In this document: in pieces, positions 1 to 64,000 of the stretch
Layout: the number at the start of each line of letters is the position of its first letter
Numbering within the stretch: position 1 is the first letter of the stretch
Source: a virus
IMG/VR virus record: IMGVR_UViG_3300017708_001182
Location: 8,446-72,445 of that record
DNA: 64,000 bases
Direction: 5' to 3' (one strand)
Notes under the pieces: model-generated
The model's database searches: none
What the model saw: the letters and a program-made list of their open reading frames with translations, nothing else
Told to the model about the DNA's origin: nothing
Position numbers and translations under genes: made by a program

Positions 1-4
1 AGAA

Positions 5-721
5 GTGTATCCTGAATTAGAGTTTGTAGATCCTGGTTCAGACGTACCTAATATCTATGCAATGTATAAGATAGGTTGGTTTTATGACAAGAACAGAGAG
101 CCAAAGTTGCCAAATACAATTTCGTTACAAGAGGCCGCCTCCAATATTTTAGGGCTGACGCACAAAGAAATAGTGCCAAGAGTTAAAAGTAACTGGGGAA
201 ATGAATGTGGTATGAAAGATAACTACAATGTTCCAGGTAAGTATGTAACCATAGCCACCAACTCTACAGCTGGTTGTAAGTTCTGGACAAGAGAAGGGTG
301 GCAAGAAGTTATAAACTATCTACATGGACAAGGTTACTTTGTGATCAATACATCTATAGAAAACAATCCTTTTGATAATTGTGAGAAGATAGTTGATACC
401 AGTTTAGAATACACTATTGACTGTATAAGACAGAGTGAGTTCTTTATAGGACTGTCTAGTGGACTTAGTTGGTTAGCTTGGGCTATAGGTACACCTGTTG
501 TAATGATATCAAACTTTACAGAAGCTGACCATGAGTTTAGTTGCTATAGAGTGACTGATGAATCTTTATGTCATGGATGTTGGAATAATCCAAACCATAA
601 GTTTGACAAAGGAGATTGGGATTGGTGTCCTGAACATAAAAATACCCCTAGACATTTTGAATGTCATAGAGGTATAAAATCTGATAAGGTTATTAATATG
701 ATTAAATCTATTTCCCTCTAG
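5..721 (+). CDS. TibC/AAH-family (autotransporter strand-loop-strand O-heptosyltransferase-like) GT-B glycosyltransferase, 5'-truncated
   Basis: IATNSTAGCKFW and FFIGLSSGLSWLAWAIGTPVVMISNFT are GT9-like motifs. The C-terminal CHGC-x15-C-x11-C (CHGCWNN...WCPEHK...FEC) fits the iron-finger of TibC/AAH. The frame is open back to position 2 and the track start is a GTG, so the gene probably begins before the window. Confidence 0.85.
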   Translation: MYPELEFVDPGSDVPNIYAMYKIGWFYDKNREPKLPNTISLQEAASNILGLTHKEIVPRVKSNWGNECGMKDNYNVPGKYVTIATNSTAGCKFWTREGWQEVINYLHGQGYFVINTSIENNPFDNCEKIVDTSLEYTIDCIRQSEFFIGLSSGLSWLAWAIGTPVVMISNFTEADHEFSCYRVTDESLCHGCWNNPNHKFDKGDWDWCPEHKNTPRHFECHRGIKSDKVINMIKSISL

Positions 722-2726
722 TACAGTACACTACATCGCCTTTGTTGTTTGCAAAACCTATGCTACCATTTCTTTCATTAACACAAATTGATACAAGATA
801 AAGATCTGTTTCTTTATCACCACATCCCTTAAACCATGCTATTGTTGCATCTCTTCCGTCTTTACCAGCAGGTCCCTGAGGTCCTGTGTCACCTTTACCA
901 CCAGTTGCACCTGTATTACCAGTTGCACCTTGCACCCCTTGTATACCTTGATAACCTCTAGGACCCTGTGAGCCTGTTGCTCCATTTACACCTGATGTAC
1001 CGTTTGAACCAGCTGGTCCTCTTGATCCTGTATTACCTTTAGCTCCATTTACACCTGACGTTCCACTAGTTCCTGACGTACCATTAGCCCCTGCATTACC
1101 TGTGTTACCTTTAGGTCCCTGAGCTCCAGTACTACCTGTAGCTCCTTTAGCACCATTTGATCCATTTATACCAGAAGTTCCATTTGCACCTGCATTACCT
1201 TGTGGTCCTCTACTACCTGTAGCTCCTGTGTTACCTTTTGCACCATTTACTCCAGAAGTTCCGTTTGCCCCAGCTGCTCCAGTATTACCTTTTGGACCAG
1301 TACTCCCTCTAGGTCCAGTTGCTCCATTTACTCCAGAGGTACCAGATGTACCATTGGCACCAGCTGCACCAGTGTTTCCAGTATTACCTTTTACACCTTG
1401 AGGACCAGTTGATCCTGTATTACCTTTACTTCCCTGAGGTCCTTGTATACCTTGAATACCTTGAGCTCCATTAGATCCATTAGATCCAGCAGGCCCAGTT
1501 GGTCCTCGTAAACCCTGAGATCCAGTAGAACCTTTTGCACCATCCACACCACTTGTACCATTTGCGCCTGCAGCACCAGTGTTACCTTTTGGACCAGTTG
1601 GTCCTTGAGCACCAGTGTTACCTTTAGGACCTTGAATACCTTGTATTCCCTGAGAACCTGTTGCACCTTTAGCTCCTGTTGCACCTTTGGCTCCACTAGT
1701 ACCACTAGTACCATTTGCTCCAGCTGCACCTGTTGAACCAGTATTTCCTTTAACTCCTTGTGATCCTTGAGGTCCTGTAGCTCCTTGTGCTCCAGTATTA
1801 CCTTTATCTCCTTTAGGTCCTTTAATAGAACCACCACTTATCCACCCTTCAGCAGATGTCCATAACCATATAGAATCGTCTGATTGAACAATATAAGCAT
1901 CTCCATTACTATTACCTGTAGAGGGTAAGTTAGCTTCAGTCGCTACCTCACCTTTCATTGTTATACCCCATCCAGCATCACCTTTTGCGCCTGTATCTCC
2001 TTTTACCCCTTGTATACCCTGGGCTCCTGTATCTCCTTTTACACCTTGTGCACCAGTGTTTCCTTTAGCGCCATTTACTCCACTAGTACCACTTGTTCCA
2101 GCATTACCAGTGTTTCCTTTAGCACCAGTTATTCCTTGAATTCCTTGAACTCCTCTATCTCCTTTGACTCCTTGAATTCCTTGACTACCTGTATTTCCTT
2201 TAGCTCCACTTGTACCACTAGTTCCGTTAGATCCAGCATTACCAGTATTACCTTTTATTCCTTGATCTCCTTGATCTCCCTTAGGACCTTGTCCTCCAGT
2301 TGCTCCTTGTAAACCTCTTGGTCCTTGTGAACCTTGGTTACCTTGAGCACCAGTTAGTCCAGTATTACCTTTAGGTCCTTGTGAACCTGTATCTCCTTTT
2401 GGACCTTGTGCTCCAGTGTCTCCCTTAGGTCCCTGAGATGCAGCTTTATTACAGTCTTTTCCAAATGCACAAACAGTCCATTGATAAAGATCTTGTAAAT
2501 CCTCTCTTACTGATTCTAGATTGTTTATGATAGGTACAAGCGTCTGAAATCTAGCATCATCTGAAACGCTATCTATAATAGTTGAGTGAGCAGCAATATC
2601 TTCTGTTTCACTAGTAGGCGTTCTCACTACACCATCAGCATCCCTTCCTGGTTTATTTCTTCCAGGATCATTTTTGTATAAAGGATGTGATAGTTGTATA
2701 TCATTATTTAAATTACTTGCTGCCAT
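708..2726 (-). CDS. Collagen-like (Gly-X-Y) fibre protein with interspersed NGTSG units
   Basis: Long GXY runs (GPKGDT, GAQGIQ, GATG), a small central globular insert (WGITMKGEVATEANLP...GDAYIV...WLW) and a Cys-containing C-terminal domain. Its 3' end overlaps the convergent glycosyltransferase by 14 nt. Confidence 0.85.
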   Translation of the reverse strand: MAASNLNNDIQLSHPLYKNDPGRNKPGRDADGVVRTPTSETEDIAAHSTIIDSVSDDARFQTLVPIINNLESVREDLQDLYQWTVCAFGKDCNKAASQGPKGDTGAQGPKGDTGSQGPKGNTGLTGAQGNQGSQGPRGLQGATGGQGPKGDQGDQGIKGNTGNAGSNGTSGTSGAKGNTGSQGIQGVKGDRGVQGIQGITGAKGNTGNAGTSGTSGVNGAKGNTGAQGVKGDTGAQGIQGVKGDTGAKGDAGWGITMKGEVATEANLPSTGNSNGDAYIVQSDDSIWLWTSAEGWISGGSIKGPKGDKGNTGAQGATGPQGSQGVKGNTGSTGAAGANGTSGTSGAKGATGAKGATGSQGIQGIQGPKGNTGAQGPTGPKGNTGAAGANGTSGVDGAKGSTGSQGLRGPTGPAGSNGSNGAQGIQGIQGPQGSKGNTGSTGPQGVKGNTGNTGAAGANGTSGTSGVNGATGPRGSTGPKGNTGAAGANGTSGVNGAKGNTGATGSRGPQGNAGANGTSGINGSNGAKGATGSTGAQGPKGNTGNAGANGTSGTSGTSGVNGAKGNTGSRGPAGSNGTSGVNGATGSQGPRGYQGIQGVQGATGNTGATGGKGDTGPQGPAGKDGRDATIAWFKGCGDKETDLYLVSICVNERNGSIGFANNKGDVVYCTRGK

Positions 2727-2728
2727 AT

Positions 2729-5700
2729 CTATTTATTTGTTGTGTATTCTATTATAAATGTTGCACTTGATCCAAACATGTATCCTGTACTTCCAGATGC
2801 TACATAAGCAAACTGAACTCTATCACCTGCTGAAAAAGTTGCATCTGTATCATCAAAGGTATATGTTCCCATCATTCCGTTAGATCCTCCGTTTGTAACT
2901 GTTGGTGCTTGACTAGAGACATTTGATCCATTTACATAAACTCTAAATGATGCAAACCCTGTTGCTGTTGGTGTTCCTGTGATATTTTTTATTCTTATAT
3001 GTCTCACTCTTCCATCATAAGGTGCAACGAAATTGTTATAATATTGACTACTATTTGTTTCACCTACTGTTCCTCCAACAGGCATGTATATTACAGTTCC
3101 TGATTGCTGATTGCTTGAGCTTGCATAAAATGTAGAAATTAATGTTTGTTTCTCCCAACTCCATTGAACTACATCTTGGCCTTTAGATTTTAAATTTTGA
3201 CCTGCTGCACCATAATCTCCAGTAGCATCTCTTATTCCTGAGTCTTCAAGAAAGAGACTCCCTTTCCAAAGATGAAGCATTTCTGTAGGAGTTCTGTTAA
3301 TACCAACCTTTAGTCCGTGTACTAAAGTTGCATTACCAGTATCCCACCTACTAACTCCCCCAGACCAATAATTATCAACATCACCAATTTCAATAAGAGC
3401 ATCTCCATTTGTACCACCTGCTGGTTTCATATGAAGCATACTTGAAGTTCCTGGATTGCCAGTCTTAGCAAACGCTGCCTCTCCTTTAAAGTATGAATCT
3501 CCAGCTACTTCAAGTTTATTTCCAGGTATAACGTTACCTGTACCAATTCCAATGTTTCCAGCTGGACCAATAACCATTCGTGTTGAAGGCTGACTACCTG
3601 TTGAGTATGGACCAGTTTGAAATTTTAGTACTCCACCACCAGCATTACCTGAGCCAGGACCGTTTTTAACTTCACCTATTATTTGAGAAGAAATATATGA
3701 GTTACCACTATCTCCTCTACCACCAAATTGAAGAACACCTAAAACTTGCCCTGAAACTACACTAAGATCTGTAGAGTGTAATAAAAGAGTTCCAGCAGTA
3801 TTTGACGTTGACTTACTTGCTATTATTGCATCTGGTGTGTAAGAAGAAGCACTAACAGTAGTAAAAGGAAAAACATTAACAGTAAATGCTGCTGGGTCAC
3901 CATCATTGTTTACATATAAGTATCCATTACCAACACTAACATTGTTTTGTCTGTTTCCTATACCTCCTCCAAGATTAATAGTATTACCAGACTGAGCATA
4001 GACAAGCATAGCTCCATTGTAGTTAGAAATAAAGTTATTTAAACCATTACCAACATATACAGAGGTGCCATATATATCACCATTTACATTCAATTCAAGT
4101 GTAGAATTTACAGCAGTTGTACCGTTTACAATAACTTGCCCAATGTTATTAACATGTAATTTTTCAGAATTACCAGCCATCATAGATAATGTAGCTCCAG
4201 TACCTGTTACATAAAACTCATCACCTACACCATCAATATCTCCTATTGCGAAAGCTCCACTAGCAGCAGTAACGTATAAAGCTTGATCTCCATTAAGACC
4301 ATCAGTAACTTCAAAATTCTGACCAACACTTGTTGTAGATCCACTGTCACTATTGTTTGAGTTACCTATAGTAGAACCACTAGTAAACTTAACAAGTCTA
4401 TTTGTAGTTCCTGATACAGTTACAGATGATCCACTAGTACCAGAGGTACCTGTTGTACCAGATGTACCTGTCGTTCCACTAGTACCTGTTGTCCCACTCG
4501 TACCTGTTGTACCACTAGTTCCTGAGGTGCCACTAGATCCACTTGTTCCATCACCTCCATCATCCCCAGAGGTACCGCTTGTGCCACTAGTTCCTGAAGA
4601 TCCAGAATCACCTGACGTACCACTAGTTCCAGAGTTACCACTAGTTCCTGATGTCCCAGAGGTTCCATCACCACCATCGTCACCACTTGTCCCAGAAGTT
4701 CCACTAGTTCCAGAAGTACCATTTGTACCATTCTCTCCTGAAGTTCCACTTGTACCTGAGTTTCCACTAGTACCAGACGTGCCTGACGTACCATTGTTAC
4801 CAGACGTACCAGATGAACCGCTAGTACCAGATGTGCCACTTGTACCAGAGTTACCACTTGTTCCAGAGGTTCCAGTAGTTCCTGACGTTCCATTATTTCC
4901 ACTTGTGCCTGAAGTGCCTGATGTTCCAGTTGTACCTGATGTTCCACTATTTCCACTAGTCCCACTAGTTCCACTGGTACCATCATCTCCTGATGTTCCT
5001 GAAGTTCCAGAATTACCACTGGTTCCAGACGTACCAGAAGTACCGTCATCACCACTAGAACCACTAGTTCCTGCAGTGCCAGATGTACCACTTGTTCCAG
5101 TATTACCTGAGCTTCCAGAGGTTCCTGAAGTACCAGATGTTCCACTACTTCCAGGATCACCTTTGTCACCTGTTACAACAAAACAAACAGCTACATCATC
5201 GTTTGTTGAAAGAGGATTATTTTCAGAAGCGGCTACTGGTGTAAGACTCATACTGTACCAATTAGAACCTGGTTGAGCTGTAGCTGTAATAGCAAATAAT
5301 ACAAACTCAGTTGCATCATTTTGGTCAGATATTCTTACATGTCCTAAAACTGCAGAGGTTCCAGCAGCTAGAGCATCATAGAAGCTTTCTATATCTTCTC
5401 CTTGGTCATCTAATGTACTAATGTCTAGTCTACTGGAGCTAGCTTGGTTAGTAGTATAACGCAACTCAATCTTTCCAGATCCTGGATCAGATGTTATGGT
5501 ACTTGCTTGACCATTATAAACATAATCAAAACATGCTCCACCAAAGGAACCATCATTTCCACTACTACCACTACTTCCACTAGTTCCTGAAGTACCTGAG
5601 CTTCCACTATTACCACTAGATCCACTTGTTCCAGACGTACCAGAGGTACCTGTTGTTCCGCTAGTTCCATCATCACCACTGGTACCAGATGTACCACTGT

Positions 5701-8700
5701 TTCCAGATGTTCCACTTGTACCTGACGTACCGTTGTTTCCACTGGTTCCACTAGTTCCACTAGTTCCAGTTGTACCACTGGTTCCATCTTCAGCAGATGT
5801 ACCAGATGTACCTGATGTTCCAGAGGTTCCACTGTTTCCTGAGGTACCTGACGTACCACTTGTTCCATCATCCCCACTTGTTCCACTTGACCCACTAGTA
5901 CCAGAAGTTCCAGTAGTTCCACTTGTTCCGTCCTCTCCTGATGTACCACTAGTACCACTATTTCCACTAGTACCTGACGTTCCAGATGTTCCATTCTCTC
6001 CACTTGTTCCACTGGTTCCAGAATCACCTGACGTACCGCTTGTACCTGAAGAACCATCATCACCATCTTCTCCAGATGTACCTGATGTACCACTGTTACC
6101 ACTTGTTCCAGAGGTACCACTAGACCCATCATCTCCATCAATACCACTCGTACCTGCTGTTCCACTAGAACCAGCAGTTCCACTAGAACCACTTGTTCCA
6201 GAAGTTCCTGTTGTCCCTGATGTACCAGATGTACCAGCTGTACCAGATGTTGCAGAGGTACCAGACGTACCACTAGTACCACTAGTTCCATTATCTCCGT
6301 CTTCACCTGAAGTACCAGACGTTCCACTTGTACCACTTGTACCGTTTAAACCATCGTTACCAGAGCTACCACTTGTACCAGCTGTACCTGAGGTTCCTGT
6401 AGTGCCACTAGTACCAGAAGTTCCTGCATCTCCATCAATTCCAGATGTACCACTCGTGCCTGATGTACCACTTGTTGCTGACGTACCAGATGTTCCAGAA
6501 GTGCCAGATGTTCCATCATCACCATCTAACCCACTGGTTCCTGAAGTTCCACTAGAACCATCATTACCGTCAATAGCAGAAGTACCACTCGTACCAGATG
6601 TACCAGATGTTGCTGAGCTACCACTAGTACCTGATGTACCTGCAGTTGCTGATGTACCACTTGTACCAGTAGTACCACTAGTACCTGCTGTAGCGCTTGT
6701 ACCTGATGTACCACTACTACCGTCTCCACCAGTTGCACCATCTAAGTTTATTTCCCAAGCTGTGTAAGTTCCACTACCCACTGTTCTAGTAGGTGCTGCG
6801 AAACATAACTCACCTGTACCTGAATTATATGAAGTTACTTCACATTCCTGATAGTTAGTTGAATTATAAGCTATGATTATAGATTGTGCTATAGTGTATG
6901 CTAAACCAGTATCAACATCTAAGCATCCAGCAACTCCCAAAGTAAAGGAATCTGTTGATGTAGTAGCATATATATCTCCTTGTTCTCCTGAGGTTCCAGA
7001 CGTACCAGAGGTTGCACTTGTACCACTAGTGCCACTAGTTCCGCTTGTTCCAGCAGTTCCACTTGTACCTGTAGTACCAGATGTTCCATCTACAGCACTT
7101 GTTCCAGAAGTCCCACTTGTACCACTGGTACCACTTGTTCCTGATGAGCCGTCTGTTCCTGTTGTACCAGCTGTTCCTGATGTAGCAGATGTCCCAGATG
7201 TTCCAGATGTTCCATCGTTTCCAGCTAAACCAGATGTGCCAGACGTACCAGATGTACCTGTAGTACCACTCGTACCATCGTTTCCTGAAGTTCCAGATGT
7301 ACCTGCTGTTCCACTAGTACCAGCTGTTGCTGAAGTTCCTGAAGAACCACTAGTGCCATCAATTGCAGATGTACCACTAGTACCTGTTGTACCTGATGTG
7401 CCACTTGTGCCTGAAGAACCACTGGTACCTGTTGTACCAGACGTTCCTGATGTGGCTGAAGTTCCACTGGTACCACTTGTCCCAGCAGTGCCACTTGTTC
7501 CACTAGTACCGTCTTCTCCTGATGTTCCAGCTGTACCACTTGTACCGCTTGATCCAGTTAAACCACTACTACCAGAAGAACCACTTGTTCCTGAAGAACC
7601 ATCTTCTGCACTGGTACCTGATGTACCTGTTGTGCCTGATGTTCCAGAAGTAGCACTAGTACCAGATGTGCCAGAGGTTCCTGATGTGCCACTTGTTCCA
7701 TCTATTGCAGATGTACCTGAAGTACCACTAGTCCCACTGCTACCACTTGTACCAGTTGTACCAGAGGTGCCTGTTGTACCGCTTGTACCTGACGTGCCTG
7801 ATGTACCATCTACACCTGTTGTACCAGAAGTACCTGAAGTTCCAGAAGAACCATCTCCTCCTGTTGCTCCATCTAAATTAACTTCCCATGAAGTATATGT
7901 GCCTGATCCTACAGTTCTTGTAGGTGCTGCAAAGCAAAGCTCTCCAGTTGCACTGTCATATGTTACAACTTCACACTCTTGATAATTGTTTGCATCATAT
8001 GCTATAATAATAGATTGTGCAGTTGTATATGCCAGCCCTGTATCTACATCAATACATCCTGAGCTACCTAATGTAAATGAGTCTGTAGAGGTTGTAGCAT
8101 AAAAGTCTCCATCTAATCCACTTGTACCTGATGTTCCGCTAGTACCTGTAGTACCTGCAGTTCCACTTGTTCCAGAGGAGCCATCTTGACCTGTTGTTCC
8201 TGACGTACCACTGCTTCCACTAGTACCAGTTGTCCCTGAAGTACCACTAGAGCCATCTAACCCTGAAGAGCCTGAGGTTCCTGAGGTTCCTGATGTCGCA
8301 CTTGTACCTGAAGTTCCACTTGTACCAGATGTTCCATCTTCAGCACTCGTTCCACTTGTTCCAGATGTACCAGAACTACCTGAAGTACCACTAGATCCTG
8401 AACAAAGTCCATTAACATTTACACTACCTCCATTACTAACTGTAGGAGTAGCATCTGCACAGACATCTGTAGCTGTTCCTTGTGTAATTGTAACAAATCC
8501 ACTTGATCCATCACAATAACTTATACCTGCTATACAATCTCCACCTCCAGCTGGACATGTAATGTTATAACTATTACAAGATAATCCACTAGTTCCACTT
8601 GTACCACTAGTACCATCTTGTGCAGATGTACCAGAAGTACCAGCTGTACCTGATGTGCCAGTAGAGCCACTTGTTCCACTTGTACCTGCAGTTGCAGAAG

Positions 8701-10300
8701 TTCCAGAAGTTCCACTAGTTGCAGAAGTTCCAGATGTGCCAGATGTTCCACTGGTACCTGAAGTACCTGAGGTAGATCCTACAGCTACACCAATTTGCAT
8801 AGTGTTAAATACAACACTAGGAGCAGCAGGTATTGCGTAAGGAGACGCTTGACTTGCTCTTGCTATTATATGTGCAGAACTATTACTAGATGCTATAATT
8901 AACTCTAAGTAATCATTTGCATCTAGGTTTACTAAATATTCTGCATAAGGTAAGTGAATTTCACTGTTAGAAACTACACTAAGTAACCTATCTTTTCTTA
9001 TAAAGTCTGTACCGTTTTTTCTTAGAAAAATATCAACACCAGTTGTACCACCTGCTGTTTTCATAACTTGTAAAGAGTATCCCACTTTATATACACCAGC
9101 ATGAGGGTATCTAATTTGCTGATTAAAGTCTAAGACAACACCATTAACAGTTTCTACAGTATTGAATGTAATAGCTGTAGGTGTATTAGCTGCAGACACA
9201 AATTGACTTGTGTTATCAGAAAAACTTGCATACCAGTTAGCTATAGCTGCTCCTGAAGAGCCATCTATACCACTTGTTCCTGCAGATCCTGATGTACCTG
9301 TTGTCCCAGCTGTACCACTAGTTCCACTGGTCCCACTTGTTCCTGTAGTACCAGACGTACCTGCAGTCCCACTTGAACCACTCGTACCTGTTGTACCAGA
9401 TGTTGCAGATGTTCCTGACGTACCAGATGTTGCAGATGTTCCACTAGTTCCAGAACTACCACTAGTACCTGTTGTTCCACTTGTCCCAGTAGTTCCGCTT
9501 GTACCACTTGTCCCAGTAGTTCCTGAACTTCCACTAGTACCTGTAGTACCACTGGTTCCACTTGTACCATGTGATCCATCACCACCTGTAGCACCATCTA
9601 AATTTACTTGCCAGTCACAATAGGTACCACTACCTACAGTACGTGTTGGTGCAGCAAAACATAGAGAACCTGTTGCTGGGTTATAAGATATTACCTCACA
9701 CTCTTGGTAGTTATTAGCATCGTGTGCTATAATAATTGATTGAGCTACTGTGTAAGCTAATCCTGTGTCAACAAATATACAACCTCCAGCACCTAGTGTA
9801 AAGCAAGTTGTAGAAGTTGTAGCATATTTATCTCCATCTTCTCCTGCTGTACCACTTGTGCCGCTAGTACCACTTGTGCCTGTTGTTCCACTAGTACCAC
9901 TGGTTCCTGTAGTACCACTAGTTCCAGTAGTTCCTGATGAACCACTTGATCCACCTGTGCCAGATGTTCCAGATGAACCGCTTGTACCTGCAGTACCACT
10001 AGACCCACTAGTTCCACTTGTCCCAGAAGAGCCAGAAGTGCCTGTTGTGCCAGACGTACCACTAGTACCAGAAGTACCAGAAGTCCCAGTAGTTCCTGAA
10101 GTACCAGAAGTACCAGAAGTACCACTAGTTCCATCAACGCCTTTACCAGCACACAATGCATCATTAATATTTTGTAATGCTTCTTCTAAGGTTTGATTAG
10201 TGTTGACTTTAGCACATACTAAATTAGGTCCTTCGTAAAAGACGCATGCACTACTTAGTCTTGTTTTGCAGGGATCTGCTGCACAAATTAACTTACTCAT
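2729..10300 (-). CDS. Giant 2523-aa fibre/adhesin-like virion protein with (Gly-Thr-Ser)n arrays and repeated globular domains
   Basis: N-terminal Cys-rich CVFYEGPNL domain, several GTS arrays, three copies of an ~88-aa domain, a C1q/BclA-CTD-like domain (about 8790-9240), and fibre-like GIGT..P...LEVAG segments near the C-terminus. Confidence 0.8.
4420..10135 (-). repeat. Degenerate 9-bp/tripeptide (GTS)n arrays within the giant fibre gene
   Basis: About seven blocks of GTS/GTT/GSS/GTA tripeptides in strict 3-residue register, interrupted by globular domains. Approximate blocks: 4420-5160, 5560-6715, 6985-7850, 8115-8400, 8590-8780, 9255-9570, 9840-10135. Confidence 0.97.
6719..9838 (-). 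repeat. Three dispersed copies of an ~88-aa domain (GDx[27 protein letters not shown]....NYQECEV..Y...[28 protein letters not shown])
   Basis: Copies at about 9576-9838, 7851-8112 and 6719-6980, directly visible in the translation. Confidence 0.95.
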
Positions 10301-10313
10301 CTGGAAATTATTT

Positions 10314-10703
10314 TTAGTGTACTATTTTCAGGATGTCTCCTGTTCTGTAGAGTTGTCCAGCAACTAAGCCAGAGAATAATGCCTCAGCATTGTTAGAATA
10401 TTCAGGAGCTCCTTCTTTTGATACTGTTAACACTTGATCAAAATCATCACCTGTACCAACACTAGATGCATAGTATACCATTGATGTATTATTATCAACA
10501 TATAATTGACCTATGTGTGTTGCAGGTACTAAAGGAATTCCTAGTCCAACAAGAGGAACTAAGTTTTTATCAATGCTTCCTAAGATATTTTCTAAGTCAT
10601 CTCCAGGGTTTACTACTGCATTAGGTAAGTAGGGGCCATTGTATATAATGCATTCAGCATTTTGATATACGGCACAAGTTGGGCAAATTTCAGCGGTTCT
10701 CAT
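10314..10703 (-). CDS. Small fibre-associated protein with Cys-rich CIIYNGP N-domain
   Basis: 129 aa. N-terminus resembles those of 2729-10300, 51808-52134 and 52146-53255. C-terminal [28 protein letters not shown] resembles a short cap motif I recall from phage tail proteins. Confidence 0.7.
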
Positions 10704-10708
10704 AATTA

Positions 10709-10716
10709 CAAAGTTA
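10709..10716 (-). promoter_or_regulatory. Possible Bacteroidota -7 promoter element (TAACTTTG) upstream of the fibre genes
   Basis: Exact TAnnTTTG match in the 69-nt intergenic gap, 5 nt before the ATG. No clear -33 TTTG at the expected spacing. Confidence 0.35.
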
Positions 10717-10772
10717 TGTTTTATATATGTGTTTTAAAAATTGTTATAAAAATATAGGGCTATAATATAGCG

Positions 10773-13700
10773 TTACCTATTTCTTTTTGGGATCGTTACA
10801 TCAAACTCTTTAGCAAAATCTTCATCAAACATTGCAAGATAGTTCACAAATGATTTAGAAAGAGGGAACATCTTCATTAAGTTCTTAGTTGGTTGTGCTC
10901 TTTTTCTAACCTCTTCAGCTGTTCTGTCAGGGTTTGATATGTCAAGTCCTGTAAGCTCTTTACTAAGATGTGTTGCAAATTTACCAATTTGTGATACAGT
11001 TCCAAGAAGAGGCATTCCTGAATCAAGTGTACTTGCCATCTCTACTGGATTATAAAAGAATCCTAGCTCACTAATAAACTTATCTACAACTTTTTGAATG
11101 TATCTAAACTGATTCTTTTTAGCTCTATCATCATCATCATCTGGAGCAAGTGCACCAATAGAAAATGACAGCGCAAGCATGTTAAGTAGAATTAAAAGTT
11201 CTTTTCTTTGATTATATAGATTAGTTTGTATTAAATCTGCAAAGTCTTCTTTAGTAATGTTTGCTTGTACGCCATTTTCTTTATAGTATTTTGTAGTGTA
11301 CCTTTCATAAAGTTCGTCTATTTTTAATAGACCTTCATCTGTACCTTTTATAATACCCTGGATTAAGTTACTTTTATTGGCAATACTTTCAAGAAGAAGT
11401 CCTCCCCATAATCTAGCTCTACCTATCTCATATCTTTCACCTGTAGCTATTCCATTCTCATCTATTTCTACGTTGAAGTCATCAGCAACTTTTCTGAATT
11501 CACTAAAGCGTGTGTCAAAAAGTTTAGGTATCCATCCCTTAAATACCATTAGTGAGCGAAGCCATATGTTCATATTCACTCTCATGTTATCAAAGTCTGT
11601 CATACCTCCTGTTGCAGTTCTAGCAATAGTTCTTGCTACATTAGTTAGACGTTGTAATTCTTTTCTGTTATTTAGATCTAGTCCTGGTACAACAAGCTTG
11701 CCATCTTCTAGTTTCTTTGTAGCGTTTATAGATCTTGTTTTTTGTAGTTCTTTAATCTCTTGTTCAATCTTTGGATTTAACTCTCTAAACTTTTCAGCAC
11801 TCTCAAATCTTGCTTTATATTTCTTCTTTACAAAATCTCTGATGTTTACAAGTTTACCATCTTCAACCATCATGTTGTCTAGAAGAGCCATAAAGACAGA
11901 CTTCTCTATGTGTAATTCAGGCTGTCTAAAGAAGAAGAACAAAGTATCAGAAAAGTTTTCACTACTAGCCATATTCATCCAGCTTGTGATTCCTGCCTGT
12001 TTAAATTTTTCATAAGTACGTTCTTCTTTTAGCGGCATAAAATTATCTAACAACTGTAAGAACATTTTTCTCTCATCGTCATCTTTAAATTTATTACCTA
12101 TAAGTTTACCTTCATACTTTAATACTTCTCTGTATTTAAAGTACTTTCCTGCCAGAGCACTTAATTGAACATTACCACCAAAAGCATTTACAGAACCAGA
12201 TATAAATTCAAAACCTAAAGATCTTGCTTGAGTATATCTATTTAAAGAATCCATTGTTTTTTGAACAGAATACAAACTTTCTCTACCAGTCATTATTTCT
12301 GCACCAGTTGCTTTATTTATAATGTCTGTTATTCTTTTTGTACTAAATCCTATATCAGAATCATCTGATGCATATTTTTGACCATAGAGTGTGGCTCTAA
12401 AGAATTCATCAATAATATCAAGATTCTTCTTAGAACCTGCTTCATATTGTAATCTTCCATTTTTCTTTAAAGCACCTCCAAATCTACCTGTCTTTATGTT
12501 TTTCTTAAACTGTTGTACAGTTTTAGCAAGAAGAAGTTGATCTTCTATCTCAGTTAGGTACTTATACTTGTTCATGTGATTAACATAAAGTAGTAGGTTT
12601 TTAAATACATCTAAACTAACATCAGAGTAGTCATTAGGACCTTCATCTTGAACACTAAAATCAGTAGTGTAGTATTTAGGTATAGAGTTTTCTATTTCAT
12701 TTGTAAGCTCATTGATAGATCCGTATCCAACATCATCAGCATTATTTTGTAGTCGCTCTTTGAATCTGGATATAGGAGGCAAGGAACCATCCCAGGCGAT
12801 ACTTTCTGCCATGCTCTTTCTAACAAATGGTAAAAATGTAGAACGTACAGCATTGTTTATATAACCCATGTCTGCAGCTTTTAAATTCATTTTAGTAACA
12901 AAATTAAAAAGCTCAAGTAATTCAGGATCTTTTTTAATTTCAACATATTCCTTGCTTTCCCACTTTTCTTTTGGATGTCTTTTTAGCACATAATTATTCC
13001 AGCCGTTAAAGTCAGTTCTAGTTACATCCCACATTTTATTAGCATCTAGTATTAACTTTTCTCTAAGTTCACCTTCTGGATTGTTTTTCTTTATTCTAGC
13101 AATAGACCTATCTAGTATAGGTTTAGACTCTTGATAGTAGGCTGGCAAGTTAACATTATCTTTAAGCCACTTCTTACTTCTTGCACCTTCTTCTCCATTA
13201 TCTTTCAATTCTGCATAAAACTCTGGAGCATATTTATATATTAGATTGTTTACAAGGCCACCTTTATCATCCTTTTGATATATAGCAGACACTATCTTTT
13301 TTAAATCACCACCTCTAGCTTTTAGTTTATCCCTGATGTCTAATAGCTCATTAGTTTCTATTAATGATTCTTGATTAGCTTTACCCATTGCAGCATTAGC
13401 CATCTTGTATAAAAGATCTGTAGCTGCTAAACCTATATCTGATAGTCCTCTAAACAATGACTTAAGTCCTCTTACAACTCTTTCTGGACTCATTAATCCT
13501 GTAACGAGATTACGTTCTCCTGAAAACTTAGAACTAAACTCTCCAGCAAGTTTTTTAATTTTTGAACCAGATCTACGAATAGATTCTTGTTGGTCTTTAA
13601 GTTTTTGGACAAGCTCTTTACGTGAAGCTATATTATCTTTGTCTTCTTCTGTAATAGCATCCTTCTCCATTTCTTTAGTGTAGATTAAATCACTAAGTTC

Positions 13701-15602
13701 ATCTGCAAGAGTTCCAAATACTTCTGAAGATGCTATGTATTCTCTCAACCTTGCAGAAAATTCAGAAAGCTCTACTTCTGTTAAGGACTCATCATCAGCT
13801 GGCCTTCCTTCATAAGAGGTCTTGTATTCTGAAATTATATTTGTACCCTCCCTTTCCATTACTGCAATTGCATCAATTAATGGTCCAAGGTTTTGATTAC
13901 CTCTTAAAGATCGTACTGCTTTTTTTATTAGGTTTAATCTCTCTATTTTATATTCATACTCATCATCTGTCTTTGGAGTTTTATCTTCTATAGATTTTTG
14001 AACAGCAACTAATTTTGAAAGCACATCATCAACAACATCTACTCCTGTTAGTTCTGTTTTTTCTGATACAGGTGTAAGTGTAAGAGGATCTATCTTTGAT
14101 GGATCAACACTACCTATCTTGATGCCTTTAATTTGTAAATTGCTTTTTCGATCTCTAGGATTTTCTCTTTTTAAATCCATTATTATTGGTATAGCTCTAT
14201 TCTTAGATATAGTATTTACACCATAGTTATCCAATAGTATTTCTTTATATCTACCAAGCTGTATATCATATGCTCCTTGTTTGTACCAAGCAACATCTTC
14301 AGCACCTTTATAGATACTCATAAACTTCCAGTCATAAATGTTTGCTGTACCATCTTCTTCAACAATCAACAAGTCAATTGTACCTGCTTCTTTTTCTTTA
14401 GTGTCATATATTTGTAATTCAGAAAAGACTAAAGGGTTCTTACCATTTTCTGAAAATGATGCAATAAGATCTGTGTAGTAGGTTTCTAATTTACTATACA
14501 CTTGGTTGTCAAGATCATTATCATAAACAGGCCTTGCTCCAGGGTTAACTCTTCTTGTACCATCACTATTAAAAAATCTAGAATGTGTATCCTCAAAGAA
14601 TTCATGGTACTTAGTACCTAATACACGTTTTACTTCATTGTCTTTCTCTTCTTGAGCTGTAAACTTTTTATCTCCAAGCTTACTTCTATACCAACGCTTA
14701 ACTCTATCGGTTACCCTTTTGGTGATTCTTATATACTCACCATCAACAAGAAGCTCGTAGTAACTTGTAGCTTTCTCCTCATCTGCTAATAAAGGATCTG
14801 CTTTTTGATTAGTTTCTATCTTTCTTAGAGAAGCTCTGGTGTCTTCCACCTTTCTTTGAAAGTCTTTCTGTTTATCTGATAATTGATAATATATTTCTGT
14901 GCTGTCTAGATCAAGAATACTTCCTTCAAACTCACCTCCCAATACTGTTTCAGCAGTCTTAGAAAATACATCAATGTTTGCTTTCTTATACTCACCTCTA
15001 AACCAGTCACTTATAGCATTCCACATTCTCATAAACAAAGACTGGTCAGCTTCTTCTAAATTTACATTAGGGTCGTTTGTAATTATAGCTGTAATCATTT
15101 TATCTACAGCTTCTTTCTTTATCTTACGAATGTTTGGTTTACCATTAGGTAGTTGATATGCTTCAATATCTCTGTACTCAGCTAGAGTATCTTTATATAT
15201 CTGGAACCTACCTATCTTAGATATCATCTCTGTAACAAGCTTAGGATCTTTTTGCTCAATGATTGCTGTAGCAATGTGAACCATTTCTTCTGTAAGTGTG
15301 TTCTGATCTACATTAGCTTCTGATATAGCAATTATACCAGCACCTAAGTCAGCAAGAGCATTTATACTAGACTCTTGAATAGCAGGATTATTTTTTGCAT
15401 ATTCAGTAAGGTCTTTTACATTAACACCCATCTTATCAATTACCTTCTTAACTTTAGCAATTACTTCAGAGGGAGTGTTACGTAGTTCACGTGAAGGTAC
15501 ATTACCATTGTACTTATCCCATAGAGCATAAGCCATGTTCTCTCCTCTAGCATTTACTAGTAGATTCCATTCTGGTAAGTTTATATTTGGACATGTTGCC
15601 AT
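10773..15602 (-). CDS. Giant ejected cargo protein (RNAP-associated cluster) with PD-(D/E)xK nuclease-like domain
   Basis: 1609 aa, directly downstream of the vRNAP. GTIDLLIVEEDGTANIYDWK...YDIQLGRY (about 14250-14390) is a PD-(D/E)xK signature. EEMVH is a degenerate zincin-like motif. Hydrophobic stretch near the C-terminus (LLILLNMLALSFSIGAL). Confidence 0.7.
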   Translation of the reverse strand: MATCPNINLPEWNLLVNARGENMAYALWDKYNGNVPSRELRNTPSEVIAKVKKVIDKMGVNVKDLTEYAKNNPAIQESSINALADLGAGIIAISEANVDQNTLTEEMVHIATAIIEQKDPKLVTEMISKIGRFQIYKDTLAEYRDIEAYQLPNGKPNIRKIKKEAVDKMITAIITNDPNVNLEEADQSLFMRMWNAISDWFRGEYKKANIDVFSKTAETVLGGEFEGSILDLDSTEIYYQLSDKQKDFQRKVEDTRASLRKIETNQKADPLLADEEKATSYYELLVDGEYIRITKRVTDRVKRWYRSKLGDKKFTAQEEKDNEVKRVLGTKYHEFFEDTHSRFFNSDGTRRVNPGARPVYDNDLDNQVYSKLETYYTDLIASFSENGKNPLVFSELQIYDTKEKEAGTIDLLIVEEDGTANIYDWKFMSIYKGAEDVAWYKQGAYDIQLGRYKEILLDNYGVNTISKNRAIPIIMDLKRENPRDRKSNLQIKGIKIGSVDPSKIDPLTLTPVSEKTELTGVDVVDDVLSKLVAVQKSIEDKTPKTDDEYEYKIERLNLIKKAVRSLRGNQNLGPLIDAIAVMEREGTNIISEYKTSYEGRPADDESLTEVELSEFSARLREYIASSEVFGTLADELSDLIYTKEMEKDAITEEDKDNIASRKELVQKLKDQQESIRRSGSKIKKLAGEFSSKFSGERNLVTGLMSPERVVRGLKSLFRGLSDIGLAATDLLYKMANAAMGKANQESLIETNELLDIRDKLKARGGDLKKIVSAIYQKDDKGGLVNNLIYKYAPEFYAELKDNGEEGARSKKWLKDNVNLPAYYQESKPILDRSIARIKKNNPEGELREKLILDANKMWDVTRTDFNGWNNYVLKRHPKEKWESKEYVEIKKDPELLELFNFVTKMNLKAADMGYINNAVRSTFLPFVRKSMAESIAWDGSLPPISRFKERLQNNADDVGYGSINELTNEIENSIPKYYTTDFSVQDEGPNDYSDVSLDVFKNLLLYVNHMNKYKYLTEIEDQLLLAKTVQQFKKNIKTGRFGGALKKNGRLQYEAGSKKNLDIIDEFFRATLYGQKYASDDSDIGFSTKRITDIINKATGAEIMTGRESLYSVQKTMDSLNRYTQARSLGFEFISGSVNAFGGNVQLSALAGKYFKYREVLKYEGKLIGNKFKDDDERKMFLQLLDNFMPLKEERTYEKFKQAGITSWMNMASSENFSDTLFFFFRQPELHIEKSVFMALLDNMMVEDGKLVNIRDFVKKKYKARFESAEKFRELNPKIEQEIKELQKTRSINATKKLEDGKLVVPGLDLNNRKELQRLTNVARTIARTATGGMTDFDNMRVNMNIWLRSLMVFKGWIPKLFDTRFSEFRKVADDFNVEIDENGIATGERYEIGRARLWGGLLLESIANKSNLIQGIIKGTDEGLLKIDELYERYTTKYYKENGVQANITKEDFADLIQTNLYNQRKELLILLNMLALSFSIGALAPDDDDDRAKKNQFRYIQKVVDKFISELGFFYNPVEMASTLDSGMPLLGTVSQIGKFATHLSKELTGLDISNPDRTAEEVRKRAQPTKNLMKMFPLSKSFVNYLAMFDEDFAKEFDVTIPKRNR

Positions 15603-18600
15603 TAGCCTTTACATTTTGCGTTAATTATTTCACCAGCTTGTTCTGGAGTGTATCCAAGTCTTCCAGTTAAAGTTTCAAAGTTTATCATTGAAGCTGCAAA
15701 TGATCTATTGTTTACAGTTATCCTGTCTCCTTTTATAGTTATTACTAAATCTCCCTCTTCCACTTTAGTGTAAGATTTTTTCTTATCTGACTTTACCATA
15801 TAAGGAATTATTTGTTCGTCAATCACTTCATTTTCTACTTTCATCATCCTGTTATCAATAATAGATTCTTTAGCTTCTGTATAAAACTCATTAGCTCTAA
15901 AGCTATCTCCAAGTGCGTTAATTGGTTTGTATACAAAATAAAGTCTCCCATTATTGTCCGCTGTTGTAAGAGGAGTTATTTTATCAGCATCATAAACCTT
16001 TTTATATAATCCTCTATTTATGTAAGAGTAATCTCCAGCTTTACGCATTGCAGCTCTTTCTGTAGCTGATATCTTAAGATCTACCCAAGAGAATACTTCA
16101 AACTCTCCACCTCTTCCACCGCTTACTAATTGTGGTATGTCACCTGCTTTTATAGCACCTCTTAAATTATTATACCCAAAGAATGATATACTTGGGTAGT
16201 AAAATCTTCCATTCTTATCTTTTAGTGCATTCAAGGTTGTAGAAGGCACTATATCACTATCATTCCAATTGTTTCTTTGAAATACTGAAAGGTTATGAAA
16301 GTCTTGTAAGTTAGGTAATTTTTCTATTCTAGACAAGGTTTTATTATATATCCTTGAAAAGTCTTCATAAGGAATAAGTGATGTAAATGATATAGGAGAG
16401 TTGTTAAGACCTGATTGTAATATAGACAATTCAACTATTCTATCATACAAACTTGTTTCACCTTTTAAATACTCTCTTAGTTCACGAAAAGAATATATAA
16501 TATTATTTTGATCATATACTTTGTTGTCTCTGTTTGCAAGCTTTAAATTAGTTGGTGTGTTTCCAGCTGCTCTAGAAGATTGCACTTCCAATATATCTAT
16601 AATCTGATTATTATATAAAGGATGTTTTGGGTTTTTCTTTACGGTATCAATAAAAGACAAAACCTGAGAACCCACTCCATTATCAGCCAACAATACCTTT
16701 TGTAGATCATTGTTTAAGTTTTGATCTGTTTGTACAGCCCAATCAAATAAATCATTCATTGCTTTTCTAGCCACCTTTACAAACACTTTATTAGGCAAGT
16801 TTACATATGGCATTAATGTTTGTTGAAGAACATCCCTAACTCTACCTGCATCAGAGGGAAGAAAGTTAGCTACTGCATCTGCAGCATCATTAATTTTATC
16901 AGCTAGGTTTCCAATATACGAGTTATTAAGTATATCATCTGCAGATGAAATAATAGTATTTTGAGCTGAAGCAAACTGAACATTCTTTTTAAATACTAAA
17001 GATGGATCATTAAAGTTTGTTGTGTCCCAGTTGGTACCCTGCGTAACTGTGTATAACTGGTTAGCCATCTTAGAATACTTTAAGAATTCTTTTAGTATAA
17101 ATATCTGGTCTAAGTTTTCCTTAGCAGTAAGTTTTTCTTTACCTAATGTACCACGTAGAGAATCTTTGCTAGGTATGACTTTAGGTAGTTTCTTTTCTTG
17201 AGCTTCTGTCAGCCCTCCATAATTAGCTATAGTCTCACCTATAAAGTCATCTATAAATATAAACTTATATCCTGCATTCTCAATTGACTGTATGTGATCA
17301 CGAATTATAGGTTGATTCATAAAGTAGGCTACAGTGTCTACTGGTACACCTATCTTTACAAGAAACATAAATGCAGATGTTAGGTTTGGAGTAGCACCCA
17401 TCTCCATAATCCATGGTCCTGCAGCTATATCTACATAACCATCTATAAACTGACTGTTTATATTTGATATTAGTTTTTCATCTACATTATTTATACCAGA
17501 TAATGATGGATACTCTTTACCATCTAACTCAACTTTATTGTATTCTGCAAATTTAATTTCTCCATCTCCTAAAAACCTTGCATCTTCTAATGATACATAT
17601 TTTAAATTATCTTTGTTTACGTATATAATACCTCTCTGATTAAGTGAGTGATTAGTTTGATTCACTGCAGCAATTCCAATAGCTTGTTTACCTGCTACAA
17701 AAGCCTGTCTTAATCTAGACATAAATCTTCTGTCAAGCATGTTTGATACATCCGAATAGTCAAAAGATTTACCTGTTGTACGTTCAACAATATCTCTAGC
17801 AATATTCTCTAAATCAGTAGAATCATTTGGTTTAATAAGATTTTTAAAGTTTTCTCTAGAAGTAATTATATTTTCAGATGACTGTATGAATTCATTTTCT
17901 AAAGATTGCTTATATAATCTATTAACTATTGCATCTTTTAAATCTAATTCCTTTAAAGTTTCTGCAAACTCTTGTACTATATCTTCTTCTGATACCATTC
18001 CAAGTTTACTTAGTAAGTTGTTTAACTCTTCATCTTGCTCTATTTTTATGTTACCAGCATTAAAATCTGTAAGAATTCTACCAAGTGCGTCCTGTTGTTT
18101 TTTATTAAGTAGTTCACCTCTATCAAACATTTTACTAAACTTATCTTTTGCCTCTTTACCCATTCCAAAGTATGGAACCATTTTAAGTTTGCCATTTTGA
18201 TAAAATACATTCTTAAAGTACATTGATAATTTATCAATATCAAAATCCGATCCTACCTTTTCTACAATTGCTGATGGTACAACAACACTACCTCCAAATT
18301 CTTGTGGTAAGAATTTCTTTATTTTAAATGCATCAATAGAGTTTTGTGCTTGTGTTGGTATACGAAAAGCTACACCGCTTAATATCTTTTGACCTTCTTC
18401 TGTATTATTTAGATAGTCAAGAAGATCTTCATCAGACATATTACTATTAAACCAACGACCCACCATAACTTCCATTACTCGCTTACCGTCTTTATCTTCA
18501 TAGAACTTAAGAACATCAGATGTATATCCTTCTTTGCCATTAATTTCTGTCTTAGCAATTCTATTAGCTTCAAACAATGCTGAAGATATCTGCACTAATT

Positions 18601-21600
18601 GTGAACCTGATATTTTAGGACTTACAATCTGTTTGTCTATAATAGAATATAAAATATTTCTAATTATTTGGTATGCAGGGGTTGCTTCAAGAACACCATC
18701 ACCATTTAAAAATGCTGTAAGAGCATCAGAAATATTATCATTTGTTTCTCTTCTAAAAATTTCTTCACGAAGTGTTTTGACAACCTTTGATCTACCAGTT
18801 TCTTCATCAAGAACAATTTCCCCATTTACTTCAGACAGACCTAGACGTTTTAATAAACCCTGATAACCTTCATTAGTCATCTCTTCTAGCAACGATTGGT
18901 TATTAACAATTTCCTTGTATAAATCAGAACTTGCTTCTTTCTCTTCCTTAGATAGAGTTAACCATTTATCAAATCCACCTTTGTAATCGACAGGCACTCC
19001 GTTCTCCATAAGGTCCATGGTGATAAGCTTAGTAATCTGGGACCCTCGTGTTACTAATGCTTTATCTTTAGAACGTACTTCAGATTGTAAGCTTATTATA
19101 GATAGTGGAACATTAACTATAGACTCATACTCAGCATCATTAAATGATCCATCTTCTTCATTGTATGTAACATGTGATGATTCAGCTCCTACCTTTCTAC
19201 CAGATTCAAACACCATGTAATCTATGTTCTCCTTCTGCATTTTGTTGTACAATCTAACTCCATTATCTGCACCAAGCTCTTTCATCACTCTGTAAGATAG
19301 AGGATACAATGAAAACTTATCAAGCACTATATTATTATATGAAGAAGGATTTCCATTCTTACCTAACTTAGTTCCTGATGTAATAGGTTTTAAGGGATCA
19401 AACGCACTCTTTATTTTAGGATTACCTTCTTTTAAAAGTTTATTCTCTTCTTCTAATAAGGTTAATTCTTTATCACGTTTCTCCCAGGCAACCTCATATC
19501 TAAATTGCTTCTCTTCATTCTCATTCCAATCTGCTGATCTAATTCTAAAATTACGATAGGCTTTATAAAGTATACTACCACCACCATCAGTTTCTTCAAA
19601 TCGACCATAACCTGGAAGATTTATAACACCAAGAACATCTTTATGAGATACTGTTTTAAAATAATCTTGAGTAAAGTTAGTATATCCTATATCATCTTTA
19701 CTATACCCTTCATTAAACACTGTATTATAAGCCACATTCATTTTAGGTGAATTGCTTACAATAGCCTGTCTTGGTGATAAGAAACTTTTAATACGCTTAA
19801 GTTCATCTTTGTATTGATATGGATCTGAGTAAATTAATTTATGCATTTCTATATTAGCCACTACATAGTTTACACTCATTAATATCATCTCATTAGTAAA
19901 CTGATCTTTACTTACTTTTGATAACCCTTCTATATCTTTTACTTCAATAAACTTATCTCCCTCTACTATCATCCCAAATCTATTCATGTAAGAAACTGTA
20001 TTGCTTACATCTTTGAGTATAAAGTTACGTACAGCAGATGCTATTTCACTTCCATGTAGTTTATATAGTTCTTCTGGTGTACGTGTTGAAGAAACTATTT
20101 CATTGTGTAATTTATCACCAAGGATACTTTTAAAGAAACGTAAGTCTTTACTATCTCTACCTGCAGCAACTGGACGATCTTCTCTAGATAGTCTTACCTC
20201 TGATAGGAAGTACTCTTTGAATATTGCATTTATATCAGCCATTCCTCTAACTAGGTCAGATGTTTTTAAAGGATTACCCATGTATATCATATGCTCAAGA
20301 GAGGCATCACCAGGAACTAGATTAATATATTGACCATTACGATTCAGATTAAGTTCTTGAATAAATCTTTGCCTTGCAGTTAATCTACTAGAAGTTGTAA
20401 GTCTATTTTTTATCTTATTATCAATACCACCTACATAACCTGGTTTTAAAAGCTCGCTAGCTCCTGCTTTCTTTTTACCATCTTCAGTAAACATTCTTCT
20501 TAAAAGATTAGATCCTTCACTGAATACATCTTTTAATAAGTATTCATACTTTGTACCTGCTAATTGATTTAGATTACTTATTGAAGCAAGAGCATCATGT
20601 AATTCAGAGACAGCATTTGTACCCATAAAAACTTGTACACGCTCACCTTGTAAGTTAAAATATGTACTACTAAATTCAGGATTAGAAGCAACTTCTTGAA
20701 TAATCCCTAGCTCTAACAATCGTTTGTTTACATCTAGAGATCTTGTAGAAAATGTAGATATTTCTGGAGTGTTACTTAAACTTCTAACTAGCCCACCAAG
20801 CACTTCCTCAAACTTTTTCTTGTTTGCAGGACTTAGTTTATTGTAGTCTGAAGGACTAAAATTTATTCCTAATGTTGATAAGAAATTAAGTTTACCAGAT
20901 CTTGTTGTTAAATTAATCTTATTTAGCTTAGATCTATTTACAATATACTTTCTTTTCTTTTCATCATAATCAAAAAATCCTTTGTTTGCTTTTGATAAAG
21001 TAGATATAGCACCAATATATTTATCTCTTAATTGAAGAGCAGCACTAGACAATGCAGCATCACCTACAGCAATCTCACCATTTTCAAACACAAATAAGTT
21101 CTTAACATCTGGTGCATACTTTTTAAATGTCTTCCATAAACCAGAAAGTAATTGAATACCGTGTGTTGTATCAATATTACTAAAGTCAACTCCAGCTTGA
21201 AGAACAGAGCTTCTCGTTAAACGTGAGTACAGCATTTCATATGTAGAATCTTCAATTGCTAAATTTTTCAACCTCTCAATCATTTCTTCTACACTTCTAG
21301 ATGTGTGAAGTTTAGCCATCAGTGTAATAAAAGTTTTACTTGAAGAGACAAGTAATCTTCCACCAATAGAGGATACCACATTATTTCCACTTTTATCAAC
21401 TATAGGATTAGCAGCAAGAAGTAATTTAATAGCTACATTTGCTTTTCTAAAGTTATCTATTTTTGAAGCATCAAATCTATTACTTTCTCTAACTCTATCC
21501 TCATCATTTAATTGCAAAGAATCATTCTCATCAAACTCTACACTGTATGCTCTTATGTATTCTCTATGTTTTGCTTCAAGTCTTGGCCAGTCTTTAAGCA

Positions 21601-22051
21601 CATCTATCATCAATTGACGATTATTTTTAATAATGTCTTCTAGTCTTTCTTTTTGTGCCTTAGTTAAATCTTTGTTGTTATTAATAATATCATTGATAGC
21701 ATTCTCTTTACCTTTGATCGTTGCTAATACACCAACTTTTAAATCATTGTAAAGTGTACTTGCATTTATTTTTTCTATATTAAATAAGTTTTCATCTGAC
21801 TTGATAAAATCATTTAACATTAGAAATGTCATTTCTTGAATAACATCAAAAGTTTGCTTATCGCTCAACACTTTAGAAGGTGTATCATCAGCTTGTTGTG
21901 AATCAAACAAATCATCAATAGGTGCATCACGAAATTCTATTTCAGGAACCTCACCATTGTACTTAGCCCATAGGTAATATGCCTCACGCTCCCCTTTAGC
22001 AGCTACAAGTCTTTTCCATTCAGGCAATTTTATGTTAGGACATACTCCCAT
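15602..22051 (-). CDS. Virion-packaged DNA-dependent RNA polymerase (phi14:2 gp66-like)
   Basis: 2149 aa. Catalytic DxDxD motif GSDFDIDKL (DFDID at 18233-18247) preceded by FRIPTQ, as in crAss-like two-barrel vRNAPs. Size and position fit. Confidence 0.92.
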   Translation of the reverse strand: MGVCPNIKLPEWKRLVAAKGEREAYYLWAKYNGEVPEIEFRDAPIDDLFDSQQADDTPSKVLSDKQTFDVIQEMTFLMLNDFIKSDENLFNIEKINASTLYNDLKVGVLATIKGKENAINDIINNNKDLTKAQKERLEDIIKNNRQLMIDVLKDWPRLEAKHREYIRAYSVEFDENDSLQLNDEDRVRESNRFDASKIDNFRKANVAIKLLLAANPIVDKSGNNVVSSIGGRLLVSSSKTFITLMAKLHTSRSVEEMIERLKNLAIEDSTYEMLYSRLTRSSVLQAGVDFSNIDTTHGIQLLSGLWKTFKKYAPDVKNLFVFENGEIAVGDAALSSAALQLRDKYIGAISTLSKANKGFFDYDEKKRKYIVNRSKLNKINLTTRSGKLNFLSTLGINFSPSDYNKLSPANKKKFEEVLGGLVRSLSNTPEISTFSTRSLDVNKRLLELGIIQEVASNPEFSSTYFNLQGERVQVFMGTNAVSELHDALASISNLNQLAGTKYEYLLKDVFSEGSNLLRRMFTEDGKKKAGASELLKPGYVGGIDNKIKNRLTTSSRLTARQRFIQELNLNRNGQYINLVPGDASLEHMIYMGNPLKTSDLVRGMADINAIFKEYFLSEVRLSREDRPVAAGRDSKDLRFFKSILGDKLHNEIVSSTRTPEELYKLHGSEIASAVRNFILKDVSNTVSYMNRFGMIVEGDKFIEVKDIEGLSKVSKDQFTNEMILMSVNYVVANIEMHKLIYSDPYQYKDELKRIKSFLSPRQAIVSNSPKMNVAYNTVFNEGYSKDDIGYTNFTQDYFKTVSHKDVLGVINLPGYGRFEETDGGGSILYKAYRNFRIRSADWNENEEKQFRYEVAWEKRDKELTLLEEENKLLKEGNPKIKSAFDPLKPITSGTKLGKNGNPSSYNNIVLDKFSLYPLSYRVMKELGADNGVRLYNKMQKENIDYMVFESGRKVGAESSHVTYNEEDGSFNDAEYESIVNVPLSIISLQSEVRSKDKALVTRGSQITKLITMDLMENGVPVDYKGGFDKWLTLSKEEKEASSDLYKEIVNNQSLLEEMTNEGYQGLLKRLGLSEVNGEIVLDEETGRSKVVKTLREEIFRRETNDNISDALTAFLNGDGVLEATPAYQIIRNILYSIIDKQIVSPKISGSQLVQISSALFEANRIAKTEINGKEGYTSDVLKFYEDKDGKRVMEVMVGRWFNSNMSDEDLLDYLNNTEEGQKILSGVAFRIPTQAQNSIDAFKIKKFLPQEFGGSVVVPSAIVEKVGSDFDIDKLSMYFKNVFYQNGKLKMVPYFGMGKEAKDKFSKMFDRGELLNKKQQDALGRILTDFNAGNIKIEQDEELNNLLSKLGMVSEEDIVQEFAETLKELDLKDAIVNRLYKQSLENEFIQSSENIITSRENFKNLIKPNDSTDLENIARDIVERTTGKSFDYSDVSNMLDRRFMSRLRQAFVAGKQAIGIAAVNQTNHSLNQRGIIYVNKDNLKYVSLEDARFLGDGEIKFAEYNKVELDGKEYPSLSGINNVDEKLISNINSQFIDGYVDIAAGPWIMEMGATPNLTSAFMFLVKIGVPVDTVAYFMNQPIIRDHIQSIENAGYKFIFIDDFIGETIANYGGLTEAQEKKLPKVIPSKDSLRGTLGKEKLTAKENLDQIFILKEFLKYSKMANQLYTVTQGTNWDTTNFNDPSLVFKKNVQFASAQNTIISSADDILNNSYIGNLADKINDAADAVANFLPSDAGRVRDVLQQTLMPYVNLPNKVFVKVARKAMNDLFDWAVQTDQNLNNDLQKVLLADNGVGSQVLSFIDTVKKNPKHPLYNNQIIDILEVQSSRAAGNTPTNLKLANRDNKVYDQNNIIYSFRELREYLKGETSLYDRIVELSILQSGLNNSPISFTSLIPYEDFSRIYNKTLSRIEKLPNLQDFHNLSVFQRNNWNDSDIVPSTTLNALKDKNGRFYYPSISFFGYNNLRGAIKAGDIPQLVSGGRGGEFEVFSWVDLKISATERAAMRKAGDYSYINRGLYKKVYDADKITPLTTADNNGRLYFVYKPINALGDSFRANEFYTEAKESIIDNRMMKVENEVIDEQIIPYMVKSDKKKSYTKVEEGDLVITIKGDRITVNNRSFAASMINFETLTGRLGYTPEQAGEIINAKCKG

Positions 22052-25000
22052 TAACCTTTACATTTTTTGATTAATATTTCTTTTATTTGTTCCTTAGACA
22101 AACCTTTATCCTCTAGCTCTTTTACATCAGCACTATCAAATTGATCTAAGTTAACATCCATTTCTGTTTTCACTATACCTTCAAGTTCTGATGAGTTGAC
22201 TTCTGATATACGTTTATTTATTAAATTCTCTAAATTATTAAGTTCGTCTTCAGCCTCACTAGTTTGCTGTGTTGGTTGAGATATAGTAAAAGACTTTTTA
22301 ACATCTCTCAACATTGCCTCAGTAGATTTTCGAAGACTTGGGCTCAACTCTGCTTCTAAATCATATTCATAATTTGCTACTGTATTTTCATATAACTCTA
22401 TAGTAGGATTAGGCGAATTAAATAATTCTTGTACTGCTGGCTCAAATTCAGTTATTGGAGTCTCAAGTTCTACTAAATTTCGCTTAATAGTTTTAACCTC
22501 ACTAGTTGGTTGTGTTGATTGAACATATAATTTTATGTTTGCTCCAGGTATAGCAATTTCGCCAGAATTATCTGTTCTTTCTAGTCTAGGTGAACCTGCT
22601 CCAGTTGTACCTTTTTTTCTAAGACCTCTAAAAATAAATTTAGTGTTGTTTTTATCATAAACAACATCTCCATCCTTTAATGTAGATTTATCCACAAGAA
22701 CTTTTTCAACCTCACTAGTTGATTGTTTTACTGGTTGTGTAGGAGCTTCTGGCTTAGCTACTTTTTCATAAGCTTCTTGTGCAGCCTTCTTTATCATACC
22801 AGGCTTTATACTATTTAACACAACTGCTTTTAGTTGGTCATCAGTAATGTTCTTGGACCTAAATTCAGCAAGGTTACCACCAGGTACTATTTCTATACTA
22901 TCTTTTGATATTTTACCATCTATGTCTTTAGCTTTAAATAATACTTTTTTTCCTGTTTGAGGAGATGTATATGTATTTACAGTATTACCATCAATAACAT
23001 ATCCTTCAGATTTTTTAAGTGGTATGTTTGAAGGCTGTGAACTTGGTTCTGGTATTTGAAAATCATCAGCTGTATTTTCATTAATGAAATATACACCTTC
23101 TCTATTAGGTTCACCCTCTAGTTTAGGTTTCATTAGTGTATATAACGGTAATTCAAAATCTTCTCTACCCTTACTTGATAATAAATAAGATTGATAGTTA
23201 GGCCAAACAACAGATTCTATATCACCCTCTGAAGATATAGATATTATTTGTTCAAACTTTTGATTGATGTCTAGCGTCTTAGCTCTATTAACATTGTTAA
23301 ACATGCCTTCTAGAGTATTTATAATTGCATCTTTGTTTAGTTCTAATGCTGATGGTGTAAACTTAAATGTAACACCTTGATTAGAAAGGCGTAACACAAG
23401 TTTACCATCTTTATCTTTTTCAAAGAATGCACTATTGTTACCTGCTTCATTAGCTGGTATACCCCAATAAGTTACACCTTTTAAGAATTCAAGAATTCGT
23501 AAAGAACTATTGCTGTTAATTCCTTCAGTAGATAATAAGTTTTTAGACAACTGTAATATAGAGTCATATATTGCAGATGCATCTTTAGATGTGTGTTGTC
23601 TATTCTTTAGCTTTACAAGTCCATTTTTTAATTCTAAAAATACAGAACCAAGAGCTGATGTATATTGAGTTGTTCCTTTAGATTGTGTGTTGTTAGTAGT
23701 AGGTATGCTTAGTAAAAGCTCAGTTTCTAAATCTGAGTCTGTAATAAGACCTGCATCTTTTACAGATGTTCTGGTAGAATATATTCTATTACCACTACTA
23801 TCTAACTCAAACTGGGGAACACCAAAAGATGCTGTTATATTAACAGGCACTCCTAAAGCTTCTTGAGTAAGTATACCGTCTCTAAACTTCTTATACTCTT
23901 TATTAATAAAGTCTTTTGTTTCTGAAGATGTACCTTCTCTAAACATTGTACCATTACTAAAACCTTCTTCTGGAATAGTTTGGAATATAGCACTATCTAG
24001 TAATGCTTTTTCTTCTGGAATAGGTTTACCATCTACACCTACAGGTAGTCCAGTTTCATCAACCATTACCATTACAATCATTGAATCTTTAAATTCATCA
24101 ATAAGTGCTTGATCATTATCTAATGCCAATTCTATTACACCTGGCAATATCTGATCTTGTGTTTTACTTGTTACGTAAACACCACGTATCTTATCTCTGT
24201 TATCAAAAGAGTCTAAATCTAATCCAAACTGATTAGCTCTAATTTCATCAGGCTTCATCTCTTCACCACCTCTAGTGTCTCTAAATGTTGTAGATCTAGG
24301 AAGAACATCTAATGATTTTTTTGATTCAGGTTCGTATGAATTATCTGATGAATATGTAGGTATACCTTTATCAGCTGTAGACATCACTGCATTAAGGTTT
24401 TTTTGTTGTTCTTCTTCTTCAACCTTCTGAGCATTGTACTCATCTATAATAGATTGAAATCTATCTACAATAACCTTTCTAGCTTTGTACTCAGATGTTA
24501 AATTAACTAAGTCCGATTCAAGTTGTCTAGTGTTATTTATAGCCTCAAGTAAACCATCTTCATTTACATTAGTGTCTGCAGATAAATCATTTGTTAGGGC
24601 AAAGTTAGCTAGCTCTTGTTTTAACAGTGGCCATACCTCTTCTATATTTTCACCAGTAACAGCTGCATCTAATAATTCATTAAGGTATTGTGAGTAGTCT
24701 TGGTCTACAATGTACGAACTCTTAATAGCACTTCTAAGCAACTTAACTGCTGACTTAATAGTTTTCTCTGCAGACTTAGAAAGCTTCTTAGCTGCCCTTA
24801 TAGAGTTTTTTAGATTTTTACTACTATCAAGTAATAGAGCAACTTGATTTTTTAATTCTTTTAAAAACTCCCCACTGTCTTCAGGAAGGTCAGTTATTTG
24901 ATCTGCAAAATCTGAAAAGTATGAAATATTAAATTGAAGCTCTTCTTTCTCTAGCTCAGCATTATTTATCACTTCAGTGAGATCAGCCTGCATAGACGTT

Positions 25001-28000
25001 AAATTATTTAAAGCTCTGGTAAATGATCTAGTAGCTTTAGAAAAGTTAAGCTTAATCTTTTTTCCAGTCTCTTTCATCTTCTGGATGTTTGCAAGATCTT
25101 CTTTAACTTTAGCTAGTTTTTCTCTAGCTTTACTAATAACCTTATTAACCTCATCAAGGTTTTCTTTTGACTCCTCACCCAATTGAGCTAATGTCTCTAA
25201 GCGAGATTCTCTATTGTTTTTAAGTGTAAGTTTCTCTTTAGCAAGTTCTTCTGTAGATAAAAACAGTTCTTTAGATGTCTTCTGATTTTCATTTTCTACA
25301 CTTCCAATCTTAATAATTCTAGCTTGATCAAAACCTTTTTTAGCAACAAAGTGAGTACGGTTAAGCTCTTTTTTTGCCACCTTACCTTTTGGTGTTAGGT
25401 ATACAAAATATAATTTATCATTTTGATACTCAAGTCTACCTGGTCGTTTACCACCAAAGGGTTTACCAAAGTTGTATTCAAAGATTTCGTTTCTATGATT
25501 GTAGTAATAGTTGGCTGTGCTGTTAGCTTGTAAAGTGGACGCTTTACCTACACTAAGATTTTCAAACTCTTCAGTAGAAATATCTGACTCTTTACCTGTA
25601 TCAAGGTTCTTTATCTTAAGTGTTCCATTTTCATTTACACCTAATACACTAAATCTAGATATAGGTACAGTAGAATTTAATGGTTGCTTAGAATAATCTG
25701 CACCCTTTCCAGCAAAGTATTCAGTATTTAACTCTATGTCCTTTTGCCCTTTTTTAGTTTTTACACTAACTGTTTCAGTAGGTCCGCTAGGAGTTGTTGC
25801 ATCTTCTGGTCTATATAATATATATTTACTAGGATTGTCTTTTATATCTTGATATGCTTTTACAAAAGATTTTCTAGCTAATGACATTTCTGATATGTCA
25901 TCTAGCAATTGACCAAGCTCCTCTTTCTCAACATCAATAATATCCATTTCCTGAATATCAAGAGCAGCATTATTAAATGCATCTATGTTACCCTGAGCAA
26001 GTCCATCTAAAACTTCAGAGATATTTATTCCAGCAGCAGTTAACTTAGGCATCATCTCTAATAGTCTGCTATCAAAGTCTGCAACTTTACTAGCTGCATA
26101 TATCATTTGATTCATCACGTCTGGACCATATTTTAAAAGCTTCTTGCCATCCTTATTTAAAATAGGATTACCTTCATCATCTTTTAATATTTCACTTCCG
26201 TAACGTAAGTTAAGTGATTGGTATAATGACTTTACATCATCTGCAGTTTTTTCAAATTTACTAAGTCTATTTAGATATGCTTCTCTTGTATCTGATTCAA
26301 GAGCTTTACCTTCAGCTTGCAGTTGAGCAAAGCCTTCTTCTGTACTAGCAAGTGTTTTATATTGATTAATGTCAGCTTTTACTAAATCATATCTGCCATA
26401 TTTAATTCTAGGTGTAAGATAGTTGATAATGTAATCAGCTTCTGTATTTTTACTTCCTATAACATCACCATTCTTAATCTGCTCCTCTCTTTCCTTTTGT
26501 AAAACAGTTCCTCTGTTTACAGCATCAATAGTTTCCTTTGTGAAATCTGATAAATTAGCGTTATTAAGAGCATCAATTGCTTGAGCTGTATTTTTCTTTC
26601 TAGCTCTGTCTTGTCTAAACCTACCTCTTGCTAACATTATAGATCCAGAAATTCCACCAATAAGTGCATTCTTACCACCCTCATTACTAAAAGCACCCTC
26701 TGTAAGACCAACACCAATAGAGTTTATCCAACTTGTAGCTTCACCATTTAAAGCCTTTTTATAATAATCTTTTGTAGTCACTGTAGCAGTGTATTGAGCT
26801 AGTTCTTCAAAAGACTCTGATATAGAGAATGTGTATGGTCTTATTTTATTTAATCTAGATAGGAATGGGTATTTTACTTTAGGTGTTATATACTTACCAC
26901 CCTCATAAGCAATATCATCTATCTCTCTAACAAGTTGATTGGCTATTCCTTTCTCTGCTTTATATCCACTACCTAATATCTTTGGAAACTGAATATAGTT
27001 AGTAGCTGATAAGACTGCTACGTTAGCAAAGAATGTAGCATTTCCTGATCCTTCTGTAGCATCATTAATAGCTTTAAGTGCTTCACCTGTTGGAACTACA
27101 CCAAATTCTGCTACGTGTGCATCCACAAGCTCTTTTCTAAACTCATTACTACTGTGTAAAGCTTCTATTCCTGCTTCACCGCTTGTTGCTAAACCTGCAA
27201 CAGTTATCCTACCTCCTTGATTTAATGCATTGTAATTAGAGAGAAACTTATCAGATAATGATCTCACCTTACCATATGTGTCAGATACTTTAGATGCTCC
27301 TGCTAAACCTGCTTCTGTAGCAGCAAGTGTTTCTGCTCCTTTACCAACAGAAAATAATCTTGAAGCATACGGAATACTTGATAATGCTTTTGTATATGCA
27401 CCTCCTGATAGAGCAGCACCAGCAGCAAACCCTAAGTTCTTTACAACACCATCCCACAAGAAGTTACCTGTAAACCAGTATTTAGGAGAATACCAATTAG
27501 CATCTCTTTCTGAAGCTGTATAGTAGTTTGGTAATGCATCTTCTGCATATTTATTTATTTCATCTAAAGATCTGTTAAACTCATTATCGTAGAATGAAGA
27601 AAACTTACCATCTGCAATTGCTTTAACAGTTCCATTAACAAGACCTATTGTTGATTGTAAGAATGTTGTACCTGTAAGTAACAATCCTTTACTAACACCA
27701 TTTACCATTTTAGAACCAAAACTTTGACTTTGTGCAGCAGCATCTTCGTTATCAAAGTTTCCTGGCATGAAGTAATCATATCTACCTTTTTCATTACCAG
27801 CATATTCATCAAGTGTTCTTATCTTAGCACCTTTGCCAGAATCACGACCAGCACTAGCAGACTTTATAAGATCAGCAAGAGCTGAACTAGTCTGACTACT
27901 TCCACCACCTATACTAGTAAAAGGATTTACATAAGGTCTATTTGGAAGAGGAGATCCATCAACAGGTCCAGTTCTATAGCCTCCAAATCTCTGTTGCATG

Positions 28001-28098
28001 AATTGTTCATTCAACAAAGGGTTGGGAGAAGATAACTGAGTTGGAGGAGGGATGACAGTCTTTCCACTCTGTGCTTTTGGTAAATTCTCTTTAGACAT
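22051..28098 (-). CDS. Giant ejected cargo protein upstream of the vRNAP
   Basis: 2015 aa. Gly/Ala-rich hydrophobic N-terminal region, central coiled coil, modular C-terminus ending KKCKG. Position matches the crAss-like large cargo genes. Confidence 0.7.
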   Translation of the reverse strand: MSKENLPKAQSGKTVIPPPTQLSSPNPLLNEQFMQQRFGGYRTGPVDGSPLPNRPYVNPFTSIGGGSSQTSSALADLIKSASAGRDSGKGAKIRTLDEYAGNEKGRYDYFMPGNFDNEDAAAQSQSFGSKMVNGVSKGLLLTGTTFLQSTIGLVNGTVKAIADGKFSSFYDNEFNRSLDEINKYAEDALPNYYTASERDANWYSPKYWFTGNFLWDGVVKNLGFAAGAALSGGAYTKALSSIPYASRLFSVGKGAETLAATEAGLAGASKVSDTYGKVRSLSDKFLSNYNALNQGGRITVAGLATSGEAGIEALHSSNEFRKELVDAHVAEFGVVPTGEALKAINDATEGSGNATFFANVAVLSATNYIQFPKILGSGYKAEKGIANQLVREIDDIAYEGGKYITPKVKYPFLSRLNKIRPYTFSISESFEELAQYTATVTTKDYYKKALNGEATSWINSIGVGLTEGAFSNEGGKNALIGGISGSIMLARGRFRQDRARKKNTAQAIDALNNANLSDFTKETIDAVNRGTVLQKEREEQIKNGDVIGSKNTEADYIINYLTPRIKYGRYDLVKADINQYKTLASTEEGFAQLQAEGKALESDTREAYLNRLSKFEKTADDVKSLYQSLNLRYGSEILKDDEGNPILNKDGKKLLKYGPDVMNQMIYAASKVADFDSRLLEMMPKLTAAGINISEVLDGLAQGNIDAFNNAALDIQEMDIIDVEKEELGQLLDDISEMSLARKSFVKAYQDIKDNPSKYILYRPEDATTPSGPTETVSVKTKKGQKDIELNTEYFAGKGADYSKQPLNSTVPISRFSVLGVNENGTLKIKNLDTGKESDISTEEFENLSVGKASTLQANSTANYYYNHRNEIFEYNFGKPFGGKRPGRLEYQNDKLYFVYLTPKGKVAKKELNRTHFVAKKGFDQARIIKIGSVENENQKTSKELFLSTEELAKEKLTLKNNRESRLETLAQLGEESKENLDEVNKVISKAREKLAKVKEDLANIQKMKETGKKIKLNFSKATRSFTRALNNLTSMQADLTEVINNAELEKEELQFNISYFSDFADQITDLPEDSGEFLKELKNQVALLLDSSKNLKNSIRAAKKLSKSAEKTIKSAVKLLRSAIKSSYIVDQDYSQYLNELLDAAVTGENIEEVWPLLKQELANFALTNDLSADTNVNEDGLLEAINNTRQLESDLVNLTSEYKARKVIVDRFQSIIDEYNAQKVEEEEQQKNLNAVMSTADKGIPTYSSDNSYEPESKKSLDVLPRSTTFRDTRGGEEMKPDEIRANQFGLDLDSFDNRDKIRGVYVTSKTQDQILPGVIELALDNDQALIDEFKDSMIVMVMVDETGLPVGVDGKPIPEEKALLDSAIFQTIPEEGFSNGTMFREGTSSETKDFINKEYKKFRDGILTQEALGVPVNITASFGVPQFELDSSGNRIYSTRTSVKDAGLITDSDLETELLLSIPTTNNTQSKGTTQYTSALGSVFLELKNGLVKLKNRQHTSKDASAIYDSILQLSKNLLSTEGINSNSSLRILEFLKGVTYWGIPANEAGNNSAFFEKDKDGKLVLRLSNQGVTFKFTPSALELNKDAIINTLEGMFNNVNRAKTLDINQKFEQIISISSEGDIESVVWPNYQSYLLSSKGREDFELPLYTLMKPKLEGEPNREGVYFINENTADDFQIPEPSSQPSNIPLKKSEGYVIDGNTVNTYTSPQTGKKVLFKAKDIDGKISKDSIEIVPGGNLAEFRSKNITDDQLKAVVLNSIKPGMIKKAAQEAYEKVAKPEAPTQPVKQSTSEVEKVLVDKSTLKDGDVVYDKNNTKFIFRGLRKKGTTGAGSPRLERTDNSGEIAIPGANIKLYVQSTQPTSEVKTIKRNLVELETPITEFEPAVQELFNSPNPTIELYENTVANYEYDLEAELSPSLRKSTEAMLRDVKKSFTISQPTQQTSEAEDELNNLENLINKRISEVNSSELEGIVKTEMDVNLDQFDSADVKELEDKGLSKEQIKEILIKKCKG

Positions 28099-28099
28099 A

Positions 28100-30775
28100 C
28101 TAGTTTTGTTTAGGAGCTTTTGCAGCTTCTTCTAATTCTATTAAAAATTCTTTAGGCATTTTTTTCTGAGTTTCATTTAATAATTGCCATATTGCTTCAT
28201 CAGTAAAATTCTCTAATGTTGGTACAAGGTCAGCTTTATTAAAGACAGCAGGAAATAATTGATTTTGTATTAGTGTGTTATTTACTGGATCGTATATATT
28301 AATTTTAAGTTTGAACTGATCAGATTCTTTAGGATTACCATCACTTATAATATTACCACTAATAGAATAGTGCTGAACATTAGGAAAGTCAACTGGTCCA
28401 TGTAAAAATGAATTAAATAGTGTAGTCTCATATTCTCCATCTTTAGCAGTTGTGTAGAATGATTGTGGTTGCTTTTGAAAAACGTCTCTACCTTGTCCAT
28501 CTTGTACCACTTCTAAGTCCGTTGGAGTAGACAGCATTTTAGGAAGATATCTTTCATTAAAACTTGATACACTCGGACTAGCTTCAAACCTGTCTCCAAA
28601 TGCTTCATAGTATTGATCTTCACCTATTGGAATTGAAAGAGATGATCCATCAGTTTTTCCAACAATAATATTATAATTACCATCAGAATTTGTAGTCACC
28701 ATTGCACTCTGTAATTCAGATGCAGCTGTCATTATATCGCTAGATGCCACATTTGAACCTGTTCCAAGACCTCCAGTTCTTTCAGCTATTATAGCTAAAG
28801 AATTAAGAACAGGTCTAAACTGATCTTTTTGTTTTGCATCCTCAAGAGGAACTCTATAACCTACCTCTTGACCAATTTTATAATTTTTCTGATAGTAATC
28901 TTTAAGATACTCTTGCTTCTTTTCATCAATTAGCTTTGTCTCTTTGTTTAAAATATATTGTATTTCATTAATAGTTCTTCGTGTATTCTCAGGTATTTGA
29001 TCCCTTAGTTCTTTACTACCTTTTGAAGCAGCCCACATTTCATACAGTCCATATTCCTCATCTGATAACTTGCCACTCTGATAGTCTGCATATGCCTGAT
29101 CTTCTGATAAAGTATATCCTACAGAACCTCCTCCAGTAGAACCAGTAGTTGGAGAAGTATAAGTGGTACTACTTGGCCCTGTTTTAAGATAGTTTCTCGT
29201 AAAGTCTCTAAACATTAAGTTTGCCTCAGCAACATTAAAACCATTAAAATCTAAATTTTTATACTCTTCAGGAAGATTATTATATAACTCTCTGTCAAAT
29301 ATTTCATCAGCTTCATTATTAGCTCTAGTGATTAAGTCATTCTGTACTTCTAATCTATCTCTTGATTTAATAAATTGATTTAAATCCTGTTTTTCATCCC
29401 AGCTTACAGAGGCTGGATATTTTTCATATCTTTCAACCAATTGATTAAATTGAGAATCACTCAGCTCCTCACCATTTACTTTATACTTTGCTTTGAAATT
29501 GTTTCTTAATTGTTGTTCTATATTTTTTTCTTTATCTCTAGAAGCCTCCATTGAAGCAATAACATCTTTTGGTGTAGAATTTTTATCTGTAGGTATTGAA
29601 ATTGGCCCATAAGGATCTTGCATGAGCTTAAGTTTCTTTCTTTCTATCTCTAATCTATCCTCATTATATTTTGCTTGTTGTTGTAACTTAGCACTTGCAA
29701 TACTTGCATCTTGCCTAAGTTTATCTCTCTGAAATTGTCTTTGAGCAAATGGATTGGTGTGATAAGACTTGATAGTGCTTTGAGTTGCATATGCATTAGA
29801 TGTATCCTCAAGCCAATTCATTGTATATAGTTGTGCCTGAGATCCTTGAACATCTCCACTTTCAAACCCACTAGATAAAGAACTGTATTCAGACTTAAGA
29901 GCTTCACTAGCATCGTCTATCTGACTTATTTGCTGCTGTAATCTTTGTTTTTCTTTAGGGCTTGAAGCAGAAGATTGAAGAGCTAAAAGCCTATCTCTTT
30001 CACTAGAATATTGACTAAATGTATTCTGATAACTTGAGTTCAAATCCTGTACATATTGATTAGATGATGTATTAGAATATTTATATAACCCATCTGTTTG
30101 CATTTGACGATAGTCATCTGGAGACAGTCCTTGTTTTAAAGCTGTTTGTATTCTTTCTTTACTTACTCCTTCAATTCTAACTCTTGTCATAGCATCTACT
30201 AGTTGACCTTTTTCATTAAAGGCAACATCATATCCTGTAACTTTTTTACCTAGTGCTTTTACAATATCTCTAGCAGCTTTATTATAATCCTTATATGGAC
30301 GATATGTAGCATTGAATTGAGTTTTAAGATCATCACTGTTTAACCATTTATTAGCTTGTTGGTTAAACAACCAATCATTTGAATCAGATCCTTTACCTTC
30401 TGATATAAGCTTATCTTTACTTTCTAATGCTTTTCTATATCTCGCAGCTGATGACACTGCATTTATAACAGTAGGATCTTTGGCTATCTGATTAGTCATT
30501 CCATTTACAGAATTGACAAGTTGGAAATTAGAAAAATCTCCACCTGCTACAGATGATAACTGTCCACCTAGTTGATTGAGTTTTGATTGCAAGTATTGTT
30601 TATCAACTTCTCTAACAACATCAAGACCAGCAATATTATCTATGCTCTCCTGTATTTTCTTTACCCCTTCATCATAGCGCTCCTGCTTATATACACCAAC
30701 TTTCATCATTGCCTCTACAGGCTCTTGTTGTATATAAGGGTTGAACGTAGGGATTATATCTTTATACGATGCCAT
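28100..30775 (-). CDS. Internal virion (cargo) protein, helical/coiled-coil
   Basis: 891 aa. N-terminal FNPYIQQEPVEAMMKVG..KQERYDEG region is typical of the crAss-like gene that precedes the giant cargo genes (recalled, not searched). Confidence 0.6.
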   Translation of the reverse strand: MASYKDIIPTFNPYIQQEPVEAMMKVGVYKQERYDEGVKKIQESIDNIAGLDVVREVDKQYLQSKLNQLGGQLSSVAGGDFSNFQLVNSVNGMTNQIAKDPTVINAVSSAARYRKALESKDKLISEGKGSDSNDWLFNQQANKWLNSDDLKTQFNATYRPYKDYNKAARDIVKALGKKVTGYDVAFNEKGQLVDAMTRVRIEGVSKERIQTALKQGLSPDDYRQMQTDGLYKYSNTSSNQYVQDLNSSYQNTFSQYSSERDRLLALQSSASSPKEKQRLQQQISQIDDASEALKSEYSSLSSGFESGDVQGSQAQLYTMNWLEDTSNAYATQSTIKSYHTNPFAQRQFQRDKLRQDASIASAKLQQQAKYNEDRLEIERKKLKLMQDPYGPISIPTDKNSTPKDVIASMEASRDKEKNIEQQLRNNFKAKYKVNGEELSDSQFNQLVERYEKYPASVSWDEKQDLNQFIKSRDRLEVQNDLITRANNEADEIFDRELYNNLPEEYKNLDFNGFNVAEANLMFRDFTRNYLKTGPSSTTYTSPTTGSTGGGSVGYTLSEDQAYADYQSGKLSDEEYGLYEMWAASKGSKELRDQIPENTRRTINEIQYILNKETKLIDEKKQEYLKDYYQKNYKIGQEVGYRVPLEDAKQKDQFRPVLNSLAIIAERTGGLGTGSNVASSDIMTAASELQSAMVTTNSDGNYNIIVGKTDGSSLSIPIGEDQYYEAFGDRFEASPSVSSFNERYLPKMLSTPTDLEVVQDGQGRDVFQKQPQSFYTTAKDGEYETTLFNSFLHGPVDFPNVQHYSISGNIISDGNPKESDQFKLKINIYDPVNNTLIQNQLFPAVFNKADLVPTLENFTDEAIWQLLNETQKKMPKEFLIELEEAAKAPKQN

Positions 30776-30782
30776 AATTTAA

Positions 30783-30813
30783 CAAATGTAATGTGATTAA
30801 TTTTATTATCCAA
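30783..30813 (-). promoter_or_regulatory. Bacteroidota-type sigma-A promoter upstream of the giant cargo/vRNAP operon
   Basis: Minus strand reads TTG - 20 nt - TACATTTG, then 7 nt to the ATG of 28100-30775. Confidence 0.6.
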
Positions 30814-30840
30814 GAATGGCTAACAGGTTTTAGTAATGTT

Positions 30841-30861
30841 TTATAATCAATTTAATTATAA
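30841..30861. promoter_or_regulatory. Conserved 21-bp upstream motif, copy A (TTATAATCAATTTAATTATAA)
   Basis: 20/21 identical to the copy at 49385-49405. Palindromic TTATAA ends with a 9-nt spacer, about 27 nt upstream of the -33 element. Confidence 0.6.
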
Positions 30862-33800
30862 ACCTCTTAGCTTTTTTAGGATGTTACTATTCTTATGATT
30901 TTTTTTAACTGTCTTTCCTCTCTTAGCATATGCTCCTTCTTGTTCTTGCATAGGTACATAGTCATAGATATCCTCTGTATTGATTCCTCTATTTAAAGCT
31001 CTATCAATCTTTCTATATTTAATATCAGGATTGAGTCCTTGCTCTTCCATTTTCCTTCTTTGCTCTTCTTGATATTGTTGTTGCTGTTGTATAATTCCTT
31101 GAAGTCCTCCAATCACTCCTGGAACTTGTTGTAAGTTTGGATTAAATCCTGGAGTTGAAAGTCCTGGTATACCTGATACAGTTCCACCTGGAAGACTAAA
31201 TCTAGCAGATTGTTGAACTCTAGCTCTATAGTCATCATCAAAAGCATAGGTTGGATAAAGATTTGCAAACACTTGTTTTAATCTACCCTCTAATTGTTTT
31301 TGTTGATACTTACTAGAAATAGAATTAAGAGCAGCAATTGTAGTAGCTTTTGTTTTAGCTACAGCCTCATCTTGTCTATCTTGTTGTTGATCATATATAC
31401 CTAAGTTAGTTAAGCGTGCTCTATTAAGAGTATCTAAGTTTTCTGAATATACTTGATTTTTAAACGATTGATTCTGTCTAAACTCTTCAGCATTGATTTG
31501 ATTTAATGCTTGATATGTAGGAGCTTGTGCAAGAGCAAGAGCAGCAGGGTTACCTTGCAGCGTAGCATTTCTTTGTAAAGCTCTACTCTGTGAAATTACA
31601 TCATTCTTCATATCCTGCAAAGAGATATCATAAGGAACTCTTAAGTTCGGTTGATATGTCTGAGCATATACTGGAGCTAATGTATTAGAAGATAATGCAG
31701 CATATTCTCCAAGTAGTTGATTAGGATCAAGTCCTTTAGTATCTACTGATGGGGGAAGAACTGGAAAAGGTATTCTATTTGGAGAAACTGTTGTAGTTTC
31801 TGTAACAGTAGGTTCTTCTTTAATTTTTGCCACCTCTACTTTAGGTTCTTCTCCTGGAGCAGCTGGAGTAAATCTAGCACTAGATGTTTGTTCTCCAAAG
31901 TCACCATCCACTGTTATTCTTTTATCTGAACCAGCTTCTTTAGCTTTCTTGTTAAATTCTTTTTGATAGCGTCTAACATCAGCATCCTTTGTAGGGTCAA
32001 AGTTTTCCCAATCAAACCAAGGGTTAGCTTTTTTTGCTGCTTCATATTCTTTTTGTGTAACGTTACCATATAGTCCAGTATCTTTATTTCTACCTTGACC
32101 TGGGCGAACCTCATCTAACGCATCAGTTTCTGAATCAATTGGGTCAACAGTTTCTCCAGTTGACTTTTCATATTCTCCTGTTTCTTCATTAAGTACAAAT
32201 CCTGCAGCAATAGCTTCTTCAACAGTCATTCCTACATCATCTCCCCCTAGTTGTGTGTTAAAATTACCATTAGTTGTAGTTTCTGTAACAGTGGCACCCT
32301 CTTCAGCCATATTATTCATAGCTCTTTCTGGATCTTTAACAATTTTATTCTTACTAATAAACTCATTACCTTTTATTTCAAGCTCATCAAACGTTTCATT
32401 CAATGCACTTTGTAGATCAGCTAAGATGTTTTTCTTCTCAGCAATGTTTTTTAATTTCATATCAGATCCTTTAAGTATAACATCAGCTGTAGATCTTTCT
32501 AATTGACCAAATACAGTGTTGTCTGATTCTAGTCCTAGGTCAGCAGCTTTCTCCATTTTCTTATTAATTTTAGCTTCATCTTTATTAAGAACGTCACTAA
32601 CATATTTTTTAAACTTCTTACCCTTAGCTCTATCATCACCAATCTCTTCTAAGTATTCTTCTGGTATTTTAAGATCACCATACACAACTAAGTTCTCAGC
32701 GCCTCCACCATCTTTTAGTTGCTGTGCTGGTTCATTCTCTACCTCTACAACAGCTTCATTGTTAGCAACAGACTCTTCTCCATATGCAACACCTATTCCT
32801 GTTTGTCCTGTTTTAGGATCACGATAGTCATGTGAGTTTCCTTTAAACTGAATACTCTCACCACCTGCGTATGGGTTGTAAGATACTGTTTCAGCTTTAC
32901 CACCCCACAGTGTTTTAAGCTCTCCACCCATTTTCATTGTGTCTAACATAGATGGATTACTAGGTATGTTTCCACCCTGCTCCATATGAGAGGCATATCC
33001 AGCTTGTATTGCTGGAGCGATAGCTGTGTAAGAAAGTTCTTTTTGAGCTCGTTCAGCTCTTTCATTTTCTTTTCTAGTTCGCCTATCATCTCTGTCTAAT
33101 AAGTCACCAATACCACTTCCAATAAAACTACCTACAGCAGATCCTATAGGACCAAATGCAGAACCAATAGTTCCACCTATTGTGCCACCAATATTAGATC
33201 CAGCATCAGTCCCTTCATATAGTCCAATCATTTGACCGAATTGTTTACCTGCACCACCCATACTACCTCCACCATAAGAAACATTAGCCATGTCAAATCC
33301 ACCTTGTGCTTTAGGTACTAAATAAGAATTACTTCCTAGTACACCACCTTGCTTAAATGATTTTTGTTGATTAGGATTAACAAGAGGTACATATCCAGGG
33401 TCACTAAACATTCCACCATTTTTGAGAACATTAGTTCCTACACCATAAATAGGAAAGAATTCTTCTCCTGTGTTCTGAACATCTTCAGGACGTACGTATT
33501 CACGTTCTATTTTTTCTGGTTCTGATTTAGCTGCATCAAGTGTAAGCTCGGTTAACATTCTGTTTTGTTTAGCTCTAGCTAATGTTTCTTTTTGTGCTTT
33601 GAGTTGTTTACCAATAGATATCACATCGCTAACAATAGGAATTCCAAAATCTTGAACAGCTCTAGAGTTGTATATTCTACCAGCTCCTTGTAAAAATGAT
33701 TCAGCACTTCCGTCAGGATTGTATCTACCCATTCTAGATGGTCCAGAATCTCCTAAGTCAAAATCAAACTGAGGAGTGGCTGCACCTCCTTGAGCTTTTG

Positions 33801-34401
33801 GAGCTTCATGTGAATATCCTAACTTCTCCATTCTTAAATGATCCTTTAACTTATTGGCTTTATACCCCTTGCCAGTTTTAGGATCATACATCATGTGTGG
33901 TTCAAACTTCTTAACTTTACCACCTTTTTTCATAGGAAGAGAACTCATTGCACCAGATATATCACCACCACCACCTATACCACCACCAGATATAAGATCA
34001 CCTAATCCACCTTCACCACCTTCACCACCAAACATTGACATTAGTTGAGGTAACATAGACATCATGCCACCCATTCCTCCTCCGCTACCACCAGACTGTT
34101 GTTGTTGTCCTGCAGCAATTTGAGCTTGAGTTTTCATATCTTCCAGTGTCTCATCATAACTCTTTTTACCCATTTGCTTTGCTACTGTATCAAACAAGAA
34201 AGCCTCATCTATACGAGTGGGTGGACGGTTACCTTTAGGTGTTTCTATGTTTGGAATCATAGCTCCTATATTAGCTTTCTTAGCCATAAGTTTTCTTACA
34301 GCTTTTCCATGCTTTTTCATGAAGGCATCCTCAGAAGGAAACTTCTTGTAAAACTCTGCTTCAGACTTAACGCCTGCTATTTTTAAAAATTCAGCTTTCA
34401 T
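30856..34401 (-). CDS. Cargo protein (C1/gp45-like) with low-complexity linkers and a peptidoglycan-binding-like motif
   Basis: 1181 aa, many xAQGG/MxxGG motifs, GNSH...VEVENE...VVYGDL conserved block, DVRRYQ...ITVDGDFGEQT PG-binding-like motif (about 31880-31990), Gln-rich C-terminus. Confidence 0.6.
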   Translation of the reverse strand: MKAEFLKIAGVKSEAEFYKKFPSEDAFMKKHGKAVRKLMAKKANIGAMIPNIETPKGNRPPTRIDEAFLFDTVAKQMGKKSYDETLEDMKTQAQIAAGQQQQSGGSGGGMGGMMSMLPQLMSMFGGEGGEGGLGDLISGGGIGGGGDISGAMSSLPMKKGGKVKKFEPHMMYDPKTGKGYKANKLKDHLRMEKLGYSHEAPKAQGGAATPQFDFDLGDSGPSRMGRYNPDGSAESFLQGAGRIYNSRAVQDFGIPIVSDVISIGKQLKAQKETLARAKQNRMLTELTLDAAKSEPEKIEREYVRPEDVQNTGEEFFPIYGVGTNVLKNGGMFSDPGYVPLVNPNQQKSFKQGGVLGSNSYLVPKAQGGFDMANVSYGGGSMGGAGKQFGQMIGLYEGTDAGSNIGGTIGGTIGSAFGPIGSAVGSFIGSGIGDLLDRDDRRTRKENERAERAQKELSYTAIAPAIQAGYASHMEQGGNIPSNPSMLDTMKMGGELKTLWGGKAETVSYNPYAGGESIQFKGNSHDYRDPKTGQTGIGVAYGEESVANNEAVVEVENEPAQQLKDGGGAENLVVYGDLKIPEEYLEEIGDDRAKGKKFKKYVSDVLNKDEAKINKKMEKAADLGLESDNTVFGQLERSTADVILKGSDMKLKNIAEKKNILADLQSALNETFDELEIKGNEFISKNKIVKDPERAMNNMAEEGATVTETTTNGNFNTQLGGDDVGMTVEEAIAAGFVLNEETGEYEKSTGETVDPIDSETDALDEVRPGQGRNKDTGLYGNVTQKEYEAAKKANPWFDWENFDPTKDADVRRYQKEFNKKAKEAGSDKRITVDGDFGEQTSSARFTPAAPGEEPKVEVAKIKEEPTVTETTTVSPNRIPFPVLPPSVDTKGLDPNQLLGEYAALSSNTLAPVYAQTYQPNLRVPYDISLQDMKNDVISQSRALQRNATLQGNPAALALAQAPTYQALNQINAEEFRQNQSFKNQVYSENLDTLNRARLTNLGIYDQQQDRQDEAVAKTKATTIAALNSISSKYQQKQLEGRLKQVFANLYPTYAFDDDYRARVQQSARFSLPGGTVSGIPGLSTPGFNPNLQQVPGVIGGLQGIIQQQQQYQEEQRRKMEEQGLNPDIKYRKIDRALNRGINTEDIYDYVPMQEQEGAYAKRGKTVKKNHKNSNILKKLRGL

Positions 34402-34405
34402 ATTA

Positions 34406-37400
34406 TTAATATTTGTCTAACCAGCCTCCTGGTTGTGGGGTGTTGTAGTTTGTAAAGTTAGTCAATTGATCTAAGGCTACCAAAGATTTTCCATCTTTAG
34501 CCATTGGGTACTCCGTTACAGAGTTACCATCAAACTTGTAATCTTTTCCTGGTTGCATCATCTTCTTGTCACCAGTGTCAGATATTCCAAGTACAGGGTA
34601 GTTAACACCCTTCATTGTTATATTGTTGGAATTGATTTTAGTTATCTTTCCAGGGTATGCCCATTGTCCTCTGTCATCATTAATAACTTTTCCACTCTTA
34701 GCATAAGGGTTTTTACTACTAATGTCACTATTATCAGCAACAGTATTTAAGATTTTTAAAATTTGATCTTCTGTATATTTTAAATCTAAATCCCTGTAGC
34801 CACCAGTCTTTTTAACCTTTTCTAATTTTTCTTTTGTAATTTCTTCACCAGGGTTTACGTTTAGATTTCTCCTAATCTCCATTATTCTTTGGTAATAACC
34901 ATCGTCATTTAAATAATCTATGTAGTCTTGATGATGTTTTAAGTAAGCAGGATGGTTATTTTTGTACGAATCTAGTTCTTCTTTGTCAAAATCCTGATAT
35001 CGACTAATCGTTTCTCTAAACAAAATTTCATCAGGCCTTCTATATTTATAGTCAATAGCTTTATTCATATCAATTTCTCTACTTCGTGAATAATCTCTTG
35101 TAGCATGAGATAATTCATGAGTAGTAACCGCTTTATCACCTGTTGGATCATATATAGCATTATCATCAGGTAAAAAATGAGCTAAAGCATTCTTTGATAA
35201 ATTAAATAAATCTAGAGAACTGAGATTAAACCCTTGAATTTTATTGTTATAATTTAAATCTTTATAATTACCAACAGATTTTGCATATACAGGTGTTTCT
35301 CTTAAATCATTAATAGCTTCATCAATTTCTTCTTGAGCGTTAATGTTTGCTTTTTCTAGTATTTTATTTTTAGTTTCTTCTGTGTCAAAAGAACTAATAT
35401 AAGGTGTATTTAAATTAGCAATTCTTTTTTTGGTTTCAGGATGACTAATCCAATTGGCTAACCAACTATCGTCCACCTTATCTCCCATTGTATAAGAACC
35501 TAAAACATCTTCTTGGTTATAATACCAATTTTTAAGTGCAGAGTCTCCCTTCTTTTTTCTATCTTGTATCACACCACCTTTTTGGAACTTATCTAGCCAT
35601 CCACCATTTCTTTTTTCTTTTGGTCTATACACATAGAAAGGATCTTTTTTATTACCATCTGCATCTATGTACATGTTCTGTCTTTCTGTAGGGTGGTCCA
35701 CATCTCCATCACTAATGTATTGATCTAACTCATCATACACACCCAGATGATATGGGAATCCTATAAAACCATCTCCTTCCTTTACACCTTCAGAATCTTT
35801 ATTATAATAATATTGTAATATATCTCCTGGTCGTAATTCATCCTCTCTAAACCTTTCTCCACCATCTTCTGGTCTAACTTCTAAAAAACCATAGTCTTTA
35901 TAGTTTTTTCTAAACTCTCTATTGTTAAATATATCTGCAGGAATATAAGGAGCATTTTCCTTACCAATAGAAGCCTCATTTACTATTTCTTTTACAACTT
36001 GTACACATGTATTATCTTTTACACAACCATCTTCACCATTAAAAATTGCTTTAAGTTTATCTACAGCACCAACAGCAGGTCTTAGTCCATCAGTTTTATT
36101 ATCTGCATATCTTCTTGCAATGTCTACAATTGTTCCTTCTTGAGCCTTCTGACAACTACCCTTACTAAAAGGTGTCTTACCAGCAACTGCTTTATATCCT
36201 GGCCAGCATCTTCCACCATCTTTGAATTTAGTAGTTTCAGTTTCTAATATTTCGTTAGCACCTGCAGCTAATGGTATAGTAGCATATATACCTTTCATTA
36301 ACTTCTTGAGTCCTTTTTTATCTACTACTCTAAAGAAATCTGCAGGTAATTTAGCCTTACCAGAAAGTCCATCTCTAAATATTCTATCAACTAACTTATC
36401 TGTTATTTCATATTGTTTGTCAGTTCCCCAGAACTCTTTTGGAATGTATTGTCTTCTAATCTCCTGCACTCTTGCAACCACTTCTGTAGGGTCTTCTAAA
36501 TAGTCTGCCCAGTCTTTAAAAGTTGCATTAGGGTCCTTAAAAAAGTCTTTAACCCAATCAGCTGATCCCTCTTTTATTTTTGGATTTTTCTTGAGTGCAC
36601 TTTTAATTAAGTCGTTAGTCTGTTTAGTTAAAGCAGTTCCTCCTGCATTACTAGCATGACCAAGGGTTTCATGTATACCTGTTAACATTTCCCTTGTTTT
36701 AGCTTTATTTTTAACAGCATCAGTGGCTCCTACAGGCACCTCATTTATCTTAACAACACTATTATTACCTACACCTATTTTATTTGGCTGATTTGGATAC
36801 ATATATTTCCAAGTGTTCATAGGCTGACTAGCACTAGGGACAAAGTATGTTCCTCCAGATCCAGGAGAATATCCTGTAGTACTATATACAGTATTAAACT
36901 CACCAGCCTGTATTGCTTTCATGTTGGTTCTTGCCAGGTTACCACGTAGTGGACGGTAGAACAGATTGATTTCACTGGTTAAAGCATCAATACTTTTTTG
37001 AAGAGATTTTGCTTTAGGAAGAACATTAGTACCTGTTGCTTCCACAAAATCATCTAATTGTTGTTGTAACACATTTAGTTCTCTTGTCTTAACTCTAAGA
37101 TAATTTTCACTCATTGATGCATTAGGAAAAGGCTTCAATATCTGAGCATCAAACTTACCAACAAAACTTGGATTGTTAGGATTTGTCCATGATTGCATAA
37201 AGTTATCTGCGTCTATTTTAGGATTAGTAAGAAGTTTATTTGGTGGGTTCTGACCTCTGGTAAGAAAAGTTGGTATTTTAGGATTTTTCATACCTATTTT
37301 AAAAGCACTTCCTAAAGGATTTGTATAGTACTTACCAATAGTCATAAGAGGTTTAGTAAACTTTTTATTTAGCAAAGGAGTAAATCCTAAAGCATCTAAA

Positions 37401-38347
37401 CCTACATTTCCTGCAGCAGACCAACTAGGATTGTTATATAGTTCTTTTACATCTGGACCAATGTTATAACTACTATAACCTAAAGCAGCAGCATCAGCAT
37501 AGTTTCCTATACTAAGTGGCCCACCTAATGGTTTATAATTCATTGCCTTAGAAAAAGGTTTTCCTATATATTTAGAAGCAGCTTTTCCAACAGGAGTGTT
37601 AGCAGTATATCTATAAGCTTGTCCAATAGGGCCAGCAACAGATCGATATGCCTGTGGTATTTTAGACAATAAACCAGCACCTCTTACTGCAGGTATAAAC
37701 GATGCAGCTGTCATTATGTTTTCTGCTGCTTGATTAGTAGCACCATGAATACTACTAATCATATCATCATATTGAGGCTTATAGTAGTTTAGATAATTAA
37801 ACTCATTTAATGCATTATCTCTACTATAATTTGTTCCAAAATAATCATTATAACTATCTAAGTCTGTAATGCCTAGATTTTTAAGTTCTTTCTGTTGATC
37901 TATCGAAAGAACATAATCACCATCATCATTGATTTGCAAATACTCAGGCATGTCCTTAAATAACTCTTCTCTTTTCTTTCCCCTACCTACATTCAAAAAT
38001 CGTGAAACTACATTCCCATCTTTATCTGAGTCACGAAAGGCTGTATCTTTCTTTCTTCCTGGTGCAGTTACAACTACCTCATCTAATTGTATAGTGCCCT
38101 CCTGAGCTTTCTTAGGTTCTTCAGGAGATGTTCCAGACGTACGTGCATACATCATACCAGACGCACCAGGAAGACTTCCTCCCATAGCAAACTTATCTAA
38201 CCAACCACCATTCAGCTTTTTTAAAGGCGTAGCACCACCAGCAACAGCTCCAAAGAACTTCTTTTGTTTCTCTGTAAGCGCTTTACCTCGAGCTGTTCCA
38301 TCTTCGAGTATCTTCTTTGCTTTAGATGCTGTTAAACCTTTTGCCAT
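34406..38347 (-). CDS. Modular cargo polyprotein with zincin-like and NlpC/P60-like domains
   Basis: 1313 aa. HETLGH...EVVARVQEIR, TCVQVV...PGDILQY...YHLGVY and HELSH motifs. Three GGWLDK[FY] boundary motifs. Confidence 0.6.
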   Translation of the reverse strand: MAKGLTASKAKKILEDGTARGKALTEKQKKFFGAVAGGATPLKKLNGGWLDKFAMGGSLPGASGMMYARTSGTSPEEPKKAQEGTIQLDEVVVTAPGRKKDTAFRDSDKDGNVVSRFLNVGRGKKREELFKDMPEYLQINDDGDYVLSIDQQKELKNLGITDLDSYNDYFGTNYSRDNALNEFNYLNYYKPQYDDMISSIHGATNQAAENIMTAASFIPAVRGAGLLSKIPQAYRSVAGPIGQAYRYTANTPVGKAASKYIGKPFSKAMNYKPLGGPLSIGNYADAAALGYSSYNIGPDVKELYNNPSWSAAGNVGLDALGFTPLLNKKFTKPLMTIGKYYTNPLGSAFKIGMKNPKIPTFLTRGQNPPNKLLTNPKIDADNFMQSWTNPNNPSFVGKFDAQILKPFPNASMSENYLRVKTRELNVLQQQLDDFVEATGTNVLPKAKSLQKSIDALTSEINLFYRPLRGNLARTNMKAIQAGEFNTVYSTTGYSPGSGGTYFVPSASQPMNTWKYMYPNQPNKIGVGNNSVVKINEVPVGATDAVKNKAKTREMLTGIHETLGHASNAGGTALTKQTNDLIKSALKKNPKIKEGSADWVKDFFKDPNATFKDWADYLEDPTEVVARVQEIRRQYIPKEFWGTDKQYEITDKLVDRIFRDGLSGKAKLPADFFRVVDKKGLKKLMKGIYATIPLAAGANEILETETTKFKDGGRCWPGYKAVAGKTPFSKGSCQKAQEGTIVDIARRYADNKTDGLRPAVGAVDKLKAIFNGEDGCVKDNTCVQVVKEIVNEASIGKENAPYIPADIFNNREFRKNYKDYGFLEVRPEDGGERFREDELRPGDILQYYYNKDSEGVKEGDGFIGFPYHLGVYDELDQYISDGDVDHPTERQNMYIDADGNKKDPFYVYRPKEKRNGGWLDKFQKGGVIQDRKKKGDSALKNWYYNQEDVLGSYTMGDKVDDSWLANWISHPETKKRIANLNTPYISSFDTEETKNKILEKANINAQEEIDEAINDLRETPVYAKSVGNYKDLNYNNKIQGFNLSSLDLFNLSKNALAHFLPDDNAIYDPTGDKAVTTHELSHATRDYSRSREIDMNKAIDYKYRRPDEILFRETISRYQDFDKEELDSYKNNHPAYLKHHQDYIDYLNDDGYYQRIMEIRRNLNVNPGEEITKEKLEKVKKTGGYRDLDLKYTEDQILKILNTVADNSDISSKNPYAKSGKVINDDRGQWAYPGKITKINSNNITMKGVNYPVLGISDTGDKKMMQPGKDYKFDGNSVTEYPMAKDGKSLVALDQLTNFTNYNTPQPGGWLDKY

Positions 38348-39210
38348 TACTTATATGATATTTGTGATGGTGTTACAATAAACTGACTTATAATGTGTGT
38401 TGTTGATGAGTCATCAAGTATATGTCTCACCTTTAAGTTTTTAGCTCTAAGGGTTGACTTACCAAATGATTTAGGACCATAGTCCATATTAGATTGATTA
38501 ATAACTTTATCAATAGAAAGAGATTCACAAGATGTATTAAATAGTGGAACCTGCTCATCTTTCTGCAATGCCCAGAATGTGTTATACTGATAAAAGTTAT
38601 CACTTTTGGTAAACGTAATAGTCTTACTGTCATTGTTTAATACAGGATACTGCATGTACGCTGACAGATTATTTTCTGGCTTAGGAACAAGTTCTAGTAA
38701 TCCTGTAGACTGTTGGCCGTTATATAATACAGCCTTGTTAAACCATTTATCATCTACTTGCACCTTTCTATTATTATCAAAATATCCAGTTGTTGAAGGT
38801 AGGTATCTATAAACTTTACTATAGTCTTTTACATTCTGAAGTATCTCATCATTATATTTATAAGAGAATGGATATTCTATAATATAAGGTTCAATGTTAC
38901 CATAGTAATAATTATATATCTGTGGGTTCTTTAAATGTGTCCACAAACATCCTGTGGTATCTTGACTATATGTAGCTGCCTGATATTCATCTGTAGGAAT
39001 GTCTTTAAGTGTTACAAATTTTTCAAATTTACAATCTCCAATTGATCTGACTATAATTGATTTATCACTATCCTCAACATCAACAGTAATTCCATTTATT
39101 AACATCTCTCTACTCACAGCTCCTTTTAACATACTTCTTGATTCACGAAGTATATCAAATGGGCCTGCGGTTGGTCCAGAAAAAGTTAATTTTATTACTA
39201 TTGTTTTCAT
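38347..39210 (-). CDS. GPFD-domain fused to a probable C-terminal part of the muzzle/stabilisation protein
   Basis: N-terminal GPTAGPFDI...IVRSIGDC domain like the 49473-57411 paralogues. The remainder (LWTHL...NYYYG..EPYIIEYPF...FNKAVLYNGQQSTG) resembles muzzle C-terminal segments as I recall them. Confidence 0.55.
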   Translation of the reverse strand: MKTIVIKLTFSGPTAGPFDILRESRSMLKGAVSREMLINGITVDVEDSDKSIIVRSIGDCKFEKFVTLKDIPTDEYQAATYSQDTTGCLWTHLKNPQIYNYYYGNIEPYIIEYPFSYKYNDEILQNVKDYSKVYRYLPSTTGYFDNNRKVQVDDKWFNKAVLYNGQQSTGLLELVPKPENNLSAYMQYPVLNNDSKTITFTKSDNFYQYNTFWALQKDEQVPLFNTSCESLSIDKVINQSNMDYGPKSFGKSTLRAKNLKVRHILDDSSTTHIISQFIVTPSQISYK

Positions 39211-39211
39211 A

Positions 39212-42200
39212 TTAAACTGGGTTGTTACATGGTCCTATTAATGTTGCTCCTATTATTCCTATACTTGCACATACTATTTGTGTTTGTCCACTACCTAAAC
39301 TTATTACTTGTTGCTGACCAAAACAATCTGTATAGTATGTTGCTATTGGTCCACTTACTTCATACTCATTACAAGTTGGTGAAAGCGTAGTGGTGCTAGT
39401 TGTGGTAGATGTGCTAGTACTTGTTGTGGTTGTATTTTCAATTCCACAATTTATATATGCTGCTGATTGACTTAGTGTTTTGAAATCTACAGACTCACCT
39501 TGATCAGTTAAATTATTTTCAGTTACATCAACAAGACCTTCGCTTGAATCAAATATATATAATATATCGTCAATTAAAACTTTAATTATACAGTCACATT
39601 CTAATAACATAATACGTCCAGTGAGCTGTCCAAGACTTACATCTAATTCAACATTACCATTAGAGTAATCAAATTGTGTGATGTAGTAGTCTAGTCCGTC
39701 TTTAGATATTAAAACTAACTTATTTTCTTTAGTGTATAATAAATTACTTTCAACAACTCTATTTAGTTGTATTTCAAATTGTACATTTATTACAGGTATA
39801 TTTTCTGTAACATCTATTTCTAGAATCTTCTGTGGAGCTACAGTAGAATCTACACCTAATAATACTGTATCACTTAGTGCAATATTACCTGCAATGCCTC
39901 CAGGAAAACCTGCATATGGTATATCTCTGTTGAATGTTGCTGTAAATGGAGAGAGTGTAATATCCCATTCCTTTATGGTTGAATCTATAGTCCATAACTT
40001 ATTTGATGTAAAAGCAACACCTGTTGTTGCTGAGTATACAAATCCTGGAACATCCACATAACCATCAACTTGTGTTTCACTAAAATCTTGAGAAGCTGTA
40101 CTTACATATATTCCTTCAGGAGTTACTGAAACAAATCCACAACATTCATCTAACAATGGTTGAGGAGCTACAGTAGTAGTTTCACTTAAACAGTAATCAC
40201 AATATTCTATTTGTTCGATTCTAGAATTAGAAGCTACATAAAAGACACTGTTGTTCTTTTTTCCATAAGAAACCTTAGAATACCAACCTTCTGAAAGACT
40301 TTCACAATATGGAACAAATGAATCCCAAATATAAATCTTTTCACCTATACTATAATTATCATAAGCAACTTTTATTTGAATTGGTAATATATTTGGAGAT
40401 ATTAAGTTCATTGCTTTACATGCATCTTGTGATGAACTCGTGCTTACTACTGGAGATCCTCCAACTATTTGATATCCTTCTAAAAAACTATCAGTTATTG
40501 AATTCTCTGATGGAGTGTAGCATGGAACTGTTGTAGTGGTAGTTATTGTTATTATTCCTGTACCACCAGTAAGTTCACAAGAAGTAGGTCTAACTTCACC
40601 ACCCTCTATTACTAAATCTCTAAATGTAGTAGTAGTTGTTGTAATTGGAAACAATGTTGTTTTTGTAGTAGTGGTAGTGGTGGTTGGTAAAGTAGGAGGC
40701 AATAGTTCACCTGCTATAACTTCAAGATTTCCAGAACCATCACTTGTACAACATCCATTTTTTCCAGAATAGAAGAAGTTGTTCTCTCCTATGTAGAAGT
40801 TTGGAATATATGAATGAAAAGATATCCAACTCTTTGTATTGAAATCAAAAGATATTGTCCAAGATTTATTACAAAAGTATTCTTCATCTTCAAGGTATAC
40901 AATATGTCTTGGAGGGTCACTAGGAACTTCTTCTAAGGTTGTAGTGGTGGTAGTTACCTCTACTGTAGTTGTTGTAGTAGTGGTTGGCTTAATAGGGCGA
41001 GTAGTACTAGTTGTAGTAGTATCATTCGTTGTAGTGGTAGTAGTAGTTCCTCCACATGGTTCTGCAGGAAATAATCTTACATTAGTAGAAACTATGCGTT
41101 GATTACAAGGTATTGGAACCTCTGAACAAATAGAGTTGCATTCAAATGTAAAATTTAATACTACATCATCATCACAAGGTTGATATTCCACTTCTAAAGT
41201 TCCACTGAATTGATCACTTATATATGTAAGACAATTTGTTTTTAAATTTGCAGTTGGGTCTGCTTGTCTAAAAAGACTAGCAGTTGTACCTTCAATATAA
41301 AACTCTCCTGTATCTTCATCATATTGAATGTCGTCACGAAGAGGGATGTAATCAAGCTTGCTAATAATTATTCTTTCAAACTTACTATCATATACACCAT
41401 GTAACCCAATACCGTTAAAATGATTGTCTGTAGGTACGTTTGGAAAATGTTGAAGTATTTCAAAAGGTAAATGATCTATCATAAACCTATTTACACCAGA
41501 ACCAAATGATGTAAGATCTTGAACTTTAGGTCCTGAAACTAAGAACACTTGTCCTCTCTTAGCATCTACAGTTATCTGCCCTTGAGGTATTTTTAATAAA
41601 AACTTATTTTGGGATCCTACATATCCGAGATCTGTTTCAGCAAAATCAATTGGTGGAGAACTATCAAATAATCTTGGATTACCAATGTATGCAGCCTGTG
41701 GATTACTTGTATCAATTGTAAGAAGATTATTGTACAACAATGACTTATTCTCAAAACGTGCAAGTATTGCTTTATTCTGAATACCATCTAACGATGTAAG
41801 GTTTCCATAATTCTGTGGGAAGTCATGAAATGATAATGCTCTATAAACTAACCAGTTATTAACCCTAGAGTCAGCAGTTGTTATAGCTGCATCTGAATAA
41901 ATAGCTCTAAATGGAAACACTGTGTAACATAAGTCATCTTGCCAGTCTGGAGGAAGATGTGAAAATACATTCTCTTTATTTTGTTTAGAGTAAGTTACAT
42001 TATAATAGTATGTGTTATCTTGAGCGATAGGTACATTTGTTTCTTGTAACCAATCATCAGGAATACCAGAGCTTACATGAGGCCAGAAGTCTCCTTCTTT
42101 GTTATTAAATGCTTGACGTAAGTCTGTATTATATGTAGTTTCGCAATAGAAGTTTGGAATACCATATGCAAACAAATACATAAACCCATCATAGAAAGTT

Positions 42201-45200
42201 CTATATGCTCCTCCTCCTACAGGTATAGTAGATGGATCATTAGGACAATCAAAGTTGTGTGCCTTATATGAAATTAAGTTTCTTACAGGAGTCGTTTGAC
42301 CATTTGTCTCAAAGTCATAGTCTTCTAATATAGATCTTGAAGAATGCCAGTATCTTGGATATCCGATATTACCAATCTCATCGTAAAATATATCACTGTC
42401 ATCAGGAGCACCCACTCTGTTATCTATAAAGAATGGTAGTTTTGTTTTAAACGCAAATCTAGAAATAAATGTATCTCCACCAAATATTGTAGAAGTTCCT
42501 GTGTCTTTTATAAGTGCTTGGTACCCTGTATCAATAGTAGTATATGAATATATTTGTCCGTATTGATTTGGAAAAATGTTTTTCATAGATGCATAGTATG
42601 ACACTACTGTAAGATCTTGTTCTTTTTCAGGAGTGGCGCATGCACCTTTATTACCTATTGTAAACCTAGAATCATCTTCTATGTATGGATCAGCCCCATT
42701 AAGTAAACTAGGTGTTTGACTTGGGAAAGGTAGAGGAGGAACGGACAATGTAGTACTGCTAGGTAATTCTCTTTCATCTAATGTTTTTATAAATACAGAA
42801 GTCTCTCTGTTCCAGTTATTTATAGAGTACTCTTCCTTAGGACCTAACGATTGTACACCTGGTATCAAGTATCTAGTTAAATCTATATCCCTTTGTTTAA
42901 TTCCTCCATTTATATTATTAGCTATATCAAAAGAATAATCATAACTAGCTCTAGAGTTAAACGACATCCCATAGTTCTTTCTTGTAATACCATTTACATA
43001 GATTGTTAGGTATGCTTGATATGCTGTAAACATCACACCAAAACTTTGTGGGTCTGATAGGTCAGCCATTTTCTTTGAACTATCTAATGCATCTTGTTGG
43101 GCCTCTTTAGAAAGAAGCTTGTAGTTAGCATTATCTTTAACTTGTACCCAATGAGCTTTCCCACCACCAAACATTACACTCTCAAGCTTTAATACACTTC
43201 CTAAGAATGGTTGTCCAAATGATGTCTCTGGTGAATTAAATACTTGTCTGTATGTAATCTCTCCATCTTCTTGTTCTTCAATTGAAGGTTGAGGTTTTTC
43301 ATCTTTACAACCTAAAGAGGATCTTCTACTCCTTGTTCTTCTGTTTCTCCAACTATTGTTACTTGTACTATTTCCTTCATAATCAGCACCTATAGCAACC
43401 CCTGGAGGGGTTTCTACTTCTCCAGGACCAAACTCCAGAGGTTCCATTAATGTTTTTCTTGCTCTACAACAGTCCTTCCAACCAATAGGTGTCCATACTC
43501 TCCCACAATATATAGTATTAACTACACCACCCACTTTAGTAATTACTGTATATTTGTCACTACCTTCAATACCTAAGAAACCATCATCATTCAGAAACTT
43601 AGTCCTGGAAACTTCATTAACATATGGTGTATCATTCCAATCAGTAAATGGATCTTTCCATTCTATTTCATGTCCGCAAGTAGTATTTCGATTATCAGTA
43701 AAACATCTCCACACATCATAATTACCAGGACCAATTACCATCTTACCTAAAAGTGGAACAGGTCTTGTCAATGAGCAAATTTCAACAATTTCATCTAATT
43801 GTATAACTGCTTGTGTCACTTTACCATTCAGTGCACTAGTATACTCAAATACACCCTCATTTTCATTTACTGTTACTTCAAGTCCTTGTATTATTGCAAG
43901 AAAAGTACTTCTATCTGGTTCAGCTTCTGGTAAATACACCAAGTATGCTTCAGAGTCAGCTGACCAGGCATTATTGTTAGCTAGCACATATGGATCTGAA
44001 GATAAGTCATTGTATGGATAGTTAGGGTAGTAGTAGTCTTCTTCATCTCTAGTATACTTGTTTACGTTTCTAAGTATACCTTTTGCTATTACAGACTTGT
44101 TTGTTCCTCTATCACCTCTTACAATCTTGTAGGCAACAATATCGTCTTTCTGATCTTGTGTTAGTCCAGAATTCTGTATTAATGTAGATACCTGCAAATT
44201 ATCCAATCGTACACCAATAGGAAATACAGCATCGTTCTGCATTGTAGGAACAATTTTATTATTGTCATATACTATTGGTCCATTTTCTATAATAGGACTT
44301 ACTGCCACATCTGGAAACTTGTGATGCCTGATAGGTTGTTCAGATAAATCTCCCCAAACATCTGGTTCACAAGGATACGTTTCTGTTGATTCCCAATATG
44401 CAAACTCACCATATTCCCATGGTCCTTTGTAATTTGAATCACTAGATTGTCCTGTAGAATTTCCTGTTACAGATGCTGTGTTGTATATTTTCCACCAAGG
44501 TTTAAATCCTATATCACCAGAATAATAGTCAGGGTCTCCAATAAAATCGTTATTTTGATTAGGACCTGAATCAGCTACATCAGGATAAGACTCTTCGTTA
44601 CCTCTCTCTCTTCCTGGAATATGAAAACCATCTGTCTGTTTACCATTCTTTAACAAGAATACTATTTCAAATGCATACACCTCATCACGCATGTATCCAC
44701 GAAGATTTACAGCATTTATTTCATCTGCATAATTTTCGTCTGCTGGTATTCTATGTGTCTCCCAACCAAGTGTTATTTGATTTGCAATTGACTGGTAGTT
44801 AATTCTATCAATAGATGTAAGATTATCCCACACAAGAACATCTTGTACAGCTGTAACATCTTGTGCAATATCATAATATGGAAACTTTTCAAATATATCT
44901 GATATGGAAAGTTGTATAGGTGATTGATCTCCTCCTGTATAAGTTATTTCTCTTGTAGAATCCTCAATACTATATGTACCAACAATTTCAACTGAAGTTA
45001 TATTGTTTATAGTTTTTATTACAGCTAAGTTGTAATATTCAAACTGTCCTGATAGATCTAAATTAGATACACCCACAACAATAGACTTACCCACTGGATA
45101 ATCAAAGTTTACTGTTGTTGTAAACTCATCAGAAATAGGTAAAGGGTTAGTTACAGAATAATATGAAGTAAGTTCATTGCCACTTGCATCTGAGTATTGA

Positions 45201-45862
45201 GCTGCAAATTGATATGTACCTGCTGTTAAGTTACCTATATTTCTGATCTGAGTGATCATCAATTGAGGTATATTAAAATTAGGTTGAAGTTTAAGTTGAT
45301 TGCAATCAAGTTGATCAGTTTCTGTAGCACCACAAATACTACCCTCTGGTGTCAAAGAAATCACATAAGGGATATTTTCTATGTCTAAATATCTTCTAGG
45401 ATTAACTCCATCTGTCCAATAGAGTTCTGTTGTACAGTTTGTTATTCTGTGTACAACTTTAGGAATGGGGTGATTTACATCAAAGTTAAGACAAGGAGCA
45501 TTTACAAGTGTTTGATATTGACAATCATTATTGTCCATAAATCCAATCTCGCTATCTCCTGTGTTTGGGTTGGCTAAAAAGAATATATTCTTACGTTTCT
45601 CAGGAATAAAATGAGAACCAATGAGTTTATATCCTGAAGGAAAATCTAAACACAACTCATTACCTGGCTCATTCTGATAGTTTACAGAACTAGAGTCAAA
45701 GTTTTCTACAGCAGCATTTAAAGCATACGTAAGCCTTCCAGGACCAACTTGATTAATAGAGCTGTCTAGGTTTAATCCTGTCCTAGCAACACTTGGATTT
45801 AATCTAATATTACCCTGCTCCTTTTTTTTGTCAGAATCTTTTTTTGATTGCTGTTTAGCCAT
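39212..45862 (-). CDS. Muzzle / tail stabilisation protein (crAss gp44-like) with poly-Thr decoration insertions
   Basis: 2216 aa. LELYWTDGVNPRRYLDI, GYMRDEVYAFEIVF, WESTETYP..VWG.L...PIRHHKFPD, GDTFISRFAFK and SWISFHSY motifs. Located directly downstream of a ring gene. Confidence 0.8.
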   Translation of the reverse strand: MAKQQSKKDSDKKKEQGNIRLNPSVARTGLNLDSSINQVGPGRLTYALNAAVENFDSSSVNYQNEPGNELCLDFPSGYKLIGSHFIPEKRKNIFFLANPNTGDSEIGFMDNNDCQYQTLVNAPCLNFDVNHPIPKVVHRITNCTTELYWTDGVNPRRYLDIENIPYVISLTPEGSICGATETDQLDCNQLKLQPNFNIPQLMITQIRNIGNLTAGTYQFAAQYSDASGNELTSYYSVTNPLPISDEFTTTVNFDYPVGKSIVVGVSNLDLSGQFEYYNLAVIKTINNITSVEIVGTYSIEDSTREITYTGGDQSPIQLSISDIFEKFPYYDIAQDVTAVQDVLVWDNLTSIDRINYQSIANQITLGWETHRIPADENYADEINAVNLRGYMRDEVYAFEIVFLLKNGKQTDGFHIPGRERGNEESYPDVADSGPNQNNDFIGDPDYYSGDIGFKPWWKIYNTASVTGNSTGQSSDSNYKGPWEYGEFAYWESTETYPCEPDVWGDLSEQPIRHHKFPDVAVSPIIENGPIVYDNNKIVPTMQNDAVFPIGVRLDNLQVSTLIQNSGLTQDQKDDIVAYKIVRGDRGTNKSVIAKGILRNVNKYTRDEEDYYYPNYPYNDLSSDPYVLANNNAWSADSEAYLVYLPEAEPDRSTFLAIIQGLEVTVNENEGVFEYTSALNGKVTQAVIQLDEIVEICSLTRPVPLLGKMVIGPGNYDVWRCFTDNRNTTCGHEIEWKDPFTDWNDTPYVNEVSRTKFLNDDGFLGIEGSDKYTVITKVGGVVNTIYCGRVWTPIGWKDCCRARKTLMEPLEFGPGEVETPPGVAIGADYEGNSTSNNSWRNRRTRSRRSSLGCKDEKPQPSIEEQEDGEITYRQVFNSPETSFGQPFLGSVLKLESVMFGGGKAHWVQVKDNANYKLLSKEAQQDALDSSKKMADLSDPQSFGVMFTAYQAYLTIYVNGITRKNYGMSFNSRASYDYSFDIANNINGGIKQRDIDLTRYLIPGVQSLGPKEEYSINNWNRETSVFIKTLDERELPSSTTLSVPPLPFPSQTPSLLNGADPYIEDDSRFTIGNKGACATPEKEQDLTVVSYYASMKNIFPNQYGQIYSYTTIDTGYQALIKDTGTSTIFGGDTFISRFAFKTKLPFFIDNRVGAPDDSDIFYDEIGNIGYPRYWHSSRSILEDYDFETNGQTTPVRNLISYKAHNFDCPNDPSTIPVGGGAYRTFYDGFMYLFAYGIPNFYCETTYNTDLRQAFNNKEGDFWPHVSSGIPDDWLQETNVPIAQDNTYYYNVTYSKQNKENVFSHLPPDWQDDLCYTVFPFRAIYSDAAITTADSRVNNWLVYRALSFHDFPQNYGNLTSLDGIQNKAILARFENKSLLYNNLLTIDTSNPQAAYIGNPRLFDSSPPIDFAETDLGYVGSQNKFLLKIPQGQITVDAKRGQVFLVSGPKVQDLTSFGSGVNRFMIDHLPFEILQHFPNVPTDNHFNGIGLHGVYDSKFERIIISKLDYIPLRDDIQYDEDTGEFYIEGTTASLFRQADPTANLKTNCLTYISDQFSGTLEVEYQPCDDDVVLNFTFECNSICSEVPIPCNQRIVSTNVRLFPAEPCGGTTTTTTTNDTTTTSTTRPIKPTTTTTTTVEVTTTTTTLEEVPSDPPRHIVYLEDEEYFCNKSWTISFDFNTKSWISFHSYIPNFYIGENNFFYSGKNGCCTSDGSGNLEVIAGELLPPTLPTTTTTTTKTTLFPITTTTTTFRDLVIEGGEVRPTSCELTGGTGIITITTTTTVPCYTPSENSITDSFLEGYQIVGGSPVVSTSSSQDACKAMNLISPNILPIQIKVAYDNYSIGEKIYIWDSFVPYCESLSEGWYSKVSYGKKNNSVFYVASNSRIEQIEYCDYCLSETTTVAPQPLLDECCGFVSVTPEGIYVSTASQDFSETQVDGYVDVPGFVYSATTGVAFTSNKLWTIDSTIKEWDITLSPFTATFNRDIPYAGFPGGIAGNIALSDTVLLGVDSTVAPQKILEIDVTENIPVINVQFEIQLNRVVESNLLYTKENKLVLISKDGLDYYITQFDYSNGNVELDVSLGQLTGRIMLLECDCIIKVLIDDILYIFDSSEGLVDVTENNLTDQGESVDFKTLSQSAAYINCGIENTTTTSTSTSTTTSTTTLSPTCNEYEVSGPIATYYTDCFGQQQVISLGSGQTQIVCASIGIIGATLIGPCNNPV

Positions 45863-45867
45863 AATTC

Positions 45868-46842
45868 TTAATTATTGCGTCTTCTTCTTGTACCGTATCT
45901 ATTTGTACGAGTTGGAAGCTCATACTTATTGAACCTATTCAAGTCTTTTTTTATTCTCCTTTGTTTCTCCCAAGGAGTTTGTTTTTTTATTTCAATCTCT
46001 GCTTCTATATACTTCTCACTATATTCTTGTTTATAGTAAGCCAGCTTTTGTTGAAGTTGATTAAAAGTTTCATCGTTTGTTTGATTGGTTAATATTTCAA
46101 AAACTTTGAACTTAAGAAACGATTCAACATACTCTGCTATACGATAATTATCAGGAACCAATTGATTTCCTGTTGTGTCATACTCTGTAGCATAAAACAA
46201 TAAGTGAACTACGCCACTTCTGAAGTTGGTTACAAACTTATTATCTCTAATATCAAATGAATCATAATTTGCAGACCCAGGGGTAAACTCTCTTACAGGA
46301 GGTGCAAAATTGTTCCAGTCATTTCTGTAATTTACATCACACTGTTGTCTTGTAGAAATGTTACCTGGTTTTAATAAATAACTATGTCTATATGATCTAG
46401 CTATTTCATTATTTGTTTTATACACTGCTTGAACTAATTCAGGCATACATGTCCCATCGCAATTTGGGTGTTGACAACTAGGATTATTACAAGGAGTTCC
46501 TCCTATAGTTAATGGAGATATTTGTATAGTTGTTGCATTAGCTGCCTGTGAGTAGAATGATGTGGCAGAAGGGTAAGGGTTTCCTGGCACCTCAGCACAC
46601 ATCCAAGCTTCTCTGACAGCATGAAAGTTATCTGGTAACCTTGCTTGAAAGTCTTCAATAAACAACACCTGTTCACTTATTACATAAGTAGTTCTGCCTA
46701 ACTTTCTTAGACACTTGTCTAGATAGGTAGGAAAGAGCAAATCATCTACAGCGCCTGTATCAAAGTAACTTTTAAGTTCTTCTTTTACAGTAGCGTAAAT
46801 AGGCTCTGGGGAAATAAAATTGTATTTATAATAGTACGACAT
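45868..46842 (-). CDS. Tail ring / tubular protein (crAss gp43-like)
   Basis: 324 aa immediately upstream of the muzzle. Helical N-terminus, central Cys-rich insert (CNNPSCQHPNCDGTC), and a FDIRDNKFVTNFRSGVVHLLFYA segment. Confidence 0.6.
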   Translation of the reverse strand: MSYYYKYNFISPEPIYATVKEELKSYFDTGAVDDLLFPTYLDKCLRKLGRTTYVISEQVLFIEDFQARLPDNFHAVREAWMCAEVPGNPYPSATSFYSQAANATTIQISPLTIGGTPCNNPSCQHPNCDGTCMPELVQAVYKTNNEIARSYRHSYLLKPGNISTRQQCDVNYRNDWNNFAPPVREFTPGSANYDSFDIRDNKFVTNFRSGVVHLLFYATEYDTTGNQLVPDNYRIAEYVESFLKFKVFEILTNQTNDETFNQLQQKLAYYKQEYSEKYIEAEIEIKKQTPWEKQRRIKKDLNRFNKYELPTRTNRYGTRRRRNN

Positions 46843-46845
46843 AAC

Positions 46846-47325
46846 TTATTTTTTCCATTCATGATACATGTGTTGGTACTTATCGTCAGTTTTTATATAG
46901 TGTGATAATAATCTTGAGGTAATTCTTGAGGGCTTAAAGTACCATAGTTCAGAGTTTCTAAATCTAGCACTCTCTTTAAACCACATCCACCCAAAGAAAT
47001 ATCCTTCTGTATGATAGTTAAAGTTATATATAACTTTTCCTTTCTCTTTAGTTTTCTGCCAGTCAATAGGTAAGTTGACAAACTCTTTACCGTCTATACC
47101 TTTTACTTTTCTTCTTTTCTTTTTATTTACAGAAAATTGTCCAAGGCTACCTACTAACTTTTCTTTCTTTCCTGTTTCTAATATATAGTGTTTAAATGCA
47201 TCATTGTACTGATACAATATATTTCTCCACTCATTAAAAGACAGATTCACCAAAGGGTGTTTCTTACAGAAATCATTGTAGTTATCTTTACTTGCACTTC
47301 TCCAATCAACAGAGACTCTAGCCAT
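46846..47325 (-). CDS. IHF/HU-like basic DNA-binding protein
   Basis: 159 aa, very basic. ILETGKKEKLVGSLGQFSVNKKKRR resembles the HU/IHF arm. Sits between two ring genes as in crAss-like phages. Confidence 0.55.
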   Translation of the reverse strand: MARVSVDWRSASKDNYNDFCKKHPLVNLSFNEWRNILYQYNDAFKHYILETGKKEKLVGSLGQFSVNKKKRRKVKGIDGKEFVNLPIDWQKTKEKGKVIYNFNYHTEGYFFGWMWFKESARFRNSELWYFKPSRITSRLLSHYIKTDDKYQHMYHEWKK

Positions 47326-47331
47326 TTGTTA

Positions 47332-48057
47332 TTAGTTTGTAGGCTGGGCATTTGGTGCTTGTCCATCTATTCCTTCATTGCTCATATCTGTCTTAATTTG
47401 AAAATATGTAGATAAAAGTTTTGTAGAAGTCATTGCAAGAACTTGTTGCTCTAAGTATCCAGGAAGTGCATATTCTTTATCTAGCGGATTCTTACATAGA
47501 TCCTCTGTAGAATAATTTGTACCACAATCACAATCTGGGTACATTATTTCATTAGGCACATCTTCCTCAAACAACGCTGCCAACCTTATTGATTTTAATA
47601 ATGGGTTACTCACATACAAGTAACCGTTAGATATCCAAAAATAACTTTCCTTTTTAATTAGTCTAAGTTTTAGTATATTTAAATATCTGTTTATTGTTAT
47701 TTCTTTTAATTTAGTACCTTTCCCTCCCATAGCATTTATAGAATAAACACCTTGAATTACATATTGATAGTTACCTTCTGATATTCTAGGTAGCTTAAAT
47801 TTAGTTCTTGCTACAGTACAAGGGTCAGCATATTCACAACATTCTGAAATAGGAACCTCTACCATCTCTAAACAAGGAATGGTAGTAAACAGGGTATCAC
47901 TAGCCCATAGTTTCCTTACATTGGTTTCTCTTTTAATTAACGTCAAGGCATTATTTCTTATTTCAGAAGAAATTGCTCTGTCTGTAATAAGTGCATCAGT
48001 TGATAAAATCTTATGCGTAGATCGCACATCTGAAACCAATTTTCTTAATGTTGCCAT
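47332..48057 (-). CDS. Tail ring protein (crAss gp40-like)
   Basis: 241 aa. MATLRKLVSDVR N-terminal helix, CLEMVEVP..ECC motif and C-terminal YALPGYLEQQV helix. Syntenic position. Confidence 0.6.
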   Translation of the reverse strand: MATLRKLVSDVRSTHKILSTDALITDRAISSEIRNNALTLIKRETNVRKLWASDTLFTTIPCLEMVEVPISECCEYADPCTVARTKFKLPRISEGNYQYVIQGVYSINAMGGKGTKLKEITINRYLNILKLRLIKKESYFWISNGYLYVSNPLLKSIRLAALFEEDVPNEIMYPDCDCGTNYSTEDLCKNPLDKEYALPGYLEQQVLAMTSTKLLSTYFQIKTDMSNEGIDGQAPNAQPTN

Positions 48058-48059
48058 AA

Positions 48060-49298
48060 TTATATTCTTTCTTCAAATTCAGCTACCTTGCCTACTTTAA
48101 AATCATAGACCAAAGCTAGAGCAGCTCGTACACTGTGTACAAAATTATTATCTTTATGCCACCTATCTGTTCCAGATAAACTAGGCATTTGTTGTATCCT
48201 AACTCCTTTTATTTCCTTTGCCATATAATGATGCTTGTCACCTGTATGAACTTCTCTATACGTAGCATCTCCAAACCACTTACTATAAGTTGGATGTGTA
48301 GCAAATAATAAAGGAAGTGCATCAATCTTACAGTTACCGTGATGAAATCCAATAAACGTATTACCCACTACAGTTGCTTTAACTAATCCTTCTTCTCTAA
48401 CAAATGATATGTTCTCATCTTCTTTAAAAAATATATCTAGTGCATGAGCTAAGTAATATGATTTAGTTCTATCGTGATTACCTTGTACTAAAATAACCTC
48501 AACATGTTTAGAATTACTCTTCAACATTTTAATAGTATCTACTAAAAGGTTAAATCCCATCTCATACTCTGATGCATAATCTAATATTATATCTTGAGGA
48601 GTACCATTAGTTGTAGTGTTCTGATAATTATCTGTATGAAAGAAATCATTAGATATAGGAAACACTACTTTATTTATATTATAAATAGATCTAACTTTAT
48701 GAATTAAAGATTCTGCTATTTTTACAAACCTATTAGCTCTAGTTTCTGGATCATTATCTCCATCAACATATCTTTTAGCTAAGTGGTAATCTGATAAAGA
48801 TAACTCAATATCTACCAGAGATAGCAGCCCCATTTCAGGAGCAGGAATAGGAGTGTAGTTTGATTTATAGTTCTCTAAGAACTTGCTGAAATCATCAGCT
48901 GTGTAATCTTTTGGTGTCTTCCTCTTTGAAAATACTGAGGAAGTAAACTTTCCGCTTGGAAGTACTTTAGACCAGTAGTTTGTAATTATATATTTGTCTA
49001 GATCTATTTTGTGAAGCTTTGCTAACTCCAGGTGATTTTTGGGTTCATAATCAATAGTAATTGTACTCTCTATTGTTCCCTTTTCACTGTTAACCTTCTT
49101 TAGTGATTCAAAGGTTTCTGATGTATTTGATGTTTTTAAAAACACCTCTCCTTCATCTTTCTCTCTACTTCTTATTTCCTTAATTAGTTCATCTACCTCA
49201 TCTTCTGTTATGTTTAGCTTTTCAGCATAAAACTTTTTACTTTTTTTCCAGCTCAGTAGTCCCTCTAGCTGTCTGAGTACTTTCTCATTATACGACAT
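48060..49298 (-). CDS. Calcineurin-like metallophosphoesterase with N-terminal HTH-like segment
   Basis: All five motifs are present: SDYHL, SNDFFH, GNHD, FHHG, HTGDKHH. Confidence 0.8.
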   Translation of the reverse strand: MSYNEKVLRQLEGLLSWKKSKKFYAEKLNITEDEVDELIKEIRSREKDEGEVFLKTSNTSETFESLKKVNSEKGTIESTITIDYEPKNHLELAKLHKIDLDKYIITNYWSKVLPSGKFTSSVFSKRKTPKDYTADDFSKFLENYKSNYTPIPAPEMGLLSLVDIELSLSDYHLAKRYVDGDNDPETRANRFVKIAESLIHKVRSIYNINKVVFPISNDFFHTDNYQNTTTNGTPQDIILDYASEYEMGFNLLVDTIKMLKSNSKHVEVILVQGNHDRTKSYYLAHALDIFFKEDENISFVREEGLVKATVVGNTFIGFHHGNCKIDALPLLFATHPTYSKWFGDATYREVHTGDKHHYMAKEIKGVRIQQMPSLSGTDRWHKDNNFVHSVRAALALVYDFKVGKVAEFEERI

Positions 49299-49326
49299 GT
49301 AATTGTGCTTTAGTTAAAAAATATTG

Positions 49327-49359
49327 TAAATATATAAAATTTATTTTGGATATTACAAA
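49327..49359 (-). promoter_or_regulatory. Probable Bacteroidota-type promoter for the phosphoesterase-ring-muzzle operon
   Basis: Minus strand reads TTTG - 21 nt - TATATTTA (one mismatch to TAnnTTTG), downstream of a terminator. Confidence 0.45.
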
Positions 49360-49384
49360 TAAATTTACTAAACCAGGTTATTAT

Positions 49385-49405
49385 TTATAATCAATTTAGT
49401 TATAA
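49385..49405. promoter_or_regulatory. Conserved 21-bp upstream motif, copy B (TTATAATCAATTTAGTTATAA)
   Basis: Near-identical to 30841-30861. Here it extends to a 10-bp inverted repeat TTATTTATAA/TTATAAATAA (49381-49409). Confidence 0.6.
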
Positions 49406-49441
49406 ATAAAAAACTCCTAGGGCTACTAATAACCCTAGGAG
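49406..49441 (-). terminator. Intrinsic terminator after the decoration-gene cluster
   Basis: 9-bp stem CTCCTAGGG/CCCTAGGAG (49414-49422 / 49433-49441), 10-nt loop, followed on the minus strand by a T-tract. Confidence 0.85.
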
Positions 49442-49472
49442 AAGCCTTGTAAAACCAACAAAACAAGACTTT

Positions 49473-49700
49473 TTATACATTAATATCTAGGAATATTCCT
49501 TCATCGATTGCCATGACTCTAATAATTGTTGCTAGATCAGGGATCTGATCAGTTGCATAACCTCCATTACCAGTTTTATCTAACAATTCATCTCTAGTTA
49601 CATTTGTTGCAAATGGAGCTGTAAAGTTATTTATGTCTGAGTAGATGTTAAACAAGTGAAGATCTCCACCTATTGTATTTATTTTTATTAAGCCTGTCAT
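49473..49700 (-). CDS. Stand-alone GPFD-type domain protein (75 aa)
   Basis: LFNIYSDINNFTAPFATNVTRDELL...IIRVMA aligns with the other paralogues. Confidence 0.75.
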   Translation of the reverse strand: MTGLIKINTIGGDLHLFNIYSDINNFTAPFATNVTRDELLDKTGNGGYATDQIPDLATIIRVMAIDEGIFLDINV

Positions 49701-49701
49701 A

Positions 49702-49941
49702 TCAACTTATGAATGTGATTGCAACATTCTCAAAGTTTGAACACGTTCCAGTGTTCTGAATTTTGAGTGCTGTTGTACTTGGATTACACCCAACATTAAC
49801 TCCCAGCGGTGAGGTGAGTTGGGACATTAATACACCAGTGGCTATAGGAGTTGTATAGAAATCACCATTTTGATATATGTCACAAGGTCCTGAGTCAGCC
49901 CCATACTGTCCTGTTATTTTTATATTTGCTTGAAATGCCAT
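49702..49941 (-). CDS. Stand-alone GPFD-type domain protein (79 aa)
   Basis: GADSGPCDIYQNGDFYTTPIATGV...LKIQNTGTC. Confidence 0.75.
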   Translation of the reverse strand: MAFQANIKITGQYGADSGPCDIYQNGDFYTTPIATGVLMSQLTSPLGVNVGCNPSTTALKIQNTGTCSNFENVAITFIS

Positions 49942-49966
49942 ATTATATTGTTTTAAGATTTATAGA

Positions 49967-51553
49967 TTAACATAGAGATATTGGACCACTAACTTGTCCG
50001 TTAGCTCCAATTGTAAAAGAAGAGTTACCAACAGATCCATTTATATCAACAATGTGCCAATCTCCTGTTCCTGTATACGTGGTAGTTCCTTGAAAATTAG
50101 TGTAAACAATCGAGTTGTTTGTAGGAATATTACTAGCATTTACATTAGATATCCAAACATCCAATATTGTAGATTGAACACATGCTAGTGCAGCAGAAGA
50201 TTGCGGAGTCAAACTCAGTAACCCCTGTGTCAACCCACCCACTGTAGTAGTTGTAGTGGTTGTGCTACTAGTAGTAGTCGTTGTTGCTTGAGAAGGTGCA
50301 GTTATTGTTATAGTACCTAAATCACAAGTCCCTACAGCACTAGTCGTAGTGGTAGTTGTTGTGGGTTCAACAGTGGTAGTAGTAGTTGTTGTTGGTACCA
50401 AAACATTCCCTGTTATATCAAGATATGTTGTTGAAACTGCCATGATAAAACTAAAGGTAGAAACAAGTGAACCTGTTGCAGATCCTTGATCATTCAGGAC
50501 AACAGTCTGCGGTGGATTAACATTTAAACCTATTCGTGCGACATTTTCAAATACATTATTTCCTGACTTTGCATTTGTTACATTCACTACTACATTAGCT
50601 CCACTTTGAATTAGAGGACTTCCTCCAAAAGGATTAGATGCACTAGTGATTGAACCTGTATCTACAACTACATTATCTGCAAGTATTTCTACACTAACAG
50701 TATCTATATCTGCAGGTGTGGTTGTCAAAAGCTCCCAATCCAACTTCAGATCTGCAGCTGTAGTAGTTGTAGTGGTTGTTGATGATGATGTTGTGGTTGT
50801 TGTTGTAGGAGGATTAATATCACCTTGGAACACAAATGTAGTGTTAGCACTTCCCATTGTATATGAAGAGGATAGTGATGTAATTAACTCATTTACACAA
50901 GGTTCACAGTTGTCTTGTGGTTGATATAAAACTCCATCTTTTGTTATTTTATTACCAAAGTTAAATGTACCTGTTTTAGTGTTAGTCATTGTTGCTGTTA
51001 CAACTTGACCAGCAGTAAGGTTTAATGTTCCTACTTGAGATGTATTACCAACACTTATTGTTTCATTCACCACTTGAACAGAATCAACTTCTATTACAAG
51101 ATTAACGGTTCCTATATCTAAAGGAGTATTTGTAATAAGTTCATACTGAAACTTAGGAGATGCAGTGGTAGTTGTAGTGGTTGTACTACTAGTACTAGTT
51201 GTAGTGGTTGTACTTGTACTAGTACTAGTTGTTGTTGTAGTTGGTTCTGCAGTAGTAGTAGTTGTGGTTGTCGGATCTACCGTTGTTGTTGTTGTGGTGG
51301 TAGGTTCAACAGTTGTACTAGTAGTAGTAGTTGGACAATTAGTTGGTAAGTCAATACAATTTTCACATGTACCAACAGAGCAAACTCGTATAATGGTTGC
51401 TCCCATAGGAAGTGTAACTGTATATCCAGCTACTAAATCTACAGCTGGGACTTGTGTTTCAAATGGAGTTGTGAATCCGTCCACATCTGAATATAAGTCA
51501 AATGGTCCAGCAGCGCCTCCAGGGGGAATGGTTATGCTTATTTGTATTAACAT
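49967..51553 (-). CDS. Poly-Thr decoration protein: GPFD domain plus two Ig-like repeats
   Basis: N-terminal GPFDLYSDVDGFTTPFET, long Thr runs, and two similar ~100-aa units (KFQYELITNTPLDIGTV... / KLDWELLTTTPADIDTV...). Confidence 0.75.
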   Translation of the reverse strand: MLIQISITIPPGGAAGPFDLYSDVDGFTTPFETQVPAVDLVAGYTVTLPMGATIIRVCSVGTCENCIDLPTNCPTTTTSTTVEPTTTTTTTVDPTTTTTTTAEPTTTTTSTSTSTTTTTSTSSTTTTTTTASPKFQYELITNTPLDIGTVNLVIEVDSVQVVNETISVGNTSQVGTLNLTAGQVVTATMTNTKTGTFNFGNKITKDGVLYQPQDNCEPCVNELITSLSSSYTMGSANTTFVFQGDINPPTTTTTTSSSTTTTTTTAADLKLDWELLTTTPADIDTVSVEILADNVVVDTGSITSASNPFGGSPLIQSGANVVVNVTNAKSGNNVFENVARIGLNVNPPQTVVLNDQGSATGSLVSTFSFIMAVSTTYLDITGNVLVPTTTTTTTVEPTTTTTTTSAVGTCDLGTITITAPSQATTTTTSSTTTTTTTVGGLTQGLLSLTPQSSAALACVQSTILDVWISNVNASNIPTNNSIVYTNFQGTTTYTGTGDWHIVDINGSVGNSSFTIGANGQVSGPISLC

Positions 51554-51556
51554 GGT

Positions 51557-51808
51557 TTAAGGTATTAAAGTTGTTGTTGTTGTTATATTTTGTAAAACTA
51601 TATCCAGATAATTAACGCACTTACCCAAAGATTTCACTCGTACAATACTTGCATAATCTGGAACTAGAGAACTAGTATATCCATTTAACAAGTCAGCGGC
51701 TGAGATATTTGTTTCAAAAGGAGCATTGAAATTATCTACATCTGAGTATAAGTCGAATGTAGAGCTATCAGATCCTATCTGAGATATGGTTAGTAGCACG
51801 GTCATCAT
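51557..51808 (-). CDS. Stand-alone GPFD-type domain protein (83 aa)
   Basis: STFDLYSDVDNFNAPFETNISAADLLNGY...VRVKSLGKC, ending in a short Thr run. Confidence 0.8.
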   Translation of the reverse strand: MMTVLLTISQIGSDSSTFDLYSDVDNFNAPFETNISAADLLNGYTSSLVPDYASIVRVKSLGKCVNYLDIVLQNITTTTTLIP

Positions 51809-52134
51809 TATGAACAGCAGTTGTTATTAATGTTTGTTATTTGTGAGTTAATGTTTATTATCTGCTCTTTAATAGCAGAAATATCACTAGTGTTAGCTGT
51901 AACTTGACTTTTTAACTCGACAAGAACAGAGTCTATTTTTGATAATGCTACATTGATTGTGTCACAAGCTTCTACACCAGATCCTGGAAGAGTTGGGCCA
52001 TCGTACACAACTGTGCTTGATACAGTCCCATTTGTTCCACAGGAGTTATTACATTGATTAGATGTACTTGTGCATCCACAAGGGTTATTTAAAACTACAT
52101 CAGTGCAGCAAGGGTTTACAGGTAGGTATGCCAT
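51808..52134 (-). CDS. Cys-rich small fibre adaptor with coiled-coil tail
   Basis: NPCC...PCGC...C...C followed by VVYDGPTL...DTINVALSKID and a heptad coiled coil. Confidence 0.7.
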   Translation of the reverse strand: MAYLPVNPCCTDVVLNNPCGCTSTSNQCNNSCGTNGTVSSTVVYDGPTLPGSGVEACDTINVALSKIDSVLVELKSQVTANTSDISAIKEQIININSQITNINNNCCS

Positions 52135-52145
52135 TTTATTTTGTT

Positions 52146-53255
52146 TTAAGGTATGTAAATTATATAATATACTCCACGTCCAGGCTGGTAGTTACTATGT
52201 GATTGTCCTCCACCTGTAGGATCAAGAGTAACAGTATGTGTGTGTGGAGGAAGAGGGTCTGCATTAAACTGTCTTTGTCTAAAGCCATTGTCTCCACCTT
52301 TAAATCCTCCACCTCCAGGAATACTATTACCAACATAAGGTCCTGCTGCCCATCCTGTAGGAGTTAGTGTAGGTGTTGATGGTCCAATAGTAACATCGTG
52401 TATATGTGAAGGAATTTGTCCTTCAGTTAAAACTACACTATTACTACCTTCTGTAGTTGATATTGTATAAGTTGGGTTCTCAGGTTGAGCAGGATCTACA
52501 GATATATCCATTGCTCCACCACTCATACTTCCATCACTAGTTCCAACTAGCACTCTACCTCTTAAATCAGGAGTTCCATTTTCGCCATTACATAGATATA
52601 TCCTTTCCCAGTTACCTATACCAGCACCAGAAGCATTAAAGTTGTTAAGAAATGCAGCACCTCCAGTAGCAGCAACAATTGAAAAAGGAACCATCCTGTT
52701 AGCAATAAGCTGTTCACTTGGATCATTTTGTATATAGTTTTCAATATACGTATTTATATCTGAAACTTTAACATACGTATTATCTACAAAAGTAATAAAA
52801 TTTGCTAGATCTTCAGCTATTAAACAAACTTTATCTATGACAGCCTGTAAAACTGCTTCTGTTGATGTTGGATCAGGTGATGAAATACCACCACTGATGC
52901 AATTTAAATCATATGTTACAGTTGAAACTTCAGGGTCTGCAATATCAATAACTTGTTCCTCGAGGTTACATAAAAACTTTACTATTCCTGTTAAGTAGTT
53001 ATTTAATGAAAGTGGGTTACAATCGTCTAGTTCTGCTTGTAAACTTGGACATATATCTGTCTGTGGTACTACAGGAAATATTCCTGTACCATCAAGAGTT
53101 GAGGTTAAAAAACCTATTATTGACTGCTCTACATAAGATAGAGAGTCTCCATTTTGTATTCCTAGAACAGGGACCTCTACCCCTGTATATTTAACGCATT
53201 TGTCTGAGGTTATCTCAGTACATCCGTTATAGCAATTTGAGCAATTATTTGACAT
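52146..53255 (-). CDS. Tail fibre / collar-domain protein
   Basis: N-terminal CSNC...CVKYTG domain. C-terminal YLCNGENGTPDLRGRVLVG...G...VVLTEGQIPSH.H...H.NYQP..GVYYII is the phage tail-collar signature. Confidence 0.8.
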   Translation of the reverse strand: MSNNCSNCYNGCTEITSDKCVKYTGVEVPVLGIQNGDSLSYVEQSIIGFLTSTLDGTGIFPVVPQTDICPSLQAELDDCNPLSLNNYLTGIVKFLCNLEEQVIDIADPEVSTVTYDLNCISGGISSPDPTSTEAVLQAVIDKVCLIAEDLANFITFVDNTYVKVSDINTYIENYIQNDPSEQLIANRMVPFSIVAATGGAAFLNNFNASGAGIGNWERIYLCNGENGTPDLRGRVLVGTSDGSMSGGAMDISVDPAQPENPTYTISTTEGSNSVVLTEGQIPSHIHDVTIGPSTPTLTPTGWAAGPYVGNSIPGGGGFKGGDNGFRQRQFNADPLPPHTHTVTLDPTGGGQSHSNYQPGRGVYYIIYIP

Positions 53256-53268
53256 GATATTTTATATT

Positions 53269-54618
53269 TTAACAAGGGTTATCTAATGTGTCTGTTAGAC
53301 CAACTTGCCAGTAAGTTGTTCCTCCACATTCTTTATTTATTTGATCACTTCCTCCAATTTCTGTTATGTATTCTATTGAGGCGTTATTTACAACAGTGAG
53401 TAGGTCACCTGCGTTAAGACTAGTAATTCCTAATTGACTAGCTACTTCATCTATTCTACAGGCCCAACCAACTGTATATGAGTTAGCCCCTCCATCACAA
53501 CCTGCTCCACCTCCAGCAAAAACTAGTCCAATTACTTTTATAGTTCCTCCTATGTTAGCAATTAAACCTGATCCTGAATCTCCACCTCTTACTGGATTAC
53601 AACAAAACCCTTCATCTGGATTCTGTGATGTAGGATTTTCTAAGATAGGTTTAAAGTATCCTATAATATCTTCCATTTCAATTAATGTACAATTTCCAGG
53701 GTTGGCACCTGAACATTGTCCATTTTGGTTACTATAACTAATATTAAAACTTCCAGTTGTTGTAAAAATTCTCATGGGGCAACTAGCTCCACCTTTAGGA
53801 CCTGTTGTTCTTCCTGAACTATATAATTCTGGATTGCTTATTAATACATTATCTATTTCTGCAGTTGTAGCAAAAGGAAGATTATTTGTAATAATTGAAT
53901 CTAATCCAACTTGTTTAAAGCTTTCATTAAGATTTATAACATTGTCGGTTAATGAAAATAATGAAGCATCTACGTTATTTGTTATTCCTGAAGTTTCTGG
54001 ATGAATGGGAACATATCTTACTCCTCTTCCAATTATATTTGCTGAAGTAAAATACTCTGACCAACTACCTCCAGGAACAGTTCCTTCGGTTCCTTGGTAT
54101 ACATTGTTTGTTGGGTCATAATCGTTTTGTATATTATAAGTTAGGTCTCTGTAGTTTGTGTAAAATGCATTTGCAATTGTAACATGATTATTACTAAGTC
54201 CTAATATTGCTCCTGTAGCAACATCTTTTACAACTAATCCGAATGTACCAACACTGCCTGATGTATTATTTGTACTTATAGATAAACCACCCTTAATAGG
54301 TCTTGTATATGATCTGTTAGGTACTGATGCTGATCCTGCGTTTTCACCACAGCCACCATTGCAAGTAAGTAACTCTGGTTGAGTAATTTCTACAACATCC
54401 GTTCTAATGGTCTGACTTCCAACTTTCACTTCACTTGGTATAATTTCTTCAGCTGATAGTTCTGATAAAGGTTTTTTCTTTTCAACACCACATACAATAC
54501 CTAGCTCTCCTGTACTAACTCCATTAGATGATTTATAACCATACCACACAGAAGTAAGACCTGGATTTGATCTACGAACCTCTCTTAATTTATCTTTTAT
54601 TTTTTGTGTTACTTTCAT
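53269..54618 (-). CDS. Trypsin/chymotrypsin-like (S1/PA clan) serine protease with N-terminal prodomain-like region
   Basis: Intact triad motifs SNNHV (His 54184-54186), VDASLF and GGDSGSG (Ser 53575-53577). GRTTG and GLVFAG motifs. Confidence 0.85.
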   Translation of the reverse strand: MKVTQKIKDKLREVRRSNPGLTSVWYGYKSSNGVSTGELGIVCGVEKKKPLSELSAEEIIPSEVKVGSQTIRTDVVEITQPELLTCNGGCGENAGSASVPNRSYTRPIKGGLSISTNNTSGSVGTFGLVVKDVATGAILGLSNNHVTIANAFYTNYRDLTYNIQNDYDPTNNVYQGTEGTVPGGSWSEYFTSANIIGRGVRYVPIHPETSGITNNVDASLFSLTDNVINLNESFKQVGLDSIITNNLPFATTAEIDNVLISNPELYSSGRTTGPKGGASCPMRIFTTTGSFNISYSNQNGQCSGANPGNCTLIEMEDIIGYFKPILENPTSQNPDEGFCCNPVRGGDSGSGLIANIGGTIKVIGLVFAGGGAGCDGGANSYTVGWACRIDEVASQLGITSLNAGDLLTVVNNASIEYITEIGGSDQINKECGGTTYWQVGLTDTLDNPC

Positions 54619-54627
54619 AATTTATAT

Positions 54628-57411
54628 CTATACTGGTGTTACAGGGTCAAACTTTATCCATATTGTACTTGGAGCATCTGGAGGTAACGTTGTTGTACTA
54701 GTGGTAGTTGTTGTAGTTTCATTTGATGGAATAAAAGATAAGTTTGAACTACATTCACCTGAATTACTCCAAGCTCTTAAATATTGATTATTAAATTCTT
54801 CTGCACCAAAGAATTCTGTGTTTTCATTTATTAATGTAGTATTGTAAGGGAAAGTTGTATCTATTTCATATAACTTAATACCACTTACAAGTATGTACAT
54901 TTTATCCTCATAGAAAAACATAGACTGGTTACTGTTCTGAATAACATATCCATCTGGTTCAGTATCCAGGATACTTAAGTATGTTACATTTATTTCAAGT
55001 TCTATATCTAAGGTAGCGTAATCCCTTTGAACTATATAACGTGGAGTGTCAATATCTTGAGTATCTACTCTCTGATATATTATTTTATTATTTGAAAATA
55101 TCGGAGATGTCCAATAAGGTCTCTCACTTTCTAAAGTAAATAAGAATGTTAGTGTAGTTGTACCGTCTGAATTTATTACTAGTTTATATATTTTACCAAC
55201 GTACCCTAGAGTTCCTTGGTTTGTATTTAATAAAAGAGTATTATCATCCATCGCACATGTAGATGGTGCTGAAAATTGTTCACCAGAAGGAGCAGTTACT
55301 ACTATCTCATCAATGTATGTTAAACCTTGTCCTATATCATATCTTTTTATAAGAAGATCAGATCCCTCTTTTTTTGCAAAAAACAAAATATTCTCTGAGC
55401 TAAAATTTCCTCTTTTATAATCAGCCACACTACCAAACCCATTTGGAAGAGATTGTGGTAAATATGTATTAGCTATTGGGTTATATATAAATACTGTATC
55501 AGCTCCAGCACTTCCTCTAAAAGGTGTTGCCCATGTACAGTTTTTTTCAACTTCTAAACAACCTAGTAATAGTGGTCCTCCAGTTGGAGCGTCACCAGAT
55601 ATAGTTAAAACTGTATAGTTTTCATCAGAAGATATAATAAATTCTCCATCACCTTCTGTACCATAGTCTGGTACACCTCCACCTATTGAGTTTCCTTGAA
55701 CTTGAACATTACATCCAACACTTATTGATACATTAGGTGTTCCTGTATTTGTGTCAAACGTATAAACATCTCCATAACTAAAATCAGGTTGACTATTTAA
55801 TACAGCAGCTCTAATAGGAATATTATTAACAGGTTGTGAAAAACTTAATGTAATAGTAAAATCAAAACCTTTAAGGGTTCCTAATACATTAGTTCCAGGT
55901 GGGTTAGATATTCCACTACATCCTCCTATAGGTACACCTCCTGGTCTATCTCCTGATTGTAATTTCATATTATCTTGACTGGCACTAGCTGTAACCTCAA
56001 TTCCTGCATATGTAAAAGTAGCAGGTCCTGTATATACCCAGTCACCACTCTTGTCTTGTTCAGTTAATGCAGGTATCCATGTAGCTCCTTCACAATCCTC
56101 ATATATAATGTCAACATTTGCACAACCAGTTGATGTGTGTATCCAAACAGTATTATCAGCTACTGTACCTGACAGTGTAGCATCATATGGTCCTATTTGA
56201 TCAATATTATACACCTGAAGTGTTTCTGGTTGAATTACCTGTAATAATCCATTTACACCCCATACAGGCATAGCTTTACTTACATTAGTCCAGTTAGTTG
56301 TAAAGTCAGGAACACCACGTTGTTGTAAATTAATAACAGGTGTTGACTGTGCACCCCAAGAACTTAAGTCTAATCCTTCATATTGTCTTACTCGATTTGA
56401 TCCAACGATTCCTTGTGCTTCTGGATTTTTATAGTATCTAGCAGAAACAATAACATTATTGTCATTAGTAATAAACGTTCCTGTAAGTTCTGTTGTTATA
56501 CCAGAAGTATTACCAAAACTAACACCTGCATTGCCTTCAGAATTTTGTTGACTTAGCGCAATGTCACCAAGTGTAGAAATGTCCCACTTGTAAATACCCA
56601 TTACATTACCGCCTTGGTCTATTGCACCAAATCCTACAAGTAATTTACTATTATCACTATTAACAGCTATTGTGGATATAGTTCTTCCATAAATACTTCC
56701 GCTATCAAGATTTGCTACATAAACAGTTATTTCTCTAACATAAGATAAAGTTGGTGTAGGACCAGATGTATTTATGTCCCACTCTCTAATGTATGCCACT
56801 GTATTATCAGTTGTAACACTAGCCAACCATAACTTATCTTCTGTAGAACAGATAGGTCTGTTAATCCCTTGAGTGGTTGTAAAGTCATTAGGTACTAGCA
56901 CAGAAGTTGATGAATTAGTGTTAAAGTCGTATACAGCAATTTCTCCTGAGTTACCACCATAAGTTGACCAAGTACATGGAGAGAACAGTGGATAACTAGT
57001 AGTAGTTGTTGTAGTGGTTGGAGCAGCTGTTGTAGTTGTTGTACTTGTACTAGTACTAGTAGTAGTAGTTACAGGACAAAGAATCTCTCCTGTAAAATTA
57101 CAATCTGGAGCAGGGCAAACAATTGTTCCACTAAAGTCACAATTCTCATAAGGACAAAGAATCTCTCCAGAGAAGTCGCAGTTTGGTGTAGCACAGTTGT
57201 ATATATCTGTTGTAAAAGGTGTACAATCTGCACCTAAATCTAATAATCTAACAGTTGTTGTTCCATCAGGAGCTTCGACTTCATAACCTCCTAAAAGATC
57301 AGCCTTGCTTATATTTTGTGCAAATGGTGTAGTAAAACCATCAACATCAGAGTACAGATCAAAAGGACCTGACTCTGCACCTGCGAAACTTAATGTTATA
57401 AATATTATCAT
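54628..57411 (-). CDS. Multi-domain decoration protein: GPFD domain, Cys repeats, poly-Thr, beta-propeller-like domains
   Basis: 927 aa. GPFDLYSDVDGFTTPF N-domain, three CxFxGxIxCP repeats, Thr runs and KLW...IREWDI beta-rich domains. Confidence 0.7.
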   Translation of the reverse strand: MIIFITLSFAGAESGPFDLYSDVDGFTTPFAQNISKADLLGGYEVEAPDGTTTVRLLDLGADCTPFTTDIYNCATPNCDFSGEILCPYENCDFSGTIVCPAPDCNFTGEILCPVTTTTSTSTSTTTTTAAPTTTTTTTSYPLFSPCTWSTYGGNSGEIAVYDFNTNSSTSVLVPNDFTTTQGINRPICSTEDKLWLASVTTDNTVAYIREWDINTSGPTPTLSYVREITVYVANLDSGSIYGRTISTIAVNSDNSKLLVGFGAIDQGGNVMGIYKWDISTLGDIALSQQNSEGNAGVSFGNTSGITTELTGTFITNDNNVIVSARYYKNPEAQGIVGSNRVRQYEGLDLSSWGAQSTPVINLQQRGVPDFTTNWTNVSKAMPVWGVNGLLQVIQPETLQVYNIDQIGPYDATLSGTVADNTVWIHTSTGCANVDIIYEDCEGATWIPALTEQDKSGDWVYTGPATFTYAGIEVTASASQDNMKLQSGDRPGGVPIGGCSGISNPPGTNVLGTLKGFDFTITLSFSQPVNNIPIRAAVLNSQPDFSYGDVYTFDTNTGTPNVSISVGCNVQVQGNSIGGGVPDYGTEGDGEFIISSDENYTVLTISGDAPTGGPLLLGCLEVEKNCTWATPFRGSAGADTVFIYNPIANTYLPQSLPNGFGSVADYKRGNFSSENILFFAKKEGSDLLIKRYDIGQGLTYIDEIVVTAPSGEQFSAPSTCAMDDNTLLLNTNQGTLGYVGKIYKLVINSDGTTTLTFLFTLESERPYWTSPIFSNNKIIYQRVDTQDIDTPRYIVQRDYATLDIELEINVTYLSILDTEPDGYVIQNSNQSMFFYEDKMYILVSGIKLYEIDTTFPYNTTLINENTEFFGAEEFNNQYLRAWSNSGECSSNLSFIPSNETTTTTTSTTTLPPDAPSTIWIKFDPVTPV
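57073..57180 (-). repeat. Three tandem 39-bp (13-aa) Cys repeats
   Basis: CDFSGEILCPYEN / CDFSGTIVCPAPD / CNFTGEILCPV. A similar unit CEFSGNIIC occurs at 60007-60036. Confidence 0.9.
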
Positions 57412-57425
57412 TTTCTTTACTTACT

Positions 57426-60404
57426 TTATAAGTTATAACCTAGTTGGTTTAATCCATTCTTTATATTTTCAAACCATTCATTTGGTTGTGGGTAAGATGG
57501 AACATTTCTAACATAAATGATTCTTGTTGGTTCACCATTTGACTCTGCTACCAAGAGTTGTTCATTTGTGTACGCATACATTTCATTTTCTGCATTTGCT
57601 CCACTTTCTAATCCAGTAGAAAGTTCTTCATAGTCCTCTCTACTACCACCACCAGACATTGTATAGAATATACCTCTATATATTGTGGTATTTCCTGCAG
57701 CTGTTTCTAAATCAGATATAGTAGTTTTTACAAAAGTTACATCATCTGTAACATTTGGGTCTGTCTGAGTTTGTCTATTATCCCAATCACTGAACTGTCC
57801 ATTATAAGCTATACTAGAATCTCCAAAAGACTGAAATATAATATTATCTGCTCCCTCAAATTTTCCTCCAGGAGATGTGTCTATAGGTAGTGCGTTATTA
57901 TTACCTGCATTAGCTAAATATTTTATTTGATGTTCAGTTCTATCACTTGCATAAATTAAATGAGAATCAAATGCATCTGATCCATTTGTTGTAGGATCTG
58001 TATTACCTTCACCTTCAGTTAGTCCTGTTGCATAATAATCCTGTAAAATATTTCTAAGATTACCTTCATTATTATAATCTGCAGTTTTTGCTGAAGAGCT
58101 AAGTGTAAATGTTAATACAGAATTAATAGGAGTTGATATAGGGTTATTAACTGTTATTTCAGCACCAAAAATGCTAACTATTTCTGTATCTGAAGGAACT
58201 CCTGGTCCACTCACTTCCATTCCTATTTTTAAAAAGAATCTAGAATTAAGAGTCTCGCCATTTACATCATCAATATATGCCATATCATCTGATGACGTTC
58301 CTTCAAATAGTACAAAAGTTGTGGTAGGCCATCCACCGACATGTGCTTCTAACTTTGCCCTAATAATAGAACAACTAGATACATCTGAAATTCTCTGTGT
58401 ATCATAATAAAATGATGAACTTGTATCTATATTAAATACAAAATACGTATTTGGGTTCCAGGTTGCAGGTGGAGTTGTAGTTGTTGTGGTTGTGGTTGAG
58501 TTACACGCAGCTATTATTTGCTGTTGTATTTCTTGTGAACTTGCATCATTGCTCCAATCTCCACCAGTTTGTTCTGCTAATTCTCTCCATGGGTATATAC
58601 CATCTACAACAGATGAAGAACCTGGATCTCCTCCTACTAGATCTACACCCTCACCTAAAACAAAATATTTAATTCCATTTTCCTGAGCATATGTAATCAT
58701 ACTTTGTATACCTTCCCAAACAACTACATCAAAATAATCTCTAGTGCTTCCTGGAAATTGGTCAGTTAGTATAACAATATATTTTGCAACATTTGGTCTA
58801 AATGCTCCTGTCAAACTTGATTCTGCAATTAATTTAGCTGCATAGTCAGTAGGTTCAGCAGCCATTACACCATTGCCTATTTGAACGCAACCATCTCCAG
58901 TCCCAGCTCCTCCACTTAATTTTTGAAGTTGTTGATTAAAGGTTGCTTGATTATTGTCACTAAACATTTCCCAAGCAGTAATATATTGATAAAGATCATA
59001 TGGAACAAAAGCTGGATTTACACTTTGAGTAGGACCATTTATAATTTTTTGACTAGAATCTAAATTTATGTAATCTACACAATTTCCATAACTAGGGATG
59101 GCGTAAGGTTGACTGTCCGTATACTCATCAACAGTTACTAAAGATAATCTATATCCACCAGCACCTGACTGAGCATAAATAGCATTTACAATACCTGCTA
59201 TTCCTGCTTTTACATTTTGAACTATAGGATACATTGATGTTGTATAATCAAATACAAATGCCACATCCAATCCATCTGTACATGGAATGTCTTCTGGAGT
59301 AGCAGTTGTAGTGGTTGTAGTTGTTTGTGCAACACCACCACATGCATATAAATCAAAGACTACACCAGCTAATGGAAGACTTGTAGTGTTAGTTAATACT
59401 AATCTAGAGATACTTCCTGCTTCTGGTGTAATAACAGTAATTCCACTTTGTAAACTTGGACTAATTTGTACACCTGTTAAGTTAATTTGATTTTCATTAA
59501 CTTGAGTTGTTTCATAAGTAGCAGTGGCTTCATTTAAGCTACAGCTAAGTAATGTTTCACCTACAATAGGATCTAAAGACTCTACAGTTACAGTTTCTGT
59601 CTCACCTAAGAAACTACTGTATCCATATCCAGTACTAACAAGTGCTACAGAAACTACAGGTGGGTCAAATTCTAAAACTATAGATCCTCCTATTACTAGA
59701 GGGAACTGAGTCTTGTCAGTATCATTATATGTATTAACTAATACTCCATCACACAATTCCTCTGTTCCAGGATCTGTTAATAGAGTAGGTGATATAGCTG
59801 GTCCTGTATAAGTTGTAGTTAATTCAACACCATTAGATAATACTTTTGTACCGTTACCTGTTATACCATTAGGGAAACCTTCTGGATTATTTGTATTAAA
59901 AGGTGTCTCACATTGAGGTGGAGGTGGTATCTCTCTAACTTGGAAACATCCTTCAACTCTACAATCTGGTAATATAGTAGTTGTAGTTGTTGTAGTTGTT
60001 GGTGGAATGCAAATTATATTTCCACTAAACTCACAAATTATTGGAGATGTAGTGGTAGTTGTAGTTGTTGGATTTGGTACTATAGGTATAGGGCATGTTG
60101 TTATTTCACATACCGTAGGTTCGTTACATTTAGCAACACATCCAGATGTTAAACGAATAACTTTACCAGCAATATCGTTAACAGACAAAGATCCTCCATA
60201 ATGAGGATTGCAGTATTTAAACGTTAATATACGTTTATATGCTAGCAACTGAACAATTGCAGTAGCAGGAACACAATCCCCTAACATGAATACAACATTA
60301 TTGTATGCACTGTTAGCAAGTTCTGCTATCTTGCAATCTATCTTCCTAAGTAAATCAGGTATCTTGTGACAGTCCTGACAGTTTGTTAATCTGGGTGTTA
60401 ACAT
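57426..60404 (-). CDS. Tail-hub-B-like N-domain fused to poly-Thr linkers, a beta-sandwich and a vWA domain
   Basis: N-terminal Cys-rich helical domain in the hub position. LDVAFVFDYTTSM (MIDAS DxTxS), EPTD and IVILTD define a vWA domain at about 58620-59280. Confidence 0.65.
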   Translation of the reverse strand: MLTPRLTNCQDCHKIPDLLRKIDCKIAELANSAYNNVVFMLGDCVPATAIVQLLAYKRILTFKYCNPHYGGSLSVNDIAGKVIRLTSGCVAKCNEPTVCEITTCPIPIVPNPTTTTTTTSPIICEFSGNIICIPPTTTTTTTTILPDCRVEGCFQVREIPPPPQCETPFNTNNPEGFPNGITGNGTKVLSNGVELTTTYTGPAISPTLLTDPGTEELCDGVLVNTYNDTDKTQFPLVIGGSIVLEFDPPVVSVALVSTGYGYSSFLGETETVTVESLDPIVGETLLSCSLNEATATYETTQVNENQINLTGVQISPSLQSGITVITPEAGSISRLVLTNTTSLPLAGVVFDLYACGGVAQTTTTTTTATPEDIPCTDGLDVAFVFDYTTSMYPIVQNVKAGIAGIVNAIYAQSGAGGYRLSLVTVDEYTDSQPYAIPSYGNCVDYINLDSSQKIINGPTQSVNPAFVPYDLYQYITAWEMFSDNNQATFNQQLQKLSGGAGTGDGCVQIGNGVMAAEPTDYAAKLIAESSLTGAFRPNVAKYIVILTDQFPGSTRDYFDVVVWEGIQSMITYAQENGIKYFVLGEGVDLVGGDPGSSSVVDGIYPWRELAEQTGGDWSNDASSQEIQQQIIAACNSTTTTTTTTPPATWNPNTYFVFNIDTSSSFYYDTQRISDVSSCSIIRAKLEAHVGGWPTTTFVLFEGTSSDDMAYIDDVNGETLNSRFFLKIGMEVSGPGVPSDTEIVSIFGAEITVNNPISTPINSVLTFTLSSSAKTADYNNEGNLRNILQDYYATGLTEGEGNTDPTTNGSDAFDSHLIYASDRTEHQIKYLANAGNNNALPIDTSPGGKFEGADNIIFQSFGDSSIAYNGQFSDWDNRQTQTDPNVTDDVTFVKTTISDLETAAGNTTIYRGIFYTMSGGGSREDYEELSTGLESGANAENEMYAYTNEQLLVAESNGEPTRIIYVRNVPSYPQPNEWFENIKNGLNQLGYNL

Positions 60405-60516
60405 AAGTTGATGTTGTTACTTCCTTTTTAGAATTACCATTACAATGAGCACATAGACCGTTAGTTAACTGACATCCACATCCTACTTTTGCACCACAAT
60501 TTGCACACTGGGCCAT
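60355..60516 (-). CDS. Unannotated 53-aa Cys-rich microprotein (MAQCANCGAKVGCGCQLTNGLCAHCNG...)
   Basis: ATG 2 nt after the stop of 60519-61091 with an A-rich context. CxxC-x5-CxC-x6-CxxC. TGA at 60355-60357. Overlaps the next gene by 50 nt. Missing from the ORF track because of its size. Confidence 0.7.
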   Translation of the reverse strand: MAQCANCGAKVGCGCQLTNGLCAHCNGNSKKEVTTSTYVNTQINKLSGLSQDT

Positions 60517-60518
60517 TT

Positions 60519-61091
60519 TTATCTAAAGTTTATTATGTAATTGTTACCGTTACCAGTACAACCACAATTGGTTTTTATAAATTGATCAAGCATATTGCTT
60601 GCTTTTGTATATAACTTAAGAGCATCTTGCTCAGCACAATTGTTTGCTAAAGAGATTGCTCCTTGAATAAAAAAGTTTATTGTGTTTAAATTTACACTAG
60701 CTTGAGTTTTAAGGGCACTATCGCACTCCATTAAGTCAAGTTTTAAAAACGCACTGTCAAATTTCTCCTGTAATTTGTCAACACGCATAATAGTCTTTTC
60801 AACATAGTTTGTGTATGCTGGAGCTATTGAATATTTTAATTTATATATACCATCAGGCAAAGCTTGTTTGCAGCCATCTTCAGTTATTCCTAAAGTGTCT
60901 GATCCAAAGATGTTAGTTTCTAATGGTAGAAAAGGTAATATTTGTTTACCAAAATTTGGTACTTCTATCTCAATTGTTGGAGCTGATACAACTGGTGGGC
61001 TGTCTGGATAGACAGATGCATCTGTAACAGCAAGTAACAGAGTACTATAGGTAGGAGGTACTATAATATCTAATTGTAATGTGGCTGCCAT
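60519..61091 (-). CDS. Tail-hub-A-like structural protein (crAss gp38-like)
   Basis: 190 aa. Ig-like N-part (LPDGIYKLKYSIAP) and helical Cys-containing C-part. Directly downstream of the auxiliary capsid gene. Confidence 0.55.
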   Translation of the reverse strand: MAATLQLDIIVPPTYSTLLLAVTDASVYPDSPPVVSAPTIEIEVPNFGKQILPFLPLETNIFGSDTLGITEDGCKQALPDGIYKLKYSIAPAYTNYVEKTIMRVDKLQEKFDSAFLKLDLMECDSALKTQASVNLNTINFFIQGAISLANNCAEQDALKLYTKASNMLDQFIKTNCGCTGNGNNYIINFR

Positions 61092-61102
61092 ACTATTGTT
61101 TT

Positions 61103-61151
61103 AAAAAAAAATGCCAGAGGATATGAGTGTAAATCCTCTCACCTCTGGCAT
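61103..61151 (-). terminator. Intrinsic terminator after the auxiliary capsid gene
   Basis: 10-bp stem ATGCCAGAGG/CCTCTGGCAT (61111-61120 / 61142-61151) followed on the minus strand by a run of T. Confidence 0.85.
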
Positions 61152-61190
61152 AGGTTTATGTTAATGTTCTCTCCCTACATCTGACGCTGT

Positions 61191-62312
61191 TTAAGCAGCA
61201 GTAGTAGTTGTTGTAATACATACATTGTCATCAGCAACAGCTCCTAATGCATTTACTAATATTGCCTCTATTGAAGCAGCAATACCACTTGTGTCAGCGT
61301 TAGGTGCAGCGATGATTACAGTTGAATCTTGCATGATGTAATCTCCCCATTGGTAGGCAGCTTTATCATACTGGTTAAACCTAATGTAGTAGCTATCGTA
61401 AACAACTCCATCAGATACATAAGACTCAAAGTTCTCATTGTAGCCACCTTTTCTATATAGTGACTTTAAATATCCAGCTTGGTAGCTGTAGAAGTTCTTT
61501 TCTAATTGCTTGAATTCTTCAGATCCTCCAGAAGCATAAGATGCTTTTTGAATTAAAGAAGAACTAGCAACGATATTACAAGCATCAGCAACAATAAAAT
61601 CAGCAGTTGTAGCTGGTCCATCGTATACAAAAGTACTGAAGTACATTCTGTCATACTCGAATGGGAATGCAGCAACATCACAAGGTTGACCATATTTAGT
61701 TAATGGTTTACCTTCGATTCTAAGTTTAGTTCCACCAACATTTTCAAAAGTAAAGAAAGAGTTGAAAGAAACGTTGTCTGGATTGTTTCCAGGAGCTTGT
61801 TGTTCTAATTTAGCAATTAGAGAGTTGATTAATGCGTTAGTATCTACATCAGTACATACATCACCGCCACATTCACAACATGGAGCATTTACAGTTACAG
61901 AACGTGTAAATCCATTGAAGTATAATGTATCAATGTAAGAAGAGTGAGCACGTAATGTTAAAGTTACGATTTCACCACATTGTACTTTGAAGTCTGTTAC
62001 GTCAGTAATTTGATTAGCAGCAGTGGCGCATCCTGATACTTTGTACCATTCTGTTACATTACTACCACTTCCTGTATTTTTAGATCCAGAAATCTTATCA
62101 GATCTTTTAGATCCTTGTAGGTAAGTGTTTGCTCTACCTTGAGCAACGTACAGGTATTTTGCAGCTTCAGCAGTTGTTGAGCTTACAGTTAGATAATTTT
62201 GATCAAAGATTCCTACAGTACCTGCAGTTAAATCTTGAGTCGAACCAGAGCTAGGAACATCAGTTTGCCCCACTGGCACCACGAATAACGTGGTTAATGA
62301 AAAATCAGACAT
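61191..62312 (-). CDS. Auxiliary (minor) capsid protein, crAss gp36-like
   Basis: 373 aa with CC-containing central insert (VNAPCCECGGDVC). Followed by a strong terminator, as expected for an abundant capsid transcript. Syntenic position. Confidence 0.65.
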   Translation of the reverse strand: MSDFSLTTLFVVPVGQTDVPSSGSTQDLTAGTVGIFDQNYLTVSSTTAEAAKYLYVAQGRANTYLQGSKRSDKISGSKNTGSGSNVTEWYKVSGCATAANQITDVTDFKVQCGEIVTLTLRAHSSYIDTLYFNGFTRSVTVNAPCCECGGDVCTDVDTNALINSLIAKLEQQAPGNNPDNVSFNSFFTFENVGGTKLRIEGKPLTKYGQPCDVAAFPFEYDRMYFSTFVYDGPATTADFIVADACNIVASSSLIQKASYASGGSEEFKQLEKNFYSYQAGYLKSLYRKGGYNENFESYVSDGVVYDSYYIRFNQYDKAAYQWGDYIMQDSTVIIAAPNADTSGIAASIEAILVNALGAVADDNVCITTTTTAA

Positions 62313-62341
62313 GTTTTATGATTTAAAGGTTAAAAATAATA

Positions 62342-63073
62342 TTATTCATTAGTTTGTATTCTGAATTGTGCACTTTGCACCGCACTAGCGTTTTCAGTAT
62401 ACATTGCAAGATTTTGAACTGTCAAATCTAGAAGTTCATCTTCTAAATATGAAGCAAGCTCACAATCTTGATTAGTAGATGGATTTCCATCCATCATGAC
62501 ATAACCTGTTTTGTTAATATACACAGGATATCTCATATACATTATGTAAATATCTTTGGGAGTAAATGTACCATCGGTATATATACTAATAGTGTTAGAT
62601 GATATTGCATTTAACGTTTCTTGATACTCAAAGCTAGGCTTGTAGTGATCATTATTAAGTAATAGAGATAAGTCTCCATGTTTACTTAAGTCCTTGTTAA
62701 TCCATATCTTACGATCTTTGCATTTACCTTTATCTGCCAATATATAACTATCAACATAAAACATGTATTCAGGTTTTAGTGAAGTTAGATCAGCATCCCA
62801 TTGATGTAGTTCGGTATTAGTTTCTTGTAAAGGTAGTGGTTGATTTTTAAAATCTATAACTAAATTTTGTAAATCTTCGTACCTTTTTTTAAAAGCATCA
62901 AACCCTAACTTATTAGGGATTGCGAAACCATCAACTTTTTGTTTTATCAACTTAATCTGAGCCTCATTCAAAGCTAAGATCTTATCTTCAAGTTGAATTT
63001 GTTGATGCTCGTTAGTTGATAGTTTATTTAGTTTTTGGTCTATTTTGTATAATAAACTATCTACTGGTATCAT
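62342..63073 (-). CDS. Tail ring protein (crAss gp34/35-like)
   Basis: 243 aa. KIDQKLNKL...KILALNEAQIKLIKQ N-terminal helix, YIMYMRYP and C-terminal CELASYLEDELLDLTV typical of these ring proteins. Confidence 0.65.
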   Translation of the reverse strand: MIPVDSLLYKIDQKLNKLSTNEHQQIQLEDKILALNEAQIKLIKQKVDGFAIPNKLGFDAFKKRYEDLQNLVIDFKNQPLPLQETNTELHQWDADLTSLKPEYMFYVDSYILADKGKCKDRKIWINKDLSKHGDLSLLLNNDHYKPSFEYQETLNAISSNTISIYTDGTFTPKDIYIMYMRYPVYINKTGYVMMDGNPSTNQDCELASYLEDELLDLTVQNLAMYTENASAVQSAQFRIQTNE

Positions 63074-63100
63074 TTATAAAAGAGTTTTAAAACTAGCCTC

Positions 63101-63979
63101 TTATACAGAAGCTAGTTTCTTTGTTTTCAACTTTTTTTCTAGAACTATTAAGTCTTCTTGATGATCTTCATCTACTAAATACTTTAATAATTCTTCTTCA
63201 TCCATTGCTACTTCGTATTCACCTTCATAGATTTTTCCACTTGGTTTAACTCTGTAGATTGAATGTTGAATAGCTTGTTTAATTAAATCTTTAATATGGA
63301 GTAAATTTTCTTTCATGTCAGCAAATCTGTTAAATACTTCTACAGGATTTAATCCTTTAAAGCTTCCAGATTTAACTTCAGATTGTTTCAACATACTATC
63401 AACTTGATTATATACAACTTCTTCTTTTGTCTCATCAGTTACAGGAAGTCCAAGTAGTCTTGCAACTTTCTTTTTCTTCTCAGGAGTCATTGAGTCAAAT
63501 TTGATAATAGCTTTATTAATAAGCTGTTTTTTCTTGTAGACAATTGCACTTTCAATATCATCATTAACAATATAGAATTGTGTGTCTGCAGGAAACTCAC
63601 CTCTTTCCCATGCTTGATAAGAAGATGCAACTGTTGGATGCACTCTTAACCATGCAAAAGCTACTTCTTGTAGAGGTTGCGTTAGATCGTAGAAGTTATC
63701 TCCATCTAAAAGTTTTACAGGTTGCACATGTAATGAATCATTTGCTCCTGTAGATAATCCATAGTTCCAGAATTTAGCTCTTGGTCCTAAATCAATATCT
63801 CCTAAAGATGCTTGTAACTTGTCTCTAAGTTCTGTAACACGCTCAATTTCTAGCTCTCTTTCAGTAGAATCTTGAATACGTTTAATGTATCCAGCACTAG
63901 GATCTAAGCCTGTTCTGTACTTACCATCTAATTCTTTATAAGGATACTTAAAAACTCCTGTTCCAGGAATTCTTGTCAT
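63101..63979 (-). CDS. Conserved crAss-like protein normally downstream of the major capsid gene, probably 5'-truncated
   Basis: 292 aa from the first ATG. The frame is open to the window edge (AGT AAT CTT GCT CAG CAA GGT ATG). Confidence 0.55.
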   Translation of the reverse strand: MTRIPGTGVFKYPYKELDGKYRTGLDPSAGYIKRIQDSTERELEIERVTELRDKLQASLGDIDLGPRAKFWNYGLSTGANDSLHVQPVKLLDGDNFYDLTQPLQEVAFAWLRVHPTVASSYQAWERGEFPADTQFYIVNDDIESAIVYKKKQLINKAIIKFDSMTPEKKKKVARLLGLPVTDETKEEVVYNQVDSMLKQSEVKSGSFKGLNPVEVFNRFADMKENLLHIKDLIKQAIQHSIYRVKPSGKIYEGEYEVAMDEEELLKYLVDEDHQEDLIVLEKKLKTKKLASV

Positions 63980-64000
63980 ACCTTGCTGAGCAAGATTACT

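Follow-up and report, generated by a model that had tools for sequence, protein, structure and literature searches.

At the start of the window, i.e. the whole 64,000-nucleotide stretch of DNA that was analysed, from an uncultured phage with kinship to phages of Bacteroidota, a glycosyltransferase gene on the forward strand (positions 1–721) converges on two collagen-like fibre genes on the reverse strand, encoding proteins of 672 aa (708–2726) and 2523 aa (2729–10300), and the convergent 3′ ends overlap by 14 bp. This arrangement had been recognised in a first-pass annotation of the same DNA, and the reading frames bear it out. The start of the transferase gene, placed at position 5 in that annotation, lies elsewhere: the gene is split by the window edge, and its open reading frame begins 2242 nt before the window and encodes a protein of 987 aa (genome positions 6203–9166, forward strand; window positions −2242 to 721). 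The window holds the 3′ third of the gene, residues 748–987 (~239 aa), comprising most of the C-lobe of a TibC-like domain. The original view of a TibC-type transferase stands, but it covered only these C-terminal residues; two further glycosyltransferase domains are encoded outside the window.

The TibC-like domain (residues 651–985) is a true relative of the adhesin-glycosylating enzyme TibC of the BAHT family. As the first-pass annotation had anticipated, the protein matched the family model TIGR04414, at 269 bits over its full length (269.2; 270.8 bits in a six-frame search of the genome) and still at 204 bits when only the fragment inside the window was scored, against a curated equivalog cut-off of 200 bits, and it aligned to TibC (4rap) with E = 2e-49 and 31–32% identity. 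An AlphaFold2 model (pLDDT 94.5) contains the TibC protomer fold, with an N-terminal beta-barrel and an atypical GT-B catalytic domain, and superposed on 21 TibC chains at Foldseek TM 0.88–0.89. The next matches, at TM 0.39–0.53, were the LPS heptosyltransferase WaaC (~0.5) and other GT9 enzymes. A generic GT9 identity is ruled out by the TIGR04414 score of 269 bits and by a TM of 0.89 to TibC compared with ~0.5 to WaaC.

Alignment to TibC places the putative catalytic base at Asp718 (TibC Asp110, in an LGD motif) and retains three of the four donor contacts on the forward strand: Thr837 and Lys841 (266–280), equivalent to the beta-phosphate contacts Thr226 and Lys230, and the invariant Trp905 (470–472), equivalent to Trp305, which contacts the sugar O4. 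Across 127 related domains, spanning both a classical and a thumbless clade, the equivalents of Asp110, Lys230 and Trp305 are invariant; the Thr226 position is Thr throughout the 74 thumbless-clade domains but may be either Thr or Ser in the classical enzymes, and the Thr226 and Lys230 equivalents are invariant in an alignment of 64 sequences. Four Cys residues (938, 941, 957 and 969; 569–664, forward strand) have TGT codons at 569, 578, 626 and 662, exactly where they had been noted at the outset, and their C-x2-C-x15-C-x11-C spacing corresponds one-to-one with Cys339/342/358/370, the ferric-iron ligands of TibC (PMC4358343). This tetrad is invariant in the alignment of 127 related domains, and the predicted iron-finger of the BAHT family is present.

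Two features of TibC are missing. The fourth donor contact, Arg286, makes a hydrogen bond to adenine N1 in TibC and accounts for its specificity for ADP (PMC4358343), but is replaced here by Thr886 (413–415, forward strand); this position holds Arg in 49 of 53 classical enzymes, compared with Thr in 48 and Arg in 9 of the 74 thumbless-clade domains. The beta-hairpin thumb, which through Phe265/Val266 links TibC dimers into a dodecameric ring (PMC4358343), is absent owing to a deletion of ~10 residues, with ~19 residues at 338–373 (forward strand) compared with 28–29 in classical enzymes. The initial TibC/AAH-type assignment therefore holds for family and fold, but not for the dodecamer-forming thumb. 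Because of the Arg286-to-Thr change and the thumb deletion, neither donor sugar nor oligomeric state is assignable from TibC; with the adenine-reading Arg replaced by Thr, the donor nucleotide may be other than ADP, which fits the caution voiced in the first-pass annotation that the donor might not be ADP-heptose. A search of 43 viral records that carry TibC, of which 13 have a completeness of at least 90%, found no gmhA (TIGR00441), and SIS_2 (GmhA-type) and NTP_transferase had no match in five near-complete close relatives, so that any donor would have to be supplied by the host.

The TibC-like domain is preceded by a GT4 domain (PF00534, 5e-10) and, at the N terminus, by a GT-A fold resembling GT6, GT24 and WbbM, in which the D-x-D motif is invariant. 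Relatives retain the GT4 and TibC-like domains, with GT-A, SAM or FkbM methyltransferase and GT25 domains variably added. The methyltransferase and GT25 additions match what would be expected for glycan building, and suggest a single-chain glycan assembly line.

Both fibre proteins carry long Gly-X-Y arrays (Pfam Collagen 484 bits for the 2523-aa protein and 244 bits, PF01391, for the 672-aa protein). The larger, the presumed main acceptor, contains 254 GTS and 345 G-[ST]-[ST] tripeptides, in line with the several hundred given in the first-pass annotation. Its 374 Gly-X-Y triplets in runs of at least six have Thr at X in 266 and Ser at Y in 266, with a single Pro in all, and fall into 17 Gly-Thr-Ser arrays broken up by globular modules; collagen triple helices, by comparison, usually form with the aid of Pro, Hyp or charged pairs. 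These include three repeated knobs of ~85 aa (starting at residues 159, 734 and 1111) and a module at residues 353–540 that resembles BclA_C/C1q by language-model features, which we treat as a lead only; the C-terminal 560 aa are free of repeats. Orthologues of 2400–3300 aa occupy the same place in relatives. The smaller protein has 160 Gly-X-Y triplets of ordinary collagen-like composition, with Ser/Thr at ~28% of X/Y positions and islands of GTS and NGTSG, eight of the latter being counted where such units had been noted before. Together the two proteins would offer ~1100 Ser/Thr (978 + 121), mostly in the preferred context. Of the D-[ST]-[AILVMT] sequon of Bacteroidota O-glycosylation, originally described as near-absent from the GTS arrays, the large protein has a single copy and the small protein two, all of them outside the Gly-X-Y arrays. 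GTS triplets are encoded by 46 distinct 9-mers, with Ser specified by both AGY and TCN codons, and the DNA repeats share only 61–93% likeness; it is the peptide, and not the DNA repeat, that is kept. The position of both genes at the end of the structural block, their collagen-driven PHROG matches (to tail-fibre families for the 672-aa protein) and the ‘virion structural protein’ annotations of relatives point to a location in the virion.

A tree of the TibC-like domain separates the classical autotransporter enzymes from the thumbless clade (support 99), and places the phage domain across that split from all classical enzymes sampled. The thumbless clade comprises 692 representative clusters at E < 1e-30; Mel-JY01, a cultured phage of Microcystis, belongs to it, as does a megaphage of 735 kb. 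A Ser/Thr-rich Gly-X-Y gene lies nearby at 49 of 66 thumbless-clade loci compared with 0 of 39 classical loci. Among viral locus clusters with at least 5 kb of downstream sequence, a convergent gene of this kind was found downstream in 28 of 32, compared with upstream in 2 of 37. Much synteny among the 128 viral contigs is inherited, and fewer cases are truly independent, namely Mel-JY01, the megaphage, the bacterial loci and the phages of differing size class. The pairing recurs across phages of different sizes (records of 63, ~110 and 321 kb) and, with a different gene order, in Mel-JY01 and the 735-kb megaphage. Gammaproteobacterial assemblies encode the enzyme as a stand-alone protein, and the lipoproteins on its flanks carry (GTS)n or (GSS)n tails. 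A collagen-like neighbour is lacking in four of the 32 viral clusters (L017, L028, L029 and L053), and one megaphage copy (LR756504) has no collagen-like gene within 15 kb. In the reverse direction, the enzyme was present on 13 of 35 contigs retrieved through their Ser/Thr-rich collagen genes (8 of 10 among those of at least 40 kb) and on none of 10 contigs with Ser/Thr-poor collagen. Co-occurrence, which the first-pass annotation had put forward as one of its checks, is thus far above chance and specific. Of the two computational outcomes that it named as counting against the idea, a generic GT9 without the iron-finger fold and chance-level co-occurrence, neither was obtained. In the literature searched, we found no description of a TibC-like enzyme paired with GTS collagen-like genes.

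Taken together, family, fold, conserved residues and genomic pairing make glycosylation of the fibres by the phage's own enzyme the most likely reading. Specifically, we put a probability of roughly two in three on a three-domain enzyme that O-glycosylates the Gly-Thr-Ser triplets of the phage's own collagen-like fibres, with the TibC-like domain initiating. Characterised enzymes of the family modify the product of a neighbouring gene, as in TibC–TibA and Aah–AIDA-I (PMC4358343). In the proposed mechanism, Ser/Thr residues of the triplets would be modified in the cytoplasm of the infected cell, probably before the chains trimerise. The thumbless iron-finger GT9 domain would function as an inverting GT-B enzyme, use Asp718 as its catalytic base and add the first sugar from host nucleotide sugars; the fused GT4 and GT-A (DxD) domains would then lengthen that sugar into a short glycan. 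The glycan would probably serve to hydrate and stabilise a proline-free triple helix, to shield a fibre that is very long and exposed, or to do both; the order in which the domains act, the identity of the sugar and the benefit to the phage are our suggestions. Fibre self-glycosylation, as first proposed, is upheld as to family, fold and co-occurrence, with sugar transfer itself still presumptive and the enzyme amended to a three-domain, thumbless form.

It is unlikely, in our estimation, that the acceptors are instead proteins other than the adjacent fibres, such as virion proteins whose linkers are poly-Thr, or envelope proteins and lipoproteins of the host that bear GTS-like tails; modifying host proteins could alter the cell surface during infection. 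Such host targets do exist, given that bacterial enzymes of the same clade adjoin (GTS)n-tailed lipoproteins, and the four viral clusters without a collagen-like neighbour would be accommodated; against this, the tight convergent pairing in 28 of 32 clusters extends to unrelated phages, phages with Ser/Thr-poor collagen lack the enzyme, and the phage's own fibres already supply ~1100 mostly well-placed Ser/Thr. The same dependence on the Ser/Thr content of the collagen, together with the extension of the association to bacterial GTS lipoproteins, would be unexpected for an enzyme acting on phage DNA, lipopolysaccharide or capsule, with the fibre genes as mere neighbours. The phage glycosyltransferases described to date mostly do modify such acceptors, with DNA glucosylation and serotype conversion as their classical roles (PMC12619734), and the GT4 and GT-A domains by themselves are silent on the acceptor, but the characterised kin of the C-terminal domain are protein O-glycosyltransferases whose barrel and iron-finger modules are kept here, and we consider a non-protein acceptor very unlikely.

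The loss of Arg286 and the thumb could alternatively signal functional decay, leaving a TibC-like domain that is catalytically dead or structural, e.g. a fibre-binding chaperone. Substitution of Arg286 by Ala abolishes or strongly lowers the activity of TibC (PMC4358343), and both features are absent here. However, the Asp, Thr226, Lys230, Trp305 and four Cys equivalents are invariant among the thumbless-clade domains aligned, down to 33% identity, and the clade numbers hundreds of clusters; this fits purifying selection on the active site, and we regard a dead domain as very improbable.

Comparison with characterised systems places the phage enzyme, as judged from its genes, in a known family as a putative new variant, distinguished by its thumbless, three-domain form and its collagen-like neighbours. 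With TibC/Aah (BAHT; PDB 4rap, 4rb4; PMC4358343) it shares sequence family and fold, including the N-terminal beta-barrel, the LGD catalytic Asp, the Thr/Lys/Trp donor contacts, the four-Cys iron-finger and a gene that adjoins a highly repetitive, Ser/Thr-rich surface protein with hundreds of acceptor sites. In contrast to those stand-alone enzymes of ~400 aa, the protein is phage-encoded, is fused behind GT-A and GT4 domains, lies on the far side of the tree split (support 99), lacks the dodecamer-building thumb, has Thr in place of the adenine-reading Arg286, and would act on a Gly-X-Y phage fibre rather than a beta-helical autotransporter passenger. TibC acts on a folded beta-helix within its dodecameric ring, and a thumbless enzyme faces a quite different acceptor, so that the TibC mechanism is not simply transferable; Arg286, required for TibC activity, is likewise missing from the phage enzyme.

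The presumed acceptor finds a counterpart in BclA of Bacillus anthracis and B. cereus (and BclA1 of C. difficile), a glycosylated exosporium filament, hair-like and built of Thr-rich Gly-X-Y triplets, in which O-linked sugars on the collagen-like region help hydrate the helix (PMC8968730). The likeness may extend to residues 353–540 of the phage fibre, which resemble the C-terminal/C1q domain of BclA by the language-model lead noted above. BclA has Pro at X (GPT), whereas the phage fibre is Pro-free save for the one residue in its arrays, more than 10 times longer and presumably part of a virus particle. BclA is not known to be a substrate of any GT9 iron-finger enzyme.

Among viruses, mycobacteriophages are described as encoding glycosyltransferases that decorate their own structural proteins (Freeman et al. 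2023, as cited in PMC12619734 and PMC12801897), a strategy akin to the one proposed here. As recounted in those two articles, their glycans sit on the C-termini of capsid and tail-tube subunits, in contrast to the hundreds of potential sites along the collagen-like fibres considered here; the enzymes, from phages of Actinobacteria, are not reported there as TibC-type, unlike the predicted BAHT-family initiating enzyme of our phage. Mimivirus, too, encodes collagen-like proteins and an enzyme that glycosylates them (Luther et al. 2011, as cited in PMC8968730), a combination paralleled here by collagen-like proteins and a predicted glycosylating enzyme; by that account, mimivirus has a eukaryotic host and attaches its sugar to hydroxylysine with a bifunctional hydroxylase-glycosyltransferase, in contrast to the phage, in which Ser/Thr hydroxyls are the likely acceptors, a hydroxylase would play no part and the enzyme family is unrelated.

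More tentatively, and at somewhat less than even odds, the thumbless enzymes may constitute a large, undescribed branch of TibC/Aah, dedicated to G-[TS]-[ST] acceptors in phage fibres and bacterial lipoproteins and, in phages, fused with extending transferases and sugar methyltransferases into single-chain assembly lines, with the glycan taking the place of Pro/Hyp and forming a virion ‘glycocalyx’. If so, a proline-free triple helix would be stabilised by glycan instead of proline or hydroxyproline, and the thumbless branch would serve very different phage lineages as well as the surface lipoproteins of bacteria.

The transferase is encoded by a 987-aa open reading frame (6203-9166 in genome coordinates) that extends past the window edge and comprises three domains; the first-pass annotation had rightly recognised a glycosyltransferase with a Cys motif (Cys codons TGT at 569, 578, 626 and 662, as claimed), but its true extent is larger. 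Residues 1-290 had no HMM match and are predicted to adopt a GT-A fold (pLDDT 89) like that of GT6, GT24 and the GT8 domain of WbbM, with an invariant D-x-D motif. Residues ~290-640 form a GT4 domain (PF00534, 5e-10), and residues 651-985 match TIGR04414, the equivalog model for the TibC/Aah bacterial autotransporter heptosyltransferases (BAHT), with a score of 269 bits, above the cut-off of 200 bits (phmmer against TibC, 4rap: E = 2e-49). In TibC, Asp110 is the catalytic base and Cys339/342/358/370 are the ferric-iron ligands (PMC4358343); the Asp of an LGD motif aligns with the former, and the whole of C-x2-C-x15-C-x11-C with the latter. Thr226, Lys230 and Trp305 of TibC likewise have equivalents here, invariant in the thumbless clade and phage relatives, with Ser at the Thr226 position in some classical enzymes. 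The model of the TibC-like domain (pLDDT 94.5) superimposed on TibC with a TM-score of 0.88-0.89, beta-barrel included. By sequence and predicted fold, the C-terminal domain belongs to the TibC/Aah enzymes. The iron-finger motif, which in TibC makes the back-to-back dimer, is kept, whereas the beta-hairpin thumb that joins TibC dimers into a dodecameric ring is gone through a deletion of ~10 residues, making a dodecamer unlikely. Similarly, Arg286 of TibC reads adenine N1 and its mutation cripples the enzyme, whereas the window's enzyme has Thr886 there, and ADP-heptose is therefore not to be assumed as the donor.

A tree of 127 TibC-like domains, drawn from 45 viral-locus clusters, three GenBank phages, one genome assembly and 80 loci from bacterial species genomes, split with a support of 99 into a classical side of autotransporter-type enzymes (53 rows; Burkholderia, Bradyrhizobium, Negativicutes and others) and a thumbless side (74 rows) that held the window's enzyme, every phage copy and various uncultured bacteria. 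The position of Arg286 was occupied by Arg in 49/53 classical rows and by Thr in 48/74 thumbless rows, and the thumb region spanned 28-29 residues in the former compared with a median of 19 in the latter. The change at Arg286 and the loss of the thumb define a clade. A Ser/Thr-rich Gly-X-Y gene lay within 10 kb in 49 of 66 scorable thumbless loci and in none of 39 scorable classical loci (Fisher's test, 1e-15; because relatives share ancestry, this value serves to describe the split and should not be read as a probability). When 1.84 billion representative proteins were searched, 692 clusters were found at E < 1e-30, the best 150 of which were mostly multi-domain proteins of 500-2000 aa. Architectures in relatives ranged from GT4 and TibC-like domains alone (~700 aa), through the addition of GT-A (~990 aa) and of a SAM/FkbM methyltransferase or GT25 (1120-1460 aa), to a largest form in which GT4 and FkbM domains each occur twice (2033 aa), modular variation that fits a glycan-building line with a constant initiating domain. 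This 2033-aa enzyme, from a distant relative, adjoins a homing endonuclease.

The window spans positions 8446-72445 of a viral record that is 73.5 kb long, with an estimated completeness of 64%, and nearly all of its genes are on the minus strand. A 2216-aa structural protein was most like 'virion structural proteins' of Cellulophaga phages phi17:2 and phi4:1 and Flavobacterium phage FpV4, with a gut crAss-like phage and a Leptolyngbya phage also among the closest, and we therefore assign the phage to the broad group of large phages from Bacteroidota and their neighbours. Most neighbouring genes had no match in PHROGs. The last two genes of a long minus-strand block encode collagen-like fibres of 2523 aa (2729-10300) and 672 aa (708-2726), both of which, we infer, are located on the virion. 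The transferase frame, the sole plus-strand gene of at least 120 aa in the record, ends at 721, convergent with the fibre genes and overlapping that of the 672-aa protein by 14 bp; no terminator-like hairpin was found between the convergent genes. Before the window starts, ~20 nt 5' of the transferase ATG, lies a TAACTTTG motif (L002:6150-6205, the window's own record in genome coordinates) that matches TAnnTTTG, the Bacteroidota-type -7 box. Also 5' of the transferase gene, at a distance of ~1 kb, is an Amidase_2 (N-acetylmuramoyl-L-alanine amidase) gene (L002:4784-5233(-)) that probably encodes the endolysin. Immediately upstream of the 2523-aa fibre gene is a 129-aa ORF (window 10314-10703(-)) with no Pfam or PHROG matches, which may encode a fibre assembly factor.

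The GTS richness first noticed in the larger fibre was borne out by counts of 254 GTS and 345 G-[ST]-[ST] tripeptides; its 374 in-register Gly-X-Y triplets have Thr at X in 266 and Ser at Y in 266, with a single Pro. The smaller fibre has the NGTSG units described for it (eight), and, in line with the claim made for the GTS arrays, no Gly-X-Y array of either fibre contains D-[ST]-[AILVMT], the O-glycosylation sequon of Bacteroidota. The GTS triplets are encoded by 46 different 9-mers using Ser codons from both classes, and the DNA repeats of the arrays are only 61-93% alike, pointing to selection on the peptide and not to recent DNA expansion. Three near-identical Cys-containing knobs of ~85 aa (residues 159-245, 734-820 and 1111-1197; motif Y-A-T-T-S-T ... 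D-T-G-L-A-Y) interrupt the GTS arrays of the 2523-aa protein, and the same module recurs in a fibre of an Ignavibacteriaceae-binned contig (L095:7888-11202). The fibre's non-repeat modules had no phmmer match among PDB sequences and its C-terminus none in PHROGs; language-model features offer a lead that one module is BclA_C/C1q-like. NGTSG units are also N-x-T sequons (11 and 24 N-x-[ST] in the 672-aa and 2523-aa proteins, respectively), and cytoplasmic N-glycosylation is conceivable as a second modification of the fibres.

Co-occurrence of enzyme and repeat protein, a test suggested in the first-pass annotation, was observed in both directions. A scan of viral contigs identified 128 with a relative of the enzyme (52-96% identity). 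Once these were clustered at 90% identity, 32 clusters had at least 5 kb of downstream sequence, and in 28 of them a convergent Gly-X-Y gene, with Ser/Thr making up 70-97% of X/Y positions, was found immediately 3' of the enzyme gene; such a gene was found upstream in only 2 of 37. The four exceptions were L017, L028, L029 and L053. Fibres of L028 and L029 are Ser/Thr-rich but not collagen-like, and L053 had nothing evident. In L017, the fibre after the enzyme gene (10241-13216(-)) is non-collagen, with STIGGG-x2-N-x-AS-type repeats that recall YadA-like adhesin heads, which brings it nearer to the classical beta-structured BAHT substrates. Conversely, when viral contigs were retrieved with a GTS block of the fibre and whole records searched with TIGR04414, the enzyme was found in 13/35 contigs with Ser/Thr-rich collagens (>=60%), a lower bound because most of these are small fragments, and in 0/10 with Ser/Thr-poor collagens (<20%), five of which were 77-100% complete (Fisher p = 0.04); at >=40 kb, the respective counts were 8/10 and 0/4 (p = 0.015).

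As inherited synteny inflates such counts, independent cases carry more weight. The cultured Microcystis phage Mel-JY01 (PP395634.1) encodes a 1226-1234-aa fusion with a TibC-like C-terminal end (4750-8430(+)), annotated in GenBank as 'methyltransferase FkbM' only, which lies 1.7 kb downstream, on the same strand, of a 1016-aa open frame (2-3049(+)) with 606 residues of GTS-type triplets. This frame is missing from the GenBank annotation, in which opposite-strand frames are annotated instead, and the fusion is followed, 3 kb on, by a 'cytidylyltransferase like' gene. In a 735-kb megaphage, a 699-aa Ser/Thr-rich Gly-X-Y frame is found 3.6 kb from the TibC-like copy, with a GT4 gene between. Complete carrier records also include sizes as different as 63 kb, ~110 kb and 321 kb. 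In gammaproteobacterial assemblies, a stand-alone 373-389-aa enzyme is flanked by small lipoproteins (L100:8494-8883(-) and 11237-11863(-); L105:11109-11729(-) and 12062-12538(-); L097 likewise) whose signal peptide carries a lipobox Cys with GGG after it and whose tails are (GTS)n or (GSS)n running into poly-Asp; these may represent a class of bacterial acceptors for the thumbless clade. A secreted (GTSGTTGTT)n protein adjoins the enzyme gene in a Methylococcales assembly. Another bacterial assembly (L088:6317-9643(-) and 10001-11167(+)) has a stand-alone thumbless enzyme beside a 1108-aa ankyrin-repeat protein, on two separate contigs; a candidate Ser/Thr-rich Gly-X-Y frame in this locus was also flagged by the co-occurrence scan.

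Characterised members of the TibC/Aah family act in the cytoplasm on the product of an adjacent gene (PMC4358343). We propose that the TibC-like domain would place the first sugar on Ser/Thr hydroxyls of GTS triplets in nascent fibre chains, and that the fused GT4 and GT-A domains would extend it. A generic GT9 (LPS heptosyltransferase) reading of the domain was rejected, with 20-25 bits compared with 269 for TIGR04414 and a TM-score of ~0.5 compared with 0.89. Given the family to which the enzyme belongs and the way its occurrence depends on collagen composition, DNA or LPS is an unlikely acceptor, and invariant active-site residues make a dead TibC-like domain similarly improbable. Protein targets besides the fibres may also exist, such as poly-Thr linkers in the rest of the virion proteins or GTS lipoproteins of the host.

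Regarding donors, gmhA was absent from all 43 records that carry the enzyme (of which 13 are >=90% complete), and neither SIS_2 (GmhA-type) nor NTP_transferase matched in five near-complete close relatives, so that the sugar donors must come from the host. Across the donor-synthesis search (NTP_transferase, CTP_transf_like, SIS_2 and gmhA), one relative had a 149-aa cytidylyltransferase-like frame and nothing else matched, and a phage group with its own heptose pathway was therefore rejected. As to how glycosylated fibres may benefit the phage, the nearest precedents are glycosylated BclA and the hydration that sugars are held to aid in Thr-rich bacterial collagens (PMC8968730).

Full-text literature searches returned no paper linking TibC/BAHT enzymes to collagen-like proteins or phages, and the known phage virion glycosylation is at mycobacteriophage capsid and tail-tube C-termini (described in PMC12619734). 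We see in the system a known enzyme family whose architecture is new, whose putative acceptors form a new class and whose host, a virus, is also new. The cultured phage Mel-JY01 has the same module, which opens the question to direct testing. If our proposal is true, glyco-engineering would gain a useful tool in a compact enzyme able to hyper-glycosylate a simple tripeptide repeat. BAHT substrates would widen from the autotransporter adhesins of Proteobacteria to collagen-like repeats, and phage virion glycosylation would extend from mycobacteriophages to abundant environmental phages related to those of Bacteroidota and cyanobacteria. It would also explain proline-free Gly-Thr-Ser 'collagens' of up to several thousand residues, in which sugar would provide the hydration that hydroxyproline supplies in animal collagen, and a sugar coat on the fibres would bear on host recognition, protease resistance and antibody recognition of phages.

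Follow-up and report, generated by a model that had tools for sequence, protein, structure and literature searches.

Three giant genes follow one another on the minus strand of the window, the 64,000-nucleotide stretch of DNA analysed here, which lies within a viral record of 73.5 kb estimated to be 64% complete. They encode a first giant cargo protein of 2015 aa (P0001; 22051–28098), a virion RNA polymerase of 2149 aa (P0002; 15602–22051), and a third giant cargo protein of 1609 aa (P0003; 10773–15602). The polymerase carries the catalytic motif DFDID at residue 1269 (nt 18233–18247). It matched 141 phage records in tblastn, many of them annotated as putative RNA polymerase, and gave 1989 HMMER matches, 679 of them at 1e-30 or better; its core is only ~25–33% identical to those of phi14:2 and crAss001. 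Based on the motif and the matches to annotated crAss-like RNA polymerase subunits, the 2149-aa protein is the virion RNA polymerase of a crAss-like phage, of the DFDxD two-barrel type represented by phi14:2 gp66, and the three genes are its RNA-polymerase cargo block. The first protein had a weak match to PHROG 32390, and a weak PD-(D/E)XK or exonuclease-like signal was detected in residues 300–467 of the third. None of the three giant proteins had a sequence match in the PDB at E ≤ 0.01, and megablast of the region against phage records gave no match. The two ORFs upstream of the block (28100–34401, minus strand; 891 and 1181 aa) contain zero cysteines and probably encode further cargo proteins.

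No phages are more abundant in the human gut than the Crassvirales. How these phages pack, order, and expel such giant cargo is still an open question (Bayfield 2023, PMC10172136). The block in the window shares its gene order, its protein sizes, a central DFDxD polymerase, and the census of terminal cysteines described below with gp67-gp66-gp65 of phi14:2 and gp47-gp50-gp49 of crAss001, whose products are virion-packaged proteins. From the proteomics of these two phages, in papers including PMC10172136, we infer that the polymerase of the window is likewise packaged in the virion and ejected. The ejection proteins of podoviruses (T7 gp14-16, P22 gp7/16/20, and the N4 vRNAP with two ejection proteins) are also internal and, according to PMC10172136 and PMC13434306, leave the particle before or together with the DNA, probably in a partly unfolded state; no end-to-end covalent linkage of these proteins is described in the literature searched.

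Cysteines and motifs at the two junctions

A cysteine count of all large ORFs in the window found just four in the 5773 aa of the three giant proteins: C2013, third from the C-terminus, is the single cysteine of the first protein, C4 and C2147 are the only two of the polymerase, and C4 is the single one of the third protein. Given the 1.46% cysteine content of the other ORFs of the window, ~84 would be expected in this length (Poisson P ~7e-31), and the chance of the four landing one in each four-residue junction end is ~6e-12. Several fibre-like proteins in the window have 18–42 cysteines each. A preliminary description of this DNA had proposed that matched motifs at the two gene junctions dock the giant proteins into a chain, and the four cysteines are exactly those of these motifs. 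The purge of cysteine from everywhere but the ends that face the next protein is a stronger fact than the motifs themselves.

The termini quoted in that description, the ORFs, and both TAATG overlaps are all present in the sequence, with matching translations. At junction 1, the last 17 residues of the first protein, ...EQIKEILIKKCKG (22054–22104; Cys codon 22060–22062), face residues 1–36 of the polymerase, MGVCPNIKLPEW... (21944–22051; Cys4 codon 22040–22042), and the genes meet in a TAATG (22049–22053) in which one base is common to stop and start. At junction 2, the last 17 residues of the polymerase, ...EQAGEIINAKCKG (15605–15655; Cys codon 15611–15613), face residues 1–36 of the third protein, MATCPNINLPEW... 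(15495–15602; Cys4 codon 15591–15593), with another TAATG stop/start overlap between them (15600–15604); all of these features are on the minus strand. Each junction has a C-terminus ending in ...KCKG that faces an N-terminus of the form MxxCPN..LPEW.

The N-termini of the polymerase and the third protein aligned in BLASTP with 27 of 44 residues identical (E=3e-14), and the identity of 24 of 36 residues over the span considered earlier was reproduced. The same was true for the 9 of 17 identical residues shared by the C-termini of the first protein and the polymerase, both at the extreme C-terminus (E=0.79 alone). The remainder of the proteins had been described as unrelated, and indeed no convincing alignment of the polymerase with the third protein was found beyond the N-termini (next best segment E=0.023, BLASTP). 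Both 1-nt TAATG overlaps lie inside an 18-nt core, and the two cores differ at one base. The DNA of the junction regions is ~66% identical with many synonymous differences outside the core, indicating selection on the peptides and not a recent copy of the DNA.

AlphaFold2 models of the termini were built on small alignments and are of moderate confidence. In the polymerase N-terminus, residues 1–9 (including Cys4) are predicted to be extended and are followed by helices at 10–19 and 21–30 (pLDDT ~80). The C-terminus of the first protein is predicted as a helix-loop-helix (helices 1989–1997 and 2002–2013; pLDDT 78–85), the last helix of which ends at the cysteine. When the C-terminal 60 aa of the first protein and the N-terminal 60 aa of the polymerase were modelled as a complex, the score was 0.23 (mark 0.32) and was weighed neither way. 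Compared with the PDB in Foldseek, the N-terminal hairpin model matched nothing below E=8, Pfam gave only noise for either terminus, and the best ESM Atlas score for the N-terminal 60 aa (0.78) was uninformative.

Terminal cysteines in related phages

A scan of IMG/VR with the N-terminal motif revealed 68 loci from ~14 distinct lineages. The directly upstream ORF ends with a single cysteine 1–7 residues from its end in all lineages but one, and the 1000 aa flanking the junction on each side almost never have a further cysteine. In 13 of 14 lineages, the CPN-LPEW start occurs together with an acidic amphipathic helix that ends at the cysteine; this helix is missing at junctions with other N-termini. 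In the apparent exception, L077, the polymerase (Cys at -9) is separated by an inserted 573-aa gene from the CPN-LPEW protein (Cys5), whose presumed partner has no acidic helix at its end; the start of the L077 polymerase has Cys3, facing an upstream ORF with a cysteine at -2. The full three-protein series was found in L086 and L129 (10-kb flanks). Their first junction has the CPN-LPEW start, and at the second junction a cysteine at -3 faces one at position 6 or 3, in quite different flanks. Among the Cys-pair junctions of the relatives are some where the genes overlap by 1 or 4 nt and others where they are 1 to 46 nt apart.

For a wider census, the C-terminal 1150 aa of the polymerase were searched with HMMER, which gave 150 representatives with mutual identity ≤50%. 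Among the 133 polymerase-bearing representatives of at least 2000 aa, 131 carry a cysteine in the final 10 residues, usually in the final three, and the overall cysteine frequency of these proteins is 0.045%. The two exceptions, which have none near the C-terminus, both look truncated, and one (P0155) is without a start Met. A cysteine among residues 1–10 is confined to the five split-size polymerases (2155–2572 aa). Relatives of the third protein have a single cysteine, at position 4, in 25 of 25 clusters. The cysteine is the sole invariant column of the C-terminal alignment; some relatives have one to seven extra internal cysteines.

Cultured and reference phages also have cysteines at these termini. 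In phi14:2, gp67 ends in its single cysteine, the 2180-residue gp66 has Cys3 and Cys2179, and gp65 has only Cys3. For crAss001, gp47 has a single cysteine at -3, gp50 has Cys5, one internal cysteine, and another at -9, and gp49 has only Cys5. The Cys pair is found at the single split junction of crAss002, p-crAssphage LMMB, cr114_1, and Flavobacterium phage FpV4. The cysteines are therefore conserved across homologues, in these phages and in ~14 metagenomic lineages, where the preliminary description had named a lack of conservation as a refutation, and judged from these comparisons the terminal-cysteine rule is kept across the whole phage order. Lone terminal cysteines with no obvious partner were observed in the 861-aa protein of LMMB (at -2), crAss002 gp30 (at -8), and the 598-aa protein of FpV4 (position 5).

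The KCKG and CPN-LPEW motifs had been taken as a cognate docking pair, which has to be revised, as it is the Cys pair that is invariant. Its flanks differ at the second junction of L086 and L129, and phi14:2 and crAss001 have other short flanks (MACK.., MSKRC..) with neither the CPN-LPEW hairpin nor the acidic C-terminal helix. The supposed strict adjacency of the paired genes did not hold either, given the inserted gene in L077 and the location of crAss001 gp47 on the strand opposite gp50 and gp49. The Cys pair is still kept in crAss001, thus neither adjacency nor translational coupling is needed. Although pairing without adjacency had been listed beforehand as a refutation of docking, it argues for a function at the protein level.

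In the nearest sister lineages (L071, L073, L076, and L146), the first two proteins are one ORF. The first protein of the window is 43–46% identical to the N-terminal part of the fused relatives; its alignment stops near residue 1750–1800, that of the polymerase begins at residue 62, and the ~250 aa between the aligned parts of the fused proteins include a zincin-like segment. crAss001 gp47, crAss002 gp32, and the 1957-aa protein of LMMB have a zincin HExxH motif ~200 aa from the C-terminal end; the first protein of the window has none. No cysteine, C-terminal helix motif, or CPN-LPEW was found at the fusion point of the four sister lineages, so both cysteines and both motifs track the presence of two chains instead of one. 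Fused polyproteins, including cr114_1 gp021 (4272 aa) and many metagenomic ones of 4000–4800 aa, have the same modules in the same order. They have the Cys pair at the remaining split junction, and elsewhere a peptide bond would replace the disulfide proposed below.

The number of cysteines is twice the number of junctions, and fused junctions lose both, so the pairing of C- and N-terminal cysteines claimed in the preliminary description is strongly favoured by the comparison. Its chain-end logic was also borne out, as the first protein never has an N-terminal cysteine and the last never has a C-terminal one. The pattern of a head-to-tail cargo chain is what was found: cysteines on facing termini only, lost at fusions, and absent from the outer ends. 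To this the window contributes a conserved docking-like module around the cysteine, at both junctions, that is absent from the fused sister lineages.

A proposed disulfide-linked chain and its alternatives

These sequence patterns suggest that the cargo proteins are tied head to tail into one thread. We propose, with a probability of roughly 0.6, that head-to-tail intermolecular disulfides make a pseudo-polyprotein of the three cargo proteins. One disulfide would join C2013 of the first protein to C4 of the polymerase, and another would join C2147 of the polymerase to C4 of the third protein. The three products would then form one thread of ~5800 residues, the post-translational counterpart of the fused polyprotein of the relatives, and because each C-terminal cysteine would be bonded to the N-terminal cysteine of the next protein, split genes would still yield one thread. 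The module of C-terminal helix and N-terminal hairpin (CPN..LPEW..AY.LW for the latter) probably holds the two thiols together before oxidation, as a lineage-specific docking aid, and the 1-nt overlap may let both ends emerge successively from the same ribosome.

The bond would arise within the completed virion, away from the reducing cytoplasm. Crassvirus virions do contain disulfides (Bayfield 2023, PMC10172136): the tail barrel, the fibre hubs, and the gp57 dimer of crAss001 have inter-subunit disulfides too, but these lock structural proteins side by side, and a head-to-tail ejected chain is not reported there (PMC10172136). Stray thiols would mis-pair at very high packing concentration in an oxidising compartment, and the purge of all other cysteines fits with this. 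The chain could fix the order of the cargo during ejection, and the reducing cytoplasm of the next host would reopen the bond and free the polymerase. If true, the covalent head-to-tail link would explain the near absence of cysteine in the giant proteins, the free fusion and splitting of their genes in evolution without loss of function, and the way in which redox state alone could govern the order of exit and, later, the freeing of the polymerase. A further use of the small terminal modules might be as natural tags in the making of disulfide-linked protein chains.

The preliminary description had likened the junctions to the docking domains of PKS/NRPS, which are likewise short helical C- and N-terminal elements, usually encoded by adjacent genes, and which set the chain order. 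This is an analogy only, as neither terminus has a sequence or Pfam relation to a PKS/NRPS docking-domain family. Moreover, those domains are non-covalent, cysteine-independent, and orthogonal, whereas the motif pairs of the window are paralogues (27/44 and 9/17 identical) with a conserved Cys pair. Paralogous pairs cannot by themselves encode the order of a chain, and this part of the parallel has to be given up. Near-copy pairs would also permit polymerase-to-polymerase links or skipping of the polymerase, which counts against a fixed order. Against the disulfide itself stands the anoxic habitat of gut phages, which offers no obvious oxidant. We found no thioredoxin families in the window's own record (73.5 kb, 64% complete), and a search for Erv1/ALR had no match there, nor in control genomes, so it is uninformative. 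No description of terminal cysteines or linked cargo was found in the literature searched on crAss-like phages.

The same pairing pattern would arise if the termini docked and their cysteines bound a shared metal ion or made a non-covalent contact, a reading that is also favoured by the reducing nature of the cytoplasm and the gut. However, each terminus has one cysteine, and no conserved second Cys or His was found near either terminus in any lineage, so a normal three- or four-ligand site could not be built from one junction. Inter-chain zinc sites such as the zinc hook and zinc clasp have at least two Cys/His per chain, which was not seen here. The near-total purge of cysteine is, by comparison, what would be expected if stray thiols mis-pair by oxidation, and we regard a metal site or non-covalent contact as unlikely. 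It also seems improbable that the terminal cysteines act singly, for instance bonded to the portal, to DNA, or to the inside of the capsid, or paired in homodimers, with the cargo proteins unlinked. The lone terminal cysteines of LMMB, crAss002, and FpV4 would be accounted for in this way, but the cysteine-free outer ends of the first and last proteins, the equal numbers of C- and N-terminal cysteines, and their joint loss at fusions would be left unexplained.

The near identity of the 18-nt core at both overlaps could instead point to a DNA-level by-product, i.e., a segment duplication or TAATG translational coupling with no role in protein contact, and the junction-1 module does look copied, with the closest sisters fused at this junction. 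Such an origin is nevertheless very unlikely and already largely refuted, as residues are kept outside the core despite the many synonymous differences, and the Cys pair is kept from the 4-nt overlap to the 46-nt gap and with the crAss001 genes on opposite strands. Least credible is the joining of the termini by a peptide bond after translation, through protein ligation or trans-splicing at the cysteines. The presence of a cysteine at each of the two ends is reminiscent of split inteins and native chemical ligation, but only 0–8 residues follow the C-terminal cysteine and 2–6 precede the N-terminal one, with no intein blocks, no His-Asn before the N-terminal cysteine, and no Pfam hit. No split intein was recognised in the window, where these stretches are two and three residues, respectively.

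Other candidates were rejected. A programmed frameshift or read-through fusion at TAATG is out, given that the Cys pair is kept in relatives whether the genes overlap (by 1 or 4 nt) or are 1–46 nt apart, and so is a remnant of a polyprotein cleavage site, given that fused forms are without the cysteines and motifs at the fusion point. A CaaX-type or N-terminal lipidation signal was dismissed because the position of the cysteine ranges from -1 to -9 and the hosts are bacterial.

Splitting of the giant genes

The window and its relatives L142, L143, and L145 have three separate genes and a copy of the module at junction 1. Junction 1 is fused in the closest sister lineages, so its module in the window looks like a copy of that at junction 2. 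Extending the disulfide reading, we tentatively raise the possibility, itself rather doubtful, that the unit of helix and cysteine, stop-start, and cysteine and hairpin is a portable gene-splitting cassette. The disulfide would serve as a redox-cleavable linker, opened by the host cytoplasm, and would replace a protease; a giant polyprotein could thus be split and still be delivered as one covalent thread. The three-gene state of this clade would have arisen when the junction-2 cassette was copied to junction 1. Longer versions of the third protein have a ~500-aa insert directly behind the N-terminal module, so the module is a separate unit kept at the extreme end of the protein.

Starts and reading frames of cargo genes in relatives

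The annotated start of crAss002 gp33 (L136:12011-24748) is probably too far upstream; a methionine at residue 33 is followed directly by Ser-Cys, in agreement both with the MSC start of the homologue in p-crAssphage LMMB and with the rule that cysteines of the block proteins lie at the termini facing the next protein. The true start is probably 32 codons downstream of the annotated one. In cr114-like phages, the cargo genes contain numerous in-frame TAG codons (L070:16248-29066 and L001:11989-12120, cr114_1; also loci L079 and L085), one of which sits within the N-terminal motif, and the full reading frame is obtained only if TAG is a sense codon. Such use of TAG is known for some crAss-like phages. 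Comparison of the third protein (window 10773-15602) with its relatives P0006, P0008, P0014 and P0021 revealed two forms, a short one of ~1610 aa and a long one of 2060-2170 aa, the latter with a variable insert of ~500 aa immediately after the N-terminal module.

Relatives with a fused first protein and polymerase

In three of the loci encoding the first protein and the polymerase as one ORF (L071, L073 and L076), the segment standing in place of the junction module includes the sequence YHEAFEAVF, ~1080-1090 aa into the portion of the fused ORF present in each locus. In other crass phages this site is occupied by a zincin HExxH motif, ~200 aa before the C-terminal Cys, and YHEAFEAVF may be a degenerate protease site. 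The fused ORF of a fourth locus, L146, is broken by a single frameshift (L146:2200-2400) at which both frames overlap and no Cys is present; this is probably an assembly error of the contig and not a true split. Linker peptides of the QPTQQTSE type, pointed out in the preliminary description for the tail of the 2015-aa protein (window 22254-22740), are also present near the fusion region of L076 and L146.

Terminal cysteines outside the block

In LMMB (L138:931-3516; position -2), crAss002 (gp30, L136:1316-2989; position -8) and FpV4 (L137:2767-4563; position 5), a smaller cargo-like protein encoded upstream of the block carries a single Cys close to one of its ends, for which the next gene offers no evident counterpart. 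The 891-aa and 1181-aa ORFs of the window contain no Cys. A similar Cys-rich N-terminal stretch, with 3 or 4 Cys in the first 30 residues and often followed by Y-x-G-P, opens several fibre-like ORFs on the minus strand of the window (2729-10300, 10314-10703, 52146-53255 and 57426-60404), and may represent a common module for attachment or metal binding.
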